Part shown: positions 1-64,000 of the stretch, in pieces
Position numbering within the stretch: the first letter of the stretch is position 1
How the letters are laid out: each line of letters starts with the position of its first letter
Source of the DNA: a virus
Reading direction: 5' to 3' (one strand)
DNA length: 64,000 nucleotides
IMG/VR virus record: IMGVR_UViG_3300011335_000809
Span: 51,570 to 115,569 of that record
The notes under the pieces: model-generated
The model's database searches: none
Seen by the model: the letters and a program-made list of their open reading frames with translations, nothing else
What the model was told of the DNA's origin: nothing
Translations under genes and position numbers: made by a program

Positions 1-104
1 ACCCTATCCTATCTGGATCAGATTCGTCCGGGTCAGACATACAGGGGTGTATCGTGTCCCTCACGCTGTTGGACGTTTCCACCCAACACGCACATTTACT
101 AAAA

Positions 105-181
105 TGGTCGGGATGACAGGACTTGCACCTGCAACTTCCTGACTCCAGATCAGGCCGTCTCCTAATTGACAATACACCCCG
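105..181 (-). tRNA. tRNA-Pro(UGG), atypical anticodon loop (C33, A37)
   Basis: Reverse complement folds as a cloverleaf, CGGGGTG acceptor, anticodon arm CCTGA-TCTGGAG-TCAGG, encoded CCA. Confidence 0.8.
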
Positions 182-185
182 AAAA

Positions 186-293
186 TGGTCAGCGTAGTGG
201 GATTTTCACCTGTCATATAAACATCTCTTTCAAGCCACACTCATTGTTCCCGTTTCGTTGGGAAATGACTCTTTAATGTTGGTCTACACGCTG
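186..293 (-). ncRNA. tRNA-like RNA with CCA end and non-canonical expanded core
   Basis: Acceptor CAGCGTG/TACGCTG+ACCA; core is a long hairpin TCATT-TCCC..GGGA-(AC)-AATGA; T arm does not pair properly. Confidence 0.5.
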
Positions 294-302
294 ATTATAA
301 AT

Positions 303-376
303 TGGTTGGGGATGATGGAATCGAACCACCACAAGCAGATTCAAAGTCTGCCGCACTACCATTATGCAAATCCCCA
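303..376 (-). tRNA. tRNA-Gln(UUG)
   Basis: Cloverleaf, GCAGA-CTTTGAA-TCTGC, GGTTCGATTCC, CCA. Confidence 0.95.
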
Positions 377-382
377 GTTAAA

Positions 383-1225
383 TTACTTTTCATAAAGATT
401 GATAAAATCTTTTCCGTATTTTGATGTCACATAATCAATATACATCTTAATTTTGTGTTTGTCAATCACATTTAATTTAAATGGAAAAGAATTTATTTTT
501 GCTTTATTTTTATTATCTAAATAACCTTTTATTTCAAAATATTCATTTGTTGATTCAAGAATAAAGTCTGGATAAAAATTATAATTGTTATTATTGAACT
601 TATAGGGGAATCCCTCAGTATTTCTTTTAAATTTTATATTATGTTCTAAATTGAAAATTACCCACGCCAATTCCCAACTGCTATTACAATAATAACCTTT
701 ATACCATCCTTGTTTACCTCTTCCGCCTTTTTCACGATAACCTCCTCGTTTACCTTTCAAAAGTCCGTTTACTTTTACATATGTATTTCTACAAATTTGA
801 GAACAATATATCTGTTTTGATTTTTCTGTTTTTAAAAAATTGTAATTACAATGTGGACATAATATAGATTTACGTTTTTTTACTCTAATCTGTTTTTTTG
901 CTAATTCAGATAATCTTTTTTTGCCTTCTATGTCCCATTTTTTGTGACCTCCAAACTTTTGGTTTTCAATAGATGCACATTTTGTAGAACAAAATTTATT
1001 ATTTCTTCTAGAATATTCTAAATCAATATTGCAATATTCACACTTATTTGGATTTAGATTATATTTTTCTACTCTAAATAGTTTTAAACGTGGTGAAATT
1101 GTTTCTCCATTAAACTCTACAGAACATTTATTAGAACAAAAATGATTGTTAGTTCTTTTTATTTCACTTTTATATTTTAAAAACTCAATATTACATTTTT
1201 TACAATTTACTAATATTTTACTCAT
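383..1225 (-). CDS. Zinc-ribbon repeat + PD-(D/E)XK putative homing endonuclease
   Basis: Three CxxC...CSxxC modules; C-terminal SSWE..FYPDF..EIKG motif; ATG at 1225 follows TATTTATTA. Confidence 0.75.
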   Translation of the reverse strand: MSKILVNCKKCNIEFLKYKSEIKRTNNHFCSNKCSVEFNGETISPRLKLFRVEKYNLNPNKCEYCNIDLEYSRRNNKFCSTKCASIENQKFGGHKKWDIEGKKRLSELAKKQIRVKKRKSILCPHCNYNFLKTEKSKQIYCSQICRNTYVKVNGLLKGKRGGYREKGGRGKQGWYKGYYCNSSWELAWVIFNLEHNIKFKRNTEGFPYKFNNNNYNFYPDFILESTNEYFEIKGYLDNKNKAKINSFPFKLNVIDKHKIKMYIDYVTSKYGKDFINLYEK

Positions 1226-1287
1226 ACTAATAAATAGTAATTTTGGAGCGTAAAATGAATTTTGAATCAAAATATTTTGTTTGATTC

Positions 1288-1362
1288 TGGTGCAGTAGGA
1301 GAGAATTGAACTCTCATTTCAAGTTTGGAAGACTCACGTAATAGCCATTATACCACTACTGC
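1288..1362 (-). tRNA. tRNA-Gly(UCC)
   Basis: Cloverleaf, TGAGT-CTTCCAA-ACTTG, CCA. Confidence 0.93.
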
Positions 1363-1447
1363 ATTTTAATAAATTATTAGATGTTCAGTCATCAAATATT
1401 TGATGTGTACTATGAACCACGGACAGGTAATCTAATTTCTCATAGCG

Positions 1448-1537
1448 CGGAGGCGAAGGGTGCTGCCCCCTCAGTGGCTTTTAGACCACGGCAGTTTAGC
1501 AAACTGCTGTAGAAACCTGACTATCTACGTCACCTCC
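1448..1537 (-). tRNA. tRNA-Ser(GCU)
   Basis: GCAGT-TTGCTAA-ACTGC, long variable arm, G discriminator, no encoded CCA. Confidence 0.9.
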
Positions 1538-1625
1538 ATAAAATCTTTTGACAAACTCCGATTTCTTCAAGAGACGATATTATCAGTCTTCGGTTCCATT
1601 GTCAAGTGGAGTTGTATTAAAAGAG

Positions 1626-1709
1626 CGGAAGCAGTAGGACTCGCACCTACGAGGGTTTATGGCCCCAGGCGTTTTCAAGACGCTTTCCTCGACTAACCGG
1701 ACTACTTCC
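1626..1709 (-). tRNA. tRNA-Ser(UGA)
   Basis: AGCGT-CTTGAAA-ACGCC, long variable arm. Confidence 0.9.
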
Positions 1710-1724
1710 ATATAAATTAAAAAT

Positions 1725-1809
1725 TGGTGGGCATAGAGGGACTTGAACCCCCACGGATTTCTCCACGAGCTTCTAAAGCTCGAACGGCTGCCAATTACGT
1801 CATATGCCC
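1725..1809 (-). tRNA. tRNA-Leu(UAG)
   Basis: CGAGC-TTTAGAA-GCTCG, long variable arm, CCA. Confidence 0.95.
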
Positions 1810-1816
1810 AATAAAA

Positions 1817-1892
1817 TGGTCGGCTCGGTGCGACTCGAACGCACAATATCTTGTACCCAAAACAAGCGGAATAGCCATTATCCTACGAACCG
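1817..1892 (-). tRNA. tRNA-Pro(UGG)
   Basis: CTTGT-TTTGGGT-ACAAG, CGG start, CCA. Confidence 0.93.
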
Positions 1893-1902
1893 ATATTAAA
1901 AA

Positions 1903-1978
1903 TGGTAGGTGGTATAGGATTTAAACCTATGACATTTTGCGTGTAAAGCAAATGCTCTATCAACTGAGCTAACCACCC
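1903..1978 (-). tRNA. tRNA-Val(UAC)
   Basis: TTTGC-TTTACAC-GCAAA, CCA. Confidence 0.95.
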
Positions 1979-2010
1979 GTTTAAAAATTGTTATATACTT
2001 TATTTTAATT

Positions 2011-2119
2011 ATCGCCAGATGGGTTCTGTATTTCAGCATAACACCCAGTGACCGATCAAATGTTTTAACTTATGTTGGGGACATCAGATAGAGTTTCAAC
2101 CCCGTTCGTTATATTTCTA
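2011..2119 (-). ncRNA. Structured RNA at head of tRNA array 1 (homolog at 12046-12187)
   Basis: Shares GGTGTTATGCTGAAATACAGAACC and TTGAAACTC.ATCTG with the second copy, with compensatory stem changes. Confidence 0.7.
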
Positions 2120-2146
2120 ATTTACCATACTTCGTCAAATTGTCAA
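2119..2146 (-). promoter_or_regulatory. sigma70-type promoter
   Basis: TTGACA-N16-TAAATT with extended -10 TG. Confidence 0.7.
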
Positions 2147-2155
2147 CCATTAAAA

Positions 2156-2191
2156 TCAAAAACCCGTCATTCTTTTTAAAAGTGACGGGTT
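2156..2191 (-). terminator. Intrinsic terminator of attenuator 1
   Basis: AACCCGTCA..TGACGGGTT hairpin followed by a U tract. Confidence 0.85.
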
Positions 2192-2218
2192 GTATATTTT
2201 TAGCAAACAACCACTCAC

Positions 2219-2272
2219 TCAACTTCCGGATGGGAGTTGACTGGCTTGACTAGGTTGTGAAATTAAATTCAT
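2219..2272 (-). CDS. Leader peptide MNLISQPSQASQLPSGS (putative attenuator of tRNA array 1)
   Basis: 17-codon ORF just upstream of antiterminator/terminator; rich in S/Q/P/L/G, matching downstream tRNAs. Confidence 0.75.
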   Translation of the reverse strand: MNLISQPSQASQLPSGS

Positions 2273-2350
2273 ATTCGTACTAATATATAGTGTTTGAAAT
2301 TATAAATCAACAAAATTATTTAATAATTTTCAAATAAACTTCATTAAATT

Positions 2351-3304
2351 TTAGGATACTTTCTCAAATCCCGTCATATTAATTACGTTCAGGTTTTGAC
2401 CAATAATAGCCTCTACTTGAGTTTTTCTACTGAGTAACCAAGCAAATGATCCAACTTTATACCACGCGCCCAATAGTGCCAATTCACTACCTACCTGCAC
2501 AAATATTGGATTTCCAGAATCACCACCTCTTTGTGTCTCATAATACGACTGTGATGTGCCAAATACTGAAGCTTCTACATCAGCAACTGCATCAATTAAT
2601 CGGGTCATATCTCCAATTGAAACTTTTTTGTCTTGATTGAGGAACAAAACAGGTAACCGTAAAGTTATGAATTGGACCCCCATCACACTATTAATTTCAG
2701 TTTTGATGTATTGTTGCCAGTTGTCTGGTAATACTGAATATATCTTCAGACTACTATCAATTGATTGATCAAGAGTTCCAATTGCAATATCACTTCCATC
2801 AATCTTGTCGATCTTGATGATGTTGTATTTGAAGGTCACATTGTTATCGTTAACAAAAAAGATTTCTGAATTTGGCAAATAAGGAACGTGTGCAGACAAT
2901 AAGACATGTTTATTAGTAATAAGAGTTCCACCTCCAACACCACCGAGGCCATTTATACCAGCTGCAGTGCCTGTCCATTTATAAGATATCACCCAAGAAG
3001 CAGAATTTCGAACCCAAGAAAAAGTAGATTGGATAAACGCACTGAATAAACTACGGTCTTTGCTGGTCGCCATCATTTTGATCAGTGTGGATTTGATATT
3101 AGATACCCAGTTAGTACGTACACTACCACTACTACCACTACTACCACCTATACCGCTACTACCAACTGTTTTACTAGATATCACTTTTGGTAACAATGCA
3201 TTAGATATAAGTTTAGTTACTACAGATGTTGATTGAAGAATTATTGTTTTTAATGAGGAAGTGCCTATTCCGCTACTACCACTTGATCCACTTGTCGATG
3301 CCAT
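2351..3304 (-). CDS. Trypsin-like serine protease with Gly/Ser-rich N-terminus
   Basis: GGGTLI..HVLLSAH, DIAIG, GDSGNP catalytic triad motifs. Confidence 0.8.
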   Translation of the reverse strand: MASTSGSSGSSGIGTSSLKTIILQSTSVVTKLISNALLPKVISSKTVGSSGIGGSSGSSGSVRTNWVSNIKSTLIKMMATSKDRSLFSAFIQSTFSWVRNSASWVISYKWTGTAAGINGLGGVGGGTLITNKHVLLSAHVPYLPNSEIFFVNDNNVTFKYNIIKIDKIDGSDIAIGTLDQSIDSSLKIYSVLPDNWQQYIKTEINSVMGVQFITLRLPVLFLNQDKKVSIGDMTRLIDAVADVEASVFGTSQSYYETQRGGDSGNPIFVQVGSELALLGAWYKVGSFAWLLSRKTQVEAIIGQNLNVINMTGFEKVS

Positions 3305-3339
3305 AAAATAAACCTTTCGTTAATTATAAATAGGTCATA

Positions 3340-3370
3340 AAAATAAAAAACCCGCTTATTTCTAAGCGGG
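3340..3370 (-). terminator. Intrinsic terminator
   Basis: CCCGCTTA..TAAGCGGG + U tract. Confidence 0.8.
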
Positions 3371-3395
3371 ATTATATACACTATTTTAGTTTAGA

Positions 3396-4094
3396 TTAAA
3401 ATGTCAATCTCAAACCGCCGGAATATACTACATCGCCACTAAGTTCACGGGTAGCCCAATTATATTTAGTAGCATTAAAATTGTTGTCATACCATCCAGC
3501 ACTTGCAAATGGAGTCAATACACCAAATGAAGTTTCAAAAGGACGAGTCACTGACAACTTTGCATTTACAGCTGTATAGTCTTCTACCTTACCATATTCA
3601 ACAGCAGGAGTTACAACAAATCCAAATGGAAGTTTTTGAGCACGTTCTGCGCCAATAAACACACCACTTTGTTTCAAGTCTACATCATAAAATCCACGAA
3701 GATATGGTGTTACAAACTTATTTGGCAAAGCCAATTTAACACCAAATTCAGTACTATTTGGAATACCAAAGTTACCTGCTTGGTGACGAGTTACAGTTGT
3801 ATCCAATCGTGCGGAAAATACATCCTTCCATACGTTTACTTCCTTGCCAGCACCCAGCGTCCAATGCGACTGATCTAGATCACCATTAGCCAATAGAGTA
3901 CCACCCAAGTATACATCTGCATACTTCAGACTCTTTACAGCACCTACACCAACAAATGCTGCGCCTTCAGAACGAGATACACCATTGACGATGTATTGGT
4001 TGTTATACCCAGCTTCAACTGAGATGTTTGAGGTGTCGCCTGCAGATACAGCCAAAGCGGCCAATACTGACAATAATACTAATACTTTCTTCAT
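3396..4094 (-). CDS. Outer-membrane beta-barrel protein (TIGR02001/putative porin-like)
   Basis: Signal peptide, Y.NQYI..GVSR motif, alternating beta strands, C-terminal Phe. Confidence 0.7.
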   Translation of the reverse strand: MKKVLVLLSVLAALAVSAGDTSNISVEAGYNNQYIVNGVSRSEGAAFVGVGAVKSLKYADVYLGGTLLANGDLDQSHWTLGAGKEVNVWKDVFSARLDTTVTRHQAGNFGIPNSTEFGVKLALPNKFVTPYLRGFYDVDLKQSGVFIGAERAQKLPFGFVVTPAVEYGKVEDYTAVNAKLSVTRPFETSFGVLTPFASAGWYDNNFNATKYNWATRELSGDVVYSGGLRLTF

Positions 4095-4250
4095 ATTTAA
4101 CTATCCTTTATTTTGTTTATTTATGTTTACTACCCACGTTAAGAACAGCTTAACGTTTATTTTGAAAAGACACTAAAATGTACTTTTCAGAATAATTTTT
4201 TATCAACTAATATATAGTTTTTATAATCTTATTATAACTAATTTATTTAG

Positions 4251-4571
4251 TCAAACAGATTTTACCTTCTTGAGACGCTTGTTCAAAATCTTATCTTTTT
4301 CAGGCAAATAAACGTAAGAAGCCTTTAAACTACGTTTACTTTCACCCAAAATAGACAACGTTTCTTCGTGAACGTCTAATGTTTCTAGTATTGTGCTCTT
4401 TACAAATCTAAAACTATCAGTGCCTACAACATCAATACAGATACCATATGATAGATCTCTATATTGAACATCTGTTGCACCATACTTTGTACACAATACA
4501 TCCTTGATTTTAGCCTTCTTGTCATTACTAAAGACTAAATTCGCCATATCAATTTTACTTAGTTCATTCAT
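4251..4571 (-). CDS. hypothetical protein
   Basis: ORF directly after a consensus promoter. Confidence 0.7.
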   Translation of the reverse strand: MNELSKIDMANLVFSNDKKAKIKDVLCTKYGATDVQYRDLSYGICIDVVGTDSFRFVKSTILETLDVHEETLSILGESKRSLKASYVYLPEKDKILNKRLKKVKSV

Positions 4572-4582
4572 ACTATACTTTT

Positions 4583-4610
4583 ATTATACTTGTTAACGGT
4601 TGATTGTCAA
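4583..4610 (-). promoter_or_regulatory. Consensus sigma70 promoter
   Basis: TTGACA-N16-TATAAT. Confidence 0.85.
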
Positions 4611-4674
4611 TAAAAAATAAAACGATTAATTTTTACATCAATCGTTTTACTCCATTTAAATTTAAATCTATTTT

Positions 4675-5088
4675 TTACTTCTTTTTAAGCTTACCCATAA
4701 GCTTTTTGAGTTTGTCAGGCTGATGTGCTTGTAACCATTTAAAATAATCTTCCTTCTCTCTACGTGAAAGCTCACTGTCTCTATAAAGACCAGCATACTT
4801 CTTTACAATATCTCTAAAAGGATCTCCACTTTCATTTGTCTTCTTAAGTCTATCTATCTTGGATTTCAACATTTTCTTATAATTATCCAAAGAACCATAA
4901 TCTTTTGCTCTACTTGGATCTGGATTTTTTAACAACTTTTCCAAGTCAGCAATATCTTTATTCTTATCATTTTCAGAAAGATGTGCGGTTAATTCATCAC
5001 TTTCAACTTCAGCAGCATTATCAAAATCTTCGTTTAATACTTCTCTTGTCAAACTTTTAATTAACTTCTTTAAATCATTTTTAGTCAT
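4675..5088 (-). CDS. hypothetical protein with MTKxxLKxLI..E N-terminus
   Basis: ORF preceded by TATTTATA motif. Confidence 0.75.
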   Translation of the reverse strand: MTKNDLKKLIKSLTREVLNEDFDNAAEVESDELTAHLSENDKNKDIADLEKLLKNPDPSRAKDYGSLDNYKKMLKSKIDRLKKTNESGDPFRDIVKKYAGLYRDSELSRREKEDYFKWLQAHQPDKLKKLMGKLKKK

Positions 5089-5123
5089 ATGTTATAAATA
5101 TAAATATTATTAATTAGCTACAT

Positions 5124-5294
5124 TTATTTTTCTTTTATACTATCACTCCAACCATTTCTATGTTTAAACATCCAATCCACTAACGCGGTCTCAAATCCTA
5201 TATCAGTCCCTCTTTTTTCACTCTCTATCCATTTGTGTATTTCTATCTCATTTTTTAATTGAAGAAACTTTTGATAGAGATTTGATTCGTTCAT
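5124..5294 (-). CDS. 56-aa DUF4032-like small protein (not in ORF track)
   Basis: MNESNLYQKF..EIEIHKWIESEKRGTDIGFETALVDWMFKHRNGW resembles small HKW.ESEK.G.DIGF proteins I recall from Verrucomicrobiota. Confidence 0.7.
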   Translation of the reverse strand: MNESNLYQKFLQLKNEIEIHKWIESEKRGTDIGFETALVDWMFKHRNGWSDSIKEK

Positions 5295-5313
5295 ACACAA
5301 ATAAATAGTATGA

Positions 5314-5784
5314 TTATTTAAGCGGTATATACAAATCTCCTGTTAATCCTTTTTGAGTTAAATAATTAGCATCGCTAATCGCTAACGGACTCTTAATATA
5401 ACCATATTTTTTACTCAATATTTTACGTAGTTCGTTACCAGCTAATTGTATCAAATCTAATTGTTCTTGTCCACCACTATTTTTAATTTTACCAGCAAGT
5501 CCAAACGGTAACATACGTTCATATTGTTTATACAAATTAATTATATCATTATAATGCGGCAACTCCAAGACAGGCCCTTTTAACTTAGTAGTTATTATTT
5601 GTTTACCAAATCGTTTAGCTACTTCTAAATTATCCGTATGATTTGCTCCCAATGTAGCCACTAACTTGTCACCTGGCTTGGTGCTGTTGATACCCAACCC
5701 AACATTACCATACGCAGGATTAACACCTCTATACACAGTCAATCCACCTGATTCTTCTTTCAATAAATCTTTTAATAATATCAT
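5314..5784 (-). CDS. hypothetical protein, possible ADP-ribosyltransferase-like fold
   Basis: MILLKDLLKE start; LTVYRG..HTD..EVAKRFG pattern. Confidence 0.55.
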   Translation of the reverse strand: MILLKDLLKEESGGLTVYRGVNPAYGNVGLGINSTKPGDKLVATLGANHTDNLEVAKRFGKQIITTKLKGPVLELPHYNDIINLYKQYERMLPFGLAGKIKNSGGQEQLDLIQLAGNELRKILSKKYGYIKSPLAISDANYLTQKGLTGDLYIPLK

Positions 5785-5806
5785 ATAGTAATAAATATAT
5801 AAAAAA

Positions 5807-5897
5807 TGGAGCACGATCAAGGTTACGCTCCTTGCATATGTACTTTCATACAACGATGTTTTGCAGACATCTCAGTTCTCTAGCTCCGTCATCGTGC
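5807..5897 (-). tRNA. tRNA-Cys(GCA) with long variable arm
   Basis: GCACGAT/ATCGTGC acceptor, U73+CCA, GATGT-CTGCAAA-ACATC, variable stem TGTAT-GAAA-GTACA. Confidence 0.85.
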
Positions 5898-5927
5898 TTT
5901 AAAAATGGAACCTATATAGGCATTAAA

Positions 5928-6731
5928 TCATTCAGTATCATTTGTACCAAAAATACGCTTCCAAATTCCTATTCTTTTAGGTTTTACTTCGGATTTTTCT
6001 TCTTTAGGTTGATTATCTTTGTCCAACTTAATGTGAACAGTTCGATTAGACATCCGCATCAATACCTCTGCACCTTTTGGCCACTCTCCCAATTTGTTCT
6101 TAAATTCATATCCATCTTTTTTCAGATTTACTCTCAAATTTTGAGTCAAAAGAGCATTTTCTTTCTTCAACTCTTCTATGATCTTTTCATACTCTACTAT
6201 CTTGTTCTTCAAAAAATCTCGTTCCTTTGTAAGCAATTCAATCTTAGATACAAGCTCATTTTGATCTTTATCAGTCTTTGCAACTTTAAGTTCATCACTC
6301 AAATCTACAATCTCTTTGGTCATACTAACAAGCGTATTGCGCAACGACTTTAAATCAGATTCAAGTGCAGATTTTTCTTGTGTCAAATCTTTGATCTTAA
6401 CATCTTTTTCATCAGATGATACTTTCAACTGTTCAGTAATACTATTTAATTGAGTCATATTAGTATACAATATACTCAACTTATTATCATAACTCTTCAA
6501 TAATACAGATAACTCCGTATTCTTTTGATTTAAATTGGTAATCAATAAACTTTGATTTACAACAATCTCTGTCTGGTTAACAACTTTCTTAGTTAACGCT
6601 TTATTATCTATATTCAATGAACTAAATAATGTATATAATCCAAAAGTTATTAATACAATTACAGCAATTATAACATATAATATCTTTTTATTAGTAACCG
6701 AAAATGTTTGGGGAGCGTTTGTAGATTCCAT
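5928..6731 (-). CDS. Membrane-anchored coiled-coil protein
   Basis: N-terminal TM helix, long heptad region. Confidence 0.75.
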   Translation of the reverse strand: MESTNAPQTFSVTNKKILYVIIAVIVLITFGLYTLFSSLNIDNKALTKKVVNQTEIVVNQSLLITNLNQKNTELSVLLKSYDNKLSILYTNMTQLNSITEQLKVSSDEKDVKIKDLTQEKSALESDLKSLRNTLVSMTKEIVDLSDELKVAKTDKDQNELVSKIELLTKERDFLKNKIVEYEKIIEELKKENALLTQNLRVNLKKDGYEFKNKLGEWPKGAEVLMRMSNRTVHIKLDKDNQPKEEKSEVKPKRIGIWKRIFGTNDTE

Positions 6732-6797
6732 AAATTTATTTTATTATATATATAATCCACTGACATTTAAATATTTTTTTAAAATATAATATCAAAG

Positions 6798-7277
6798 TTA
6801 CCAAGCCCTACATGACCAATATCTCGCTTTAGTACGTGGACCAGGATTATCACAATTGTGTCTTGCTCTAAAATTTTTTCTACGTGCTGGATTATTCTTT
6901 TTTATGGCCATTCTTTTACCTTTAGCTGAAGATCCACCAAATCCAAAATTTACCTTAACCACTTTTCCGTTGGGATTTTTAACGTATACTTTAGATTTCT
7001 TAACATCACCTTGCATTGGTTTACCAAGGATCACTTTACGACCATGATATTCTGCTTCACATAATGGTTGATTATATTCTCGCATGAATTGAACAAATTC
7101 TTTTACATCTCGTTCACTTTCAACATCATATTCTTCTATATTGTCTTCATCTACAAAACCTTCTTTTTTAACACAGTTTGGTACCATTCTTCCGCCTTTT
7201 TCTTTCATACCAATTTGTTTATAAGAGTCCCAACACGCCTCTTCAATCTCATTTAAAAGTTCTTTTAACTTAATCAT
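6798..7277 (-). CDS. Conserved phage hypothetical protein
   Basis: CW..YKQ.G.K.K.G..VPNCV and RRK.FRARH.C..PG..TKARYWSCR.W motifs. Confidence 0.8.
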   Translation of the reverse strand: MIKLKELLNEIEEACWDSYKQIGMKEKGGRMVPNCVKKEGFVDEDNIEEYDVESERDVKEFVQFMREYNQPLCEAEYHGRKVILGKPMQGDVKKSKVYVKNPNGKVVKVNFGFGGSSAKGKRMAIKKNNPARRKNFRARHNCDNPGPRTKARYWSCRAW

Positions 7278-7316
7278 ATCTATAAATATACAAATTAAAA
7301 TAAAACGTTTTAAAAA

Positions 7317-7512
7317 TGGCGATAGAGTTGGGAATCAAACCCAAACCTCAAGTTTTATTACCTTACTGGAGTTTATCGACGTGACAATCATAAGAATAAT
7401 ACATCTAAAATATAGGTTATTCCATAGTCGTCGTTTACATTTACCCAAATAAATTTGGATCATCCCAGCTACAGCTAACCTCTGTAACGTGCTTTCATTA
7501 CACTACTCTATC
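7317..7512 (-). ncRNA. tRNA-like RNA with ~115-nt structured variable-arm insertion
   Basis: Acceptor GATAGAG/CTCTATC+GCCA, D arm, TACAG-AGGTTAG-CTGTA arm, T arm TTGGG-TTTGATT-CCCAA. Confidence 0.7.
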
Positions 7513-7518
7513 ATAAAA

Positions 7519-7595
7519 TGGCGCACCCGGAGGGACTCTAACCCCCAACCTTTCCGGTAGAAACGGATGGCTCTATACAATTGAGCTACGAGTGC
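7519..7595 (-). tRNA. tRNA-Arg(UCU)
   Basis: TCCG-TTTCTAC-CGGA, CCA. Confidence 0.9.
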
Positions 7596-7602
7596 GTTAA
7601 AA

Positions 7603-7665
7603 TGGTTAGTAACTGTTCTCACCAGTGATCACTGAGTAAAAGGAATTGAACCCAACAATTACTAA
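7603..7665 (-). ncRNA. Small CCA-ended hairpin RNA with T-arm
   Basis: 12-bp terminal stem TTAGTAATTGTT/AACAGTTACTAA+CCA enclosing GGGTTCAATTCC and a second hairpin. Confidence 0.55.
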
Positions 7666-7672
7666 CAAAAAA

Positions 7673-7750
7673 TGGTTGTCCCGATTGGATTTGAACCAAC
7701 GACCTTTGTGTTATCAACACACTGCTCTAAACCAACTGAGCTACGGGACA
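7673..7750 (-). tRNA. tRNA-Ile(GAU)
   Basis: TGTG-TTGATAA-CACA, CCA. Confidence 0.93.
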
Positions 7751-7806
7751 ATTGAAAAATAATAATTTTGGCGATATTAAACATTCTCGTTCATATTTAT
7801 AATTGT

Positions 7807-8652
7807 ATGAAGAATATAACACCCACAGATAAAATTGTCAACTTAAAAAGTAGAGATCCAATTGAACTTGAATGTTACGAATGTAAATCAACTTATCAAC
7901 ACGCAAAACATCGTTATTTATGTTATAAACTTAAAGGAAAATTATCAGGATGTTTTTGCACACAAAAGTGTGCTATGACATACAAAAGTAAATTAAAAAA
8001 TATAAATACTAACTGTGAATATTGTAAAAAAGATATTACTAAAAGTTTGAATCAATATAAAAAATCTAAATTGCATTTTTGCTCAACTTCTTGTTCCGCA
8101 ACACATTGGAATAAAATTCACCATCCTATTAGGATAACAAAATCAAAAAGAACGGTAAAACTACCTATATTATTAACTTGTACAAATTGTTTAAATCAAC
8201 ATTATAGAAAATATTATAAATCAAGTAAAAGTGGTACCAATTTTTGTACTAGATCTTGTCAATCAATTTATGCAAATAAGACTTGGAATAAGTCTTCTAG
8301 GTTTGGAATAAATAAAAGTCGTTGTGAAACTATATTAAAAAATATTATTTTAAATGAATTTCCAAATTTACAAATTATTGAAAATGATAGAACTACAATT
8401 AAAGGCGGATTAGAAATAGATTTACACATACCAAGCAAAAATGTTGCAATTGAATTAAATGGTCCCTGTCATTATATTCCTATATTTGGTACAAAAGAAC
8501 TAGAAAAAACACAAAATAAAGATTTATTAAAAATTGAATATTGTCAAAATAATAACATTAAACTTTTCGTAGTTAATGTGATGGGATTAAAAAATCAAAT
8601 ACAAACATTAACTGATGTATTTAATACTACACTAAAATCACATTTAGTGTGA
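7807..8652 (+). CDS. Zinc-ribbon repeat + Vsr/DUF559-like putative homing endonuclease
   Basis: CxxC..FCSxxC repeats; S..E, LEID..IP..NVAIELNG..HY, D..K motif; antisense to the tRNA array. Confidence 0.75.
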   Translation: MKNITPTDKIVNLKSRDPIELECYECKSTYQHAKHRYLCYKLKGKLSGCFCTQKCAMTYKSKLKNINTNCEYCKKDITKSLNQYKKSKLHFCSTSCSATHWNKIHHPIRITKSKRTVKLPILLTCTNCLNQHYRKYYKSSKSGTNFCTRSCQSIYANKTWNKSSRFGINKSRCETILKNIILNEFPNLQIIENDRTTIKGGLEIDLHIPSKNVAIELNGPCHYIPIFGTKELEKTQNKDLLKIEYCQNNNIKLFVVNVMGLKNQIQTLTDVFNTTLKSHLV

Positions 8653-8655
8653 AAG

Positions 8656-8727
8656 CCCTCCATACGAGACTCGCACTCGTTACTACATCGTGACAGGATG
8701 TTATGATAACTCATTCAACAATGGAAG
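8656..8727 (-). tRNA. tRNA-Asp(GUC)
   Basis: ACATC-CTGTCAC-GATGT, G73, no CCA. Confidence 0.85.
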
Positions 8728-8891
8728 AAAAATAAATTGGTGCTGTGCTCTCCACGCCGTCTCTGTGTTTTACCGAATGTACCGGTCGGCAGTCACTTAT
8801 GGGGTCAGTTACCCATTACTAAATTGGCAGTTAGTTTAATGTGTCTTTACAGAAAAGATTTAACTACTAACTGTTCAGTGTTAGCTGAAGA

Positions 8892-8969
8892 TGGTGGATG
8901 CGGTGGGATTTGAACCCACAACCTTTCGGGTAAGAGCCGAATACTCTGATCCAGTTGAGTTACACATCC
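8892..8969 (-). tRNA. tRNA-Lys(CUU)
   Basis: TTCGG-CTCTTAC-CCGAA, CCA. Confidence 0.93.
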
Positions 8970-9008
8970 ATAAAAAATTGTATCTAATATTGTCAACGAA
9001 CTATAATC

Positions 9009-9036
9009 ATCTTACCACACTTTATTCTTCCGTCAA
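9009..9036 (-). promoter_or_regulatory. Internal sigma70-type promoter in tRNA array 2
   Basis: TTGACG-N16-TAAGAT with TG. Confidence 0.6.
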
Positions 9037-9196
9037 CAACTTTCTTAAAAAATATTCTGAACAAATCAACTTTATTTGAGTGGTAGCTGCACCCACTCTC
9101 CGTATTCCCAAATTAACCGTCTGGCCACATTCAAGGGCTTTCACTTGGATAGTTGATACCGGAGTATAGTGTTGTCTTCACCTAGTTCAGAAAAAA

Positions 9197-9314
9197 TGGT
9201 GGGCTACGACTGGACTTTCACCAGTAAACGATACAACCTTTCACTCAGGAACATACCCTCCTTCGGTTATATCAGCGGAGTCATCGCCGTGTCTTATATT
9301 TCCACCACACGCCC
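9197..9314 (-). ncRNA. tRNA-like RNA with multi-branched anticodon domain
   Basis: GGGC../..GCCC+ACCA, D-like arm, T arm ACTGG-TGAAAGT-CCAGT. Confidence 0.6.
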
Positions 9315-9324
9315 ATAAAAAAAT

Positions 9325-9580
9325 CTTAATGTCGCTCACGTACTGCGACTCTCACGGCCTCATAATGCGATGTGCGGGTGGCCGTTGTGCATTCAAACAA
9401 ATCTACCTCGCCTACTTTTTACGATATTGAACTGATTTAGCGACTGTTGTACCTGTTCGGCCCTTCCACCGACTCACGTTTTTTATGGTTGCCCATCGCA
9501 TTGTTATACAACAGTTTTATTTTCAGCGTTTACGTATATCCTTAGTTATCTTGATATGTTTCGTATATACACCAATTAAG
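9325..9580 (-). ncRNA. ~255-nt structured RNA of unknown class
   Basis: Ends pair (CTTAAT/ATTAAG); long-range helix AATGCGATG/CATCGCATT; GC-rich, no ORF. Confidence 0.55.
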
Positions 9581-9585
9581 AAAAA

Positions 9586-9661
9586 TGGTCCCAGTTGTTG
9601 GTTCCGCCCCAACCTCTATTCGTCTTCAGCGAATCGCTTTCACTAGGTTAGCTTAACTGGG
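9586..9661 (-). tRNA. tRNA-Phe(GAA)
   Basis: ATTCG-CTGAAGA-CGAAT, CCA. Confidence 0.9.
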
Positions 9662-9675
9662 ATTATAAATTAAAT

Positions 9676-9753
9676 TGACAAGTCAAAGGAATCGAACCTT
9701 TTCGGCACAGCATCACTGCACCTTTACCACGCCCTGCGCACTAGCACCTGTCA
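9676..9753 (-). ncRNA. tRNA-like RNA without canonical anticodon loop
   Basis: GACAGGT/ACTTGTC stem, T arm AAAGG-TTCGATT-CCTTT, 7-bp arm with 5-nt loop. Confidence 0.55.
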
Positions 9754-9760
9754 AAATCAC

Positions 9761-9908
9761 GATGTATGGTTGGATTCGAACCAACGGCTACTTTTACAAC
9801 CATTAACATATAATTAATGGAATTTTTATTTATTACAACCTAACATAAGATTTTTACGGGCTTACCCCATAGTTAGGTACTCTGCTCTGCCAACTGAGCT
9901 ACATACAA
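9761..9908 (-). ncRNA. tRNA-like RNA with ~90-nt replacement of anticodon/variable arms
   Basis: Canonical TAGCTCAGTTGGCAGAGC D arm and GTTGG-TTCGAAT-CCAAC T arm; internal ACCTAAC/GTTAGGT and CCATTAA/TTAATGG stems. Confidence 0.7.
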
Positions 9909-9917
9909 TGTTTAAAA

Positions 9918-10003
9918 TGGTGGGGTATGTAGGTAATGCGCCTACCGAGCCTTTCAGCGCCAGATTTACAGTCTGGACCATCTCTTTAATGGTATAATAC
10001 CCC
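9918..10003 (-). tRNA. tRNA-Tyr(GUA)
   Basis: CCAGA-CTGTAAA-TCTGG, long variable arm, CCA. Confidence 0.93.
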
Positions 10004-10134
10004 GAAAAATTTAACGTCATATGTTTGTTTCACCATATGACGGTGACTGAGGTTCTTCTTTCACCGTTACGTTCTAGTTATCCTCACCTATGCACAGGTA
10101 GAACGGCATTAGTCACTTCAGAAGACTTATAAAA

Positions 10135-10210
10135 TGGCTCCAAGAGAGGGCAACGATCCCCCAACCTTTCGGGTAACAACCGAATGCTCTACCAATTGAG
10201 CTATCTTGGA
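10135..10210 (-). tRNA. tRNA-Asn(GUU)
   Basis: TTCGG-TTGTTAC-CCGAA, GCCA. Confidence 0.93.
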
Positions 10211-10239
10211 ATTAAAAATTAAAAATGTTTACTGGATTT

Positions 10240-10401
10240 CAACGAACGTTCCATCTACTAATCATAACCTCGTCAGATTATAACATTCAATGTCTATCAG
10301 TGTCAATACATTACTTACTACTTCAACTATTGATTCAGATTCGAACTGAATTACTCCCGCTTATTCGTGCGGTTGTTTTACCAATTAAACTACGTTCGTT
10401 G
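10240..10401 (-). ncRNA. tRNA-like RNA with ~85-nt insertion between T arm and 3' acceptor strand
   Basis: CAACGAACG pairs with distant CGTTCGTTG; D arm, 8-nt anticodon loop, TTCAG-TTCGAAT-CTGAA. Confidence 0.6.
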
Positions 10402-10426
10402 CCTTCACCTAATGTATTTGAAAAAA

Positions 10427-10501
10427 TGGCAAAGTGGGTGGGTAACGCTCCCACATAAAGCAGTTTTGGAGACTGCTGCATTTCTTGTCTGCCACCACCT
10501 T
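10427..10501 (-). tRNA. tRNA-Trp(CCA)
   Basis: GCAGT-CTCCAAA-ACTGC, GCCA. Confidence 0.9.
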
Positions 10502-10560
10502 GTTAAAATGGTATCTCCACCGTTAATATTTCAGTGGCCGTACCTGTTACTCTCTGTAAA

Positions 10561-11631
10561 TTACGAAATTAATGTTGTTGATTCAGATTTTTTCTTTGCT
10601 TCTCTAACAGAGACATAATTGATGGTATTTTCAATTGAAATACCCACTTGTTCCGAAAGACGCAATCCACGATAATATTTTGTAGGAATTCCAACATACT
10701 CACTCATAGCTATTTCTTTACGTGTATCCTTGATAAATTTCATATTTTGAATTGGATACAAATTGTTATATCCAATTGAAGTTAGAATTCCATTACCAAA
10801 TAAGTTCATATGATAATCCGTAATTACATTGTAATATTTAACTTCTTCCATCACTACACTCTTTTTTATCAAGATTATTTCTTCACCTTTTACATTAAAT
10901 GTAATAGTGCCAATCGGTGTATCACTTGTCATCGGATAAGTAAATTTACCAGCCTGTTTATTAAAAATACGATGTTGTACAATTGTCTTTAAATAAGAAC
11001 CATCACTAAATTCCAATAGATTGTATTTGGTTGTTACTTCTGGCTGCTTTATATACAAAGGTTTTGCCGTATCAAACTTCGCTTCGTCAAAATTCCACAC
11101 AATAATATCGTCGATATAATCAATGTCTTCAATTGCTTTGGTTGTACCATCTGACAATGATACCAAAGTGCCTTCTGCTAAACACACAGAAACATATATC
11201 GATATATCTGTACCATATGCTGTTCCATTAACATTTGTTGCAAATGCTCTAATATAGACTAGACCATTTGTTGGGCTTATGTTCTGATTGCTACACGAAA
11301 ATGATCCAATTGAAGCCGTAGGATCCACATAAGCGGAATCTGTTGGAAGTGTTGGGTTTGGAGAATTGCTTGCTACGAATCCTCTAGATAATATCGGTGA
11401 ATTTCCATCAGATACTACTGTTCCTACGGCGCTAAAGTCGTAAAAAGCGCCGCCACTAGCACTATCTGTGGTCACGACTGGCAGTAGCGCCTGTAACGCC
11501 GATTCTTCTTGTTGTGCACCACCTGCAATTTGTTCTTCATATCCTCGCATCATTTTGGAATAATTTTGCATTATTTCGTGTAAGGGTAACTTTTCTTTGT
11601 TCTGTTGATAATAAGTCTGCCAATGTATCAT
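10561..11631 (-). CDS. FN3-like domain + Hint (intein-like) domain protein
   Basis: CLAEGTLVSLSDG..KAIEDI block A; YYNVITDYHMNLFGNGILTS C-terminal block; YIRAFATN..GTAYG FN3-like motif. Confidence 0.8.
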   Translation of the reverse strand: MIHWQTYYQQNKEKLPLHEIMQNYSKMMRGYEEQIAGGAQQEESALQALLPVVTTDSASGGAFYDFSAVGTVVSDGNSPILSRGFVASNSPNPTLPTDSAYVDPTASIGSFSCSNQNISPTNGLVYIRAFATNVNGTAYGTDISIYVSVCLAEGTLVSLSDGTTKAIEDIDYIDDIIVWNFDEAKFDTAKPLYIKQPEVTTKYNLLEFSDGSYLKTIVQHRIFNKQAGKFTYPMTSDTPIGTITFNVKGEEIILIKKSVVMEEVKYYNVITDYHMNLFGNGILTSIGYNNLYPIQNMKFIKDTRKEIAMSEYVGIPTKYYRGLRLSEQVGISIENTINYVSVREAKKKSESTTLIS

Positions 11632-11661
11632 ACATATATATATCCACCAACAATACTAAAA

Positions 11662-11736
11662 TGGTAGCCTATGCCGGTGCTGCCCCGGCTACTCTTGGAT
11701 GAAAGCCAAGTGACTTAGCTGGTTGTCGAATAGGCC
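11662..11736 (-). tRNA. tRNA-Glu(UUC)
   Basis: CTTGG-CTTTCAT-CCAAG, CCA. Confidence 0.92.
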
Positions 11737-11743
11737 ATTAAAT

Positions 11744-11821
11744 TGGTGCTTCAGTGAGGATTCGAACCCCAAACTCAATGTCCGTAGCATTGCGTGATAT
11801 ATCCATTTTCACCACTGAAGC
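11744..11821 (-). tRNA. tRNA-Arg(ACG)
   Basis: CAATG-CTACGGA-CATTG, CCA. Confidence 0.93.
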
Positions 11822-11827
11822 ATAAAT

Positions 11828-11903
11828 TGGGGTGATATACGAGTGCTGCCCTCGTTCCGTGAGTTTCACAAACTCAAATGCTAACTGTTACACCAATATC
11901 ACC
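11828..11903 (-). tRNA. tRNA-His(GUG)
   Basis: TGAGT-TTGTGAA-ACTCA, G-1:C73, CCA. Confidence 0.92.
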
Positions 11904-11915
11904 ATTACTATAAAT

Positions 11916-11991
11916 TGGAGCCGAAGACAGGACTTGAACCTGCAACCTGAACTTTACAAAAGTCCTGCTCTGCCAATTGAGCTACTTCGGC
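11916..11991 (-). tRNA. tRNA-Thr(UGU)
   Basis: GGACT-TTTGTAA-AGTTC, CCA. Confidence 0.95.
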
Positions 11992-12045
11992 GGTCTAAAT
12001 TTTCTTTGCTTATTTACTTATAACAATAACCTCAGTTATGTTATT

Positions 12046-12187
12046 ATCGCCCTATAGGTTCTGTATTTCAGCATAACACCTACGGACCAATCAATTGATT
12101 TTCCCAGTTCTCACCTTATCATCGGTCTTTCCGACTCACTGGCGGAGGCTCAACAGATGGAGTTTCAAGCCCTTCCTTTATCTTCTA
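12046..12187 (-). ncRNA. Structured RNA at head of tRNA array 2 (homolog of 2011-2119)
   Basis: Same conserved core with an extra GAAA-tetraloop insertion; directly after TTGACA..TAGACT promoter. Confidence 0.7.
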
Positions 12188-12311
12188 TCAGTCTATCATA
12201 ACTTTCGTCATTGTCAACCGACTTTTAAAATTTCTTTTTCATCATCCAATGAACTACTACCTTCGTTCACTGTTTAACTACTTTACCACACCTTCAAAGA
12301 ACGTCAACCAC

Positions 12312-12348
12312 AAAAATAAAAAAACCGTCACTTTTTAGTGTGACGGTT
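12312..12348 (-). terminator. Intrinsic terminator of attenuator 2
   Basis: AACCGTCAC..GTGACGGTT hairpin + U tract. Confidence 0.88.
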
Positions 12349-12379
12349 GATATTGTTTTGAAGTTACCTAAGTTTGAGT

Positions 12380-12457
12380 CTATACAATATCACCGCCAAC
12401 ACATTCACAATTCGTAAATGTATCCCAACGTTTAATATGTGTATACTGTACTCTCAT
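12380..12457 (-). CDS. Leader peptide MRVQYTHIKRWDTFTNCECVGGDIV (putative attenuator of tRNA array 2)
   Basis: 25-codon ORF whose 3' end GGCGGTGATATTGT is complementary to ACAATATC(A)ACCGTC, which includes the terminator 5' arm. Confidence 0.8.
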   Translation of the reverse strand: MRVQYTHIKRWDTFTNCECVGGDIV

Positions 12458-12737
12458 TATATTAATATATATTATCAAATTTACTAAACGTCAAGAATTT
12501 TTATTGCTAAAATTCTTTATAACTTTATACAAACTATAAAAACAATATGTTGTTAATACTGTCAAAGCACTAACTCCTAGACTCATTCCTATAGTCACTA
12601 CCCACCCAATTATATTACGTTGTTCTTCACTCAATGTAAACATATCTCAGAATATATACTCGATCATTAATCATTAAACTTAATATATTAAATTAAAATT
12701 ATAACCACTTATTACATCAATTCTATCTATATTAGTT

Positions 12738-13406
12738 ATGCATAATTTTACAATAGATTACACAGACGGCCTCAAAATAGACAACAACTTTTATGACACA
12801 GAATTTGCCGCCGGAAAAGAATCTCACTATATGGTCAAAACTTATTTTTGTCACAAAAAAATAAAACGTAGCCTGCAAACACATCCAGATCAATTGGGCA
12901 TAACCGCAACAATCGAAGAACTAGAATCCACTTCAAACAAAACAATACTCACATCAAACAATTGCAATTTGGGATGTTGGCTTATACCAAGTTTCTCAAA
13001 ATTCTTTGTGCCATATCACATAGACATTTATTATAACAAAGAATTGTATCAATCAGATACACTCGACTGTAAATTCAAATTGGTCAACTTCACTCTTCAT
13101 CCAAAAGATGATCGTGAACTATACACATGGATGAATGTTATAGAAAATTTTAAAAAACAAATGCAATGCGACATATCCATAAAAAATGATACAGTCGCTT
13201 CTACCACAGAATTTGACCACATCGCAGATGTAAAATATAAAACCGATGATGTAAATAAACAATACTATCTGGGCCTACACATAGGCAGATTCTACCAACC
13301 CAATACCAATATGCCAGATATAAACTATCACCCAGATCAATTACATAACAAAAATTCGCTGGACATCATCAATGATATACTATACTACTACACTACCATA
13401 ATTTAA
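12738..13406 (+). CDS. hypothetical protein (glyco-modification cluster)
   Basis: 222-aa ORF co-oriented with GT-like and FkbM genes. Confidence 0.7.
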   Translation: MHNFTIDYTDGLKIDNNFYDTEFAAGKESHYMVKTYFCHKKIKRSLQTHPDQLGITATIEELESTSNKTILTSNNCNLGCWLIPSFSKFFVPYHIDIYYNKELYQSDTLDCKFKLVNFTLHPKDDRELYTWMNVIENFKKQMQCDISIKNDTVASTTEFDHIADVKYKTDDVNKQYYLGLHIGRFYQPNTNMPDINYHPDQLHNKNSLDIINDILYYYTTII

Positions 13407-13416
13407 AATATACCAT

Positions 13417-14097
13417 ATGCACAATACAGTATTAATGATACTATCAGTCAGAAATTCCAAAAGCTTCGAAGAATCAGTTAATAAACTACAGTGTGAAAAA
13501 ATTTGGTTCAAAGGATATAGAGAACACGAATTGTCCCCAATAGTAAACGATTTCGTACGAAATTCAAATTTCGAAAATTATTTTATCACACCAGATGACT
13601 TGATAATAAAACCTCACCAATTCGAAAAATTAAAATTATCATTAAATCACAATGACATAGTATCAGGATGGGGAGTGATACGCCAAAATTGTACACACAC
13701 CACTATCACCAAACCACACAACTTTTTACAAACAAATATATTCAAACACCAATTCACATCACACGGTTTCAAAAATCAACAATACAACTTTTCATACAAA
13801 ACTCACGAAATTAACTCGCTTCCAAACGAAATAGAAACCGCATTCACAGGATGGTTTTATACAGGTATGAAAAAACACATATGGACTCAATATCCATACG
13901 AATGCCTAAACCCTCCATTCGCAAGCTCAGACCTGATGTTTAGTAGACGAGTTTTATTCGATAACAAATATAAACAAATTTGCATCAAAAGCGCAAACGT
14001 TATACACCTGTCCAACTCAACCACAATGCCAACCGATAAATCATTCTTCGATATGTCTACATGCTTCTCAAATAAATCAATAACCAAAACCTTCTAA
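13417..14097 (+). CDS. Putative GT-A fold glycosyltransferase-like protein
   Basis: YFITPDDL DxD-like motif, FTG..SDL.FS..V.HL pattern. Confidence 0.55.
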   Translation: MHNTVLMILSVRNSKSFEESVNKLQCEKIWFKGYREHELSPIVNDFVRNSNFENYFITPDDLIIKPHQFEKLKLSLNHNDIVSGWGVIRQNCTHTTITKPHNFLQTNIFKHQFTSHGFKNQQYNFSYKTHEINSLPNEIETAFTGWFYTGMKKHIWTQYPYECLNPPFASSDLMFSRRVLFDNKYKQICIKSANVIHLSNSTTMPTDKSFFDMSTCFSNKSITKTF

Positions 14098-14110
14098 TTA
14101 ACACCACACG

Positions 14111-14773
14111 ATGATACCAAATACCATATCCACCTTTCTACAATCAAACCCAAACGCCACCATTCTGCAAATAGGCGGCAACGATGGCACTCAAGACGAT
14201 TTTATAAAACCTATAATATATCAATATCCCAATACCACCCTACACACACTGGAACCCATACCTCAATACTACAAGGAACTACTCAATACCTACAAAGATT
14301 ATAAAAATGTGCACTGCCACAACTACGCAATCACTAATACCTCAGGCACAGATTTTATAAACTATATTCCCTACAACCACTCTATGCCAACTTGGCTAAA
14401 AGGTTGCTCCAGCTTTTTCACCAACAAAAATATCATCGACCCATATTGGCAAAATATAGTAAATAACCACAATGTTAACAATTACCTAAAAAATAACATA
14501 ATCAAACTGCAAGTAAATACCCTAACCTTCAATCACTTTGTAACACAACACAATATTAATAACATAGACATTTTGGTAATAGACACAGAAGGATACGAAT
14601 GTGAAATACTAAAACAAATAAATCTATCACAATTTACACCACACATAATAATACTAGAATTTCATAACCACTCCGACCAAGACAAAAATACAATCACCAA
14701 TATCCTAAAATCAAATAACTACACTTACAACATCCTACCAATGGACATCGTCGCCACAAAAATAATACCATAA
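14111..14773 (+). CDS. FkbM-family methyltransferase
   Basis: LQIGGNDG, LEP, IDILVIDTEGYECEIL, IILEF motifs. Confidence 0.9.
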   Translation: MIPNTISTFLQSNPNATILQIGGNDGTQDDFIKPIIYQYPNTTLHTLEPIPQYYKELLNTYKDYKNVHCHNYAITNTSGTDFINYIPYNHSMPTWLKGCSSFFTNKNIIDPYWQNIVNNHNVNNYLKNNIIKLQVNTLTFNHFVTQHNINNIDILVIDTEGYECEILKQINLSQFTPHIIILEFHNHSDQDKNTITNILKSNNYTYNILPMDIVATKIIP

Positions 14774-15119
14774 AACATATACAACTTTCCCCATAAAAAA
14801 ATTACCACCATGGTTTTTTAACACCATTTCAAACATAAACCAAAACTATACCACCAAAAATACCCTTTATCCCCACTTTTATAAGCACATCAAACAAATG
14901 TACATATGTGCTTTTCCCAAGTAAAAAACCTCCCTGTGTGACATGCGTACCTCCGCGAGGGTACCGCGGGGCTGTTTTGTATGTTCAGAACCACTTCGGT
15001 AGGGTGCTGCATACCCCCTCCCCCCTATTATAACAAAAAGAGGTAGGGAGCTATACCCCCTACCCCGTCAAGTTAATAAATAGGCTAAATGTGACATAGC
15101 CCCCCTACTGGCTCCCCTA

Positions 15120-15647
15120 TTAGTGCCACTCAGTGAATGTGTTGGTTTTACCGTTCCACTTAAAGGCAGTACTGAAGCTGTTGATCTTGAGGCACACATT
15201 GTTGCCATCTTTGGTGTTATAGCTATTGATACGTTTGGTGTATCGTTTGGTACCTACCTTAGTAGGATCAGGCACACATTCGCCTTGCATATCACCAGTG
15301 TAGTTTCTGGTTTGACCGATAGGAGCAATGACTACTGATTTATTTAGTACTTCGATTACCTTGTAGTAATCCACATTGGTTTGACCGTAGCCCCAGCTAC
15401 ATACGAAGATTTCGCCGGCGTTAACAGTAGGCAACGGTTTATTGACTAGAGTGACATCGATAGCGTTGACAGCGATATTGCCGCTTATGTTGATTGTGCG
15501 ATCAACTGGAGTACAATAGAGGATGCCTGTACGAGTAGTTTTCCAGACTTTGAGTTCGGTGCCTACTGGTATGACAGTGATTCGATTGTAACTACCGAGT
15601 ACGATCTGAATGTTATTAACAACTGTATCGTTCTTTTTAATAGCCAT
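15120..15647 (-). CDS. hypothetical phage protein
   Basis: SWGYGQTNVDYYKV motif common in phage early proteins. Confidence 0.75.
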   Translation of the reverse strand: MAIKKNDTVVNNIQIVLGSYNRITVIPVGTELKVWKTTRTGILYCTPVDRTINISGNIAVNAIDVTLVNKPLPTVNAGEIFVCSWGYGQTNVDYYKVIEVLNKSVVIAPIGQTRNYTGDMQGECVPDPTKVGTKRYTKRINSYNTKDGNNVCLKINSFSTAFKWNGKTNTFTEWH

Positions 15648-15902
15648 AGTGTAGTAGATTATTATTGTTGATGTATTACCCAGACCAAATTACTGATAGT
15701 CCTCCATACAAGCACTTTCACAGCGGTCCTCGTAGGCACTATCTAAATAAGCATCTTCGTTGGGAGCCACTTCCCGATAATCGGGAGCATACAGATCGGA
15801 GGTTTCGTTTTGCGGATCGATCACGTAAGAGTCAGCGTTCATTGTTTAAATATCTTATACTACCCAGACCAAACCTCAAGCTTTTTCCTAAGCTTTTTTT
15901 GA

Positions 15903-16100
15903 TTACTCAGCTTGGTGAAGTCCCCAGTACTTGTCCTGACAGGGTTGACAAGTGGCAGCGATCTTATACTCTTTTGCACTAAGAGCGTCACGAAAGTATG
16001 TTGCTGATTTACCACATTCAACACATTGATTACCGGCTTGTGCTAGTATGACACTACGGCCAAATAGCTTCATACTGAGGTTTTCTTTGAATGATTCCAT
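15903..16100 (-). CDS. small zinc-finger protein
   Basis: CVECG...CQPCQD. Confidence 0.65.
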   Translation of the reverse strand: MESFKENLSMKLFGRSVILAQAGNQCVECGKSATYFRDALSAKEYKIAATCQPCQDKYWGLHQAE

Positions 16101-16304
16101 ACTAGTTACTTTACCACGGATTTTTCTGAAAGTCCTGACTTAAATTCAAAATAATCTTGATATACTTTATTTTGATCCGCATGATTTCTTGAACAGATAT
16201 TGCCTAGTTCCCATTTTACAATACCTTGTTCTGTAAAATACTTATCTATCAATACGGCAGCATCAATAATTTCTTTTGGAATATCATCCATACTACTCAT
16301 AATA

Positions 16305-16589
16305 TTACTTATTGGCTAAATATTGATCAAAGTCATCTACATTGATGTTGGTGATATTGATAGTGTATCCTTTATCAGTCATAGCTTTGTAGAAGGTGTA
16401 TAGATCACAATCTTCTTCCAGATAGAACTTATGACGTTTAAGTGGGGAATAAGTAGTAATATCATCCCAAACCCCAGCAATATCTCGTACATCTTTGATA
16501 GGCACTTCTAACCAACTATGACCAGGATCATAAATACGAGTGTAGTTGCGGACCATAGTATCATTGCTGTATCGTTCGGTGAGAGTCAT
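16305..16589 (-). CDS. conserved hypothetical protein
   Basis: DPGHSWLEVP..YLEEDCD motif. Confidence 0.7.
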   Translation of the reverse strand: MTLTERYSNDTMVRNYTRIYDPGHSWLEVPIKDVRDIAGVWDDITTYSPLKRHKFYLEEDCDLYTFYKAMTDKGYTINITNINVDDFDQYLANK

Positions 16590-16746
16590 ATTATTATTAT
16601 TTATTCGTTGTAATAGTCACCCGCTTCGTTTTGATTGTAGTCTTGAAAGTCATCTTCACCACTACCATTACCCGTATAACTGGATGCATCACCACTAACA
16701 CGATCTTCGTAAGCAATATCTTCTGGGTCAATCATATTATTATTGT

Positions 16747-16956
16747 TTAGAGAGTAATTTTGAATTTACCAATAGTATTACCGTTAGTATCCACTATCTT
16801 ATGACCTTTATTGTTATTACGTTCCAGCTGGTAATTGGGATACAACATATGTTCATAAGCATAATCCCCAACCTGTTGTAGAATACGATTCACTTCCCCG
16901 AATTGGTTGTCCTCGAAAGCGGCGGTATCAGTGTCGAACTCAATAGTGATTTTCAT
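16747..16956 (-). CDS. hypothetical protein, paralog of 17003-17191
   Basis: MKI.IEFDTD.AAFEDN...DTNGN.IG shared. Confidence 0.75.
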   Translation of the reverse strand: MKITIEFDTDTAAFEDNQFGEVNRILQQVGDYAYEHMLYPNYQLERNNNKGHKIVDTNGNTIGKFKITL

Positions 16957-17002
16957 CGTGTAAATAGAATACCAGAGTTTTAGAGAAAGTCAACAGCTTT
17001 TT

Positions 17003-17191
17003 TTAATTACTTGAAATGCTCACAACACCGATTCGGTTGCCATTGGTATCCTTAATCGGACGGCGGATTCCAGTATTGTTTTCGCTGTCGATGATGGCGG
17101 CCTTGGCTTGCTGAACCGCCTTGGTGACCTCCATCAGAAAGTTATCTTCGAAAGCGGCGTTGTCGGTATCGAACTCAATTACAATCTTCAT
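17003..17191 (-). CDS. hypothetical protein, paralog of 16747-16956
   Basis: Shared motifs, own promoter repeat. Confidence 0.75.
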   Translation of the reverse strand: MKIVIEFDTDNAAFEDNFLMEVTKAVQQAKAAIIDSENNTGIRRPIKDTNGNRIGVVSISSN

Positions 17192-17251
17192 CGTGTAAAT
17201 AGAATATCAGCTTTTTATCGAAAGTCAACAGCTTTTTTTAACTATCCTCGA

Positions 17252-17587
17252 TTACTTAATCAGCGGGTTGTCGATTTGTTCCAACATATGGCCACCGTCA
17301 ATGTAAGTAAACTCAGCTTCTGTAATCTTATGGATATTATTAACATCAATTGCCTGATTGCGATAACCAACCATTGTACCAGTAAGAGGAACCAGTGACA
17401 CACGGTGCCAACCACCATAACTCATAAGAATGTAAATAGTGCCTAACGTGGGATGACGATAATAATTACCAACCTTATGAGTCCTAACAGGCTTAGCAAT
17501 ACCTGCCTTAATTGCCACATCAATATCAATATTGAATTCAACACCGTTGATATTGACACTAACCGTCTGAGTCTTAATAGCGATCAT
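17252..17587 (-). CDS. hypothetical protein
   Basis: ORF after promoter repeat. Confidence 0.65.
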   Translation of the reverse strand: MIAIKTQTVSVNINGVEFNIDIDVAIKAGIAKPVRTHKVGNYYRHPTLGTIYILMSYGGWHRVSLVPLTGTMVGYRNQAIDVNNIHKITEAEFTYIDGGHMLEQIDNPLIK

Positions 17588-17964
17588 TTGTTTTTTATTT
17601 ATTACGGAGATTAGTCTACAGTATTTTTACAAGAAAGTCAACAACTATTTTTAATTACCCTCGATTACCGAATCGAAGCGACGAAGCTGGGTCCATTGAC
17701 CAAGCGAACAAAGTAGCACTCATTGCGGTCGCTGTTCCAGCCGCTGAAGGTGAAATCCTTGCTGTTGTGGGTCAACACCTTGTTGGTGAGCAGCTTAACA
17801 TCATCCCAGCCGTTCGGCACCTTGAAGGTGAGAAACTCACGGTTGTCACCCGGCATAGCGGAATACTCAACCTGGATCTTGTTGGAGGCGATAGAAGCAA
17901 CGTTCATTGTGTAAATACTATACATCCACCAGGTGAAAACCTCAAGCTTTTTTTAAAACTTTTT

Positions 17965-18027
17965 GCGTTAATGTTAACGTAATCAGCGCACTCTCCGGTC
18001 CCCCACCCTGGCTTTGTCAGCCGATCT
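17965..18027 (-). repeat. Promoter-driven G-rich non-coding repeat, copy A
   Basis: AGATCGGCTGACAAAGCCAGGGTGGGGGACCGG..GATTACGTTAACATTAACGC after TTGACT-N16-TATAGT. Confidence 0.75.
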
Positions 18028-18152
18028 ATAAAGACTATACACTACCCAGTCAGGAAGTCAACACTTAGATGCAAAAAAATTGGGAGGATGTGTTGACCCT
18101 CCCAACCAATCAAAGTGTCTGTATGAGGCCCCTAGGGCGTTCTGGCTACCCT

Positions 18153-18536
18153 TTAGAAGACATCTATTCCGTCCAACGTAGCCTCAGCGCCATCTGGACT
18201 GCGACTGTACATCACATCACTTAGAGCAAACCAGGCACCTTCAGACCGTCGAGGACTGTTAGCAACATTTTGTTCCAATTGATAAACATATTCATCGGTC
18301 ACTAGTTTCCAACCAACGGATTGACACTGAAAATACTTACCATTAACACACACGATGTCATTTACACTCAGTGAACGCTTATTGGATTTGATAAACATTT
18401 CACACTCCATACAACTACCATTGTTCCACTCAGCAAATACACGTTCCAGATTGTCTTCCACTGACATATCATTAGTGGCAACATAAGAATATGTGGCTTC
18501 GTCAGGATAGATAACGTGAATTAGGTTCTTTTTCAT
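18153..18536 (-). CDS. hypothetical protein (YodL-like RSLSV.DIV motif)
   Basis: LERVF...RSLSVNDIV. Confidence 0.6.
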   Translation of the reverse strand: MKKNLIHVIYPDEATYSYVATNDMSVEDNLERVFAEWNNGSCMECEMFIKSNKRSLSVNDIVCVNGKYFQCQSVGWKLVTDEYVYQLEQNVANSPRRSEGAWFALSDVMYSRSPDGAEATLDGIDVF

Positions 18537-18645
18537 TACCCCAATAGAATAAACCCTTGATCGTTCAAAGTCAAGAGTTTTTTGACAAAAAACCAGATAG
18601 AGTACTTTGACCCTATCTGGTTGTTAAATGCTTAACCGTGATACT

Positions 18646-19218
18646 TTAAACCACAATGTACTCAGTAGCAGGCCTTCCTTTACCTTCACCTTTCACACTA
18701 CCATTAACCTTGATACTACCTTCCTTTTCCCACTGTTTGATAATAGGAAACAACACAGGTTGAGTAACACCCAACACACTCATAAGAAACTTAGCTGTAA
18801 ATTTGGTACCCGACTTGAGAGTCATATCTAACTTGATCTTAGTACCAGAGCCACGACGGCCACGATTACGTACACCGGTCTTAGCAGCTTCTTCCTTAGC
18901 ATCAGCACTATCCTTAGCTTTAATCACAAGTTGATCAAATCGTTCCTCTGCCTGACCAATATCACGACAATCAAAAGCAGTCTTACCAAATGCATTAGCG
19001 CCTGGATACTGTTCATACGATTCTTCTACAAACTTACCATTAGGCAACGGAGCTCCCTTAGGCACAACTTTCACAATAAACACTTCGTAGCTACGAGGAG
19101 TGCCATCGGTATTGAATCGTTGATAGATAGCCACGCCATTTTCCTTGCGGATTTGAACGAACTTGTTCATACCGACTTTGTCGTAGTTACCGGTGAATTC
19201 TTTTTGGAGCTTTTTCAT
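18646..19218 (-). CDS. hypothetical protein with C-terminal winged-HTH-like region
   Basis: ORF after promoter repeat; C-terminal G.GRP..EY wing motif. Confidence 0.65.
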   Translation of the reverse strand: MKKLQKEFTGNYDKVGMNKFVQIRKENGVAIYQRFNTDGTPRSYEVFIVKVVPKGAPLPNGKFVEESYEQYPGANAFGKTAFDCRDIGQAEERFDQLVIKAKDSADAKEEAAKTGVRNRGRRGSGTKIKLDMTLKSGTKFTAKFLMSVLGVTQPVLFPIIKQWEKEGSIKVNGSVKGEGKGRPATEYIVV

Positions 19219-19845
19219 TACGAGATACAGTCTACAGGAGTTTTGGTGAAAGTCAACTAAATTTTCAAATTATTCTGAACGCATGTCACGTTGGCTGATG
19301 CTATAAGTCATTTCTTGATATTTGCCTAGATCTTGATTACATACAGAGTCTGTGGATGTATCATAGATAGGCATAAAGTCTGGGTACTTGGCTCTAATTT
19401 CTGTATGAATATCTTCTAGGTTACTTAGTTTGGCACTATATAGAGCTACACTTTCTGCACTTGGAGTAGCTAAAGTATTTACGTAGTGATTTAGTTCTGT
19501 TAGGTACTTAGCATCTTCCAGCTGTTCTACTTGCAATTCAGGATCAATATTATTAGAATTCATATATTATAATATTTTAAATTTAGTTTAAGTCACCCCA
19601 GCTATAATTTGAAAAACTAAACTTATTGCTACTGCGCTTGTAGATCTTACTTGAGTCAATCCGCTTAGTGACTGGCTTAGTTGCGCCCCAGGTCTTACGA
19701 ATCTTAATTTTAACTTTCATATTTTATTTATTATAAATTTATCAGGAAATTTTCAGGAGTCAAGACTTATTTTAGCCGCTTTCAGCGCTAATAACTAGTC
19801 TTTTTATAAAACTACGATATTATTTTAATTTAGAAATATCGAGAG

Positions 19846-20154
19846 TTATTTCCAATTAGACTTAATTTTCTTAGGTTTATGTACTGACAGACTAATGATT
19901 TGGTTATTGCCTTTATTATCAACAAATGTAATTTCATCCTTACTAATAGTAGCTTTATCCAAAGCACCCTCGGTAATATTGATCATTTTAGTACCATAGT
20001 TTTTAACGACTTCAAGAAGAATCACTGAATTATTCGGATTACCAGTGATAGTTTCGTCGTAATAAAAATTACAAACGCCGCAATATTTTTGGGAATAGAT
20101 TTCTGAAGCAGTAGCAATAGCTTCAAGCAAATAATCAACCTTTTTTGTATTCAT
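19846..20154 (-). CDS. hypothetical protein
   Basis: ORF after promoter repeat. Confidence 0.7.
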   Translation of the reverse strand: MNTKKVDYLLEAIATASEIYSQKYCGVCNFYYDETITGNPNNSVILLEVVKNYGTKMINITEGALDKATISKDEITFVDNKGNNQIISLSVHKPKKIKSNWK

Positions 20155-20200
20155 CGTGGATATATCCTACAGGATTTTTAGAGAAAGTCAACAGCTTTTT

Positions 20201-20419
20201 TCAGAAAAGTTGACCGGAGAATCGTTTAACGTTTTTATCAATCACTGTAATATTACCACGGGTAATGCTAATATTAACAGTTAATAGTTGTTCCATTTTA
20301 CCAAAATTACAAACAGTTTCAATATCAAGAATTTCATAGATATGAGACCAAAGTTCATTGCCGAAGCGGTACATACAGCTGCCTCGGATATTGTCCCCAA
20401 CACTGTAGTTCGTTGTCAT
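20201..20419 (-). CDS. hypothetical protein, paralog of 23447-23653
   Basis: VGD...YRFG..W...YE.L..E....FGK..QLLTV...SGQLF shared. Confidence 0.7.
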   Translation of the reverse strand: MTTNYSVGDNIRGSCMYRFGNELWSHIYEILDIETVCNFGKMEQLLTVNISITRGNITVIDKNVKRFSGQLF

Positions 20420-20537
20420 CGTGAAAATACTATACCCTACCCCCACCCTAAAGTCAACCGAAATTTTAAAAAAAGTGAAAAAACAAGTTTTCAGGATCTC
20501 ACTCACATTACCTTTGTGGTATAGCGATGTGTTCCCT

Positions 20538-20602
20538 ATAAGCAATTGGGAGTTGAACCCAATCTCCAGTATTACCAGCGCATTGACCGAATGCTTTGCC
20601 TA
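20538..20602 (-). ncRNA. tRNA-like RNA with truncated anticodon arm
   Basis: TAGGCAA/TTGCTTA acceptor, GCAT/ATGC D arm, 3-nt loop arm, TTGGG-TTCAACT-CCCAA. Confidence 0.6.
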
Positions 20603-21389
20603 CGTGTCTATCTGTTACTTGTTATTGAATAACACATAGAGGATTTGAACCTCTCATTCACCACTGGTGATCAGTTCAGTTTAGAATGACCGCCTGTATA
20701 TATTATTCGAAAATTGGTGGACATTATCGTAGCCCATACGTCGGATTTATACCGAAGCATTTCCTTTTACAGTCGTGCATACTATTGATAACCAAGCAAA
20801 AAATCTTTAAATAATGTTTCCGTTTGCTTCTACTATTTTATAGGCGCCAGCAACGCTGTTATCATATTTATTTGATTTTATTGTCAAGATAGCTATTCTC
20901 TATGCTTGATTAAAAGAACTAAAAAATTGTTTTGTTAGCTTCGATGTCCGCATATAACTGCCTGTATTATACCCCTACTGGTCGATTACTGACGGTAACA
21001 TCAGCATCATTCTTCATCTACTCATATAATACCATCTATAACTAACAAATTGTAGAATTGGGAAACACTGATTAAACTTCCACGCCTCCCGGCTTTCACC
21101 GATCACAGGTAGCACGTTCCTTGTTTCCCAACTCTGTAAATATCTTATCAGACTTTTCTGACTTGTAAAGAACTTTTTCTAAAAATCTTTAAGATTGAGA
21201 GCGTGGATTCTCTTACCACTACTTAGGGCGGATTCCGCTTCCGTTCGGACTTCAACCGACTCTCTCTCAACCTTGAAACTAGTCTATCCTACCACCCACC
21301 AAAAGTCAAGCCCTACCTCAAACTTTTTTCAACTTTTCCTAACTTTTTATTTCCTAACGAACTATTTATTTATTGACAAGAGAATACTT

Positions 21390-22148
21390 ATGACTAATAC
21401 TGAAATATTAAACGAATACTTTATATGGGAAGAAAACAACTCAATAGAACCAAAGATGAAATCCGAGAACAAAACAGAATCAGAGCAAAAAGATTCTATG
21501 ACAAACATAAAGATAGTGAACGAGCCAGAAAATTGGCGGACTATCACAGATCCAAAGTTGAGAAAGAAAATGAAGGAAAAATCGTGGAGGACAAAAAATA
21601 AAGATAGAGCAAATTTGCTAGCAAGAAATTGGGTAACCCGTAATAAAGATAAAGTAAAAATGCAACAAAAAATCTGGCGAGAACAGAATCGTGATCGTCT
21701 TAAAGATTATCATAAAGATTACCAAAAAAATTATAGAAGAAAAAAACAATCAAGAAAACCATCAACTCCTGAAAGTAGACAAAAGAGAAATATTCATATA
21801 AATAATTGTAAAAAGAATGATCCCAACTTTAAATTACAAGGATCTTTGAGAAGTAGGCTTAGAAACGCATTAAAAGGTAATTACAAATCAGGTAGTGCTG
21901 TGCGAGATTTAGGGTGTTCTATAGAATCTTTTAAAGCTTATTTAGAAAGTAAATTTCAGACTGGTATGACTTGGGATAACCACGGACAATATGGTTGGCA
22001 CATTGATCACATCAAGCCATTATCATCATTTGATTTGACTGATAGAAAACAATTGTTGGAGGCTTGTCATTACACAAACCTCCAACCACTTTGGGCAGCT
22101 GATAATTTATCTAAATATAATAAAAGTATCACCGATACAATTGTTTAA
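21390..22148 (+). CDS. HNH homing endonuclease
   Basis: GWHIDHIKPL..FDL..CHYTNLQPLWA.DNLSK. Confidence 0.88.
   Translation: MTNTEILNEYFIWEENNSIEPKMKSENKTESEQKDSMTNIKIVNEPENWRTITDPKLRKKMKEKSWRTKNKDRANLLARNWVTRNKDKVKMQQKIWREQNRDRLKDYHKDYQKNYRRKKQSRKPSTPESRQKRNIHINNCKKNDPNFKLQGSLRSRLRNALKGNYKSGSAVRDLGCSIESFKAYLESKFQTGMTWDNHGQYGWHIDHIKPLSSFDLTDRKQLLEACHYTNLQPLWAADNLSKYNKSITDTIV
21425..21601 (+). CDS. Overlapping small basic protein MGRKQLNRTK...
   Basis: 58-aa ORF homologous to three other copies overlapping endonuclease 5' ends. Confidence 0.6.
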   Translation: MGRKQLNRTKDEIREQNRIRAKRFYDKHKDSERARKLADYHRSKVEKENEGKIVEDKK

Positions 22149-23446
22149 ACAATACTAAAAAATTATCCAGATTTCATTGTTGTCAGCAGGCCTGGTTCTC
22201 CATTTCCTCAGCGGCATCACCAGTCGCCCCATGCTCGGCCCATTGATTGACTGGCACTCTCTGAGTTAGCTGTCAGTTGATAGGTTGCCAGTCGTATTCC
22301 TTCCGGTCCCATCAACTGAAAATACTTTACCATCACCCCACCCGAAAGTCAACCCTTTTTCTTGATTTTCACGCTGCAAATTTCGGTTTTCCAAGTCATT
22401 GCTTCAATGGCGAAGGTCAAAATTTGATCTTCGGTCAAGCCAGCTTCAGCTTGAAATTCAACGTAAAAGTCAGGGTGATCAAGTTGAACTTCGTAAGTAA
22501 CAATTTCGTTTTTCATTGTGAATATATCCTACACTATTTCTTTGGGGAAGTCAACAACTTTTACAGAGAAAAAATGCTTTTACCCAAGAAAAAAGATAGG
22601 TCACGACCTTGCAATTTATTAGAGATTTGACGAAGTTGATTTTCGTCTCGCTGAAAGTTTTTAGCATCTTCCAACCGATTTTCCCGATAAGCTTGAGACT
22701 TTTGGTTTTTGATCCAACGAATTTGTTCAGAAACTTGATTGAATGATTTCTTTTCTTGTTCGTTCATCGTGGATATATCCTACACCAAGCCTCAGCAGAA
22801 GTCAACAGCTTTTTTCAAAAAGCCGTGATTTTGATTCCCATTGCGGAAAGCTCTATTGCAGCTTTTGCTCTACGCTTCTCATCATCAATCAACTCTTTAA
22901 CCGACTTGTTAACAATCTTGTCGTTAACGATTTTGTGGATACGAGCGTCATACTTGTCATACTTGAGCTTCATCGTGGATATATACTACACCAGAGATTG
23001 ATGGAAGTCAACAGCTTTTTTCAAAATTTTCCAATCCGTTCGTCTTTTTCCAAGCCGCTCGTCTTTTTCCTTGATGAACATTTCAGCCAGTTTGGAAGCA
23101 TTACCACGATCCTTTTTAATCGCATTGCGTTGTCTATAACTCAAACGACTCCAAGTTTTCTTGCCAATATGGCCTGTTGTTCTTTCACCAATATATTTCA
23201 TCGTGGGTATATTTAGTTATTCTTCAACAATGATATAATGAAACTTTCTAGCTTCATTCATCAAACAACAATAACATCTATGAACACACCAATTTGGAAT
23301 ATAATGCATATCAACATCAGTATCACCACAATTAGGACATTCATCATTCCAACTATCTTCAATCGTCAACTCTTCGTTATCGTTAGTGAAAATCTTCATC
23401 GTGGATATATCCTACACCAGAGCTTGAGGAAAGTCAACAGCTTTTT

Positions 23447-23653
23447 TTAGAAAAGTTGACCACTCCAACGCCTCACCTTGTGATCAACCACAAAACCATT
23501 GGTTGTAGTGATCTTGACGGTCAGCAGTTGATCCGGCTTACCAAAACGATTGGCGTTCTCAATGGCTAACACCTCATAAACATTCATCCAAGTATCACCG
23601 CCAAACCGATAAACATCCTTACCCATCACCATATCGCCAACTTTGAAATTCAT
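23447..23653 (-). CDS. hypothetical protein, paralog of 20201-20419
   Basis: Shared motifs. Confidence 0.7.
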   Translation of the reverse strand: MNFKVGDMVMGKDVYRFGGDTWMNVYEVLAIENANRFGKPDQLLTVKITTTNGFVVDHKVRRWSGQLF

Positions 23654-25388
23654 TGTGGATATATCCTACACCAGAGCTTGAGGAAAGTCAACAGCTTTTT
23701 TCAAGAAATTTTGAGGGTTTTAGAGGCTCACCCACAACCTTTTCATCAATTAATAGTGTACAATGTACGTAGTATGAAAGAACCAATACATTGTCAAACA
23801 TTACCAAACATTACATTTAAAAGAGAGTGTCACAATAAGTGTAACAAAAAATGTTGTCACGATGTTCCACTAATTAATTCTTATCTTTATTCAGAATATT
23901 AACATTATGAGTCTTAAACAAATAACTGCAAATCATATACAATCCAAACAACTGCCAATAGCCAATAGGCTTAAAACCATACATTTCAGGCAATATACTA
24001 TTATACACCCACATAATAATACCATTACCAACAAATACTCCAATCACATATCCAATCAACTTATAAATCGGGTTAGTCATATATTTTATATTAATTACCC
24101 ACAAAATCAATCACATCCGCATTATCAACAAGACATTCATCATTTAGTAAATGAAATTCCCGAACACTTTCAGTAAAATCACTTTCACTAACAATAAACT
24201 CCTCACCATTGATAATAATCACCGTCCGTCGAATAACAGATTCAATATTCATATTATTATTTATTTACAGAACCTCGTAGTTGTAACCACTAACACACCA
24301 TCCAGTTGTATCACTAATAGCATCAGCAATCTCTGACTCAATATCAATAATACCATCAACCTCCACAATCATCTCACTCGGTAAATCCGAATTAAGCACA
24401 AACGTAGTGCTATCATCATCAATATCAGTATCGTAAACAATGTCGGTAACTTTGATTTTCATCGTGGGTAATACTTTATCAGCTTTTTACAAAATGTCAA
24501 CAACTATTTTTGATTAGTCAAGTTCTTCAACATCAAATTGATGTAACATCAACCTCAAAACTACCCTCAATGTATTCACCATCCATAGGTAATGGCATAT
24601 CACCACCACCATCCTCCACTTCCTTCACTGCCTCCTCCAAACTATTAGCCTCAACATCAACATAACCATACATCTGCCACACAACACCAATCTTGTAAGT
24701 TTTCATCGTGGGTAATACTATATCAGCTTTTTAGAAAAAGTCAACAACTATTTTTAGTTACTCACCGTGATCATATCCAAGCTGAGCATTTCGGTACTTA
24801 TCCAAAACCTCCTTGGTAGGCGGCTTGTATCCAGCCACACTACGGCCACACATCAACATCATATCAATAGTAGCAGATATCTTAATACCACTATCACGAA
24901 GCGCCTGTACATACACAGCCTCCAATAACTTACCCTGCTTGCTTCCAACCTTAACCTCAGCCTCACCAAGTACCTTCAACAACCGTTCCTGTAGAGTTTC
25001 AAATGTAATAGCCATATGTTTTATTTACGAGATTAGTCTACCAGCTTTTTTCAAAATGTCAACAACTATTTTTAATTACTTAACCGACTCGGTTACCCAG
25101 TTTTTACATTCAGACTTGGTACCTGTAAATACAGGAGTTTGATAAGAAGGACTTCCAACTGATTCATAAACCGTGTACGTTGAAAGCATATTGACTTTGG
25201 TATTAGCCCACTTTGTGTTCTGGTTTATCCATTCTCCAGAGTAGCCTCGGTCCTGTTCAATGTGAAAACGTCGTTCTGTATTCATCGTGGAAATATCCTA
25301 CCAGCTTTTTTCAAAATGTCAAGCCCCAACCAAACTTTTTTCAACTTTTTCTAATGTTTTATATTCTAATGTACTATTTATTAATGTT

Positions 25389-25553
25389 ATGGGTAGAAAG
25401 AAATTAAATAGAACAAAAGAAGAACTAGATGAACTCAATAGAATCAGACTCCGAAGATATTACGAAAAACATCGTGATGAAGTCAAACAAAAAAACCTCA
25501 AACGATACTTTGAATCCAAAGAGCGGAATCTACAAGATAGTAAACAAAGTTGA
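25389..25553 (+). CDS. Overlapping small basic protein MGRKKLNRTK...
   Basis: 54 aa, directly after TATTTATT motif. Confidence 0.65.
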   Translation: MGRKKLNRTKEELDELNRIRLRRYYEKHRDEVKQKNLKRYFESKERNLQDSKQS

Positions 25554-26220
25554 CGGCAAATATTATGTGGGTAGTTCTAAAAATATTATTAAAAGATGGA
25601 GTACTCATACAAATAAATTAATTAGAGGAGTTCACAAAAACCAAAAATTGCAATCTGCGTGGAACAAACATAAAGAGTCATCGTTTGATTTTTTAATCGT
25701 AGAAGAAACAATACAGAGTCAGTTGTTAACTAATGAACAGAAATATTTAGACATTGCTAAATCAGAACAAGATAAATGTTATAATCTAATATTTGATTCT
25801 ACTGGAGGAAATCTTGAACCTGATTCAATTGAAAAGATACGTCAAAAAGCAATCGGAAGAAAACCATCGGTTGAAACTAGAGATAAAATGTCAAAGAAAA
25901 GGCATTCGGAAGAAAACAAAAAACATCTACGAGATATTAATTTAGGAGAAAATAATCATTTCTATGGTAAAACCCACACCACAGAAACTAAAAGTAGAAT
26001 TGGTACATTAGCAAAATCAAGATATATTATACCGGAGAAAAATCCAAATTATGATCATAAATTATACCATTTCATCAACGATATAACCAATGAATCATTT
26101 AACGGATCCAGATATGATTTCTGTGAAAAGTTTAATCTAAACAGAACTACTATATCTGATTTAATATATGGTAGAAGTGTAAAAACAAGATCTGGTTGGA
26201 GATTAGACACCCATCAGTGA
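25429..26220 (+). CDS. GIY-YIG homing endonuclease with NUMOD3 repeats
   Basis: SGIYKI.N...K.YVGSS..I.KRW..H; NHFYGKTHT.ETK. Confidence 0.9.
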   Translation: MNSIESDSEDITKNIVMKSNKKTSNDTLNPKSGIYKIVNKVDGKYYVGSSKNIIKRWSTHTNKLIRGVHKNQKLQSAWNKHKESSFDFLIVEETIQSQLLTNEQKYLDIAKSEQDKCYNLIFDSTGGNLEPDSIEKIRQKAIGRKPSVETRDKMSKKRHSEENKKHLRDINLGENNHFYGKTHTTETKSRIGTLAKSRYIIPEKNPNYDHKLYHFINDITNESFNGSRYDFCEKFNLNRTTISDLIYGRSVKTRSGWRLDTHQ

Positions 26221-26511
26221 ATCCAACTTCCAATATTCAACTTCCTTTTCAGGAGGAGACCAAAACAAGTCTCTCTCAATCTTCATTTGAAATGGGCCAC
26301 GAATTGATTCCATCTCTTCAATAGTAGCAATAGAACCGTGTTCAACACATCCCATTCCAAGATCCGCCCATCCAATAATGATATTATTCTCAATTCCCGT
26401 CACAAGCCACGTAGCTTTGCCCCACGGAGTGAACAGCTTGCAAATCGGGGTTTCGTTGTCATAACCAGCCTTGGTCAACGTCTTCTTGAGTTCAGCAGTC
26501 AGTAGCTTCAT
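26203..26511 (-). CDS. DUF2958-like protein
   Basis: KLFTPWG.ATW...G.ADLGMG..E.G....E....RGP..IERDL. Confidence 0.75.
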   Translation of the reverse strand: MKLLTAELKKTLTKAGYDNETPICKLFTPWGKATWLVTGIENNIIIGWADLGMGCVEHGSIATIEEMESIRGPFQMKIERDLFWSPPEKEVEYWKLDSLMGV

Positions 26512-26845
26512 CGTTCAAATAGAATACCACAGCCAACCACAAAGTCAACACCTTTTTTTTAATTACTGAGGCTTTTCAGGAAAATTGATGTCGGTAATCC
26601 AACCAAGGCTGCAAATACCTAAAATGAACATAGCATCCCCAACCAACGTGCCATTGAACACCAATGCCGACCCAAACATCAAAATTGATGGGGTAAACAC
26701 CTTAACAAGAGCTGCGGTAACCAAAATCCAATACTTGAGTTTATTCATCCCCACCATCCTACCATACCCCAGCCAAATGTCAAGCCCCCAATCTTTTTCG
26801 CACTTTTAGCTTGTGGTCTGCGCCAGGCCTGGTACAGTATACACA

Positions 26846-26911
26846 AGATCGGCTAACAGCCAGGGTAGGGGACCAAACCCTACCCAAATTGCGTTATAAC
26901 GTTAGCGTTAC
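26846..26911 (+). repeat. G-rich non-coding repeat, copy B
   Basis: AGATCGGCTAACAGCCAGGGTAGGGGACC..GCGTTATAACGTTAGCGTTAC. Confidence 0.7.
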
Positions 26912-27389
26912 AGAATCGATTATAGGCGATCTTGATTTCCCAAGCCATATCTACGCTGCAGCCTCTCAATCAAACCATCACCTAGCAGCCTTTCTGCGCA
27001 ACCAAAGAGGCTGGAAGATTGCTCCTCCAGCCTCAATACAATGAACAACCAACCAATCGTTTTTGTTGTTGTGGATGTAGATGTACGATAACACCTACGA
27101 AGATCAAATCATATGTTGCAACGGATGATACTCAACTTGCTTACGTACATATGTACACTTAGTCAAATCAACCGGTTCAATCACATACATCTTGTTGTCA
27201 AATCGCACCAAACAATAATTGTATCGATACAATGCACTATCATTAAACAACAACGATCCAAACATATCCTTGATCGTAGATACATCAGGTACATCAAATA
27301 CCTGACGCAAATGATCAAAACTTTGTCGAACACGATCCACACTGGATGGATACTTTACTGCGAGTACTTTAGTCATATATTTTATATAA

Positions 27390-28748
27390 TTAAGCAATAC
27401 GAACACTATAAGTCAAATCACCATCATTAAGACATTCCAAGTTATTAAGCTTAGACTGTACACGTTTACAAGCATCTTCCTCAATTGTACCAGCAGCAAA
27501 CATAACCTTCTGTATACACTTAGTCTTACCCTCAGCACGATGAATACGTCCAAGTGCCTGAAGAAGATTAATAGCACTGTAACTAGGACTGATGATAGCA
27601 CCCCGAGCAAAATTACCATTCAAATCGTGTAAACTAACACCAGCATTACCAGCAGCCAAATTAGCAATCATAATTCGCTTAACATCACTCTGAAACAATT
27701 CAATGTCCTTCTGTCTAACTTTATCAGATTGTCCCCCAACAATCCTAGCAATCTTACCCTCAAACTTCCGGTTCTTAGCCAATTGTTTCTCAATAGCCTC
27801 TACAGTATCAGTGAAATTCACAAACACCACAGGACTGATACCCTCATCATACCAATCTTCAATCATTTCAACCATAGTGGGTACCTTCAACAATTCAGCC
27901 ATACGACGAGCTTTAGTCATAATAGCAAAGTGATGTTGACTATAATTGACACTGGATTCCTCCAAAGCAGCCAATTCAGACTCCATCTGAAGATATACCC
28001 GATTGATTTTATCGGTATTGGTACCCATATCAAAACATTCAGCCATCACGTGATTGTCAGGAAAGATCTTGTCAAACATCTTTCGGGTCATACGGCTACT
28101 AACCTTATACAGATTAAATAGCTTATCGTGAATGTTAGACATAGCCTCTACAGTCTTTTGACTCTGTAGATCAATTTGAAATCCACCATATCGTCCAACA
28201 TAAGCACCACTATCAGTGATAAACTGACGATAGCTAGTGAGATTGTGAAGAGTAGTAGCAAAACCAAACGCTTTCATCTCCAATGGATTGGTAGCAGCAC
28301 TAGCACTAAGCAACAATGACTTGTAACCATCCATCTTCAACTTAATAAGAAAATCACTGTTCTTGCTGGTACTAGACTTACACTTATGTACTTCATCTAG
28401 AATCACAAGACTATTCTTGGGGAAGTTAATAGTATAATCACTAGGACCATTATCTTTACCATCTTTAAATGATAAATGTTCAGTGTTACCCCGAATCAAT
28501 TTCTCATAGTTAATCAAACAATGAGCCTTAATACCAAAATAACTCAAGACCGTGGTCCAAGCAGGTATCATAATCTTGGGACACACAATAACCACTGGAC
28601 TATTAAGATTCTTAGCAATCCAAGCAGCCACATAAGTCTTGCCAGTACCAGTCTCACTCTGATCACAAGCAACACCATTGATATACAAACTGTTAAGCAT
28701 ATTAACAGCGTGCTCCCGTTGGGGAGGAAGTAGAAGTTCAACGTTCAT
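27390..28748 (-). CDS. Superfamily 2 (SNF2-like/DEAH) helicase
   Basis: ETGTGKT, LDEVH, LSASA, QALGRIHR motifs. Confidence 0.92.
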   Translation of the reverse strand: MNVELLLPPQREHAVNMLNSLYINGVACDQSETGTGKTYVAAWIAKNLNSPVVIVCPKIMIPAWTTVLSYFGIKAHCLINYEKLIRGNTEHLSFKDGKDNGPSDYTINFPKNSLVILDEVHKCKSSTSKNSDFLIKLKMDGYKSLLLSASAATNPLEMKAFGFATTLHNLTSYRQFITDSGAYVGRYGGFQIDLQSQKTVEAMSNIHDKLFNLYKVSSRMTRKMFDKIFPDNHVMAECFDMGTNTDKINRVYLQMESELAALEESSVNYSQHHFAIMTKARRMAELLKVPTMVEMIEDWYDEGISPVVFVNFTDTVEAIEKQLAKNRKFEGKIARIVGGQSDKVRQKDIELFQSDVKRIMIANLAAGNAGVSLHDLNGNFARGAIISPSYSAINLLQALGRIHRAEGKTKCIQKVMFAAGTIEEDACKRVQSKLNNLECLNDGDLTYSVRIA

Positions 28749-29038
28749 TGTGTAAATAGACTATCACGACCCCCTAGAAACCTCAAGCACTTTTTTGAAT
28801 TATTTTTCAGTGTCGCTGCCATCACGGATCTTGAATTCAACCGGAGCACGAGCAGCCAACACCACCTTGACCACATTGTCACTCAATGTCTTCACAAATG
28901 CTACACACAGTGAATAACCCAACACAATTAATATAATAAACATAATATAATTGGGTACACTCTCGGTAATAGTCTTAAACAATACAGTCAAATCAGTATT
29001 CATCTTATTATAAATTATAGGGGACAATCCCCCATTTG

Positions 29039-29371
29039 TCAAGCAACAACCGCTTTCTTCTCAATCTCACTCAGTTTATCAGCGGGTATTTCACTGATAA
29101 TCTGTTTACTATACTTGGGAAGCTTCTTAAAAGCAATAGTCAACTGTTTAGGACTAAGAGTTCTACCCTTGTTGATTTGTTCAGCAAACGAACTAAGAAT
29201 AAAAGCATCAGTACCATTAAACCCAATACCATTATCGTGACCCGTGGTTTGAGCAGCCTGCTCATCAGCCGTTTGACGTTCCCACAGCTTCACGATGGCT
29301 CGTTGAGCCCAAGCGGGATTGGTTGAGAGTTGAACCTTGACGTACTCGGTAACAGCGGAGGAAATCTTCAT
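29039..29371 (-). CDS. conserved phage hypothetical protein
   Basis: RQTADEQ..T..NG.GF...DA..LSS.A...LSPKQ. Confidence 0.75.
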   Translation of the reverse strand: MKISSAVTEYVKVQLSTNPAWAQRAIVKLWERQTADEQAAQTTGHDNGIGFNGTDAFILSSFAEQINKGRTLSPKQLTIAFKKLPKYSKQIISEIPADKLSEIEKKAVVA

Positions 29372-29473
29372 CGTGGAAACAGTATAGACCAGCCTGGGCC
29401 AAAGTCAACGGATTTTTGCAACTTTTTTCGAGGGTTTTCAGGATCACCCACAACCTTTCTTATTTATAAACAG

Positions 29474-29911
29474 TTACTTACAAATCTCTGGGGTCAAATC
29501 ACTCCATCCACCCTCATAGGTACTACGATACATCCACTTACCATTGTCATACAAATACTGATAATCAACACCACTACCAAAGTGTTCATACTCACCCAGA
29601 TCTTCAAAAGTCCTACTATCAGATCCAGTATCACCACGATCCCTTCCATAAGCAACACACACTCCCTCTTGAGGATTATTAAAAGTGTGACGATTGTTAT
29701 CACTATACAGATTAATTCCTGTAGTACTATACAGACTTTCAGAAAGAATACTCAAATCACCCAAATCCAACAGTTCATTAATAATACCAACGTTATTGTA
29801 GTGATTCAACAACATCTTACCAACATACTCAGGATAACCATCCCAATGACAATAGATACCAGTGATAGACTTATCTAGATTGACAATACCAATATTAGAA
29901 CGAGTAGCCAT
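29474..29911 (-). CDS. conserved phage hypothetical protein
   Basis: MATRS.IG...IYCHWDGYP..VG..L..HY. Confidence 0.8.
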   Translation of the reverse strand: MATRSNIGIVNLDKSITGIYCHWDGYPEYVGKMLLNHYNNVGIINELLDLGDLSILSESLYSTTGINLYSDNNRHTFNNPQEGVCVAYGRDRGDTGSDSRTFEDLGEYEHFGSGVDYQYLYDNGKWMYRSTYEGGWSDLTPEICK

Positions 29912-30561
29912 ATATTTAGTTATTATTGTTATTTACTTAACCGCCAATTGTACCGCCTCCATAGCATCATTCATATCCCACGTATGATACAAAAACTTAG
30001 CCTTATCACCAAACCCCACATAACTACGCCAAGCATTTCTATCACTCTTGCTATCAGTAGGCTTATAGATAAACCCAACAATCTCACCATTAATCGTTCC
30101 ACTATACAAATTGGGAAGACTTTGCATCTTCACTCGGGTAAAAGTAACCTTATTCATTGTTTTAATATCTTATCAGAGTTTCACCAAATGTCAAGCCTCA
30201 ATTCGAACATCCCGACCATTTTCGAACCGATAATTCACCGGATCCTCACTCTCAGTAGCACGCCCATCCGTAGGCACCCACCAGCGCATCCGCAACAGCA
30301 TCACGCTGCCAAACGCTTCCTCCGCCGTAGCAAACCGAAGGCCGTTCGTTGACCATTGACCATCCACCAGCACTTCGGGCTTAAATGATTTGTTCTTCAT
30401 CGTGGACAATAGTCTATCATCGATTCCGGGAATCGTCAAGCCCCATCACACTTTATTCTTTTTTTAATTTAAAGCTTGAGGTCCTGGCTGGCTCTGGTAA
30501 CCTAGTTCTGTCCTGAGGGATGCTACGGGCCGACAGCTACAAGGCCGAACCGCTGATAAAC

Positions 30562-30611
30562 CAGCCAGGGTAGGGGACCAGAGAGTGCGTTGATTACGTT
30601 AACGATATCGC
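30562..30611 (+). repeat. G-rich non-coding repeat, copy C
   Basis: CAGCCAGGGTAGGGGACCAGAGAGTGCGTTGATTACGTTAACGATATCGC. Confidence 0.7.
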
Positions 30612-30673
30612 AAATTGTTGCAAATAAAGCTTGACTTTCTCACTTTTTATTTTCTCACTCACTATTTATTAAT

Positions 30674-31330
30674 ATGACTAACACTAAAGTATTAGAGGAA
30701 TATTTTATATGGGAAGAAAAAAACTTAATAGAACCGAAGATGAAATCAAAGAACAATGGCGTAACAGATCAAGAAGATATTACGAAAAACACAAAGACAT
30801 TGAACGAATCAGAAAATTGGAGAGATATCACAGATCCAAAGTTGAGAAAGAAAATGAGATTGAAAGAAAAGTCAATAAAACGTAAATCTTACTTTAAAGC
30901 TTATCGTGAAGCCAATAAAGATAAAAGAAAAGATTATGCTAGAATTTATATGAAAACTTATCATTCTATCAATAAAGAAAAAATTTATTATTATCGTAAT
31001 AACAAATTAAAAACAGATATACAATTTAAGCTTTCGTGTATATTAAGAAACAGATTAAACACCGCTATTAAAGAAAATTTTAAAATTGGTAGTGCAGTGA
31101 GAGATCTTGGATGTACTATTGATGAACTTAAGATTTATTTAGAGTCTAAGTTTCAAAATGGTATGTGTTGGAGTAATTATGGTAAAGATGGTTGGCACAT
31201 AGATCATATAATACCTTTAGCTAGTTTTGACTTAACTGATAGAAATCAATTGTTAGAGGCTTGTCATTATACTAACCTGCAACCTCTATGGGCTAAAGAT
31301 AACTTATCTAAAGGCGACAGAATATGTTAA
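30674..31330 (+). CDS. HNH homing endonuclease, paralog of 21390-22148
   Basis: GWHIDHIIPLASFDLTDR.QLLEACHYTNLQPLWA. Confidence 0.88.
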   Translation: MTNTKVLEEYFIWEEKNLIEPKMKSKNNGVTDQEDITKNTKTLNESENWRDITDPKLRKKMRLKEKSIKRKSYFKAYREANKDKRKDYARIYMKTYHSINKEKIYYYRNNKLKTDIQFKLSCILRNRLNTAIKENFKIGSAVRDLGCTIDELKIYLESKFQNGMCWSNYGKDGWHIDHIIPLASFDLTDRNQLLEACHYTNLQPLWAKDNLSKGDRIC

Positions 31331-31441
31331 CATATCCAATACACCCCACCTGCACCCATTGCGTTAACGGTAACGCATTTAATCGCTTTTTTTTGCAGAA
31401 TTTGCTTGAGGTTTGACTGGCTCTGTGGTAAAGTATTTACA

Positions 31442-31504
31442 AGATCGGCTGACAAAGCTAGGGTAGGGCACCGGACCCTGCACTGATTACGTTACCGTTA
31501 ACGC
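31442..31504 (+). repeat. G-rich non-coding repeat, copy D
   Basis: AGATCGGCTGACAAAGCTAGGGTAGGGCACCGG..GATTACGTTACCGTTAACGC. Confidence 0.75.
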
Positions 31505-31862
31505 TTTCAATTGGACCTACGTCATTGGTTTAGGTAGTATCGTTACCTAATAGTACTGTGTATATACATTAAATTAAGCGTAATAGCAGTGTGTTAACGT
31601 TAGTGTTAAATACTATCGTGTAACATACACAACGATGTTATCCCCCTATTATATCATAACACGCTTTGGACGCATGTCAAATCACGTAACTTATTATAAT
31701 TTGGGGATGACAGCCTGTGGAACAAGTAGAGGCACTTATGATGTGTAGTATAGTAGACGATCTTATGACAAAACTAAATAACTTGACAAAAGGCGAATTG
31801 GTGTTGTCAAGTGTTATATTTGATGTGGGTAATCAAGACGAAACAAAAACAGCACCAACCAT

Positions 31863-31898
31863 AGCTAACCACATATGAGCAGCTAACCACATATGAGC
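31863..31898. repeat. 18-bp tandem duplication
   Basis: AGCTAACCACATATGAGC x2. Confidence 0.9.
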
Positions 31899-32421
31899 AT
31901 ATGTTGCATCACTATAAAAAAAGCACAACAGCGCTACAAAAACGTACTATAGTGCTTAGTGTGCTTATAAATGTAACAATTATGCACTTAATCACTTAAC
32001 ACATATGTAAATATGTACATATGTTGTGGTATGGTGTATTGGTGGCAATACAATGAATATGAGTAAAATGAGTAAAAAGTGTTATTAATGGATAATAGTT
32101 GAATAAAGGGAGGATTTGGGAGAAATAGGGATAAATAGTATTTAGTAAGCGATATTGGTGTATGTGTGATGTTAGTGTGATGCTAGTGATGTTTAGGATA
32201 GTGTAGGTAGTATATGTGGTGAGGTTAGTGGTTAATGGTTTAGGGTAGTGAGTGATATATGTGGTAGTGGTACACTGTGTGATGTTAAGTAGGGGTAGGG
32301 GGGGTGTTGTTATAAAAAAGAGAGGGGGGGGCTTAAATAGCCTATGTAGTGGGGGGGGCTATATGAAAAACCCCTCTTGGTATAGAGGGGGTACTTGTAG
32401 GAGATAAAGGTTGATGTGTGT

Positions 32422-32868
32422 TTATTTGTATATCAATATGTTGCGTACTGTGCCTGGTGACCATTTTTTACCTGTTCTGGTTGGTATGTTATTATTATTT
32501 AAATAGTCTGCGATACTTTGCAGAGTAGTGAATCCATTATTTTTTAGATTATGCATAACAGGCAACAGTTTGTTTTTAAAGTCTTGTTTGGCTTTAGCTG
32601 CGCCTATGTTCATGTCTTTAACTGATTTTTCTGGATTTGGTCCGCCGAGTTTGACACCACGATGTTTTGCACGTTGAATACCTTTTTTGGTTAATTCTGA
32701 TATAGAGATGTTTCTGGGTTTGTTGATATGGTGTACTTTATCGTGGCAAGATTGGCAGAGAGGTATGGTATTTTTGCCACCTAGAGATGTTGGAACTACG
32801 TGGTGATATACTATATTGGTAGTACTATTGCAATCAAAGCAACAGTTAGTGTGTATAGATGTGATCAT
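32422..32868 (-). CDS. HNH domain fused to serine-recombinase C-terminal DNA-binding domain
   Basis: HHVVP.SLGG...PLC..CH..VH; ISE.TK.G..RAK..G..LG; IA..LN...IPTRTGKKW...TV. Confidence 0.75.
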   Translation of the reverse strand: MITSIHTNCCFDCNSTTNIVYHHVVPTSLGGKNTIPLCQSCHDKVHHINKPRNISISELTKKGIQRAKHRGVKLGGPNPEKSVKDMNIGAAKAKQDFKNKLLPVMHNLKNNGFTTLQSIADYLNNNNIPTRTGKKWSPGTVRNILIYK

Positions 32869-33005
32869 AGTATACTACTATAGTGTATGGTAGTATATTG
32901 GTCAATTTTATAATATGATGTATATACTGTATTAATATATCCCCCGAGCAAATATGGGAGGGGGGTGCTTTACAAGTTGGAGAGTATGTGGTATGATGGT
33001 GATAT

Positions 33006-33581
33006 ATGGCGAATGAAACTAAGAAGCTCAATGGGTATAGGTTAAAGAACAAGTATGATGAATATTTTAGGGGATGTGGTATAGACATTGGGTGTGGTGG
33101 TGATGTTTTGAGTAAGATGATATTTAAGAATATTGATAGTGTAGTTGTTTATGATAAGCAGTTTGATGTTAGCAATGATGCTATGTATTGTGGTAATATA
33201 GGTGATGGTGTGTTTGATTTTGTGTATAGTTCACATTGTTTGGAGCATATGGACAATCCGTATGAGGCGTTTAGTAATTGGTTGAGGATATGTAAGGTGG
33301 GTGGATATGTGATAGTTGCGATACCGCATGAGATTTTTTATGAAAAGTGTAAATGGCCATCTGTGTATAATGGTGATCATAAGACTAGTTGGACATTGGA
33401 ATTTGCGTCTAATTTACCCAAGTCAATTAATGTGATAGATTTTTTGAAGCATTTTGATGATGATATTGAGTTAATTAGGTGTAATAGTATAGTTAGCGAT
33501 TTTGATTTTAATAGATTTGATGAAGATCAAACTAGAGCAGATGCTATTTGTCAGATAGAATTTGTAGTGCGTAAGAAGTAA
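33006..33581 (+). CDS. Class I SAM-dependent methyltransferase
   Basis: GIDIGCG, FDFVYSSHCLEH, LRICKVGG. Confidence 0.9.
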   Translation: MANETKKLNGYRLKNKYDEYFRGCGIDIGCGGDVLSKMIFKNIDSVVVYDKQFDVSNDAMYCGNIGDGVFDFVYSSHCLEHMDNPYEAFSNWLRICKVGGYVIVAIPHEIFYEKCKWPSVYNGDHKTSWTLEFASNLPKSINVIDFLKHFDDDIELIRCNSIVSDFDFNRFDEDQTRADAICQIEFVVRKK

Positions 33582-33675
33582 ATAGTAATACCCCGCGCAA
33601 ATATGAAGAGGGGGGCTATATGATTAAGCGGGTATATATAGGGGGGTGGTTGTTAGGATGTTATAGTGTTGACAG

Positions 33676-34188
33676 ATGGTGAAGTGTGTGGTATTATGGG
33701 TATATATGAATGTGGTGAAGATGAATAATAATCATACTGAGTATGATATAGTTAATGGTGAGTGGGTACGTAATGATAGTGACGATACGTTGTGTGTATA
33801 TTTGTCGATACGATTAGATATAAGAGGAGTTATGGGCAGTCTTGATTTTGGTAGGTTTGGTGGAATACGAGATTATTATGTGCGTAATTGTTATGGGGTG
33901 GGGTATACTAGTTGTAGCAGCAAGTGTGTGGGTGGAGTGTTGACTAATAGGGCTGTATTGGATCCTTGGAATAGATGTTTCAAGGTATTTCCTTATAAAT
34001 ATGTGAAAAATGTGAAGTACAGTTATGAGGGATATTATAGTGATGTGGTGTATGGGACGGTGTATGGAGATGAAGATAAATGTAAGTTATCAGAGATTAG
34101 GCACAATGTGATATTATTGACTACTACGGTAAATGGTTGTATGGTGTATTGTGTTGATATATTGGCAGGAGTGTATAATTGTGTGTGA
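33676..34188 (+). CDS. DPW-motif family protein
   Basis: LDPWNR..TTTVNG..VYCVDI. Confidence 0.65.
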   Translation: MVKCVVLWVYMNVVKMNNNHTEYDIVNGEWVRNDSDDTLCVYLSIRLDIRGVMGSLDFGRFGGIRDYYVRNCYGVGYTSCSSKCVGGVLTNRAVLDPWNRCFKVFPYKYVKNVKYSYEGYYSDVVYGTVYGDEDKCKLSEIRHNVILLTTTVNGCMVYCVDILAGVYNCV

Positions 34189-34311
34189 TTGTTAATATAT
34201 TTAATATCTTTATAATTACCCCACACAAATATGAAGAGGGGGGCTTATAAATTATAATTTGGGTTTTAATCTTGACAAACTCTAGTGAAGTGGTGTAATA
34301 TGGTTCAATAA

Positions 34312-34731
34312 ATGATGGCAACGATTAAATATCAAGCTGAATTGTTAAAGACTCACACTGATTATCCTATTACTAATAATCAATGGAAGTTAATGAGCAT
34401 AATGAGCAATGGTTTAGGGTTATGGGATTATTTGGATACATTACAATTGGCTCCAATTAATGTCACAACGCAATTTTCACGTTGTGGTACAGCACGATTT
34501 GCGGGTATCAAAGAATTTTACTTACGGGAAAGGTATCCTAATTGGATAGGTTATGATCTTGACCCTTGGGGACGTAAATTTGTAGTTATGCCAATGAATA
34601 AACGGACACATACATCAATGTATCAGTATTATTGTTACGGTAGTATTAATCTTAATTTGAATGTGGATGTAATTGTAACCACTGTAAATAAATGCAGAGT
34701 TTACTGTGTGGATGTAACAAAAGATATATGA
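34312..34731 (+). CDS. DPW-motif family protein
   Basis: YPITN.QW..LDPWGR..TTVN...YCVDVT. Confidence 0.7.
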   Translation: MMATIKYQAELLKTHTDYPITNNQWKLMSIMSNGLGLWDYLDTLQLAPINVTTQFSRCGTARFAGIKEFYLRERYPNWIGYDLDPWGRKFVVMPMNKRTHTSMYQYYCYGSINLNLNVDVIVTTVNKCRVYCVDVTKDI

Positions 34732-35279
34732 ATGATATTGATTTATATACAAAGTATAGTATAACCAACAAATATTGGAATTTGAGTAAACAAACCAATG
34801 TACATTATGTGGGTATTGGTGCGCTTATAAGGGGGTTGTATGCAATACAAAAATTGGGTAGCAATGTTGGATTGCCTCCATATGGCAATAGCAAGCTATT
34901 ACCATTTGATGTGGAGTTTGAGTGTGCTAAGTTGGATGATAAGATACGTAATTATTATTATAGAACTATTATTCCCCAGTGTTTATTTAGCAACGATGAT
35001 TATAAGAATTTAGGCATATATAATACAGATCCGTGGCTACGTGCATTTCCAATTTATATGACTGGTGATTATAACAATAGATATGTTGATGCATATGCAT
35101 CAATTGATGCATTGAAGAATAATAGTTCTTGTGTATATAGTTATGTGCTATTTTATAAGGACAGGTTAATACGAAGTAATAGTAGATCTAATTTGATGAG
35201 TGGCAGTGTACCATTGGCTATAATGCATGTAACAACATTGGAGGGTAAACCTATAGTTTGCGTGGATATTACTCATTAA
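34728..35279 (+). CDS. DPW-motif family protein
   Basis: YSITN.YW..TDPWLR..TTLEG...CVDIT. Confidence 0.7.
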   Translation: MNDIDLYTKYSITNKYWNLSKQTNVHYVGIGALIRGLYAIQKLGSNVGLPPYGNSKLLPFDVEFECAKLDDKIRNYYYRTIIPQCLFSNDDYKNLGIYNTDPWLRAFPIYMTGDYNNRYVDAYASIDALKNNSSCVYSYVLFYKDRLIRSNSRSNLMSGSVPLAIMHVTTLEGKPIVCVDITH

Positions 35280-35429
35280 TATGGGTGGGGGGTATAAATG
35301 TGACGAAGTTGTTACGAATGGGGCAAATTGAATTTTATGGTATACTTGCGTGAATATCTATGGTAGATTGGGTTACATAGTTTCATAGTGTTTTCTGAGT
35401 GGAAAGTTGTTTATGAAATTGTGTGGTAT

Positions 35430-35482
35430 ATAATAAATAAGATAATAAATAAGATAATAAATAAGATAATAAATAAGATAAT
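35430..35482. repeat. 12-bp tandem repeat x4 abutting start codon
   Basis: (ATAATAAATAAG)4. Confidence 0.9.
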
Positions 35483-37633
35483 ATGAAGATTGTAAAAAAT
35501 ATGAAGTTTGGGTTATTGATTGCGTGTGTGACATTATTAATGTCAGTGTTTACCGGCGTAAATGTGAGGGGGGATACCAATTATGTTAGTGGTTATTTGT
35601 ATGGAAACCACAACTGGGTAGCTACCAATACATATATTTTGACTGGATTTACTTATGTGATGAGCAATGCGGTATTAAATATTGAAGCTGGTACTGTGGT
35701 TAAGGGATCGTCTGGAACAGGCACTAGTGGTACTGCGGCAAATGACTTTGGTTGTTTGTTTGTGTGTAGGGGGGGTAAAGCAAATGCTAGTGGTACTGCT
35801 AGCAAGCCTATTATCTTTACTGCTGAGGTGGATGATGTGACTGATAGTGGTGATTTACCATTTCCAAGCAGAGGTTTGTGGGGTGGAGTGGTATTGTTTG
35901 GTAATGCTAGGCTAAACAATGCTGGGTGGACTACTAATAATGTGAATTATGAAATTTATGAAGGATTGCCTGATTTGTGTGTAACTAATGGTGTTACTGG
36001 ACAGGTTGATTATCTGCATAGATTTGGTGGTAGTGATGATAATGATAGTTCGGGTGTATATCGTTATGTATCAGTTCGTCATGGTGGCAAGAAGTTGACA
36101 ACGGATAAGGAGATTAATGGATGGTCATTGGGTACAATTGGCAGAGGTACAACTATGGAGTATTTGGAAGCATATTGCATTGCTGATGATGGATTTGAGT
36201 TCTTTGGTGGATGTGTAAATACAAAGTATTTGGTATCGGCGTTTAATGATGATGATGGATTTGATACTGATATGGGATATAATGGATCAAATCAATTTTG
36301 GTTTGGTATTCAAGAACCAGGCGCAAAAGATAGTGGTGCTGAACAAAATGGTCAACCACAACCACCTGATGTGAGAGTAAGTGGTGCTTTGCCATTGGCT
36401 AATTATACGGTTGTTAATGCTACATTGATTGGAGCTGGTGTTGGTACTAGTGCTAATGATGCTTTGCGTTTTCGTCAAGAGAACAAGTCACGTTGGTACA
36501 ACAGTATTTTTACTGATTTTGGTGGTGTACGAGTACGTATTGATGATGATGGAGTATCTACGCCTGAATTGAAGAACAATATTTTCTGGGGTTACAAGGT
36601 TGGATCTAATGAAGATTATGGTGGTACTTATGTATCTGCTACTAGCAATCCTACGATTGATCCTAGGTTAGTTAGTATTAGTCGTAGTCCGGATGGCAAG
36701 TTGGATCCTACATTGCGTAGTGATAGTCCTGTTTATAATGAACCACATACATATCCTGTTGGATTTGACAATGTGAATTTTACAGGAGCGTTTGGTACAC
36801 GTAATTGGGCACAGGGATGGACAGCATTGAGTGACGAGGGATTTTTTGCTGAATATGTACCCCAAGCAAAGTCTCCAGTATTAAGTGTATCATCTACTGC
36901 AACTGCATTGAAGATTAATTTTGTGTCTGAGTTGGGCAGAACATATAGTATTCAAAGCAGTGTGGTACCTGATCAGACTACTAATGATAGGCAGGTTGTG
37001 AGTCAGAATATTGTGGGTTATGTTCGTTTGAATCTTACCCAGGGATATAATTTGATTGGTAACCAGCTAAATAATGGTAATAATCTAATTGGTAATGTAT
37101 TGAATGTACCAGATGGCACTACCATTTATAAGTTTGATGGTAAGTATTCAGCCAATTCATATGTTGATGGTGCTTGGGATCTACCAACTATGACATTACC
37201 AGTTGGTGAAGGATTCTTTATTAATGTTCCTAGTGCTACTACCATTACATTGATTGGTGAAGTTAGTCAGAACAATAACAAGACATTGGCTAATGGAATT
37301 AGTTTGTTGTCGGTTCCAATGGCAGTGGGTGGTAGTTTGACTGATGTGGCTGGATTGGTAGCTAATGAGGGAGATGTTGTGTATCAATGGACTGGCACTG
37401 GATTTGGTGCTAAGGAATTTGTTGATGGTGTTTGGTCTCCATCTGTTCCTATTGTTAAAGTTGGTGAAGGTTTCTTTTTGAAGGGAAGTGGACGTAGTTA
37501 TGTATTGAACAATGGTGGTAACAATAACAATTGGAAGGTTGTACAATCAGGTGTGGTGGGTACTGGATCTGAATTGAGTGTGAATGTGAGTGTTGTTGAT
37601 AGTGTTGGCTTTATTAGAGTTGTGGTTGAGTGA
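35483..37633 (+). CDS. Large secreted beta-helix protein with host-like C-terminal domain
   Basis: Signal peptide; L.IEAGTVVKG, G.A..PIIFT, GLWGG..L.G.A, DDGFEFFGG; C-terminal SQNIVGYV.LNL..GYNLIGNQL. Confidence 0.85.
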   Translation: MKIVKNMKFGLLIACVTLLMSVFTGVNVRGDTNYVSGYLYGNHNWVATNTYILTGFTYVMSNAVLNIEAGTVVKGSSGTGTSGTAANDFGCLFVCRGGKANASGTASKPIIFTAEVDDVTDSGDLPFPSRGLWGGVVLFGNARLNNAGWTTNNVNYEIYEGLPDLCVTNGVTGQVDYLHRFGGSDDNDSSGVYRYVSVRHGGKKLTTDKEINGWSLGTIGRGTTMEYLEAYCIADDGFEFFGGCVNTKYLVSAFNDDDGFDTDMGYNGSNQFWFGIQEPGAKDSGAEQNGQPQPPDVRVSGALPLANYTVVNATLIGAGVGTSANDALRFRQENKSRWYNSIFTDFGGVRVRIDDDGVSTPELKNNIFWGYKVGSNEDYGGTYVSATSNPTIDPRLVSISRSPDGKLDPTLRSDSPVYNEPHTYPVGFDNVNFTGAFGTRNWAQGWTALSDEGFFAEYVPQAKSPVLSVSSTATALKINFVSELGRTYSIQSSVVPDQTTNDRQVVSQNIVGYVRLNLTQGYNLIGNQLNNGNNLIGNVLNVPDGTTIYKFDGKYSANSYVDGAWDLPTMTLPVGEGFFINVPSATTITLIGEVSQNNNKTLANGISLLSVPMAVGGSLTDVAGLVANEGDVVYQWTGTGFGAKEFVDGVWSPSVPIVKVGEGFFLKGSGRSYVLNNGGNNNNWKVVQSGVVGTGSELSVNVSVVDSVGFIRVVVE

Positions 37634-37655
37634 AGTAGAATAAAGTTATAGATAA

Positions 37656-37693
37656 GATCCCCGTTGATATTTTTATTGACGGGGATTTTTTAT
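37656..37693 (+). terminator. Intrinsic terminator
   Basis: ATCCCCGT..ACGGGGAT + T tract. Confidence 0.85.
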
Positions 37694-37731
37694 TGTGGTA
37701 AACTTGGTCTAGATTTTATATTTATTAAGAT

Positions 37732-38316
37732 ATGACTAAAAACGAACTTAAACAATTGATCAAAGAAGTGCTTGCTGAACAAAATGCACTTACAACACTA
37801 CAAATTTCTACAGTTGGTGGGGGTACTACACTATTACTATATAGAGGAGATGCTAGACAAACTGAAAGATCATCTGATAAGCATTATAAGACTCCAACAA
37901 AATTTAAAGATTTGATTGCATCATTGAATACTACAGGTGGTATGACTAGTGATGAATCAATTAAAAAGATATTGAAAAAGTTGACCCCAGCACAATTAAA
38001 AGAGTTGGCGAGAGAAAAGATTGTGGTTAGTGATAAAGTATCTATAGATGAAGCTAGTATCAATGAAGTACAAGGATATGTATTTGGTCCAATGGAGACT
38101 CCAAGCAATTGGATATCAACAAATGCTAAGCCCAAGATGAAGAATGGTACCAAGAAGTGGGTTGTATCAGCTGTTGATTTTCAAAAAGCATTTCCAAATA
38201 TTCAAATGAAACAATTGCCAACTACGCCAAGTAAATATTCCAATTATTATGTGGTTGACAATGAAGGTGACTTGATTGCTTATTCACAATCAAATATTGG
38301 TAGTAGTTTAGATTAA
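37732..38316 (+). CDS. hypothetical protein with MTKNELKQLIKE N-terminus
   Basis: ORF after TATTTATTA. Confidence 0.75.
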   Translation: MTKNELKQLIKEVLAEQNALTTLQISTVGGGTTLLLYRGDARQTERSSDKHYKTPTKFKDLIASLNTTGGMTSDESIKKILKKLTPAQLKELAREKIVVSDKVSIDEASINEVQGYVFGPMETPSNWISTNAKPKMKNGTKKWVVSAVDFQKAFPNIQMKQLPTTPSKYSNYYVVDNEGDLIAYSQSNIGSSLD

Positions 38317-38376
38317 TTAGAATATATTAAATGTACCCCAACACTAAATGGTGTGGGGGTTTCTATTTATAAGATA

Positions 38377-39282
38377 ATGAGACGCATAGTAACTACAGAT
38401 AAAAACGGCAAAAAGAAATTAGTAAATGTTCCTAGTTATGACAACGCATATGTCAATAATCAACTAGGTCAACCAGCATATGATGTAGGTACATTTAGCA
38501 ATGGTGATGGATTTGTACCCAGTGAATTATTTGCTGCTGGTGAAAAGGGTGTTTGGTATGATATCAGTGATTTGTCTACATTGTTTCAAGATTCAGCTGG
38601 AACTATACCTGTTACTGGTGATGGTCAAACAGTGGGTAAAATATTGGATAAATCAGGCAACAATATTCACGCTACACAAGCTACTGCTGCAAATCGTCCT
38701 ACATATAGAGTTGATGTTAATGGTTTATCTTATTTACAATTTGATGGGGTTAATGATAGTTTAGTGAGTAGTACCTTGAATTTGAGTACCACAGATAAAG
38801 TAACGTGGTCGTCTGGATTGTATGTTGATAGTGCTGCCGCTGGAGCAGTAGTAATGGAATTTAGTGCAAATACAAATACAAATGCAGGAACTTTCTATTT
38901 GTCAGCTCCAAGTAGTGTTTTGGATCACGGTTTTGGATTAAGAGGAAGTAGTGCATCACCTGTATTTGCTGTAGTTTCAAATGTTCCTATCAATAATCAA
39001 AATTCGGATATTGCTACAGGTATATTGGATATTGGACAAGCTACAAAAGAATTGGAATTGATTCCTAGATTGAATCAAACCACTATAACAAATATTAACT
39101 GGTCAGGTGCAGCAAATGCTGGTACTGGTAATTTTGGTAGTTATCCATTGTATCTTGGTGCCCGTGCTGGCACATCATTATTCTTTAATGGACACGTATA
39201 TCAAGTAATCATTAGGGGTGTTACATCAACCACTGATGAAATATATAAGACAGAACGATATATTATAGATCGTATGCCTTAA
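38377..39282 (+). CDS. Concanavalin/LamG-like virion-associated protein
   Basis: WYD.SDLSTLFQDSAGT.PVT.DGQ.VG...DKSGN..HATQAT...RP, FDGVND. Confidence 0.7.
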   Translation: MRRIVTTDKNGKKKLVNVPSYDNAYVNNQLGQPAYDVGTFSNGDGFVPSELFAAGEKGVWYDISDLSTLFQDSAGTIPVTGDGQTVGKILDKSGNNIHATQATAANRPTYRVDVNGLSYLQFDGVNDSLVSSTLNLSTTDKVTWSSGLYVDSAAAGAVVMEFSANTNTNAGTFYLSAPSSVLDHGFGLRGSSASPVFAVVSNVPINNQNSDIATGILDIGQATKELELIPRLNQTTITNINWSGAANAGTGNFGSYPLYLGARAGTSLFFNGHVYQVIIRGVTSTTDEIYKTERYIIDRMP

Positions 39283-39285
39283 TGT

Positions 39286-40119
39286 TTACATAACGAATAT
39301 ATCGCCTACACTAGCTCCTAAAACATCTTCAATTAGATATGGTATTGTATTTGCAATACTATCTAATTTTTCTTGTGCTTCCTCTAAGTTTTGTGTAGTT
39401 GCGATAGTTTTGTTACCATAAGGACCAAATCCTACCAAAAGATTTTTAGTAAGTGGATTGAATGTAATTTTACCATCTTTTAAATATTGTACAAACAGTT
39501 CATAGTAAAATTCAAAGTATCTACGAGATAGTTTACCGTCTCTTGCACTGCGCATTGTACCGATGTGATTAAACAATCTACCTTTGGCTAAGTCGAATGT
39601 TCTTGATTTTTTGTAATCACTATTACCGTATCTTGTACTTTCTTTGCTTTTGCCGTAAATCTTTAATAGTTCGTCAAATTCATTATCTAACCATTTGGTA
39701 TAGTCTTGAAATTGAGGCGTTCTATTCATTGCGTGGCCTACTCTATGAATTATAGTCCAAGCTGTCATTGGAATTTTATCAGCAGCAGTATTACCCACGA
39801 AGAACACCGTGATGTTATTGTTATTGATTTCGATTTGATTAGGATTTAGGCCTAATCCTTCTGGATATGGTTTTACAATGAAATCGTAGGGTACTTTGCC
39901 TTTTTCACTAAATTTTCTGAGACCTGGTTTATTAACAAAGTAAAAGTCAAAGTCAACTGATGTATTTTTTAACATATCTTTGACTTTTTGAATTGTTACA
40001 GGATGATTTAAAGCTGCTCGATCTCTTGGATCTTTGTATGAAGCGCCTTTGTCAAATCCGCCTATGGCTGTGTATGTGCCTAGTGGCGCTTCGTTTAGTA
40101 TGTCTTTAAGTTTAATCAT
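39286..40119 (-). CDS. hypothetical protein with MIKLKDILNE N-terminus
   Basis: 277-aa ORF in minus-strand operon. Confidence 0.75.
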   Translation of the reverse strand: MIKLKDILNEAPLGTYTAIGGFDKGASYKDPRDRAALNHPVTIQKVKDMLKNTSVDFDFYFVNKPGLRKFSEKGKVPYDFIVKPYPEGLGLNPNQIEINNNNITVFFVGNTAADKIPMTAWTIIHRVGHAMNRTPQFQDYTKWLDNEFDELLKIYGKSKESTRYGNSDYKKSRTFDLAKGRLFNHIGTMRSARDGKLSRRYFEFYYELFVQYLKDGKITFNPLTKNLLVGFGPYGNKTIATTQNLEEAQEKLDSIANTIPYLIEDVLGASVGDIFVM

Positions 40120-41111
40120 AGTGATTTAATATAAATATCAGTTTCCCGCTTTAATTCATCTTCTGGTACATTATCTAGTTGATCGCCATACTTTTGTGTC
40201 CAGAATTGTTTGATCTTGCCTAAGATTGGACCTGGCTTAATATCAAAGTTTTGCATAATCCATTCACCACCATATTTAGATTTAACTGGGGTAAATGATT
40301 CAATTTCTTTGATCTTATCCAAATAAGATTGATATTTGTCTGGAAATAGTTTCTTTAGAAAATAATCTGGGTCATTTATAGTTTTATGTTTATTTAGATT
40401 TATCAATGATGTTCTAATATAATCCGCACTTGGTCTACCAGCTCTGACACGTTTTCTATCACTATGATTCATTGTTTGACCTTTATAGTCATTGATATCA
40501 AACATTGGACTGCTACTAATAAACTTTACAACATCATCATTGTTTTGAATATCATCATAATCATTTAGTACATTACCATAACCAAGTATCTTCAAACCAT
40601 CTTTTAGATTCTTGGTTATTAGTATATCGTGATGTCTACCACTTTTATCTACATAAATCTTTAGGAAACCTGTTGTAGCATATTTGTAACCATTTTGTCT
40701 GGCCATTACGCCTAATATACCACTAAAGTCTCCTAGTGCTAAATAAGTCTTTTGTGCGTCAAAGTCTTCATCATTATCAGTGTGTATAAAGTCTATGTGT
40801 ACATCTTTACCTAAATTAGATTTATAAAGCACACTATAGATATTACCATTACGACTATACTCTTTAGCTTTGTTACCAAGTACGTTTAATAATGTATTCT
40901 TAACATCATTTCCCCCGGTTAATACAATGTCTATATCTCCGTGATCTTGTTTGGATGGTAATGATTTGCTTAATTCAAACTTATTGAATTTGTTACCCAG
41001 ACGATTTTGTAGTTCGTCATAGATACTATTCATTTCAGATGTGGTAACTCTACTGGCTTTAGTGCCAAATAGCTTACCGCCTTCTTTTAATAGATCCATT
41101 AATTTGATCAT
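40116..41111 (-). CDS. Pol-beta superfamily nucleotidyltransferase
   Basis: K.DHGDIDIV, VHIDFI; C-terminal G..IM....KPGP.LG.I tail like CCA-adding enzymes. Confidence 0.75.
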   Translation of the reverse strand: MIKLMDLLKEGGKLFGTKASRVTTSEMNSIYDELQNRLGNKFNKFELSKSLPSKQDHGDIDIVLTGGNDVKNTLLNVLGNKAKEYSRNGNIYSVLYKSNLGKDVHIDFIHTDNDEDFDAQKTYLALGDFSGILGVMARQNGYKYATTGFLKIYVDKSGRHHDILITKNLKDGLKILGYGNVLNDYDDIQNNDDVVKFISSSPMFDINDYKGQTMNHSDRKRVRAGRPSADYIRTSLINLNKHKTINDPDYFLKKLFPDKYQSYLDKIKEIESFTPVKSKYGGEWIMQNFDIKPGPILGKIKQFWTQKYGDQLDNVPEDELKRETDIYIKSL

Positions 41112-41112
41112 A

Positions 41113-41532
41113 TTATTTAAAAAATAATCTATAGTCTGTTAATGATGTATAGTCTATTGATTTTGTGATATTATTTAATATGTAGTTATTAATAAAATAT
41201 TCACACAATCCACATCCCAATATCCATTCCCACATTTTATGTAAAATTATTTTATTATCGTTTAATTGGTACATAAAAAATGCTTCTGTATAATCACTAT
41301 TAACCAATGTTGTTATTGTATAATCTCCGGCGGTATATTCATAAATATCGAATTTTTCAAAAGTTCCTATTTTTCTAGCAACTTCTTTTACGCCTATCGT
41401 AAACAAATAAGTGCCACTAAAGCTATTTAGTTTATTGGGATCAAAATCAAGTGGCGATATTTTAAGAGGAGTTTCAAATAAAGACACTAGATCTTTATGA
41501 GAAGATTCAAATACTTCACACAAAGTAATCAT
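41113..41532 (-). CDS. hypothetical protein
   Basis: ORF in operon with overlapping start/stop. Confidence 0.65.
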   Translation of the reverse strand: MITLCEVFESSHKDLVSLFETPLKISPLDFDPNKLNSFSGTYLFTIGVKEVARKIGTFEKFDIYEYTAGDYTITTLVNSDYTEAFFMYQLNDNKIILHKMWEWILGCGLCEYFINNYILNNITKSIDYTSLTDYRLFFK

Positions 41533-42044
41533 AGGTTTATAAAGTACTTGCCATTCGGACCACTATATTTGAATCGGGTAATTGGTAGAGCTATATTTAG
41601 ATTATCTTTGATATGTGGAAAAGTACCTTTCTTTACATAAGCTAGAGTCATATGGGGATTGTATGTAGGATAACTATCATTATTAGGATAACCATCACAT
41701 CTACGTCTTAGTTCTGTGAGTGTAGGACATTTTTGTACTTCAAATTTTACCACATCGTACTTTTCATTTTCAAATAAGTTGAGTGCTTTTAATACAATAT
41801 TGAATGGTTTCATTCCTTGTAGTATTTTAGCCACGTTCATTTTACTTAAATCGGGTTCAAAACCATATTTTAGTGAAACGTGTGGTTCAGTATCATAACC
41901 GTATGTAGGATCGTTTGGATCTGTATATAGTATTTGTGGAGGTATTGCAGTTCTACCTAATCTAATAACGTGTGGTCCATAGGTAGGACTCACTTGTGCC
42001 ATTAGACATCCTTTTTCAACGTGACGATTTTCTGAAAGTATCAT
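41529..42044 (-). CDS. 2H phosphoesterase (T4 gp57B/Acb1-like)
   Basis: PHVSLKYG and PHMTLAYV twin HxS/T motifs. Confidence 0.85.
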   Translation of the reverse strand: MILSENRHVEKGCLMAQVSPTYGPHVIRLGRTAIPPQILYTDPNDPTYGYDTEPHVSLKYGFEPDLSKMNVAKILQGMKPFNIVLKALNLFENEKYDVVKFEVQKCPTLTELRRRCDGYPNNDSYPTYNPHMTLAYVKKGTFPHIKDNLNIALPITRFKYSGPNGKYFINL

Positions 42045-42125
42045 ATCTTATAAATATACCACGAACAAAGATACAGATCAAGAAAGTACTTGACTTTGTT
42101 TGGGGAAGCTGTTAATATAAATTAT

Positions 42126-42593
42126 ATGACTATTGAAAAGACTTATAAACTAACAATTAAAGACACCGCATATTTTCTTACTGAAGAAGAAGTATCAGCT
42201 TTGTATACAGAGTGTGGTAAGGCATTGAAGATTAGTGCAACCAATCCAAATTGGCCTACTTATCCTCCGGGTGTAAGAAAGCTTGATGATAACACTTCGA
42301 CAGGAAACCCGCAATGGCCTACTTATCCATACACACAGTGTGGAGATGTGCCTTTTGGTACTACTACAAGTGGTACTACTGACAATTCAGTGATGGATTG
42401 GCATAACTATCATAGTGTTACTGGTGGCATTAAATCTGCCAATGTACCATCATCTAAGGGTATTAATTTTCTTTCAGATGATATGACGACTATCAAAGAC
42501 AATAACAACTGGCGTTCATCTGTACAACAAGCACTTGATAAGCTTAGTGCTAAAACTAATGTTACTACGAGTGACGGCACTACAATTAGATAA
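42126..42593 (+). CDS. hypothetical protein
   Basis: ORF after promoter; internal NP.WPTYP repeat x2. Confidence 0.7.
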   Translation: MTIEKTYKLTIKDTAYFLTEEEVSALYTECGKALKISATNPNWPTYPPGVRKLDDNTSTGNPQWPTYPYTQCGDVPFGTTTSGTTDNSVMDWHNYHSVTGGIKSANVPSSKGINFLSDDMTTIKDNNNWRSSVQQALDKLSAKTNVTTSDGTTIR

Positions 42594-42596
42594 TAT

Positions 42597-42893
42597 ATGA
42601 GCAAACAGATTTATATTGAGAAGTTGGCAGAAGTGACGGGCGGATTACCTGCAATAAAGATGGAAGAACATATTGCGGGTGAATCTCAAGGTGATAATTA
42701 CAGCATTCCGATTGAATATAACTTAGAGGGTTATCTACTATATGAAATTGAAGTGGGTAAGAATGTGATTATTGATAGACTCAAGCGTAATGGTGTAGAG
42801 GTGCGTGGTGTGTTTACTACATCCAGAGTGACTGAGGTGGGTGATAAGTATTTTAAAACACAAAATTCTGTATATAAATATTCATTTCTGTGA
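42597..42893 (+). CDS. conserved phage hypothetical protein
   Basis: F.TS.V......FKTQNSVY. Confidence 0.7.
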   Translation: MSKQIYIEKLAEVTGGLPAIKMEEHIAGESQGDNYSIPIEYNLEGYLLYEIEVGKNVIIDRLKRNGVEVRGVFTTSRVTEVGDKYFKTQNSVYKYSFL

Positions 42894-43087
42894 GTTCTAT
42901 TAAAATTACACAATTACCAAATGGACCGTGGCGTGAATATGCGTTAGAAGCGCAACGTCGTGGACTTGAAAAGATTAGTGATTGTCGTTTAAGTGGTACT
43001 GATGTAATTTTAATTGGTGCTATTGATATGATACGAGAATTAAATGAAAAGATAACAAAGTTAGAATCTAAATCAGAATAAATTTTT

Positions 43088-43426
43088 GTGAATGTTACCG
43101 CAGCAATAAATGTTCCGTGTGTAAGTCAGACCAACTTATGGAAAGGATGCTTTGAAGATCATTTTTTAAGTGGTAAAGAAATTGATGCTAAGTATCCTAT
43201 TTTAAATACTAAGTGGAAATACTCACATCATAAATTGCGAGATGGCTATGATGGATATTATTATGCTTATGAAAAAGACATTGGCACAGGAATAATGTTT
43301 GACCCGTGGCTTAGAGAGTTTAAAGTTAATATGCCTATTGCTGACGATGTATATAAATCAAAAATGTATTATACCACTGTGGAAAGTAATCTGATATTGT
43401 TGGTAGTATATAAAAAGAAAGATTGA
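43088..43426 (+). CDS. DPW-motif family protein
   Basis: KYPILNTKW..FDPWLR..TTVES. Confidence 0.7.
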   Translation: MNVTAAINVPCVSQTNLWKGCFEDHFLSGKEIDAKYPILNTKWKYSHHKLRDGYDGYYYAYEKDIGTGIMFDPWLREFKVNMPIADDVYKSKMYYTTVESNLILLVVYKKKD

Positions 43427-43427
43427 T

Positions 43428-43715
43428 ATGAATGTTACCGCAACAAAAATTTCTGGTGAAGAAATACACAAAAAGTATCCTATAACAAATACTAAGTGGA
43501 AATATTCAAATAGAGAGTATGATTGGAATGATAATAATGGATATTACTATTCCAATTATAAAGATTGGATTACAGAAATAATCACAGATCCATGGCGTAG
43601 AAATCTTATTAATAATGACAATCCGATTAATAGAACTGAATTATACTCTATTTTTTCTACAACCGTGGAGGGTAATAAGATTATATTGATAATTTATTTA
43701 AAGACATATCGCTGA
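43428..43715 (+). CDS. DPW-motif family protein
   Basis: KYPITNTKW..TDPWRR..TTVEG. Confidence 0.7.
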   Translation: MNVTATKISGEEIHKKYPITNTKWKYSNREYDWNDNNGYYYSNYKDWITEIITDPWRRNLINNDNPINRTELYSIFSTTVEGNKIILIIYLKTYR

Positions 43716-43740
43716 CGATGTATATAAATCAAAAATTGAT

Positions 43741-44214
43741 ATGAATAATGAAAATACTGAACATAAAGTGGATGTAACATTCACAACTGGTGAAGCAACT
43801 AACGAATATTTAAAAAATAAAATAATACCTATTATCTATATGAATGAAGAAGAATTTGATATAAAGGACGATAGACGGACATATTATTACAACATTCGTG
43901 GTACGATGGAACCAGACTATGAAAGTATGGCGGCTTATCTATTGGATGTAGGTATATTGTTTGTAAGTTCAGCAATCAGTAAACACAATGGTAAAGATTG
44001 TTTGGCATTGTATGTATTAATTAATGATTATTTTGTACCCGCTTCAGATGGTGAAGAAGTAACATATGATGAATTGCCAAAGTTGTATGAATTGTATAAA
44101 GAAAGAAAACACGATGGTGTTTCTCAATTTGTAGCAGATAAACGAGGTATACCAAACATTTATTGGAAGGATGAAGGTAGTGACTTTCAGAAAAGAGTTA
44201 AAGAAAAGAGTTGA
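43741..44214 (+). CDS. hypothetical protein
   Basis: ORF. Confidence 0.7.
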   Translation: MNNENTEHKVDVTFTTGEATNEYLKNKIIPIIYMNEEEFDIKDDRRTYYYNIRGTMEPDYESMAAYLLDVGILFVSSAISKHNGKDCLALYVLINDYFVPASDGEEVTYDELPKLYELYKERKHDGVSQFVADKRGIPNIYWKDEGSDFQKRVKEKS

Positions 44215-44563
44215 CTTGTTATAAAGTGTGTGGTAGACTGATTAAGTAAAGTAAAAAACAAATGAAAAACTTTTGGGAAACACAAGAGCCTAATTTTGTC
44301 AATGAACTTGGAATCAAGTGGTATATTGATGAATTGGTTACACAGTATTGTTTGAAAGAAAACATTAGTGGTGTATTTCTTGACAATGTTCTTGCCTATG
44401 TAGTTGTATTGCCCGATGGTAATACTGATAGAGTATTGGTAGATGTGAATAAGCAAGAAGTTATTTATGCTACCAAAAATCTCGAAGAAATTGGCGTGGA
44501 GATTGACAAACTTAAACTGCTGAAATCATACGAAAAGAAAAACAACTAAATTAAATAAATTAT

Positions 44564-45154
44564 ATGCCTACTGGTTATACCGCTGATATTTACGATGGTA
44601 ATGATGTTTCATTCCGTGATTTTGCATTGAAGTGTGCAAGGGCTTTTGGTGCTTGTATTGAACAACGGGATGATGATGCTAATGATAAGCCTAAGTTGAT
44701 TGAGAAGAACGACAAAGATAATTATCACATTAAGAGGATTGAAGAAGCTAAGAAGTGGAAGAAGCCTACCAAGGCTGAATTTGATGATTATGTGAAGAAG
44801 CAGACTGCTTATTATAATGAACAGATTGATAAGCAAAATAAGTTGAAGGATTCTTATCAACAGATGTTGGATAAGGCAAATGCTTGGACTCCTCCTACTA
44901 GTGAACACGAAGGTTTGAAGCAGTTTATGATTGATCAGTTGAGTGATAGTTTAAAGAATGATTGTGGAAATGATTATTACCAGATGGAACTATCACAGAT
45001 TGAATCTTATACATATGAAGGTATGGTTTCTGATATGCGTGCTTCAAATAAGAGGGATATTGAGTATCATACTGAGCAATTGAAGAAGGACAATGAACGG
45101 GTTGATACTCGTAATGAGTGGATTAGTGCATTGTATAAGAGTTTGGAGAATTAA
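44564..45154 (+). CDS. conserved phage hypothetical protein
   Basis: MPTGYT..I..G..F..FA..CARAFGA; W.PPT.EH..LK.FM..QL. Confidence 0.8.
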   Translation: MPTGYTADIYDGNDVSFRDFALKCARAFGACIEQRDDDANDKPKLIEKNDKDNYHIKRIEEAKKWKKPTKAEFDDYVKKQTAYYNEQIDKQNKLKDSYQQMLDKANAWTPPTSEHEGLKQFMIDQLSDSLKNDCGNDYYQMELSQIESYTYEGMVSDMRASNKRDIEYHTEQLKKDNERVDTRNEWISALYKSLEN

Positions 45155-45661
45155 TATTATGAAGAGTTCATTTAGCATTACTGAGATTAAGGATGACCGA
45201 GTTATTATTTTGGATAACAATATGGGTGGTAGGAGTGTAACCAATGATGCAGAGAATGTTGTAGAATATTTGTATAGTGTATATGGTGACCGCCGTGTAT
45301 TTTATATTGATACTGAAGGCATTTTAGATGAACTAAGGCACAACAAGGGTGAATTTGTTGGCTTTGGAAGTTAAAACTGCTTGACTTTCTCTAAAAAGCT
45401 GGTAGACTATTGTTATGAAAGTTAAAAAATTGATTGAACTATTGTCACAAATGAATCCTGAATTGATGGTTGTGGTTGCTGGTTATGAAGGTGGTGTTGA
45501 TGAAATGGATAAGTTTGAAATGTGTGATATTGAATTGAATGTCAATACTGAGTGGTATTATGGCAAACACGAAGTATTGGAAAAGGGAGATAAACCACAA
45601 AACAAAGATTCAACTATTGTCAAGGGAGTTCGTTTGATTGGTGACTGGAGTTAAAAACTAT

Positions 45662-46060
45662 ATGAAGACTAATAAAGCGTTTACATTGATTGAGTTGTTG
45701 ATTGTTATTGCTATTTTGGCTATTATTGCTGGTATATTGATATCAATGGTTAGTAGTTTTCCAAAGTTGATTTTTTATACATTTGTATATTTTAGTATAC
45801 CCGCAATTATTTTGGGGGGATTACTAAAGTTGAACCAAAAATACAAGTGGCTTGTAAAGAAGTGGTATAGTAAGACTCTTTATGATTATAAATTGAAGAA
45901 TGGTGGTACTCTTGATGGAGATATTGTTAATCATAATATGATGGTATTCTTTATTATTTGGCCAATTTATTTGCCAGGTATTGTGACTTTTGTTGGTGGT
46001 AAGGAAGTGTATCATCGTTATTTGAAGAATATTTTTAGTATTCCAGAGGACAAACAATAA
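45662..46060 (+). CDS. Prepilin-type N-terminal cleavage/methylation motif membrane protein
   Basis: MKTNKAFTLIELLIVIAILAIIAGIL. Confidence 0.8.
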   Translation: MKTNKAFTLIELLIVIAILAIIAGILISMVSSFPKLIFYTFVYFSIPAIILGGLLKLNQKYKWLVKKWYSKTLYDYKLKNGGTLDGDIVNHNMMVFFIIWPIYLPGIVTFVGGKEVYHRYLKNIFSIPEDKQ

Positions 46061-46323
46061 TTTATGAAACCTGATAAAGAAGGATTGTGGGAATGGATTG
46101 ACGATGATGGAAAGACGCAAATTGTCAATGTGATTAATGTTGCTAAAGAATTAAATGATGTGTGGCTCAGAGTGTATTATCTGGGTGGATATTATAATGT
46201 CTATGACAATTGGATTGGAACTGAAGATGAAGATTTTGGTATATCTGAGTGGCCAGATAGATGGGGTAGATATGTTGGAACTCTTCATAGTATTCATCTT
46301 GAACAAACTTACGGAGGTAATTT

Positions 46324-47088
46324 ATGACATATAAAGAAAAAGATATATTGGCAATGTTTAGTGAACTTAATTCAATGTTTAATGAATTAATTCGTGATTA
46401 TAACGCTGCGTTGGATGATATTGTAAAATTAAAGTCGGAGATTGATTGGTATAAGAAATATACTGACAAGTTGGTTGAACATAAGGATATGGTATGTTTA
46501 CCAGCTGATTTGAAGAATTTACGTGAAAGTAATGCTGCACTAGCAACTGAAAATGAAGAGTTGAAGAATAGAGTTAAAACATTGAATGAAGTTGTCTGTC
46601 AGGCTTGGTTTGCTGATGTAGAAGAAAAGGATAAGCAAATTGAATATTTACTAAAGAAAGTGCGGGAACTTAGTGATCCTGAATTAAAGGATGAACCTAC
46701 AGAAGAAGAGTTGAATAGTCTTTTTATGGATACTACACAGGTTGATCCTAAAGACATTGAATTTGAAGCAGAAATGTTGGTAAAGTGTGTAGAAGAAGCT
46801 GCGTCAAACTTGAAGTATTTTAATGCTACCACTGGTAAATGGTATAACGCAGTACTGATGCAGAAAGACCCAGAAATTCTGGCTCTTAAAGACCTAGAAC
46901 CAAAGTTGAAGTCAATAAAGGAACATAATAATCTTTTTACCAAAGAAATAGCTTTTAGCACTGGAATTGCGTGTCCCAAGTGTGGTTCTGAACTAATGTA
47001 TGTGGACCAAAACTTGTTGTTGTCAAGTCCTCCTCAGCGTAGAGTTCAATGTAGCAAGTGTAATCATATTGATTATATTTTGGTTTGA
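46324..47088 (+). CDS. Coiled-coil protein with C-terminal zinc ribbon
   Basis: CPKCG..CSKC. Confidence 0.75.
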   Translation: MTYKEKDILAMFSELNSMFNELIRDYNAALDDIVKLKSEIDWYKKYTDKLVEHKDMVCLPADLKNLRESNAALATENEELKNRVKTLNEVVCQAWFADVEEKDKQIEYLLKKVRELSDPELKDEPTEEELNSLFMDTTQVDPKDIEFEAEMLVKCVEEAASNLKYFNATTGKWYNAVLMQKDPEILALKDLEPKLKSIKEHNNLFTKEIAFSTGIACPKCGSELMYVDQNLLLSSPPQRRVQCSKCNHIDYILV

Positions 47089-47119
47089 CTTTTAGTATTT
47101 GTAATTATATTTATAGTAT

Positions 47120-47407
47120 ATGACCAAAAAAGAACTTAAAGAATTTATTAAAGAAGTAATTCGTGAATCTGGTGACAATCGTCCTGTTGTCATTCGCCCT
47201 CGGCGACCTCGTTCAGAGCGTATTAAGGATGCTAAAGAAAAAATCATTAAATTGAAAGCTGAATATGACAGAATCATTAAATTGAAACATTCTGAAGATT
47301 ATTTAGATACAAACGATCCTCAAGCTAGAAACTTTCACAATAAAAGATTGAAAGAAATACCCAAAGAAATTTCTAAAATCCGTCAACGGATTTTGGATGA
47401 TGTATAA
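47120..47407 (+). CDS. hypothetical protein, MTKKELKE.IKEVI.E family
   Basis: Shares TATATTTATAGTATATGACCAAAAAAGAACTTAAAGAA with 47589. Confidence 0.75.
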   Translation: MTKKELKEFIKEVIRESGDNRPVVIRPRRPRSERIKDAKEKIIKLKAEYDRIIKLKHSEDYLDTNDPQARNFHNKRLKEIPKEISKIRQRILDDV

Positions 47408-47588
47408 GTTGTAATATACATATGATGTTGAGAGAATTAAAAGAAATCATTAAAGATTTACCAGATGACACTCTAATTGAAGTATTAAAAAGTGATGGTA
47501 ATACTGAATATGTTATGGATATGTGGGTTGATATGATTGATAATGAAAAGGTTGTTGTAATTGTTCCGAACTGATATATTTATAGTAT

Positions 47589-47978
47589 ATGACCAAAAAA
47601 GAACTTAAAGAACTTATTAAAGAAGTAATCAGTGAAGAAACACAATCTGTAGACCCGGAAGAAATTTTGGGTAAAATATTAGAATTGACAATAAGTGATA
47701 CATCTGACCCTCTTCTTATATTAATGAAAATCCGTACTCTAGCAAAAAATTATTTTGATAAAGTTGGATATAAGGTAAATGAAGCTGGTGGTTATGAAGA
47801 TGGTATTAAGGATGCTAAAGACAGAATGAAGTATGTTGCTTTGAGAAAGATGGAGAAGGATCATTTGGCAAAGAGCAAGATAACCAAAGATATCAAGAAA
47901 CAACATCATTTAGATATGGCAGACAAGTATTTGCAACAAGCACTAGATATTGCTAAAAAACATAATGTGGTTGATTGA
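47589..47978 (+). CDS. hypothetical protein, MTKKELKE.IKEVI.E family
   Basis: Same 5' sequence as 47120. Confidence 0.75.
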   Translation: MTKKELKELIKEVISEETQSVDPEEILGKILELTISDTSDPLLILMKIRTLAKNYFDKVGYKVNEAGGYEDGIKDAKDRMKYVALRKMEKDHLAKSKITKDIKKQHHLDMADKYLQQALDIAKKHNVVD

Positions 47979-48001
47979 TATTTGATTAATATACTTAATT
48001 A

Positions 48002-48036
48002 AAAGGCTAACGGATTAATTTCTGTTAGCTTTTTTT
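48002..48036 (+). terminator. Intrinsic terminator
   Basis: GGCTAACGGA..TCTGTTAGCT + T tract. Confidence 0.75.
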
Positions 48037-48296
48037 GTTTTTCCCGGTTGACTTTCAGAAATCTTTGTGGTAAAGTGTGTGTATGCAAGAAGGTGATAAG
48101 TTTATTCATACTGATAGATTTGGCAAGAAACACGAAGTAACCTACACTGGAACCCGGCGTGAAATTAAGGGATGTGAATTTGAGTTTTTTTATGAAACTG
48201 GCAAGGAAGGGTGTTGTTTCTTTACAGATAGTGAAGTAGCTAAAATGGAGAAGATTTCTGATTGACTTAGTATAATCCCCGTAGTAAAGTAAGTGT

Positions 48297-48590
48297 ATGA
48301 AACATTGTCTTAAACAGAGAGAAAAACTTGAGAAAAAGTTTACTTTTGTTACAACTGGAGTTGATGGCCCGTGGGAAAAAGATGAGGTAACTATTAAATT
48401 TCATAAAGAGACAAAGAAGAAAAATGATTATCATAAGTTTTGTGCCAGAATCAGTATGTGGGGAACAGATGATTTTGGTATGGAACTAATCAATGCTTCT
48501 GAACAAGACTACCATACTATGGTAAATCTTTGCACAAAAAATACACCGACCATTGATGTTCTTAAAAAAATGGGTTATGATTTTTGTTGA
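48297..48590 (+). CDS. hypothetical protein, near-identical duplicate of 54263-54520
   Basis: MKHCLKQREKL...MGYDFC. Confidence 0.8.
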   Translation: MKHCLKQREKLEKKFTFVTTGVDGPWEKDEVTIKFHKETKKKNDYHKFCARISMWGTDDFGMELINASEQDYHTMVNLCTKNTPTIDVLKKMGYDFC

Positions 48591-51021
48591 CTTTCAGAAA
48601 ACCCCGTGGTAAAGTAATTGTATGAAAATGACCAATGAAAAGAAATTAGAAATTGTGACCCTAACATACAATATTAAACAGCTGTGTGATAATATTGACC
48701 AACTAGTGTTAGGACAAGGCGGCGCTCTTTGTTTCAGTAGCGGACATTTTGCAGAAATTAACTATTTGTTTGAATTGGCTGAAGAATTGAAAGAAATTAA
48801 CAAAGACTAATAAAAGACTTTGTTGGTGTTGTAAACTAATACTATGAAGTATAAAATTCCTAAGTGTTACTGGTGGTATTTTCCCGATGAAGATATGCGG
48901 GTATTTACCACTACGCAACCTACATATTTCCGTAGATTTGTGATGTGGTTGTTTCATAATGCTGAATTTGTTATTGAATACAAGGAGATTGACACGCAGA
49001 ATATTAAGCAATATCAGAAAGAGGTAGAAATTGGAGAATAATTAATATGACCAACGACGAAATTAATATTGTTATTGCAGAATATCGTAATTGGAGGAAC
49101 ATTAAAGAGATTGATTATCAACCATTTGGAACAGACCCATATATTGATGGACCTGACCAAATGCTTGTGGGAATACATCCAGAATCAGATAGTGATAGTG
49201 ATGAATGTGAACCTATACCGAACTATTGCAAAGATTTGAATGCAATTCAAGAAGTAGTAAATACTTTAAAAGATCCAATTCAACAATCTTATTATGTTTA
49301 TTATCTTGGAGATTGGAGTACCTTTGAAAAAGGTGAATATGCGACATTCGGAATTGTAAATTCTACCGCTAAAGAAAGAGCAAAAGCGTTTCTAAAAACA
49401 ATTGGTAAATGGGAACAATAATATGACTGATACTGAATATATCAAAAAGTTAGAAGAGGCTCTATATGATTCACTTACGTTGAATATTAATTGGGTAGTT
49501 ACTGCCTTAAAATCTGATTTAGAGTATCATAGTGAATACGCTGCTGTAATTAAACAGGCTAAAGAAGCGTTAAAACTTTCCAAAAATCCAAAGATGCACA
49601 ATATATGAAATTTAAAGTAAGTTATTATGATTATGTCACGGATAAACATTTAACGAAGGATTGTGATAGGATGGATTTTTCTAATGGGGATTATCAATTT
49701 TCATTTTATCCTGTGGATAATCCTGTTAAGATTTATAAGGCTATAACTATTGACCATCCCAAAATTAAAGTTCATCAAAATCAACAATGGGGTATCAAAA
49801 TTATTGTTACAGGATATCAATGTATGAAAGATGGTGATTATTGGAAAACTGATACAACATTTGAAAGTGTAAAGGAAGATTGATATGAAAAAACCATTTA
49901 AAGAGTTTCTTAATACCCTCAAGGAATTAAAAAAATTAGAATCACAAGAAAGATTGCCCAGTTATTTTGATATGATGTGGGATATTAAATATGGTTATCA
50001 GCTTATTGAATATTTGAAAACGCATAACAACCCTGATGTGTATTCAGCTTTGGCTAGGCACGGGTATGATGCAAAAAAAATTAAAAGAGAAATAAATAAT
50101 TGATATGGACATTAAAAAGACAAAAGAAAAGTTAAGTAACTTATCTGAAAAAGATTTGGATTTGCTAGATATTATGGTTTTTAGAGAAAAAGCTGACTGA
50201 CGCAAGCTTGAAAATAAGACTAATAATAAAAATGCATTTGATTTTCAAAATCAACAATATAATAATTTAAAGACAATGTTTGATAACGCTTGGATTCATT
50301 AATTGATATGACCACAAAACAACAACAAGCATTTGATGATGGATATAAAGTTGGAGATAATAATGACGGAACAAAATGTCCATATCCAGAAGATTCAGAT
50401 GAAGAGCTTTATTGGCTTAGTGGATATTGTTCTGGGTTGGATAATTATTCCAGAAGTTTTGATATGGGATTGATATGACCACACAAACACGAAAACATAG
50501 ATTTTATGCGTGGTTACTCAAGCATTTGTTTTTACCAAAATTTGCAGCTAAATGGCTTCTAAAGAAAGTCAGTGACTCTGCACAATACTAAATTAATATG
50601 AATAAACCAATAGGAGCAACACAAAAACAATTAGAAGAAAATAACATTGAATGGGTATACCGACCTGATTATAGTCATAGAAATGTATATGAACCAATGT
50701 GGGAATTGCGTCATAGTAGTGAATATGATTGGGCTAAGGAACGAACAATGTTGTTGCAAGAAATTGCTAATTTGCGTAGACAAGTAGCAAGATTTGAAGA
50801 TGCATTGGCTGTGTATAAAGTATGATTGACGACGAATATCAGTTGACCAACAGGCAAAAGGGACAACAAACCAAACTTGGTTGGTTTTGGTGTGTTTGTG
50901 ACAGACAGATTGTAGGATTAGGGCGTAAATGTAGTGTTTGTGGCAAACGAAATATTAAGAATAGACGCAGACTGAAAAATAAGTCTTGACTTTATATTAT
51001 TTCAGTGATATATGTATTGAT

Positions 51022-51432
51022 ATGAACCGAAGAAAATTTATAACATCAACCGCATTTGCATTGCCATCCGTAGCAGTGTTTGGTGCAATATCAACGCAAC
51101 CCAAGACTTATAGAAGTTTAACCAGTCTTTTTTCCAATGAGGAGATGACGGAGTGGTGTAACAAAAATGGTATGTATTATGCCAAAGATGATGAACTAAA
51201 TAAAAAGTTTTTTAAACATCAAATAAATGATGACTTAGTTTTTATGGATAAACATTTGTTTGATAGAGATAAGTCACTTAGTTATATAAATGGAAATGAA
51301 CCCCTATTCTGGAATAAAGGTTATAAGCGTGTAGTAATAGACATTTTTACAACAGATGATAAAGAAATTTATTATTGGCCACAAAATAGTGTTGTGATTA
51401 GTTGTGTCTTTGGTGAAGAATACAACAAATAA
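51022..51432 (+). CDS. Putative Tat-exported protein
   Basis: MNRRKFI + hydrophobic stretch (twin-arginine signal). Confidence 0.6.
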   Translation: MNRRKFITSTAFALPSVAVFGAISTQPKTYRSLTSLFSNEEMTEWCNKNGMYYAKDDELNKKFFKHQINDDLVFMDKHLFDRDKSLSYINGNEPLFWNKGYKRVVIDIFTTDDKEIYYWPQNSVVISCVFGEEYNK

Positions 51433-51734
51433 TATGAAATATGTTAAATTGATTGCCAAGCCTGATACTTGGTTTAAGGCGGGAACAGAAGTATTTGATG
51501 ATGACTGCTTTGGTAAAAGGTATACTTTAGAAGCTTATAATCAATGGCTTAAATCAGGTATTATCTTAGCAAGAGGTATCCGTGTATGTGAACACGACTA
51601 TGAACTAAAGTTAGGATATGAATTAGGTGAAGAAAGACAAGATGGTGAATTATGCAATATCAATGAATTTGATATGACAATTGTTGAAGAATAAGTGCAA
51701 ATTTTGATTGAAATGTTATAGTAATTTATATTTA

Positions 51735-52152
51735 TACTATGGTATTGTTTAATTGTAAAAAGATTAAACAGAGTCAAGACCCTAAGACTTTTTAACATCT
51801 TACACTAGATTACAATATGAGCGGGTATCATATGGTGAGTGAAGACAAAATGTTAAAGGAAGACAAGTAATGTGATACCAATGAAGTTTCTTCCGTGTGT
51901 AACTCAATGCCGAGACAAATTCAAGAGTAACGCAAATGAAAATAAACTGGGGTTTGTAGTTTTACAAGCAACTTATTACTAAGAGCGTCCAATACAAAAA
52001 GGGCGGTTAACCCAGTGGTAATAAGTGATTGATTAAGAAGAGTATATGCATTTTACTCTAAGACTTTGTGTTCCCAATTATCCAAACAAATTCAGTCAAG
52101 AGTAACGCCAAATATAAATAAACCGCTGTAGTTTAATAAAATACTTATAGCA
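51735..52152 (+). ncRNA. ~420-nt candidate structured RNA with duplicated internal module
   Basis: No ORF; after TATTTATA; ends pair CTATGGTATT/AATACTTATAG; CTAAGACTTT and CAAGAGTAACGC each twice. Confidence 0.6.
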
Positions 52153-52690
52153 TATTATGACGCAGCAATTTAAAACATATACCAATAGTATTACCACTTT
52201 AATTGACGCAAACAATTATATACAACAAAAATACGGACCTAATGCAATGTTAGAACAAGTAATTGTTGATGGTAAAACTAAATATCAATTTTGTAATATT
52301 TCCTCCGTCAAAAATTATCCCCATAAATTAAAAAGTGTAGCTGCATCAATGAATGTTCTGTTTGCCCACGAACGAGGTTGGATTGCTTATAACAAAAATA
52401 AAGAATAATTTTTCAAAAAAAGTCTTGACTTCCCCACGGATATCCTGTAGGATATATACAAGATGAATGCTGAACAAAGACTTAATATTATCAGTAAGAT
52501 TGCTCAAAATGCTCATAGTTTTACTGATGGGGATGAATACTGGTTGATTGGAATGTTGTCTGATACTACTATGTCAGACGATGCGCTAATGCAACAAATT
52601 GAAGTAGTGAAAACAGGATTCCCAGAATACGCTCAATTTTTTGAATGTTCTAAAATTAGTAATATTTCAGCGGTAAACTAAAATAATAAT

Positions 52691-52999
52691 ATGAAATACA
52701 GAAAAAAACCCGTAATTATAGAAGCAACGCAATGGTTCAAGCATGGCGATCATCCAGAAGTAGTGATACTAAATGGTGTTCCTCCTCAAAATGGTTGGAT
52801 AAAGACTCTTGAAGGAGGACATATAGTTACTCCCGGTGATTATATCATTACTGGTATAAAAGGAGAACACTATCCATGCAAACCTGATATTTTTGAAGCT
52901 ACTTATGAGAAAGTTAGTGAGTCAAATAGTTTTTTTAATGGTGCTACTTTTTCAAATAGTTTTTTTAATGGTGCTACTTTTAAAGCTCCCTACCTGTGA
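52691..52999 (+). CDS. PGDYG-like conserved phage protein
   Basis: KYRKKPV.IEA.QW..IKTLEG..VTPGDYII.G.KGE.YPCKPDIF..TYE; duplicated SNSFFNGATF tail. Confidence 0.85.
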   Translation: MKYRKKPVIIEATQWFKHGDHPEVVILNGVPPQNGWIKTLEGGHIVTPGDYIITGIKGEHYPCKPDIFEATYEKVSESNSFFNGATFSNSFFNGATFKAPYL

Positions 53000-54262
53000 T
53001 TGATTTATTATAATCTATGAGAAAAACGCCAAGAACGGATGCGGTATGGGAACGATTTGCAACTGATACAACAGGAGAGCTTGAGCCTGATGTTGAGTTT
53101 TCTACACTAGCCCGTGAGCTAGAAGACGAACTTAAAAATGCGTTAGAAAAAATCAACCAGCTAGAAAACGCTGGTGATGAACTATTAAAATGGCTTACTA
53201 TAGATGGTGTTTCTTTAAATAATCAACAATTACTTTCAAACAAATGGAATAGAGCAAAGAAATATAAGTCTTGACATCATAATATTTCAGCGGTAAACTA
53301 ACAGAATATGAATGATAAAGAAATACTATTGATATCAGAACTTCATATTGAAGTGGAAACACTAAAACAAAAGATACAAAAACTAATAGAAGCTGGGGAT
53401 GCGATGGCTATCTACGCTGAACTTGGAGGCATTCCTCTTCAATTTGTCGGAGTCGTAAACGCATGGAGAGAAGCCAAGGAGGACAATCCGTGATTTTTGA
53501 ACCTAAAGATACTAATTTCTATTCAACTGACCCAGTTAAAATGCAGATGTATGGTAACTTGTTACAATGTCAAAGAGAGATTGAAAGGTTGAATAAAAAG
53601 ATACAAAAACTAATTGACGCTGGTGATGTTATGTATACACTACTTGACCCTCCATCAATATCTATGAGAACAACAGAGTATGATAACGCTCTACAAGGTT
53701 GGGATGACGCTAAAACTAAGTATTGACTTTCAGAAAAACCCGTGGTAAAGTAATTTTATGAACGCTTATGAAGTGTGGAAGAATTCTGAGGGAATGTCTA
53801 AAAACGACAGAATTGATATTTTGTATAAAAATCAAATTCTCAAATATGAGGGGGAAGTAAAAAGTCTTGAAATTCTTATTCAAAATGAAAATTTGAATCA
53901 AAAAAATCAACAATTAAAGACTAATAACATTTCTGCTTTAAAAGCTGAATTACAAAAGGTTAGATACAATTTAACAAGAGTTAAAAATCTATTGAAAAAT
54001 AACTCTAGTCTTTCAGAAAAACCCGTGGTAAATTAGATTAAATGAAGCTTGAATCTGGTAAATTTTATTGGTGGCGCCATGAATTTGAAAAGATATGGCG
54101 TATATGTTATATTTATCAAGATTATGATGATAACCAATGGTTAGATTCAATTGGTTGGCCCACAACAAAATTATCTGATTTGGACTTGAATTGCTTTGAA
54201 TTTATTGAAATTCCTAAACCAATCACTTGACTTTCAGAAATCCCCGTGGTAAAGTAACTAAT

Positions 54263-54520
54263 ATGAAACATTGTCTTAAACAGAGAGAAAAACTTAAAAA
54301 GAAGTTTACTTTTGTTACAACTGGAGTTGATGGACCGTGGCAAAATGATGAAGTAATCATTAAATTTAATAATTCTTGTATTACTATGTGGGGAACAGAT
54401 GATTTTGGTATGGAACTAATCAATGCTTCTGAACAAGACTACCATACTATGGTAAATCTTTGCACAAAAAATACACCGACCATTGATGTTCTTAAAAAAA
54501 TGGGTTATGATTTTTGTTGA
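54263..54520 (+). CDS. duplicate of 48297-48590
   Basis: Nucleotide identity except for the central segment. Confidence 0.8.
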   Translation: MKHCLKQREKLKKKFTFVTTGVDGPWQNDEVIIKFNNSCITMWGTDDFGMELINASEQDYHTMVNLCTKNTPTIDVLKKMGYDFC

Positions 54521-55382
54521 CTTTCTATAAACCCCGTGGTAAAGTAATTAATATGAAATACACTCTGGAAAGTTTGCCATACGGATCTGTAATACAATAC
54601 AGAAATAAACGATATTACAAATGTGAAGGTTTAGAAGGTGATATTCTTATGACAGAAAAAAACGGAGGCGTGTGGTATTGTATATCTAATACATCGTGGA
54701 AAAAATTTAAGGTTCTTTTTACGCCTTGACTTAGTATAAACCCCGTGGTAAAGTAAATGTATGGAAAAATACACAAAGAGATTCAGTGTAGAAGAAGTTC
54801 AAGAAATCTTGAATAAACATATGGGTGTTAAAGATACTAGGATTCATTGTTTAACCTCCCATAACGGAATAAATTGGGATGGAATTGAAATTAGTGTATA
54901 TGATGAAAATACAACTAAAAGTCCAACTACAACACAACAAAACTCTACATTTTGTAAAATTGCAAAAGACAAATTGCGGGAAATTCAAAACGAAGAACAC
55001 GAAATAATGGAGTATATTCAGAAAAATATTGATTGTCCGTGGACAGTACCATACAACTATAGTGCTTACTACAGAGATTCAATATTTAGTGATGAACAAA
55101 ACGCCACAGATTTTGAAAATAATTATTGACTTTCTATAATCCCCGTGGTAAAGTAAACTAACTATATGACTGACCAAGACTTGTTATCTATACTAGGAGA
55201 AAATGCGCAGTCAAAAAATCTTACTGCTAAAAAAACCAATGAGATTATGCAACGAGACAAATCTGTAATTACTGGATTTGTTGTAACAGACCCATATGGA
55301 AATATTGGAATTGTTGATAAATCAGTGGTAAGATGGATTTCTAAAGAACAATGGAGTCAACTAAAGAACTATGGAGTCAATT

Positions 55383-55757
55383 ATGAATAGACCGCTTAAA
55401 TTTAGAGTGTGGGATAAAATGCGATTGCAATTCATTTATCCAGAAAACAATAATCAACAACACTTTATCATTGATTTGAATGGACAATTCCATAATCTAC
55501 AAAATGGTAGCGGTGGCAATGATTATGTAGTTCTAGAATATACAGGCTTGAAGGATAAGAATGGTAAAGAAATTTACGAGGGGGATATCTTAGAATGGAA
55601 AGGAGAATTCATTGCAGAAGTATTTTTTGAACAAGAAAATGCTGCATTTGTTATCAAAAGCAAAAAAGGTGGTGGAGCATTTATGAGTGAAAATTATGTG
55701 CTTAATTTTCAAATAATTGGTAACATTTTTGAACATAAACATCTACTAGAAAACTAA
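55383..55757 (+). CDS. YopX family protein
   Basis: KFRVWD..YTGLKDKNGKEIYEGDI..IIGNIFE. Confidence 0.9.
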   Translation: MNRPLKFRVWDKMRLQFIYPENNNQQHFIIDLNGQFHNLQNGSGGNDYVVLEYTGLKDKNGKEIYEGDILEWKGEFIAEVFFEQENAAFVIKSKKGGGAFMSENYVLNFQIIGNIFEHKHLLEN

Positions 55758-56836
55758 TATGAATGAAGCATACGCATTTACCATCATTTTAATTGCTGCC
55801 GCAGTAATAGCAGTTGTTGCATTTATTGTCGGCGTAATTATAAAATACAAACAAGATAAAGAAAACGCAACAAAAAAGAAAGTATATGTCAGCACTCTAG
55901 TATTAACATACTGCGGCGTAGGAACCGACCTAATGAACAAAAAAAGGCTCTATTATAAAAACTATACTGAAGAAGAAGCCAAAGTATCATATAAAAAACT
56001 ACAAACAATAGGTACGCAAACATACCAAAAACTTGATACAATATCAGATACAGATATATTCAATTTTGCAGATGTACTTGTCATCCACAAAAACCAATTC
56101 ATTGCAATTGAAATAGGAATGCACGAAGAATATGAATAAACCTCAATGGCCAACACTACAAGATAGACTAAATCACCCATTAAAAGATGAATTAACCGCT
56201 TTACAACAACTAAAACAAGTGTTACCATTGTCAAAACAAGCACAAGAACTATATGATAAACTATCTAAAGAATCTATTCAAGAAGCCAGAAACAACGCCG
56301 GTAGAACAAACAAAATATAAATATAGTCCTAAATACAATCGTGGAATATCATTGGTTGTAACCTACAATCAACCAGACGAACAAGGATATCAGTATAAAC
56401 AATGGCAAACTATTGAAACAGATGATACTAATGCTTATGCTGAACAAAGAGAAAAAATACTAAAAGACTACGAACAACAAATTAAAACTATTCATACTCA
56501 GCTAAATGATAAGTCTAGTGAATATATTGTGTTTAATGATTCATTTCTTCTCAAAAAGATTGACTTTGTTAATGTAAAGATTACAATAGAGGATAACAAA
56601 TAATATGTCCCTACCAGAAAAACAACTAGATGTAATTGACCTAACCAAACAAATCAGAGATGTCCATTACAAACTACAATTAGACTACCAAGCCCTAATG
56701 GGTAAAACAACTGCCCTAGAAGTAGAAAATGTAGAACTAAAAGCTAAACTGGATGACCTACACAAATGGATAAATCAAGGCGGTGGTAAAAAAACTAACG
56801 CTTGACTTTTAGAAATCTATCTGGTATACTCATAAA

Positions 56837-57184
56837 ATGAAAGTGGTTATCAACTCAAGTTATGGCGGTTTCTACCTAAGTTCAGAAGCGCATATTCTAT
56901 ATGCTAAACTCAAAGGTTATAATGTAATCACACGGGGTGATGATACTTTTCAAACTTTCTATAAAAATGAAGAAAGTGATGAAAACATAATTGATGATTG
57001 GAATATTGATAGAACGGACTCTACTCTTGTACAAGTTGTAGAAACTTTGGGTGAAAAAGCAGGTCAAGGAAAATATATCAAACTTAAAGTAGTAGAAATT
57101 CCAGATGATGTTAAATGGATCATTAGGAGGTCAGAAACTAACGGGGGTGAATATATTGCTGAAGAACATAGAACGTGGAAATAA
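56837..57184 (+). CDS. conserved phage hypothetical protein
   Basis: KVVIN..YGGF.LS..R.D..LVQVVE.LG..LKVVEIPDDV.W..E.HRTW. Confidence 0.8.
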   Translation: MKVVINSSYGGFYLSSEAHILYAKLKGYNVITRGDDTFQTFYKNEESDENIIDDWNIDRTDSTLVQVVETLGEKAGQGKYIKLKVVEIPDDVKWIIRRSETNGGEYIAEEHRTWK

Positions 57185-57627
57185 TATGCGCTTATACTCT
57201 AAAAAGAATAAAGAAGACCTATTTGATATCTTTGATGTTGATATCAGTGTTCCCAAAATCAAATGGGGAACTCAGACAGGAAACGCATGGGGTAATGATT
57301 ATCCAACAAAAGTCATAGATATTAATCTTGATACCAAACTTGTTTACCGCAAAGATAAAACTTATTGGTATTTTCAATTGACTTTGCTAGGATTTGGCTT
57401 TACTATCACTAGACAAACTGGTTATTAATTATATGCAACCACACGATGTAGATATCACAATCAATTTCCACAACGGAACTCAGATTCAAACCAAAGTTGA
57501 TTGGAAAACAATCAAGTTGTTGAAATCAAAACACAAAATATCCGCCGTAGAACAAGCATATAATTATACACTTTTACAAACAGATAAAATCAATTTAGAA
57601 AATTCAACGGTAAAGTAAAAGAATAAT

Positions 57628-58068
57628 ATGAAATACAGAATTTGGAGCAAATTATCAAATTGTTATACACACGAACCTGAATATCCCGGTTCATCACTAC
57701 ATTGTACTTCAAACTATTACCTAGACACAGATGGTAATATTGTTGACTTTATCACTACTCTTGGAAGTAATCAAGACGATGCTACCAAAGATATGGTAGA
57801 CCAAGAAGCTTATAAAATTGAACTATGTACCAACTTCAAAACTACTAATGGTGAATACCTATTTGAAGGAGATATTGTAGAACTACCTCTAGGTATCAAA
57901 ACTACCATTGGTAGGATAACTTGGGAACATTTTGGGTTTATGATTTATGAACGCACCGGTGGAGTATTGCAGTTTGTACAAAAACCCTATACTTACTTGG
58001 GTAATTATAACAAAAATCCAGAAATTCTAAAAGTTCCCGTCAAATTTGATAATGATGGAGGTCACTGA
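57628..58068 (+). CDS. YopX-like protein
   Basis: KYRIW..NG..LFEGDIV..LGN...NPE.L. Confidence 0.7.
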   Translation: MKYRIWSKLSNCYTHEPEYPGSSLHCTSNYYLDTDGNIVDFITTLGSNQDDATKDMVDQEAYKIELCTNFKTTNGEYLFEGDIVELPLGIKTTIGRITWEHFGFMIYERTGGVLQFVQKPYTYLGNYNKNPEILKVPVKFDNDGGH

Positions 58069-58266
58069 TATATGAAGTTAATTAAACGAGGAATACCACC
58101 CAAAGAAAGAAAATGGAAAGGTGATTGTTACTATTGTAAATCAGAATATGAAGCACTTGAAGGTGAATTGAAGGCGGTTCAAATTGATCCTAAAGAAAGA
58201 ACTCCTATGGCATTGGAACAATGTGAAGTGTGTAAAAATAATTTTTGGTTATATCCAGTTAAATAA

Positions 58267-58656
58267 ATGAACGATAAAGTAAAACAAACCATAATAATGC
58301 GTAAAGACTTGAACCTATCCAAAGGTAGGTTAGTAACTCAAGGTGCTCACGCAAGTATTGCTTTCTTGACTGATAAGATGAAAGCTAATTTGTCAAACCC
58401 AGAAGCTTTATGGTGGGTAAATCTAAGTCAGGCAGAAAAAGAATGGATATATGGAACATTCTATAAAGTTTGTTTATCCGTAGATAGTGAAAAAGAATTG
58501 CTTGATATTGGACATCAAGCTGTTATACTGGGTCTATCAGTCAAATATATTGAAGAAACCACCGGATTTGATAAACCTACTTTCACTTGTCTAGCTATTG
58601 GACCAGATTATAGTTCCAAGATAGATCCCGTTACGAAACATCTAAAACTACTATGA
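58267..58656 (+). CDS. pth2: Peptidyl-tRNA hydrolase, Pth2 type
   Basis: KQ.I.MRKDL.LSKG....QGAHAS..K..L..DSE.EL..T.LAIGP..ID.VT..LKLL. Confidence 0.88.
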   Translation: MNDKVKQTIIMRKDLNLSKGRLVTQGAHASIAFLTDKMKANLSNPEALWWVNLSQAEKEWIYGTFYKVCLSVDSEKELLDIGHQAVILGLSVKYIEETTGFDKPTFTCLAIGPDYSSKIDPVTKHLKLL

Positions 58657-58988
58657 GACAATTTATTTACAGAATCTGGGGCATTAAAGAAAAGAAATAC
58701 GTTATGACTGCATCTCTTTACGAAGATCCAGAATTAATGCCTTTAAACGAATACTTCAAACGTGAAGAATATATTATTGAAGAATATACCGGACTAGATG
58801 ATATCAAAGGCATTAGAGTATTTGAGGGAGATATTGTTAAACAAAAAATTGGCCGTAAATATGAATATAACGCAGTTGTATGGGAAAGTTGTGGTTGGTA
58901 TATAAATGAATTTCCGTTAGTTATGTTTGATGATGGTATGATTGTAGCGGGTAACATTCATCATCATAGTAAACTTTTAAAGACATAA
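58653..58988 (+). CDS. YopX family protein
   Basis: YTGL.D..G..VFEGDIV..GNIH. Confidence 0.8.
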   Translation: MRQFIYRIWGIKEKKYVMTASLYEDPELMPLNEYFKREEYIIEEYTGLDDIKGIRVFEGDIVKQKIGRKYEYNAVVWESCGWYINEFPLVMFDDGMIVAGNIHHHSKLLKT

Positions 58989-58990
58989 AT

Positions 58991-59431
58991 ATGAAATACA
59001 GAGTTTGGGATGAAAAATACAATTGTTGGGATGAATTGCCAATAACTTGTTATCCATATGAAGAATTTAAAAAACAAGGTAGAACTATTCAATGGTCTAC
59101 CGGCTTGAAAGATAAAAATAATAAAGAAATCTACCAAGGCGATATCGTCAATACCATTTATCCACACGATCCACATCAAAACATCGGTGAAGTGATTTAT
59201 CATACAGAAACTTGTAGTTTCAGAATCAAAACTATTAAACATCTATTGCCTATTGTTACACTTAGATATGTAGAAGATAAACCCCAAGGACTATTACAAG
59301 TAGCAGATGAAGTGGTTGGAAATGTGTTTCAATTGCCATGTAAGTTCGACCACAACGGTGAATGTCTAATATGTGATTGTTGGCCTAGTGATTGCCCTTT
59401 TATTAAATCTCATAAAAACAAAACAATTTAA
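58991..59431 (+). CDS. YopX family protein
   Basis: KYRVWD..STGLKDKN.KEIYQGDIV..EVVGNVF. Confidence 0.85.
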   Translation: MKYRVWDEKYNCWDELPITCYPYEEFKKQGRTIQWSTGLKDKNNKEIYQGDIVNTIYPHDPHQNIGEVIYHTETCSFRIKTIKHLLPIVTLRYVEDKPQGLLQVADEVVGNVFQLPCKFDHNGECLICDCWPSDCPFIKSHKNKTI

Positions 59432-59434
59432 ATA

Positions 59435-60229
59435 CTAAATTTTATTATGTTTTTTACTATTACAACTTCTACATAAAGGTTGAATATTAGTGATAAAATC
59501 ACTTCCTCCTTTTGATAGTGGGATTATATGATCTTTAGTTAATTTTTTAGTTTCTTTACAAAAAGCACATTTATTGTCAAATCTAATTATTAGATCATCC
59601 CATTCTTCTAATGTATGGGAACCATCTGCATTCTTTTTTCTTGCATATCTTCTAGCCTTTAAATGAGCAATTAGTTCAGGATGTTTTTTGACGTATCTTC
59701 TATGATAAATTTGTTTACTCTCCCCGACTTTTCTTACGCCTTTGTACGCACTTTGTTCATTTACAGGAATAAATTTTCTAAACTCCCCATAACATTTCAT
59801 TGAACAGAAAAGTCGTTTATATTTATTATGATATGATAATTTTACGTAAAAAATCTTGGGACAATTTTTACAAGAAACTTCTATTCTTGTTTTATTTTTT
59901 TCTTTAAATTTATGTTTGTTATTTTTATACCATTCTTTTCTTTGTATTTTTAACAAATTTTTATTGTTGTAATTACGTTGTTTCCTTTGTTTTTTTAATT
60001 TATCTTTATTAGTTTTACGATAATTTTTGTGATATTCTCTCAGTCTCATCTTTTTTCTTAACTTTGGATCTGTAATATCTCTCCACTCTTTTGGTATTGA
60101 GTCTGTCTTTGTTTCTATTGTAGTAACGGAGTTGTCTTGCTCTGCGTTCTTCAATGAGTTCTGATTCAGGTCGGTTGAGTTTTTTTCTTCCCATACAAAA
60201 AATTCTTCTAGTACATTGTTATTATTCAT
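59435..60229 (-). CDS. HNH endonuclease
   Basis: CAFC....LTKDHIIPLSKGG...NIQPLCRSCNSKK. Confidence 0.9.
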   Translation of the reverse strand: MNNNNVLEEFFVWEEKNSTDLNQNSLKNAEQDNSVTTIETKTDSIPKEWRDITDPKLRKKMRLREYHKNYRKTNKDKLKKQRKQRNYNNKNLLKIQRKEWYKNNKHKFKEKNKTRIEVSCKNCPKIFYVKLSYHNKYKRLFCSMKCYGEFRKFIPVNEQSAYKGVRKVGESKQIYHRRYVKKHPELIAHLKARRYARKKNADGSHTLEEWDDLIIRFDNKCAFCKETKKLTKDHIIPLSKGGSDFITNIQPLCRSCNSKKHNKI

Positions 60230-60709
60230 AAGTAGTCTTTCGTTATATATAAATAGTATGTAGAAGAAAGAAAGTAGAGGAAAAGTTGAAAAAAGTTTGA
60301 AGTGTGGATTGACTTTCTCTAAAATCCGTGGTAATGTAAATAAAAAAATATGAATTTAATTTATCAACAGATTAATAAACACAAATATAGTGTACGAACC
60401 AATAATGGAAAATTGGTTGGTGATTTATTTATAGATGTGGATGGCCATTTCTATTTTTGGCCAGAAGACAATAATGGCGCTTGGTCATCATCTCATCTAA
60501 GAGAACTAGCAGATAAGATGGATGAAATCAATAAATCGTGGGATGAACAATTAAACAAGTAAACTATATGGAAAGTAAAAAATATAATATTCCACAAAAA
60601 CTAGTAATTGGATTAATCACTTTAATTTTCGTAGGACTTCCCATTTTGTTTTGGGTATGGATTTTTCAGTATCTAATGATAACGAATTGGTTGTAAGTGA
60701 GTTGTTTGT

Positions 60710-61300
60710 ATGAATAATAAAACTTATTTTTATAGAGTTGCTCATAAAAATTGTTCATTTTATGGTAGATATCCTATGGGACCATATACATTTTTTAATA
60801 CAAATCTATGGTCCGTAAACAATCAAAAAGTTCCATTCAGTGACTGTGCATATAAAAAATTTGTAGAATTTGTAAGTAAAGAAGTTGTTGAATATAAAAA
60901 ATTTAATATTGCCAATAATAAATTAAAATGGGTGCCAACATTACCAAATGCTTGGCGACCTGGTCCATTTGAAGATATTGATTTACGGGAAAAAATGATT
61001 CTTAGAATGGGGACAATGACAAAAAATGGAAAGTTTCATTTGTATGGGTTTGATTCATTGATGCAAGCATTGCAATGGTATAATAACCAAGAAGAATTGC
61101 AGTTTTTGGAAGATAATCAATTTAGAATGTATAAATTTAAAATTAAATCCAAAAATATGATTGTGGGAAAAACTCAATCTGTTTATTTTCCAGATATCAA
61201 TGATAATATGGATATGCTTTGGATATCATCAATAAAGTTGACTGATATGAATAAATCTATAAACATTAACAATACAAACCATAAACAAATTTATAGATAA
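60710..61300 (+). CDS. hypothetical protein
   Basis: YRV.H..GPY..P.P..D..YGF.S..Q...W pattern. Confidence 0.7.
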   Translation: MNNKTYFYRVAHKNCSFYGRYPMGPYTFFNTNLWSVNNQKVPFSDCAYKKFVEFVSKEVVEYKKFNIANNKLKWVPTLPNAWRPGPFEDIDLREKMILRMGTMTKNGKFHLYGFDSLMQALQWYNNQEELQFLEDNQFRMYKFKIKSKNMIVGKTQSVYFPDINDNMDMLWISSIKLTDMNKSININNTNHKQIYR

Positions 61301-61342
61301 AGGTGACAGTGTTTCAAATCTGTAACATAGTATTTGATATGT

Positions 61343-62053
61343 ATGACTATGAAGGTAAGATCACTATTCATTTCTGATACGCACATTGGTAGTGATTATT
61401 GTAACCACGAAAAATTATTGAAGTTATTGAGTGAAGTAGAATGTGAATATTTATACATTGTGGGTGATTTTATTGATGGTTGGATATTGAGTAGAAAATT
61501 TAAGTGGCATAGCAATTACAACACAATTCTACAGAAAATATTGCGTATGAGCAGAAAAGGTACACAAGTGTATTATGTGTGGGGCAATCACGATGATTTT
61601 ATTGAACCATTTACTGATATGTACTTTGGTGATAATATACAAGTTTTAAGAGAAACCACTCATACTACATTAAAAAATGAAAGAATATTGATTATTCACG
61701 GAGATCAATTTGATGGATTAGTAACCAAGAATAAGTGGATACAACATATTGGTTCAATAATATATGATTATAGTTTGTCGGTAAATAAACTATTCAGAAT
61801 ATTCAAATTTAGCTTCAGTAACTTTCTCAAACAAAAAGCAAAAGAAGCTGTTAAGTATATAGGCAATTATGAAGCTACCGTTGTACACTATTGTAAAAAT
61901 AGTGGCCACGATAGTATTTTATGCGGTCATATACACAAACCAGAATGTACCATTATTGATGGTATAAACTATTACAACACGGGTGATTTTATAGAAAATA
62001 ACACGTGCATAGTTGAAACTTTGGATGGGGAAATTAAACTAATCAAATTATGA
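61343..62053 (+). CDS. LpxH/PlcP-like metallophosphoesterase
   Basis: FISDTHIG, VGDFIDGW, GNHD, HGDQFD, CGHIH. Confidence 0.9.
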   Translation: MTMKVRSLFISDTHIGSDYCNHEKLLKLLSEVECEYLYIVGDFIDGWILSRKFKWHSNYNTILQKILRMSRKGTQVYYVWGNHDDFIEPFTDMYFGDNIQVLRETTHTTLKNERILIIHGDQFDGLVTKNKWIQHIGSIIYDYSLSVNKLFRIFKFSFSNFLKQKAKEAVKYIGNYEATVVHYCKNSGHDSILCGHIHKPECTIIDGINYYNTGDFIENNTCIVETLDGEIKLIKL

Positions 62054-62133
62054 AGATTTTCAAGATGATTTGTAATTTGAAATAATTTATTGATATGTAT
62101 GTGTAGTTAAGGACACTACCTACACTTTGTAAT

Positions 62134-63015
62134 ATGAATAATATAAAAAATGAAGAATTAGATTTTATTAGAGATAATTTTCCAAAATTTGGAGCGAAAT
62201 ATTGTGAAGAAAAACTGAATATAAAAAGAGATAGGATAAATTATATAGCGAGAAATATTCTTAATTTAGGAAAGTTAGATAAAAAAATTTACGGAAAAAT
62301 TGTTAGCGATGCAAAATCAAATTTTTACAAAAACAAGAATTTGTATAAAGTTGATCATCAACAATTTATAGATGTAAATTCTAAAGAAGTTGCTTATTTG
62401 TTAGGATTGATTTGGGCTGACGGAAACATTCTCGAATTTAAAAACAGAAACAAAAGAAATACTCAAATTAGTTTGGTTACAGAAGATATGGAAAATATAA
62501 TTTCAATATTTGACAAAACTGGTAATTGGGGAAGATGTGATAGAATTCGCGACGGTAAAAAACCATCAACAAGTTTTTCTAATTTCAATCCACATTTAGC
62601 TAATTATTTGATATCAAAAGGATATAAATCTAAATCACATAAAAGCGCTTGTGAAATAATAAAAACTATACCTGATAAATTACAACATTTTTGGTTCAGA
62701 GGATTATTTGATGGTGACGGTTGTTTGTATGTAGATAAACAAAATAGATCTAATTTAAGTATAGCTTCATCATATGAACAAGATTGGACTTATATGGAAA
62801 ATTTATTTAAAAAATTAAATATAAAATATAAAATAAATAAATCAATATCAAAAACCGGAAAATCGTCGAGTATTTGCGTTAGAAATAAACAAGGATGTAA
62901 AAGTTTTTTAGATTATATCTACAATGGAGTTGAAACGGATCAAATGGGACTCAAAAGAAAATATCATAAATATAAAATTACAAATTTTATTAAAAAAATC
63001 AATCAACATAAATAA
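62134..63015 (+). CDS. LAGLIDADG homing endonuclease
   Basis: AYLLGLIWADG and FRGLFDGDG motifs. Confidence 0.9.
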   Translation: MNNIKNEELDFIRDNFPKFGAKYCEEKLNIKRDRINYIARNILNLGKLDKKIYGKIVSDAKSNFYKNKNLYKVDHQQFIDVNSKEVAYLLGLIWADGNILEFKNRNKRNTQISLVTEDMENIISIFDKTGNWGRCDRIRDGKKPSTSFSNFNPHLANYLISKGYKSKSHKSACEIIKTIPDKLQHFWFRGLFDGDGCLYVDKQNRSNLSIASSYEQDWTYMENLFKKLNIKYKINKSISKTGKSSSICVRNKQGCKSFLDYIYNGVETDQMGLKRKYHKYKITNFIKKINQHK

Positions 63016-63017
63016 TT

Positions 63018-64000
63018 ATGAAAATCATATTTGGAACTTGTATAAGTGGCAACGGACATCAAACACAAGCTATTGCTACTAAACAATATTTGGAAAAACA
63101 AGGTATAAATGTTATTTGTAATTTAGTAGGAAAGCCATTTAAAAATAAATTGCCAAAATATTTCACAGACGAATTCAATATAATACAACACAATGGATTT
63201 GATTTTGTATTTGACAATGTAGGTAGAGTTGTTATCTGGAAAACCATAGTAAAGAACACATTTGAATTACCACGCTTAATTGTATCATTCATTAAAATCT
63301 GTAGCATCATCCAAAAAGAAAAGCCAGATGCTATATTCAACTATTATGAACCATTGGTAGGTCTAACCGCGTTATTCTTTAGAAACATAAAGTATGTAAG
63401 CTTTGGGCATCAATACGCAATGGATTCTGCTATATATCCACGAATCAATGGATATATCGTACAAAAACTATTTTTAAGTATCATAAATAAAATCACTAGT
63501 ATCAGAGCCAAGATTGTAACATTAAGTTATTACGAGTTTAATGATACTACTATGATTGTTAGTCCTCCAATATTAAGAGCTGAAAGTTATAGTATATCAG
63601 ATAAAAAAGAAGACTTTGTGTTGGTATATTTAATGAATGAAGATATGTTACCCCAACTAATTAGTCAAGCAAAAAAATATCCGGATATCAATATTCAGTG
63701 TTTTACCAAATTAACCAAACAATACGATGAACTACCAAATCTAAAGTTATTTAATCTCGATGGTAAACTATTTCAAGAAAAGATGAAAGTATGTAAAGCA
63801 GTAGTGTGTAGTGGTGGATTTGAAACAAGTGCTGAAGCTATATATCAAAACAAACCATTGTTGATGATACCTATGCCTAATCACTATGAACAACACGCCA
63901 ATTGTAATGACGCTTATCTAAACTCATATGCAATTTATAGTGAATCAATTGACTTGAGTAAGATACCAAAATATCAGTTGGGTAATAAAAAATGGTTTGA
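63018..64000 (+). CDS. GT-B glycosyltransferase (MJ1255/Glyco_trans_1_3-like), runs to the window edge
   Basis: MKIIFG...GNGH.T.A; KPD.I...YEP; GGFET..EA....KP....P...HYEQ..N; absent from ORF track. Confidence 0.85.
   Translation, partial: MKIIFGTCISGNGHQTQAIATKQYLEKQGINVICNLVGKPFKNKLPKYFTDEFNIIQHNGFDFVFDNVGRVVIWKTIVKNTFELPRLIVSFIKICSIIQKEKPDAIFNYYEPLVGLTALFFRNIKYVSFGHQYAMDSAIYPRINGYIVQKLFLSIINKITSIRAKIVTLSYYEFNDTTMIVSPPILRAESYSISDKKEDFVLVYLMNEDMLPQLISQAKKYPDINIQCFTKLTKQYDELPNLKLFNLDGKLFQEKMKVCKAVVCSGGFETSAEAIYQNKPLLMIPMPNHYEQHANCNDAYLNSYAIYSESIDLSKIPKYQLGNKKWF

Follow-up and report, generated by a model that had tools for sequence, protein, structure and literature searches.

A conserved pseudoknotted RNA at the head of the tRNA arrays of giant freshwater phages

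Introduction

What stands at the head of the tRNA arrays of a giant phage, and what might it do for the genes that follow? To our knowledge, the transcription and maturation of kilobase-long tRNA arrays on the hijacked host polymerase of giant phages are essentially unstudied. The window analyzed here, a 64,000-nucleotide stretch of an IMG/VR virus record, derives from an uncultured freshwater giant phage and carries every tRNA gene of its first 12 kb on the minus strand, in two arrays running from 11991 to 7519 and from 1978 to 303. A first-pass annotation, made from the sequence without database searches, had noticed a similar sequence ahead of each array and had proposed a conserved structured RNA. 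In this analysis, the copies, relatives, fold and surroundings of this element were examined, and both arrays were found to begin with a conserved pseudoknotted RNA.

Results

Two copies of the element were present, one heading each array, as had been proposed, with the correction that both lie on the minus strand (Table 1). Each was preceded by a sigma70-like promoter with the TTGACA hexamer noted previously and was followed by the first tRNA gene of its array. The copies shared the block TTGAAACTC.ATCTG, recorded at first pass, and likewise a 24-mer, GGTGTTATGCTGAAATACAGAACC. This 24-mer occurred exactly twice in the window (0 occurrences expected from 100 shuffles) and twice in the whole 115.6-kb virus record, an IMG/VR contig rated 34% complete by CheckV. 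Copy 2 had been given the limits 12046-12187; the copy exists there, but its 3' boundary had been drawn too short, and a covarying hairpin, P4, also belongs to it.

Table 1. Positions of the two copies, their parts and their flanking features in the window
Feature	Position	Strand	Details
Copy 1, short type	2103-2011	-	93 nt: P1, invariant L1, pseudoknot, mini-hairpin P2, P3; covariance model R1, 108 bits, E 5e-27
Copy 1 promoter	2146-2119	-	-35 TTGACA 2146-2141, 16-nt spacer, extended -10 TGgTAAATT (-10 at 2124-2119)
Copy 1 P1 hairpin	2103-2077	-	GGGG 2103-2100 with CCCC 2080-2077, 19-nt loop
Copy 1 L1	2099-2088	-	UUGAAACUCUAU; invariant or nearly so in 77 unique sequences
Copy 1 pseudoknot 5' strand	2087-2081	-	CUGAUGU; pairs with 2063-2057
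Copy 1 P2 mini-hairpin	2076-2067	-	AAC-AUAA-GUU; AAC/GUU and GCU/AGC in relatives (A4)
Copy 1 pseudoknot 3' strand	2063-2057	-	ACAUUUG; A-rich run 2066-2063 before it, P3 directly after it
Copy 1 P3	2056-2011	-	AUCG.GUCACUGGGU / ACCCAUCUGG.CGAU; apical hairpin 2038-2027
A/U-rich linker, copy 1 to tRNA-Val	2010-1979	-	3' end is AUUUUUAAAC
tRNA-Val, first of array 1	1978-1903	-	32 nt beyond the end of copy 1
Copy 2, long type	12172-12020	-	153 nt; covariance model R1, 94.6 bits, E 2e-23
Second promoter-like site ahead of copy 2	12307-12280	-	
Copy 2 promoter	12217-12190	-	TTGACA, 16 nt, TAGACT with TG
Copy 2 P1	12172-12169 with 12149-12146	-	
Copy 2 L1	12168-12157	-	
Copy 2 pseudoknot	12156-12150 with 12098-12092	-	
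Copy 2 long P2 insert	12142-12104	-	Outer CCAGU/ACUGG becomes UGAGA/UCUCA in relative L109; inner UCGG/CCGA becomes CCGA/UCGG in relative L004
Copy 2 P3	12091-12046	-	
Copy 2 P4	12044-12020	-	Loop UGAG
tRNA-Thr, first of array 2	11991-11916	-	28 nt beyond P4 of copy 2

IMG/VR was searched with an exact 20-mer, with a pattern for the P1 loop and with a pattern for P3, and the same 60-odd stretches were retrieved each time. This agreement indicated that neither half of the element occurs without the other. With a looser pattern, at least 120 further metagenome stretches were detected, mostly freshwater with a few labeled marine. After removal of duplicates, IMG/VR and the metagenomes together gave 177 instances, 77 of which were unique, and all 177 came from one clade of ~300-kb freshwater phages. 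A covariance model was built and genomes were scanned with it, as had been suggested at first pass; exactly two copies, one of the short type and one of the long type, were recovered from each of the near-complete genomes of 296 kb and 304 kb. No match was found among GenBank phages by megablast or blastn. Among 185,579 species genomes, only two 3-kb contigs (L149 and L152) matched, and two other pattern matches were due to chance. These contigs were binned into a Phycisphaerales MAG and a Woesearchaeota MAG, and their element and tRNAs were identical to a phage variant; they were therefore taken as phage DNA, probably mis-binned into cellular MAGs, that offers no clue to the host.

Known RNA families were then compared. 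A scan of the whole window with Rfam 15 at the gathering threshold detected tRNAs only, the GOLLD and ROOL models being unmatched. Permissive scans (E up to 10) of both copies and nine divergent members gave chance matches or tRNAs, none of which overlapped the element, and the families unmatched at this level included EAR, riboswitches, ribozymes, T-box and tRNA-like elements. A tRNA or tRNA-like cloverleaf was considered and rejected, the element being called neither by ARAGORN nor by Rfam RF00005 and its clan. A full-text literature search found no description of this element. The main text of a 2023 catalogue of 10,006 candidate viral RNAs is likewise without a tRNA-array leader (PMC10690425). 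Overall, this leader RNA family is absent from Rfam 15 and from the literature searched.

The fold was examined in alignments of unique sequences, A3 (n = 38) and A4 (n = 77). Members were of a short type of 93 nt or a long type of ~120 to 153 nt. The first helix, P1, has 4 bp (GGGG/CCCC, GGGC/GCCC, GGCU/AGCC or GGUU/AACC) and closes a 19-nt loop; its pair 8-28 of A4 was CG in 37 sequences, GC in 31, UA in 8 and UG in 1 and was unpaired in none of the 77. The first 12 bases of this loop, termed L1 (UUGAAACUCYAU), were essentially invariant in the 77 unique sequences. A pseudoknot that was overlooked at first pass is formed between the 3' part of the loop (CUGNUGW) and the linker preceding P3 (W'CAN'UUG). 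What had been offered there as a possible pseudoknot, GGGG/CCCC in one copy and GGGC/GCCT in the other, is the plain stem of the P1 hairpin. The pseudoknot helix was 100% paired in the 77 sequences. Its N/N' pair (A4 24-88) was G-C in 36, U-A in 31 and A-U in 10 and was broken in none, and its W/W' pair (A4 27-85) was U-A in 46 and A-U in 31.

Between P1 and the 3' strand of the pseudoknot lies P2. In the short type it consists of a mini-hairpin of 3 bp and a tetraloop, in the long type it is a covarying insert of 20 to 40 nt, and in subtype 1b it is missing. The inserted stem reported previously in copy 2 was thereby found to be real and to covary across relatives. P2 is followed by an A-rich run, at the usual site for a minor-groove triplex on P1. 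The third helix, P3, is an interrupted helix of 13 bp that starts at the base right after the pseudoknot; its internal loop (G-W-U-A opposite G-A) is invariant and its apical hairpin is variable. P3 was 94% paired, with three pairs altered on both sides, and pair 111-121 of the apical helix was GC in 67 sequences, CG in 9 and UA in 1. Two changes read as compensatory from the two copies held up in the 77 unique sequences of A4: TGGGT/ACCCA versus TAGGT/ACCTA corresponds to pair 102-128 (GC 55, GU 12, UA 4, AU 3, CG 2), and TCA/TGG versus TCC/GGG corresponds to pair 99-132 (AU 41, CG 30). The P4 hairpin was confined to long-type copies and has a UGAG loop and no U-run after it; RNAalifold analysis of 15 sequences gave 10 pairs, 9 of them with compensatory double changes. 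The last two possible pairs of the pseudoknot compete with the first two pairs of P3. A K-turn or loop-E motif was considered for the P3 internal loop, the sequence of which does not appear to fit either consensus.

Quantification over the 77 sequences indicated that 94.0% of 2002 cells were paired, compared with 34 to 49% when partners were slid, and 9 of the 26 pairs were altered on both sides. The covariation score of 0.257 exceeded those of slid partners (at most 0.060) and of shuffles (0.093), and none of 500 shuffles reached the observed value. The nested fold had no excess of stability over shuffled sequence (z = 0.38), a measure that is uninformative for an AU-rich pseudoknot; because the nested fold alone is not unusually stable, the structural case rests on covariation. 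These results showed that the element is an H-type pseudoknot and a well-supported conserved noncoding RNA. The proposal that both arrays are headed by a conserved structured RNA was thus borne out by covariation in 77 unique sequences and by a strict linkage to tRNA arrays (see below), and the checks suggested along with it, an Rfam search and an analysis of covariation among homologs, gave no match to a family in Rfam 15 and covariation that was present. Since P3 abuts the pseudoknot, a near-continuous stack of P1, pseudoknot and P3 is likely in the model, and such a stack would leave the 12-nt L1 and the P3 internal loop free to contact something.

Promoters were detected just upstream of most members. 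A sigma70-type promoter was present in 97 of 108 unique upstream contexts, with a -10 hexamer ending 9 to 25 nt (mostly 12 to 17 nt) before P1, and host polymerase therefore makes the element first. For copy 1, transcription is predicted to start near 2112, ~9 nt before P1. The hexamers were conserved among relatives and the spacer was variable, as expected of a real promoter. Exceptions without an adjacent promoter were mostly members of subtype 1b, which have a small conserved ORF directly upstream instead. In one relative (L019), the order is promoter, tRNA-Val, 54-aa ORF, element and tRNA-Val. This ORF ends in ...YLDILGIE and lies directly 5' of the element (L019:12317-12481; also in relatives L035, L065, L079 and L118); it had no Pfam match and was not found in this virus record, which is 34% complete. 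The subtype 1b exceptions indicated that the extreme 5' position is usual and not obligatory and that the position just before a tRNA is the obligatory one.

Other features were observed upstream of the elements. Ahead of array 1 (window 2153-2330, minus strand) are an outer promoter-like site, a 17-codon ORF, MNLISQPSQASQLPSGS, at ~2272-2222 and a strong terminator hairpin at ~2195-2153. The consensus-like inner promoter comes right after this leader terminator and would bypass it, an arrangement that needs explaining. Ahead of copy 2 (window 12225-12307, minus strand), a hairpin, GUGAAC...GUUCAU, and a 6-codon mini-ORF, MMKKKF (12245-12225), lie between tandem promoter-like sites, and the mini-ORF recurs in relatives as MKVKF or (M/L)KKI. 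Upstream of the element of another relative (L206:216-373), weak Rfam matches to Trp_leader, PyrG_leader and the trpB motif (E of 2 to 5, far below threshold) fall on the presumed leader-peptide/terminator region.

Downstream, a same-strand tRNA array followed the element in 63 of 63 instances with enough flank. The first tRNA lay a median of 44 nt beyond the AGAACC block, with which the P3 internal loop ends, in these 63 instances, and most distances were 31 to 49 nt in the short type and 60 to 66 nt in the long type. The sequence AUUUUUAAAY ends an A/U-rich single-stranded linker just before the 5' end of the tRNA. The first tRNA was Val, Thr, Pro, His or Arg, and the element is thus independent of the identity of that tRNA. 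Inside the arrays, sigma70 promoters of consensus or near-consensus sequence were also detected, at 10306-10277, 7841-7813, 4610-4583 and 465-437 of the minus strand, each ~60 nt before a tRNA or an ORF and none with a copy of the element. The internal promoters indicated that the arrays are several transcription units and, as they drive tRNAs in the absence of an element, that the element is not needed for every such unit.

A simple terminator scan detected few canonical intrinsic terminators inside the arrays. The tRNA 3' trailers were examined in window 303-11991 and in the arrays of ~60 loci. A run of at least four U residues within 10 nt of the CCA end was present in 245 of 459 unique trailers (53%), compared with 6.5% of background 10-mers from the same arrays. 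With a U-run right after its CCA end, each tRNA resembles a weak terminator or pause site; these runs are either terminator or pause mimics or processing signals.

The arrays also held irregular genes. The segment at window 11831-11902 (minus strand) was called as a tRNA by Rfam (37 bits) and not by ARAGORN, and an HNH-endonuclease ORF is inserted between tRNA-Gly and tRNA-Gln at window 383-1270 (minus strand). In one relative (L009:3531 onward), a degenerate tRNA-like sequence that was not called by ARAGORN stands in place of the first tRNA-Val.

Evidence of transcription was sought in metatranscriptomes. A 2.4-kb test stretch was partly present in six freshwater runs, and in four runs from four studies, contigs ran unbroken through the leader ORF, terminator, promoter, element and tRNA-Val. 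As assembled contigs, which carry no RNA ends, strand or levels and may include DNA carry-over, these data fit transcription of the element, including read-through from the upstream terminator. In run X16, the contig with the element and tRNA-Val was the deepest of the region, contig depth being a weak measure. A neighboring 317-aa gene had near-absent contig cover in three runs, which was suggestive of RNA over DNA carry-over and was not counted as evidence.

Discussion

The family is best described as one placed among the phage leader RNAs of long operons or the structured RNAs that accompany phage tRNA islands. The closest parallel in organization is put. In phage HK022, putL and putR mediate RNA-only processive antitermination and anti-pausing; put RNA has ~70 nt and is V-shaped, being built of two stem-loops, of which stem I includes a short triplex. 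It binds RNA polymerase at the beta-prime zinc-binding domain and, with no need for protein factors, counteracts both pausing and termination; putR lies ~270 nt from its promoter (PMC9378689). Like the element, put is encoded in cis by a phage, in two diverged copies per genome that follow the promoters of long operons, one of them possibly at a greater distance. Both have two helical domains and a strand placed for a minor-groove triplex, which is A-rich in the element, and neither needs a dedicated protein gene nearby. Two related copies behind long-operon promoters were indeed found in the 296- and 304-kb genomes, with a promoter in ~90% of contexts. The element does not have the ~70-nt, two-stem-loop V shape, and its two-domain layout and possible A-rich triplex strand are analogous only. 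Compared by description, put is a ~70-nt RNA of two stem-loops and no pseudoknot, whereas the element has 93 to 153 nt, an H-type pseudoknot and a long interrupted helix. Their cargoes also differ, put heading protein-coding early operons of lambdoid phage and the element heading the tRNA arrays of giant freshwater phages.

Other leaders share part of this arrangement. Lambda nut and the rrn boxB-boxA-boxC leaders also lie just behind the promoters of long operons, and rrn leaders protect untranslated, structured RNA genes from Rho and pausing. These leaders consist of a short linear boxA and a simple hairpin read by NusB/S10 (and N), whereas the element is a folded pseudoknot. The motif UUGAAACU may resemble the 3' half of a boxA of the Gram-positive type, a resemblance that was not used as evidence. 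The eps-associated RNA (EAR) of Bacillales, which promotes read-through of distal terminators, is like the element a structured RNA (~120 nt) inside an operon, and its mid-operon placement resembles that of subtype 1b; however, the element gave no match to the Rfam EAR model at E up to 10, and the host group and operon type differ. Other H-type pseudoknots of 5' leaders, such as that of T4 gene 32, are likewise compact, open a phage transcript and precede an unstructured A/U-rich stretch. In T4, the pseudoknot nucleates the binding of an autoregulatory protein on an mRNA, whereas the downstream cargo of the element is tRNAs. GOLLD and ROOL are structured phage RNAs of unknown function that are characteristically found beside tRNA islands (PMC12286853). 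They are RNAs of 600 to 800 nt or more that form multimeric cages and are not consistently first in the array, whereas the element is 5- to 8-fold smaller.

The reading that we favor, tentatively and short of calling it probable, is that the element is a put-like, cis-acting anti-pausing or antitermination leader, one of the roles offered at first pass beside a processing signal and a ribozyme. It is drawn from an analogy of placement and not from membership, because no EAR or other Rfam match was found and put is known here by description. The element would act in cis during transcription of the operon, while its invariant exposed loops contact a macromolecule; its RNA might recruit a host elongation factor or itself attach to the polymerase from which it has just emerged, and that polymerase would then withstand pause and termination signals. 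In this way host RNA polymerase could cross kilobases of untranslated, structured tRNA genes, about half of which have a terminator-like U-run. In favor of antitermination, the organization (two diverged copies, long-operon promoters, two helical domains and a likely triplex strand) mirrors that of put, the cargo is kilobases of untranslated, hairpin-rich RNA in which 53% of tRNA trailers carry a U-run, and the element of L019, which has no adjacent promoter, still lies directly before a tRNA within its operon, as may be compared with putR. Against it, the arrays have few canonical terminators and internal promoters that do without the element, the U-runs lie 4 nt past the acceptor stem and are equally possible processing signals, the nested fold is no stabler than shuffles (z = 0.38), and the constant short spacing to the first tRNA suits processing at least as well.

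This constrained spacing (31 to 49 nt from AGAACC in the short type and 60 to 66 nt in the long type) would be expected of a processing or stability module, a somewhat unlikely explanation in which the pseudoknot either positions the first pre-tRNA correctly for RNase P or RNase E or shields the operon transcript from 5'-end-dependent decay (RNase E, RNase J) for as long as its tRNAs have yet to be excised. The A/U-rich single-stranded linker ending in AUUUUUAAAY just before the tRNA, the retention of the element beside the tRNA even when the promoter is not adjacent and its usual location within ~10 nt of the predicted 5' end are consistent with such a module. However, end protection would not require 12 + 6 invariant unpaired bases, the mid-operon position of subtype 1b is away from the 5' end, and other tRNAs of the same arrays are processed without an element. 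Invariant exposed loops do resemble a binding surface, and it is conceivable, if rather unlikely, that an RNase P cut at the first tRNA frees a stable, knotted RNA with a function in trans, such as that of a protein sponge, a decoy or a counter-defense RNA. Such a released RNA would have its own promoter and a defined 3' end at the tRNA, and the contig of element and tRNA-Val was the deepest of its region in run X16, by a weak measure. It would be comparable to RNAs without an assigned role inside the T4 tRNA cluster. From GOLLD and ROOL it is evident that structured RNAs close to tRNA islands are retained by phages (PMC12286853). The RNA contigs, on the other hand, are continuous from the element into the tRNA, and sites complementary to L1 were not enriched in the phage genome over a reversed-pattern control. 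L1 was rejected as an sRNA seed on these counts (the phage record had 57 complementary and 38 reversed-pattern sites, and the elements themselves accounted for two of three exact matches). No partner protein was named among the neighboring and larger ORFs searched: ten neighboring ORFs had no Pfam match, and a PHROGs search of ten of the larger ORFs of the window named only HNH, helicase, polymerase, endonuclease VII and structural proteins.

Invariant bases at the junctions of a pseudoknot core are a typical aptamer feature, and the competition between the end pairs of the pseudoknot and the first P3 pairs could make a switch. A ligand- or tRNA-sensing, riboswitch-like RNA that tunes the output of the tRNA operon together with the putative upstream leader-peptide attenuators is nevertheless improbable, as no expression platform was seen (neither P3 nor P4 is followed by a terminator, and there is no start codon that could be sequestered), the same sequences stand ahead of arrays with differing tRNA sets, and no Rfam riboswitch matched at E up to 10. 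We regard as highly improbable a new class of self-cleaving ribozyme by which the 5' leader would be trimmed, although the element is a small pseudoknotted phage RNA with strictly conserved unpaired bases and pistol, hatchet and twister-type ribozymes are common in a phage context. No Rfam ribozyme family (hammerhead, twister, twister-sister, pistol, hatchet, HDV-like) matched at E up to 10, the loop CUGAUGU is not kept as a hammerhead core (CUGUUGA and CUGGUGU occur in relatives), the element is spanned from end to end by unbroken RNA contigs in four runs, and RNase P already makes the 5' end of the tRNA. Scarcely credible is a DNA-level signal (a second promoter or a protein operator) or a small ORF in place of an RNA. 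A promoter-like CTGAAA-17-GATAAT was flagged inside the element and an AUG lies within GUUAUGCUG, but the -35-like part falls in the variable apical hairpin, many members have GATGAC, GATAAC or GGTAAA in place of GATAAT, UAUCCU variants lack the AUG, and substitutions are pairwise-compensatory and not codon-like. Both the internal promoter and the small ORF were ruled out by the family alignment A4.

Returning to antitermination, a more specific and doubtful extension is that the element represents a new fold of RNA-only or host-factor-recruiting processive antitermination element dedicated to tRNA operons, acting with the putative upstream leader-peptide attenuators in a two-layer control of tRNA supply. 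The element offers a tractable entry point to the tRNA arrays of giant phages, as it is small, has sharply delimited targets for mutation (the pseudoknot pair with its three states and the two invariant loops) and is strictly tied to the first tRNA of the array. If it modifies polymerase, put would be the only earlier type of RNA-only antiterminator, and tRNA operons would gain their first. As a released RNA, it would instead be a further companion of tRNA islands beside GOLLD and ROOL, at a size suited to structure determination. Either way, it adds a new family for Rfam-type catalogues and a marker for a clade of freshwater giant phages.

Follow-up and report, generated by a model that had tools for sequence, protein, structure and literature searches.

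A putative leader-peptide attenuator, and candidate sensor of tRNA supply, at the head of a tRNA gene array in an uncultured freshwater giant phage

Why should a 17-codon open reading frame (ORF), followed at once by a terminator, stand in front of an array of phage tRNA genes? Leader-peptide attenuation is known for amino-acid, synthetase and resistance genes. To our knowledge it is not known for tRNA genes, and a literature search found no account of leader-peptide control of tRNA genes. A sequence-only reading of the locus had proposed an attenuator of this kind. In our study, the ORF, the terminator and the antiterminator pairing were found at the places where that reading had put them. 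We assign a probability of about 0.5 to a reading in which the module at the head of array 1 measures tRNA supply as a ribosome-mediated leader-peptide transcription attenuator. Energetics and the comparison of relatives lend good support to the architecture of an attenuator, and a tRNA-sensing function may reasonably be inferred from the sequence. Translation of the leader, stalling of the ribosome, control of read-through and the physiological trigger are what we infer from these features.

The window, that is, the whole stretch of 64,000 nucleotides that was analysed, comprises bases 51570-115569 of a 115.6-kb IMG/VR virus record and has a G+C content of 33%. The record was judged 34% complete, which suggests a phage of roughly 300 kb, and two related contigs were found to be 296 and 304 kb. 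The runs containing the stretch were from river, lake and other freshwater metagenomes together with a few labelled marine, and the carrier of the element is an uncultured freshwater giant phage. All the attenuator, promoter and tRNA features were present on the minus strand (reading 2420-1880). Their order from 5' to 3' was promoter P1, the ORF, region 2, region 3, the terminator, promoter P2, a conserved RNA and tRNA-Val (1978).

The leader ORF (2219-2272; MNLISQPSQASQLPSGS) was found to contain 17 codons, from the ATG at 2272-2270 to the TGA at 2221-2219. Read on the minus strand, its codons were exactly those listed in the sequence-only reading, and the count of 13 Ser, Gln, Pro, Leu or Gly residues among the 16 after the start was reproduced (14 of 16 when Ala is counted). 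Four anchors were used in the search for relatives, namely the leader RNA further downstream, the core of the ORF, the terminator and GGTTGTTTGCT, which is non-coding. Viral and metagenome contigs yielded 108 loci in this way, and their modules comprised 44 distinct sequences. The 108 loci kept the ATG, the frame and a stop beside the antiterminator strand. The hexamers and spacing of P1, GGTTGTTTGCT, the terminator and P2 were likewise kept. Codons 2-4, the hexamer behind the stop, the A-rich spacer and the terminator loop were variable. The ORF had 17 codons in all but a few loci. In the common form, the TGA was present 6 nt ahead of GGTTG, and rare variants had a distance of 0-5 nt. One locus (L181) contained a 3-nt in-frame insertion, located in the loop of hairpin H1, and another (L170) had lost the stop, with the next in-frame TGA abutting GGTTG. 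The distinct variants in codons 5-17 comprised 11 synonymous and 11 non-synonymous ones, against an expected synonymous share of 23% (p = 0.005). As the positions of synonymous change coincide with unpaired positions of the RNA, coding and RNA constraint are confounded in this figure. The frequent ORF variants were synonymous, such as TCC/TCA/TCT/TCG.

Further searches brought little beyond this set. A scan with a 15-nt pattern of the leader RNA returned mostly chance hits among the matches listed, with at least three extra true loci. Genome records of cultured phages, searched with the region, gave only tRNA-Val matches, in three records, and no relative of the module. Rfam over 2150-2310 gave no match at the gathering score or at E values up to 1, the tRNAs being the only matches in the region, and Pfam on eight neighbouring proteins yielded nothing usable. 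In one relative (L017), array 1 was found without the leader module.

The predicted promoter P1 (2282-2310) consists of TTGATT (2310-2305), a 17-nt spacer and TATATT (2287-2282), and it looks sigma-70-like. Its hexamers and 17-nt spacing were kept in relatives in which the spacer sequence was completely different. P1 ends 8-9 nt ahead of the ATG, so that the message would be near-leaderless. No Shine-Dalgarno sequence was found at the leader ORF. The genes of this phage are generally without one, an SD-like motif being present in 12% of them against a background of 7%. Initiation of translation would have to take place at a 5' end that is near-leaderless or AU-rich. The gene-start motif of the phage itself is TATTTAT[AT], located 3-5 nt before the ATG and devoid of a -35 element (22 genes). 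P1 was considered as an instance of this motif and the idea was rejected, since P1 has a conserved -35 element at 17 nt and an ATG 8-9 nt away. For the same reason, an account of the tandem promoters as a late P1 and an early P2 was unsupported. A plus-strand promoter built from two TTGACT repeats within the ORF was also rejected, as its -10 element was poor and all the genes here are on the minus strand.

Region 2 (2202-2218) begins directly behind the stop codon, with the variable hexamer followed by the invariant GGTTGTTTGCT, and it would form the 5' strand of the antiterminator. Its GTGAGTGGTTGT at 2218-2207 pairs with region 3, ACAACCCGTCAC at 2193-2182, which bears out the earlier claim that the sequence directly behind the stop can pair with the 5' arm of the terminator. 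Region 3 can be the partner of either region 2 (antiterminator) or region 4 (terminator). The terminator arms were AACCCGTCA (2191-2183) and TGACGGGTT (2169-2161), followed by TTTGATTTT (to 2152); region 4, the 3' part with the U-tract, occupies 2152-2169 and pairs with 2191-2183. The terminator was found to contain a 9-bp G+C-rich stem, a second short stem extension and the U-tract. Its energy was -13.4 kcal/mol here and ranged from -12.7 to -16.1 kcal/mol in the relatives, and it was 100% paired in 44 sequences.

Before the 3' arm of the terminator exists, the minimum free energy (MFE) fold pairs 2218-2207 with 2193-2182 at -11.2 kcal/mol. Across 17 variants, the antiterminator ranged from -7.7 to -13.1 kcal/mol and covered 7-10 nt of the terminator 5' arm. 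An antiterminator helix that is not competitive or not conserved had been named as grounds for giving up the attenuator reading; in our study, it was found to be both competitive with the terminator at these energies and conserved in the 44 sequences. The gain from adding the terminator 5' arm to the upstream RNA was -9.9 to -10.1 kcal/mol, against -2.5 to -3.0 +/- 1.9 kcal/mol in dinucleotide shuffles, of which 0-3 in 500 reached the observed gain. Among 25 terminator-like hairpins in the 115-kb record, this terminator ranked first for its upstream competitor (-9.8), followed by one of -5.7, and most were near 0.

Five core pairs of the antiterminator were invariant, and three further pairs were kept through one-sided compatible changes in the 44 sequences. 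The hexamer contained R-Y-G at positions 3-5 in 37-43 of the 44 sequences, which pairs with CGU in the arm of the terminator when one base is bulged out. The other hexamer variants use a second register, in which GUGA pairs with UCAC. A single consensus register for all variants was therefore rejected, as two registers are in use on an invariant 3' strand, and a shuffle control on the consensus register was uninformative for the same reason. When the natural contexts were each compared with all 4096 possible hexamers, all 17 did better than the average, at percentiles between 0.0002 and 0.41. In one locus (L135), a change of GGUUG to AGUUG was offset by the locus's own hexamer.

Three alternative helices (1:2, 2:3 and 3:4) were present in every variant folded. 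Region 1 (2253-2259) is CACAACC in codons 5-7, and it includes the ACAACC at 2258-2253 that had been pointed out as a possible anti-antiterminator. It pairs with GGUUGU(UUG) of region 2 and encloses hairpin H1, and this 1:2 helix was present in the MFE fold of the full leader in most variants. Its six pairs almost never vary and were 99.6% paired in the 44 sequences, so that the pairing is essentially invariant among the relatives; both the 1:2 helix and the terminator are too nearly invariant to provide covariation evidence. Hairpin H1 (2220-2239; CAACUCCC, loop AUCC, GGAAGUUG) spans codons 12-17, overlaps the stop codon and could serve in pausing. At three of its eight pairs, both sides had changed in a compensatory manner, and variant stems were present in four loci (L077, L135, L170 and L181). 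Without a ribosome and before region 4 emerges, the antiterminator state was slightly more stable than the 1:2 state (-20.7 against -18.8), so that termination without translation would depend on the order of folding. We used a ribosome-footprint model that extends from -15 to +12 around the A site. With this model, the antiterminator was possible with the A site at codons 2-14, faded at codons 15-16 and was gone at codon 17 and the stop, where a terminating ribosome would mask region 2, including the hexamer and GGTTG.

Array 1 (111-1978) was delimited by ARAGORN, Rfam and alignment to relatives. The tRNA list of the sequence-only reading was essentially right. Val, Pro(UGG), Leu(UAG), Gly(UCC) and Gln(UUG) were recovered by ARAGORN and Rfam; Ser(GCU) and the second Pro were found only as atypical genes. 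ARAGORN with relaxed settings did not recover the Ser tRNAs, and alignment to the relatives did. The Ser(UGA) gene at 1627-1709 showed compensatory changes in this alignment; the Ser(GCU)-like gene at about 1440-1540 and the Pro(UGG)-like gene at 111-179 are atypical and below the program thresholds. The array contained, in order, Val, Pro, Leu, Ser(UGA), Ser(GCU)-like, Gly(UCC), an inserted 280-aa ORF, Gln and Pro-like genes. It continues with Ala(UGC) and Gly(GCC) tRNAs located 190-390 nt left of the window. The predicted Ala tRNA to the left of the window was thus found, and Leu(UAA), predicted along with it, was present nowhere in the record. The 29 distinct arrays behind this module contained only Pro, Leu, Val, Gly, Gln, Ala and Ser tRNAs. 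The 19 distinct arrays behind the module of array 2 contained Thr, Arg, Trp, Lys, Asn, Phe, Glu, Ile, His, Cys, Asp and Tyr tRNAs, a few of them also with Gln(CUG), Val or Leu. The split of the tRNAs between the two arrays was stable among the relatives.

The leader was found to match its array in composition. Fourteen of its 16 residues belong to the array-1 set (V, P, L, S, G, Q, A), with a binomial probability of 1.5e-4 against the phage proteome, and this fraction was reached by two of the 843 short ORFs in the record. Nine of the 11 non-synonymous leader variants stayed within the set, where 35% would be expected, a bias that by our own estimate is weaker if transitions are favoured. Divergent leaders kept the pattern, for example MKSLLQPSLAGQSPVMGG and MNLFSQPSLVSQSPAGY, and the comparison of leader with array at homologous loci showed that leader composition stays matched to array content, as the attenuator reading would have it. 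The placement of out-of-set residues was non-random. Two loci (L077 and L170) contained them in the last codons, which are partly or wholly non-sensing in the footprint model; the two out-of-set residues of the window leader, N2 and I4, are within the sensing range. The match is at the level of amino acids and not strictly of codons. GCC, CUC and UCC are poor matches to U34 anticodons and need superwobble, and UUA is without a tRNA.

An internal replicate had been claimed at array 2, and the same design was indeed found there with an unrelated leader at the head of the array. This module (12319-12457, minus strand) contained TTGACG-17-TATATA, a near-leaderless ORF2 with its ATG at 12457 (26 codons including the stop, 12457-12380), an antiterminator and a terminator at 12348-12323 whose stem is near-identical to that of array 1. 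The two leaders were non-homologous and complementary in composition (Fisher's exact test, 2.4e-4), again in line with the earlier claim. The antiterminator of array 2 has 14 bp, formed by GGCGGUGAUAUUGU with ACAAUAUC-A-ACCGUC, and its gain was -12.2 kcal/mol against -3.0 +/- 2.1 in shuffles. Its 5' strand was conserved at the nucleotide level in two reading frames (L149, L154 and L017), which points to a role as RNA. ORF2 showed a clear coding signature, with indels of 3 and 6 bases that keep the frame and with synonymous changes in YTHIKRWDTFT. It contained all 12 amino acids of array 2 (3.5e-4), a content reached by one of the 843 short ORFs.

A second predicted promoter, P2 (2119-2146), is present 3' of the terminator and consists of TTGACA, 16 nt and TGgTAAATT, an extended -10 element. 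Both hexamers were kept in the relatives while the spacer varied. By these signals, P2 is predicted to be a strong sigma-70-type promoter and the array's own. The attenuator scheme has no promoter between the terminator and the regulated genes; P2 was found exactly there, and we know of no classical attenuator with a promoter in this position. It follows that the switch is not the sole control of the array and can only add read-through to a basal level. The attenuator reading is therefore partly supported; it agrees with architecture, conservation and composition, and fails for sole control of the array, as it does for Leu(UAA).

RNA from the locus was found in metatranscriptomes. In four runs, which belong to three studies, assembled contigs extend over the leader and connect it with the terminator, P2 and tRNA-Val. 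One of them extended from 2224 to 1899 and beyond (X16), and the others from 2335 to 1899 (X15) and from 2201 to 1899 (X18). RNA molecules that cross the terminator exist. These are assembled contigs, from which the ends or levels of transcripts are not readable. Positions 2605-3038 of the upstream gene had no cover in three of the same runs and little in the fourth, which argues against carry-over of DNA. The stop of one abundant contig at 2165 was considered as an RNA end and rejected; a C/T polymorphism at 2166 adjoins it, and the stop was taken as an assembly break.

We propose the following working of the module as an attenuator. Transcripts would start at P1 or enter from the upstream gene, and they would carry the 17-codon ORF and the three mutually exclusive helices. 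If the leader is untranslated, region 1 would pair with region 2 and the terminator (3:4) would form. A ribosome at the stop codon would cover region 2, and the terminator would form again. A ribosome stalled with its A site at codons 2-14 would block region 1 and leave region 2 free. Free region 2 would then pair with region 3 as the antiterminator, and transcription would run on past P2 to the tRNA genes. Ser, Gln, Pro, Leu and Ala account for nearly all of codons 2-14, and these amino acids would be carried by the tRNAs of the array. Because of this match, the transcription of the tRNAs concerned would rise over the basal output of P2 when decoding is slow. On a wider scale, and only as a tentative conjecture that we hold rather doubtful in this general form, giant phages may monitor the decoding capacity of the cell by codon class, with one 'roster' mini-gene per array. 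A shortage of host tRNA, which could stem from a mismatch in codon usage or from host anticodon nucleases, would stall the ribosome, disable the terminator and bring out the replacement tRNAs in a homeostatic manner.

The same features could belong to an RNA switch that is coupled to translation and yet untuned to the tRNAs of the array. Such a switch would report general translation capacity or set the amount of a short leader RNA or peptide, and the amino-acid match would be a by-product of a G+C-richer sequence constrained by structure (CAACC, GGAAGUUG). The amino acids of array 1 have G/C-rich codons, the leader must encode three helices, and P2 is an independent promoter for the array. 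The third codon positions drift freely, with UCC, UCA, UCU and UCG all found at codon 15, and the set-2 fraction of ORF2 taken alone was non-significant (18 of 24, p = 0.07). However, both leaders, non-homologous as they are, match the array that they precede, and among the 843 short ORFs each was top or tied on its own measure. The match was also kept by divergent peptides at array 1 (L185, L181 and L077) and at array 2 (L148 and L155), and codons 8-11 form a single-stranded stretch that is conserved without any pairing role. With this evidence, we consider an untuned switch unlikely.

A locus with its own promoter and terminator, and with P2 directly after it, might instead be an independent small gene for a 17-aa peptide or an sRNA of about 125 nt. 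The terminator would then be an ordinary one that insulates P2 from upstream transcription, and the antiterminator pairing would be incidental. The layout is sRNA-like, with a single-stranded stretch, hairpins and a U-tail, and in one metatranscriptome the depth of the leader contig was comparable to that of the tRNA leader, which fits an abundant short RNA. An insulator, however, needs no competitor, yet the competitor here was the strongest of the 25 and was kept in several registers. The position of the stop relative to region 2 was kept even after the stop was lost (L170), the conserved ATG and frame are unneeded by an sRNA, and the same design with unrelated sequence was found at array 2. 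A small gene of this kind is quite improbable in our judgement. Very improbable, finally, is an ORF left over as the 3' end of what was a longer gene upstream, together with the terminator of that gene, or a chance ORF, conserved only by close kinship. It is true that the relatives are close, with a mean column identity of 88%, and that in three loci (L014, L015 and L222) a 66-aa ORF is fused in frame to the last 12-13 leader codons, which form its C-terminus. Against this, the module is kept amid freely varying flanks and spacers, the upstream genes differ among the loci, and P1 and the ATG were conserved in over 100 loci. H1 covaries, and both the composition and the antiterminator are statistical outliers.

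As a leader-peptide attenuator, the module is best compared with the thr leader, which senses Thr and Ile, the ilvGMEDA leader, which senses Ile, Leu and Val, and the trp leader with its textbook geometry. It shares with these a short leader ORF, translated in thr, ilv and trp and predicted here, and the alternative helices 1:2, 2:3 and 3:4. It further shares with them the placement of the stop, where a terminating ribosome would mask region 2, and with the multivalent thr and ilv leaders the use of several amino acids in one leader. In contrast to thr, ilv and trp, it belongs to a phage and the downstream genes are tRNA genes and not biosynthetic enzymes. It also differs from them in being near-leaderless by prediction, in the absence of a Shine-Dalgarno sequence, and in the promoter between attenuator and genes. 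It resembles no known leader in sequence or by Rfam, and the codons are mostly single or spaced and of many kinds, not runs of one codon. T-box riboswitches act independently of translation, by direct binding of uncharged tRNA, and they regulate synthetase or amino-acid genes. Like them, the module is proposed to read the tRNA pool through transcription attenuation, and no T-box match was found here with Rfam.

Leaderless short ORFs with polycysteine in mycobacteria act as sensors, in which a ribosome stalled at the cognate codons remodels the downstream RNA (bioRxiv 10.1101/834739). These unmask a ribosome-binding site and exert translational control of Cys metabolism genes (bioRxiv 10.1101/834739), whereas here an intrinsic terminator stands before tRNA genes. 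In Anabaena PCC 7120, a long and silent tRNA array, the trn operon, is reported to be induced by translational stress (PMC8421152; PMC10272220). It resembles the present case in being an accessory tRNA array, and its expression is reported to be coupled to translation trouble. There the control is ascribed to a protein repressor, TrcR (PMC8421152; PMC10272220), and here to a putative RNA attenuator. The words attenuator, leader peptide and terminator are absent from the 2021 paper on the trn operon. In the literature searched, the Anabaena operon comes closest to connecting a tRNA array with stress in translation.

If the attenuator reading is true, phage tRNA arrays would be regulated by demand and not simply expressed, and tRNA-sensing attenuation of this homeostatic kind would be without published precedent. 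It would bear on why large phages carry near-complete tRNA sets, for codon adaptation or for escape from tRNA-targeting defences, and this question would be directly testable because a module of 125 nt can precede a reporter. As a natural and compact sensor, the module would read how fast chosen codons are decoded. That the amino acids are divided between two arrays, with one matching leader apiece, would also explain the stable composition of the arrays in the relatives.

Between P2 and tRNA-Val, we found a further conserved structured leader RNA (2007-2103, minus strand) of about 100 nt, which gave no match in Rfam. A hammerhead ribozyme was considered for it and rejected, as its CUGAUGA was not conserved and no Rfam match was found. 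This conserved RNA is common to array 1 and array 2.

The structured RNA was conserved on the minus strand ahead of both tRNA arrays, at window 2007-2103 and 12043-12172, and in each array it was found between P2, the sigma-70-type promoter that follows the leader terminator, and the first tRNA gene. The RNA carried TTGAAACTCYATCTG together with a GTGTTAT...AGAACC hairpin, the tip of which showed covariation among the relatives, as in GCTGAAATACAG versus CCTCGTAGAG. No Rfam match was found for this RNA. The related loci L131 and L138 contained an unrelated sequence of 130 nt in its place, and the RNA was present without P2 in L017. In three related loci (L015, 8992-9192; L014; L222) a 66-aa ORF replaced the first leader codons and P1, the promoter ahead of the leader; this ORF continued in-frame through the last 12-13 leader codons and ended at the leader's own stop codon.

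Array 1 was found to run on to the left of the window, where tRNA-Ala(UGC) and tRNA-Gly(GCC) were present at record bases 51178-51420, 190-390 nt from its edge. The tRNA-Ala(UGC) gene was preceded by a promoter-like site of its own (TTGACA-17-TAAGAT), and a TATATATT motif was present ahead of tRNA-Gly(GCC); therefore, this tail of the array may be transcribed separately. A tmRNA was found downstream of tRNA-Gly(GCC) in relatives, and ARAGORN found none in the IMGVR_UViG_3300011335_000809 record. Within array 1, an ORF of 280 aa (window 386-1225, minus strand) was inserted between tRNA-Gly(UCC) and tRNA-Gln. It possessed its own start motif, TATTTATT, and encoded a Cys-rich protein with no Pfam hit, and may represent a homing-endonuclease-like insertion. 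The tRNA arrays of relatives also contained insertions, the position of which varied within the array.

Several minus-strand tRNA genes were missed by ARAGORN (window 111-179, 1440-1540, and 11831-11902); these contained unusual T-loops of the GGGCAGCAC type, and the one at 11831-11902 was read as His(GUG). The Pro(UGG)-like gene among them contained C at position 33. In array 2 of several relatives (L002, 2645-2720; L065; L150; L158), ARAGORN reported a tRNA with the four-base anticodon CUCU, possibly reflecting an expanded anticodon loop.

Across the whole record, the motif TATTTAT[AT] was found to end mostly 2-6 nt upstream of an ATG in 22 ORFs with a length of 60 codons or more, all devoid of a -35 element and a Shine-Dalgarno sequence; examples on the minus strand were at window 1225-1237, 5088, 5784, and 7277. 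Among the 100 ORFs encoding 100 aa or more, 21 had the motif, versus 1% of all ATGs; the motif looks like a phage-specific promoter yielding leaderless mRNAs.

Upstream of the leader module, the minus strand contained a gene encoding a 317-aa protein (window 2354-3304) with repeats rich in Gly and Ser, preceded by a gene encoding a 232-aa protein (3399-4094). Neither protein had a Pfam match; the latter looks like a secreted beta-barrel, and its gene was deeply covered by assembled metatranscriptome contigs in one run (X16).

Follow-up and report, generated by a model that had tools for sequence, protein, structure and literature searches.

How does a phage set the expression of the tRNA genes that it carries? 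Phage tRNA genes are now regarded as a means of coping with codon mismatch, with host shut-off, and with defense systems that cleave tRNAs, and to our knowledge hardly anything has been described of the way in which their expression is set. The locus described here raises this question because one of its two tRNA arrays, array 2, lies behind a short open reading frame (ORF) and an intrinsic terminator. A sequence-only reading had proposed that the codons of this ORF form an inventory of the downstream tRNAs, and that a ribosome stalled on any one of them would let RNA polymerase read through into the array. We find that the element is probably a leader-peptide attenuator heading phage tRNA array 2, and that the proposed anatomy is present and conserved. 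Judged from the sequence and its relatives, it is moderately probable that this element operates as a trp-type, ribosome-mediated attenuator with many inputs that feeds back on tRNA supply.

The locus and its relatives

The window, which is the whole stretch of DNA that was analyzed, is 64 kb long and forms the right-hand end of a 115.6-kb phage record (33% G+C). Near-identical DNA is present in river and lake metagenomes, related IMG/VR contigs reach up to about 300 kb, and the source is an uncultured freshwater giant phage. Near and distant DNA searches and protein searches against cultured phages returned tRNA-level matches or none. Among the neighboring ORFs, PHROGs identified a helicase, a methyltransferase, and an HNH endonuclease; the genes on either side of the leader ORF had no PHROGs match. 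Relatives of the locus were collected with a neighboring-protein search, which gave seven related loci, and with motif scans, which gave more. All of them belong to one family and are not independent replicates.

Read along the minus strand, the end of a 50-codon ORF is followed by the promoter-like sequence TTGACG-17-TATATA(TT) and, 6 nt on, by the leader ATG. Behind the leader ORF come a variable stretch of ~25 nt, the word ACAATATCAACCGTCAC, and a hairpin with a U run. The terminator is followed in turn by two sigma70-type promoters, a conserved RNA of ~190 nt, and tRNA-Thr at 11991. The features are as follows.

12464 to 12494, minus strand: leader promoter, as read from the sequence; -35 box TTGACG (12494-12489), 17 nt, -10 motif TATATA/TATATATT (12471-12464)
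12380 to 12457, minus strand: leader ORF, 25 codons plus stop; ATG at 12457, TAG at 12380; codons 5-19 all specify amino acids of the tRNAs that follow
12312 to 12348, minus strand: intrinsic terminator; arms 12348-12340 and 12331-12323, 8-nt loop, U tract 12322-12312
12280 to 12307, minus strand: sigma70-type promoter immediately after the terminator; TTGACG, 16 nt, TG-n-TAAAGT; found in all relatives and also in the paralogous module
12190 to 12217, minus strand: second sigma70-type promoter; TTGACA, 16 nt, TAGACT; conserved
11995 to 12185, minus strand: conserved structured leader RNA that separates the promoters from the first tRNA; core TTGAAACTCYATCTG ... GGCGAT
5807 to 11991, minus strand: tRNA array 2; Thr, His, Arg(ACG), Glu, Trp, Asn, Tyr, Ile-like, Phe, Lys(CUU), Asp, Ile, Arg(UCU) and, further on, Cys

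Codon content of the leader ORF

The minus-strand ORF of 25 codons reads exactly as it had been quoted. Within codons 2-19, 16 of 18 residues fall in the set {T,H,R,E,W,N,Y,F,K,D,I,C} and all 12 members are represented; codons for Ser, Pro, and Leu are absent from the whole ORF, as had been pointed out, and so are codons for Ala. The ORF also carries Val three times, Gln once, and Gly twice, which are amino acids of the tRNAs in the other array (array 1), and all but one of these six are found at codons 3-4 or among the last six. Any given amino acid is specified only one to four times in the ORF, and tandem runs of regulatory codons are absent.

The tRNA list behind this inventory proved correct, with standard tools recovering only part of it amid the ORFs and tRNA-like elements that intersperse array 2. 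ARAGORN with default settings found nine tRNAs in the array (Thr, Arg(ACG), Trp, Asn, two Ile, Lys(CUU), Asp, and Arg(UCU)), and Rfam added His(GUG) at 11902-11831. The Phe and Cys tRNAs appeared only at a lowered ARAGORN threshold, and Glu(UUC) at 11736-11660 and Tyr(GUA) at ~10014-9928, both with odd D or T arms, were assigned by hand and by anticodon-arm scoring. The previously noted Lys mismatch holds, in that the leader codon is AAA and Lys(CUU) is the only Lys tRNA in this genome. A further codon/anticodon mismatch, ACC versus Thr(UGU), occurs in relatives.

Given the proteome composition, the probability of finding all 12 amino acids in a fixed 18-mer is about 1.5e-5, and among the 1137 small ORFs (19-45 codons) of the genome only the leader ORF attains 12/12 coverage. 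Under a null that keeps the base composition of the ORF, p is 0.0025 for coverage and 0.057 for precision. Both the restriction to codons 2-19 and the counting of the distant Cys gene were decided post hoc. Taken alone, the codon match of this leader (leader 2) is moderate and suggestive; it is strong only jointly with a paralogous leader (leader 1), which heads array 1 as part of the following module.

2156 to 2289, minus strand: paralogous module; TATATATT at 2289-2282, leader ORF of 17 codons at 2271-2218, terminator at 2191-2161
2257 to 2252, 2211 to 2206, and 2193 to 2188, minus strand: pairing strands ACAACC, GGTTGT, and ACAACC of the module, mutually alternative

The terminator of this module is related to that of the array-2 leader. 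Behind it come a sigma70 promoter, the same structured RNA, and then tRNAs for Val, Pro, Leu, Ser, Gly, Gln, Pro, Ala, and Gly. Of the 17 codons of leader 1, 13 consecutive ones specify only S, Q, P, A, L, and G. Across relatives its peptide diverges in sequence and in length (17-23 codons). After codon 4, 79 of 85 codons in six variants specify V, P, L, S, G, Q, or A, which is the array-1 tRNA set; one leader-1 variant has 21 of 22 codons in this set, and further variants look alike. Compared with shuffles that preserve base composition, the enrichment has p = 0.002 or lower in 6/6 variants and <=1.4e-4 in four.

Leader 2 shows its enrichment in the middle of the ORF. In eight variants, 124 of 129 middle codons belong to the array-2 set, as compared to 13 of 24 for codons 2-4 and 20 of 48 for the last six codons, which form segment 2 of the RNA described below. 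The residue order YT-IKRW-TFT is conserved in leader 2; such a conserved order could also reflect a functional micropeptide or a constraint on the RNA. Fisher tests of leader against array set gave p = 2.4e-4 for this genome (G000) and 3.9e-8, 1e-4, and 1.1e-3 for the relatives G002, G005, and G003, respectively. In leaders and arrays alike, Gln belongs with array 1 and Thr and Arg belong with array 2, which weakens a simple GC-codon rule for the leaders and arrays.

The expectation that leader codons would co-vary with array content in relatives was borne out at the level of the amino-acid sets, which are kept; tracking of individual tRNAs is mixed. Leu(CAA) and Leu(UAA) occur in array 2 only in G002, and the Leu codon UUG occurs only in the leader 2 of G002; likewise, Ala(CGC) is found in array 1 only in G005, and GCG only in the leader 1 of G005. 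Leu(CAA) lies in array 1 of both G005 and G004, with UUG used twice in leader 1 of the former and never in that of the latter. On the other side, G001 is without Asn, Tyr, and Asp tRNAs, yet keeps those leader codons; L002 is without Thr(UGU), counted as a change that the leader does not track; and L003 has a Cys tRNA and no leader Cys codon. Some matches thus stand beside several counter-examples, and we make no claim of tight tRNA-by-tRNA co-variation.

These counts bear most directly on the possibility that the attenuator is real but reports general translation status only, the amino-acid match being a by-product of RNA pairing, base composition, and the sorting of family-box and split-box amino acids. 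Such a reading would account for the absence of codon runs, for the several tRNA losses that the leaders leave untracked, and for a leader 2 enrichment of only p about 0.05 under a null that keeps its AT-rich composition. It would also agree with an array 1 of mostly GC-rich family-box amino acids behind a C-rich leader, and an array 2 of mostly AT-rich split-box amino acids behind a C-poor one. It does not explain why leader 1 stands far above its own composition null in every variant, nor why its peptides vary in sequence and length and not in composition. Moreover, the exceptions to the GC rule (Gln on one side, Thr and Arg on the other) follow array membership in both leaders, and where the Leu codon UUG and the Ala codon GCG are used goes with where their tRNA genes lie. 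We consider it unlikely that general translation status is all that is reported.

Alternative RNA pairings at the end of the leader ORF

The RNA of the leader can be divided into four segments, the fourth being that with which segment 3 closes the terminator.

12433 to 12455, minus strand: segment 1, codons 1-8, the anti-antiterminator that pairs with segment 2, from minimum free energy (MFE) folds of the full RNA and of the ORF alone
12398 to 12424, minus strand: internal hairpin P1 inside the ORF, from RNAalifold
12384 to 12399, minus strand: segment 2, UUGGCGG plus UGAUAUUGU, the last ORF codons; the stop codon (12382-12380) is just behind
12341 to 12356, minus strand: segment 3, ACAAUAUCA-A-CCGUCA, which pairs with segment 2 or, via AACCGUCAC, with segment 4

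The terminator is present downstream of the ORF where the sequence-only reading had placed it, as a stem of 9 bp with five G-C pairs and then a U run. The 14-bp helix that the same reading had drawn between the last codons and the terminator arm is exactly the MFE fold of an RNA that ends with the terminator 5' arm. In the MFE fold of this truncated RNA, the 2:3 helix uses up the terminator 5' arm, so that the antiterminator excludes the terminator. Folded at full length, the RNA instead adopts 1:2 together with 3:4, as a long hairpin that joins the 5' part of the ORF with its 3' end, followed by the terminator (-39.2 kcal/mol, z = -4.5); the ORF part alone folds with -25.4 kcal/mol (z = -4.15).

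The same alternatives are found in relatives. Nine homologues were folded, and at full length every one of them gave 1:2 plus 3:4; cut after the terminator 5' arm, all nine except L007 gave 2:3. RNAalifold retains an invariant 9-bp helix, the terminator, and the internal hairpin. Across the nine homologues, 95.8% of cells are paired in the 1:2 core versus 26-51% in slid controls, and the support for this core is conservation, with no compensatory changes in this helix across the nine. The 2:3 pairing is kept in 90% of cells versus 30-61% in slid controls, and its column 8/67 is C-G in seven sequences and U-A in L080. For the terminator (3:4), 100% of cells are paired in 12 sequences, with one compensatory pair, G-C to A-U, again in L080. 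In that relative the terminator CCGUCAC/GUGACGG has become CCAUCAC/GUGGUGG and segment 2 has become GUGUUGG; the G>A change in segment 3 is matched by C>U in segment 2, which mimics segment 4, and in segment 4 itself. P1 has one A-U to C-G compensatory pair in four sequences and is absent in L007; it is possibly an RNA polymerase pause hairpin.

UGAUAUUGU is invariant among relatives, and the UGRCGG of segment 2 is kept in four codon phases (GGC GGT, G GCG G, GAC GGC, and G ACG G), that is, whatever the reading frame, which argues for a constraint at the nucleotide level. In the paralogous module, segment 2 has co-changed with differing terminators, to CCGUUGGUC in L025 and L022 and to CCCACCAAUC in L140 and L170. 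The stop codon lies inside or <=6 nt from segment 2 in all variants of both leaders, and judging by the size of its footprint, a ribosome at the stop codon would cover segment 2. The trp/his/ilv layout that had been invoked for this locus is thus upheld by a conserved ORF/antiterminator overlap with covariation, and the 1:2 helix completes the four-segment design. For the leader unit, the only Rfam match was to STnc240, at 30.6 bits versus a gathering threshold of 55 (E = 0.47) and covering the terminator only; Rfam gave no match to a T-box riboswitch in positions 1-20000 of the window at E up to 1.

A different explanation for this structure is a stand-alone small gene, encoding a micropeptide or a stable RNA of roughly 140 nt, that adjoins the tRNA block and whose helices serve RNA stability, with the tRNAs driven only by the downstream promoters. 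The order of a promoter, 140 nt, a strong terminator, and at once strong promoters would suit such a gene, as would the conserved residue order of the peptide, and the tRNA region of coliphage T5 likewise has small ORFs and stable RNAs of unknown function. It is harder to reconcile with the frame-independent UGRCGG and the three-way covariation, which tie the end of the ORF to the terminator arm, or with a stop codon placed, without exception, within segment 2 or just behind it. The other array is headed by a paralogous unit of the same logic and of complementary composition, and the only Rfam match is the sub-threshold one on the terminator. We regard a stand-alone gene as improbable.

The leader unit carries its own promoter and a maintained reading frame

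The leader unit is conserved in >=12 related IMG/VR contigs (at least 12), at 72-93% identity from the -35 box to the U tract. Homology sets in at the -35 box also where the DNA ahead of it differs, being unrelated in L007 (a 1.65-kb insertion), L011, L012, and L018, and the leader promoter is kept in all relatives, these included. The retention of the unit despite unrelated upstream DNA indicates that it carries its own promoter. We infer the transcription start from this promoter; because the ATG lies only 6 nt after the -10 motif, the mRNA is probably leaderless or nearly so. The layout TATATATT-N8-9-ATG is common to the leader ORF and its paralogue. Considered as a candidate phage-specific (late) promoter word, TATATATT has 30 copies in 115 kb, which show no clear association with genes.

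Leader 2 is represented by eight peptide variants plus a ninth in L158, and the ATG and the frame are retained in the eight. The indels are in frame (+6 in the L003 group, -6 in L007, +6 as two Asn codons in L072, and +9 in L080), the sole exception being 1 nt in L011, which only shifts the stop to a TGA inside cUGAUAUUGU. Third-position changes make up 7 of the 11 variable sites of the ORF, as counted by eye, and relatives show the synonymous changes ACA/ACC, CGT/CGC, AAA/AAG, and ACG/ACA. A frame kept across indels and frequent synonymous changes argue that the leader ORF is translated. The missing Shine-Dalgarno sequence was considered as a case against translation and set aside, since in this genome an SD-like motif was found for no more than 16 of 100 long ORFs. 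Both the ORF and its codon match, the recurrence of which had been proposed as a test, were found in relatives. The ORF could also have arisen by chance in the untranslated 3' end of the 50-codon gene, with an ordinary terminator behind it to insulate the promoters of the tRNAs. Such an arrangement would be easy to come by in an AT-rich genome full of short ORFs, where a terminator ahead of a strong promoter is a common layout, but it is very improbable given that the unit and its promoter are kept where the upstream gene is absent or replaced (the four relatives named above), that the frame is maintained across indels, and that the fold z-scores, covariation, and composition statistics all speak against it.

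Promoters between the terminator and the tRNA genes

The sequence-only reading had cautioned that sigma70 promoters downstream of the terminator could give basal expression, and there are indeed two, at 12307-12280 and 12217-12190. The classical attenuator has no promoter between its terminator and the regulated genes; here two conserved sigma70-like promoters intervene. The array therefore does not depend on read-through, and the attenuator can only modulate or add to its expression. As a speculation, the attenuator might act when the sigma70 promoters are off. These promoters are close to the E. coli consensus. The structured RNA motif that follows them heads both arrays and was found in 42 IMG/VR stretches with a two-part pattern, used in place of a 14-base probe that was swamped by chance matches.

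RNA contigs from relatives are consistent with transcription of the region, within the limits of such data. All four RNA libraries consist of assembled contigs, from which starts, ends, and levels are not readable. Contig X17 of a relative (12018-12365) spans the terminator into the downstream region, and another contig of a relative includes the leader ORF, with DNA carry-over possible for both. Contig X18 ends 26 nt past the U tract and was not counted as bridging. The absence of RNA cover upstream of 12456 was not taken as evidence, the contigs being assembled.

Proposed mechanism

In the many-input attenuator that we favor, transcription from the leader promoter would yield an essentially leaderless RNA, the first 78 nt of which are the 25-codon ORF. 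If no ribosome were present, 1:2 would form, leaving the terminator 3:4 free to form, and an RNA of roughly 140 nt would be released. A ribosome running smoothly to the stop codon would occupy segment 2, and the terminator would again form. A ribosome lingering in about codons 2-16 would cover segment 1 and leave segment 2 free, so that 2:3 would pair and block the terminator, and RNA polymerase would continue across the downstream promoters and the structured RNA and reach the tRNA genes. If any of twelve amino acids were decoded slowly, the result would be more transcription of that tRNA set, which amounts to negative feedback. Codon-usage mismatch, host shut-off, and tRNA cleavage are possible causes of low charged tRNA. 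The paralogous leader, whose codons are drawn from the seven complementary amino acids, would serve array 1 in the same way.

The geometry of stalling and the effect on tRNA output we infer from the layout, which agrees with the earlier claim of read-through after a stall at any codon only for codons 2-16. Codons 17-19 (Cys, Glu, Cys) are near segment 2, and from footprint size a ribosome stalled there should favor termination, so that a full 12/12 sensor is too generous a description. Single regulatory codons give weak sensitivity in classical attenuators.

A broader version of the many-input attenuator may be considered, in which codon rosters operate family-wide. Each tRNA block would be autoregulated by its own leaderless ORF, with a codon set equal to the tRNA set of that block, and would detect tRNA loss, including cleavage by host anticodon nucleases, and replace the lost tRNAs from the affected block, thus acting as an inducible counter-defense as well as a homeostat. 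We offer this version tentatively and hold it to be doubtful.

Should many-input attenuation prove correct, it would be the first described feedback control of tRNA genes through the ribosome itself. It would extend the textbook trp/his logic from 1-3 inputs to 7-12, and would represent a compact, portable sensor of tRNA supply. Since its promoters resemble the E. coli consensus closely, the module should work with defined tRNA sets in a reconstituted system.

Comparison with known systems

In the openly available full-text literature, we found no account of attenuators ahead of phage tRNA genes. A long tRNA array of Anabaena sp. PCC 7120 is mobile, has an adjacent homing endonuclease, and is induced by impaired translation (PMC8421152). 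It resembles the phage arrays as a horizontally mobile block of extra tRNAs that is switched on under translational stress, but it is bacterial, and its description never uses the words attenuator, leader, or terminator (PMC8421152).

Among cultured phages, coliphage T5 (NC_005859) has a tRNA region in which tRNA genes and small ORFs are mixed with tRNA-like stable RNAs, HNH endonucleases, and sigma70 promoters. This mosaic layout is shared with the present phage, as is, in part, the grouping of tRNAs (Tyr, Glu, Trp, Phe, Cys, Asn, and Asp together). A simple scan of T5 gave no same-strand intrinsic terminator between the promoters and the tRNA groups, and T5 has no detectable sequence similarity to this phage DNA.

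Closer functional parallels are found in bacterial regulation. Like the proposed attenuator, T-box riboswitches sense the supply of given charged tRNAs through a choice between terminator and antiterminator; they bind uncharged tRNA directly and involve no ORF. The E. coli pheST operon, with its pheM leader, uses a leader peptide and a terminator to sense the cognate charged tRNA, and thus also places a gene of the translation apparatus under leader-peptide attenuation. In that case the gene product is a synthetase and a run of Phe codons responds to a single amino acid, whereas here the genes are those of tRNAs.

The nearest likeness is to the multivalent enterobacterial leaders thr (Thr and Ile) and ilvGMEDA (Leu, Val, and Ile), which stand beside those of trp, his, leu, and pheA. 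With the thr and ilvGMEDA type, the phage element shares a short ORF at the 5' end, four segments with the alternatives 1:2, 2:3, and 3:4, a finishing ribosome that would sit over segment 2, and codons that name the downstream product. It differs from that type in being phage-borne, in a probably leaderless mRNA, and in the constitutive-looking promoters behind its terminator. It also differs in that 12 inputs (7 in the paralogue) would be read from single codons, in place of one to three inputs read from tandem runs, and in that the genes under its control would be those of tRNAs rather than of enzymes.

Results

A paralogous module stands at the head of tRNA array 1, the window's other tRNA block, and a conserved structured RNA precedes both arrays.

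2156-2289, minus strand: paralogous leader/attenuator module at the head of array 1
11995-12185 and 1985-2110, minus strand: conserved structured RNA (TTGAAACTCYATCTG ... GGCGAT)

The ORF of the array 1 module has 17 codons, nearly all for S, Q, P, A, L and G, and in relatives the leader peptide diverges in sequence while retaining this type of composition. At both arrays the structured RNA lies after the sigma70 promoter and before the first tRNA, and its two-part motif is present in 42 IMG/VR stretches.

Array 2 contains atypical tRNA genes, tRNA-like elements and two inserted ORFs.

11831-11902 (His), 11660-11736 (Glu) and 10427-10501 (Trp), minus strand: tRNAs with unusual T loops
9765-9912 and 10334-10392, minus strand: tRNA-like elements
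L021:2887-3009 and L021:3708-3809: tRNA-like elements of a relative
L021:1273-1348, L024:920-995 and L025:1027-1102: tRNA with a four-base anticodon (CTCT) according to ARAGORN, in relatives
7768-8652, plus strand, opposite to the array: HNH/homing-endonuclease-like ORF
10561-11631, minus strand: 356-codon ORF, without a match in PHROG

The T loop reads GGCAGCA in tRNA-His and tRNA-Glu, whose genes encode CCA at the 3' end and were not detected by standard ARAGORN in the window, and GCGTTAC in tRNA-Trp. Some of the tRNA-like elements carry insertions of 30-80 nt, and a further one lacks an acceptor stem; such elements are kept in relatives as Rfam tRNA matches of 102 and 123 nt. The CTCT tRNA of the relatives, located between His and Arg(ACG), is absent from the window. 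Around ORF insertions of this kind, close relatives vary in tRNA content.

Upstream of leader 2, the candidate attenuator ORF of array 2, lies a further small ORF.

12491-12643, minus strand: hydrophobic 50-codon ORF

Like leader 2, it starts shortly downstream of a promoter-like TATATATT word, here at a distance of 7 nt. Among 100 long ORFs of the genome, just 16 show a motif resembling Shine-Dalgarno. Translation in this phage may therefore often begin on leaderless messages or independently of an SD sequence.

Comparison with T5

In coliphage T5 (NC_005859 28000-50000), the tRNAs for Tyr, Glu, Trp, Phe, Cys, Asn and Asp are clustered, and those for Pro, Val, Ala, Leu, Ser, Gln and Gly lie mostly further along, a grouping that partially echoes the window's division of tRNAs into two sets.
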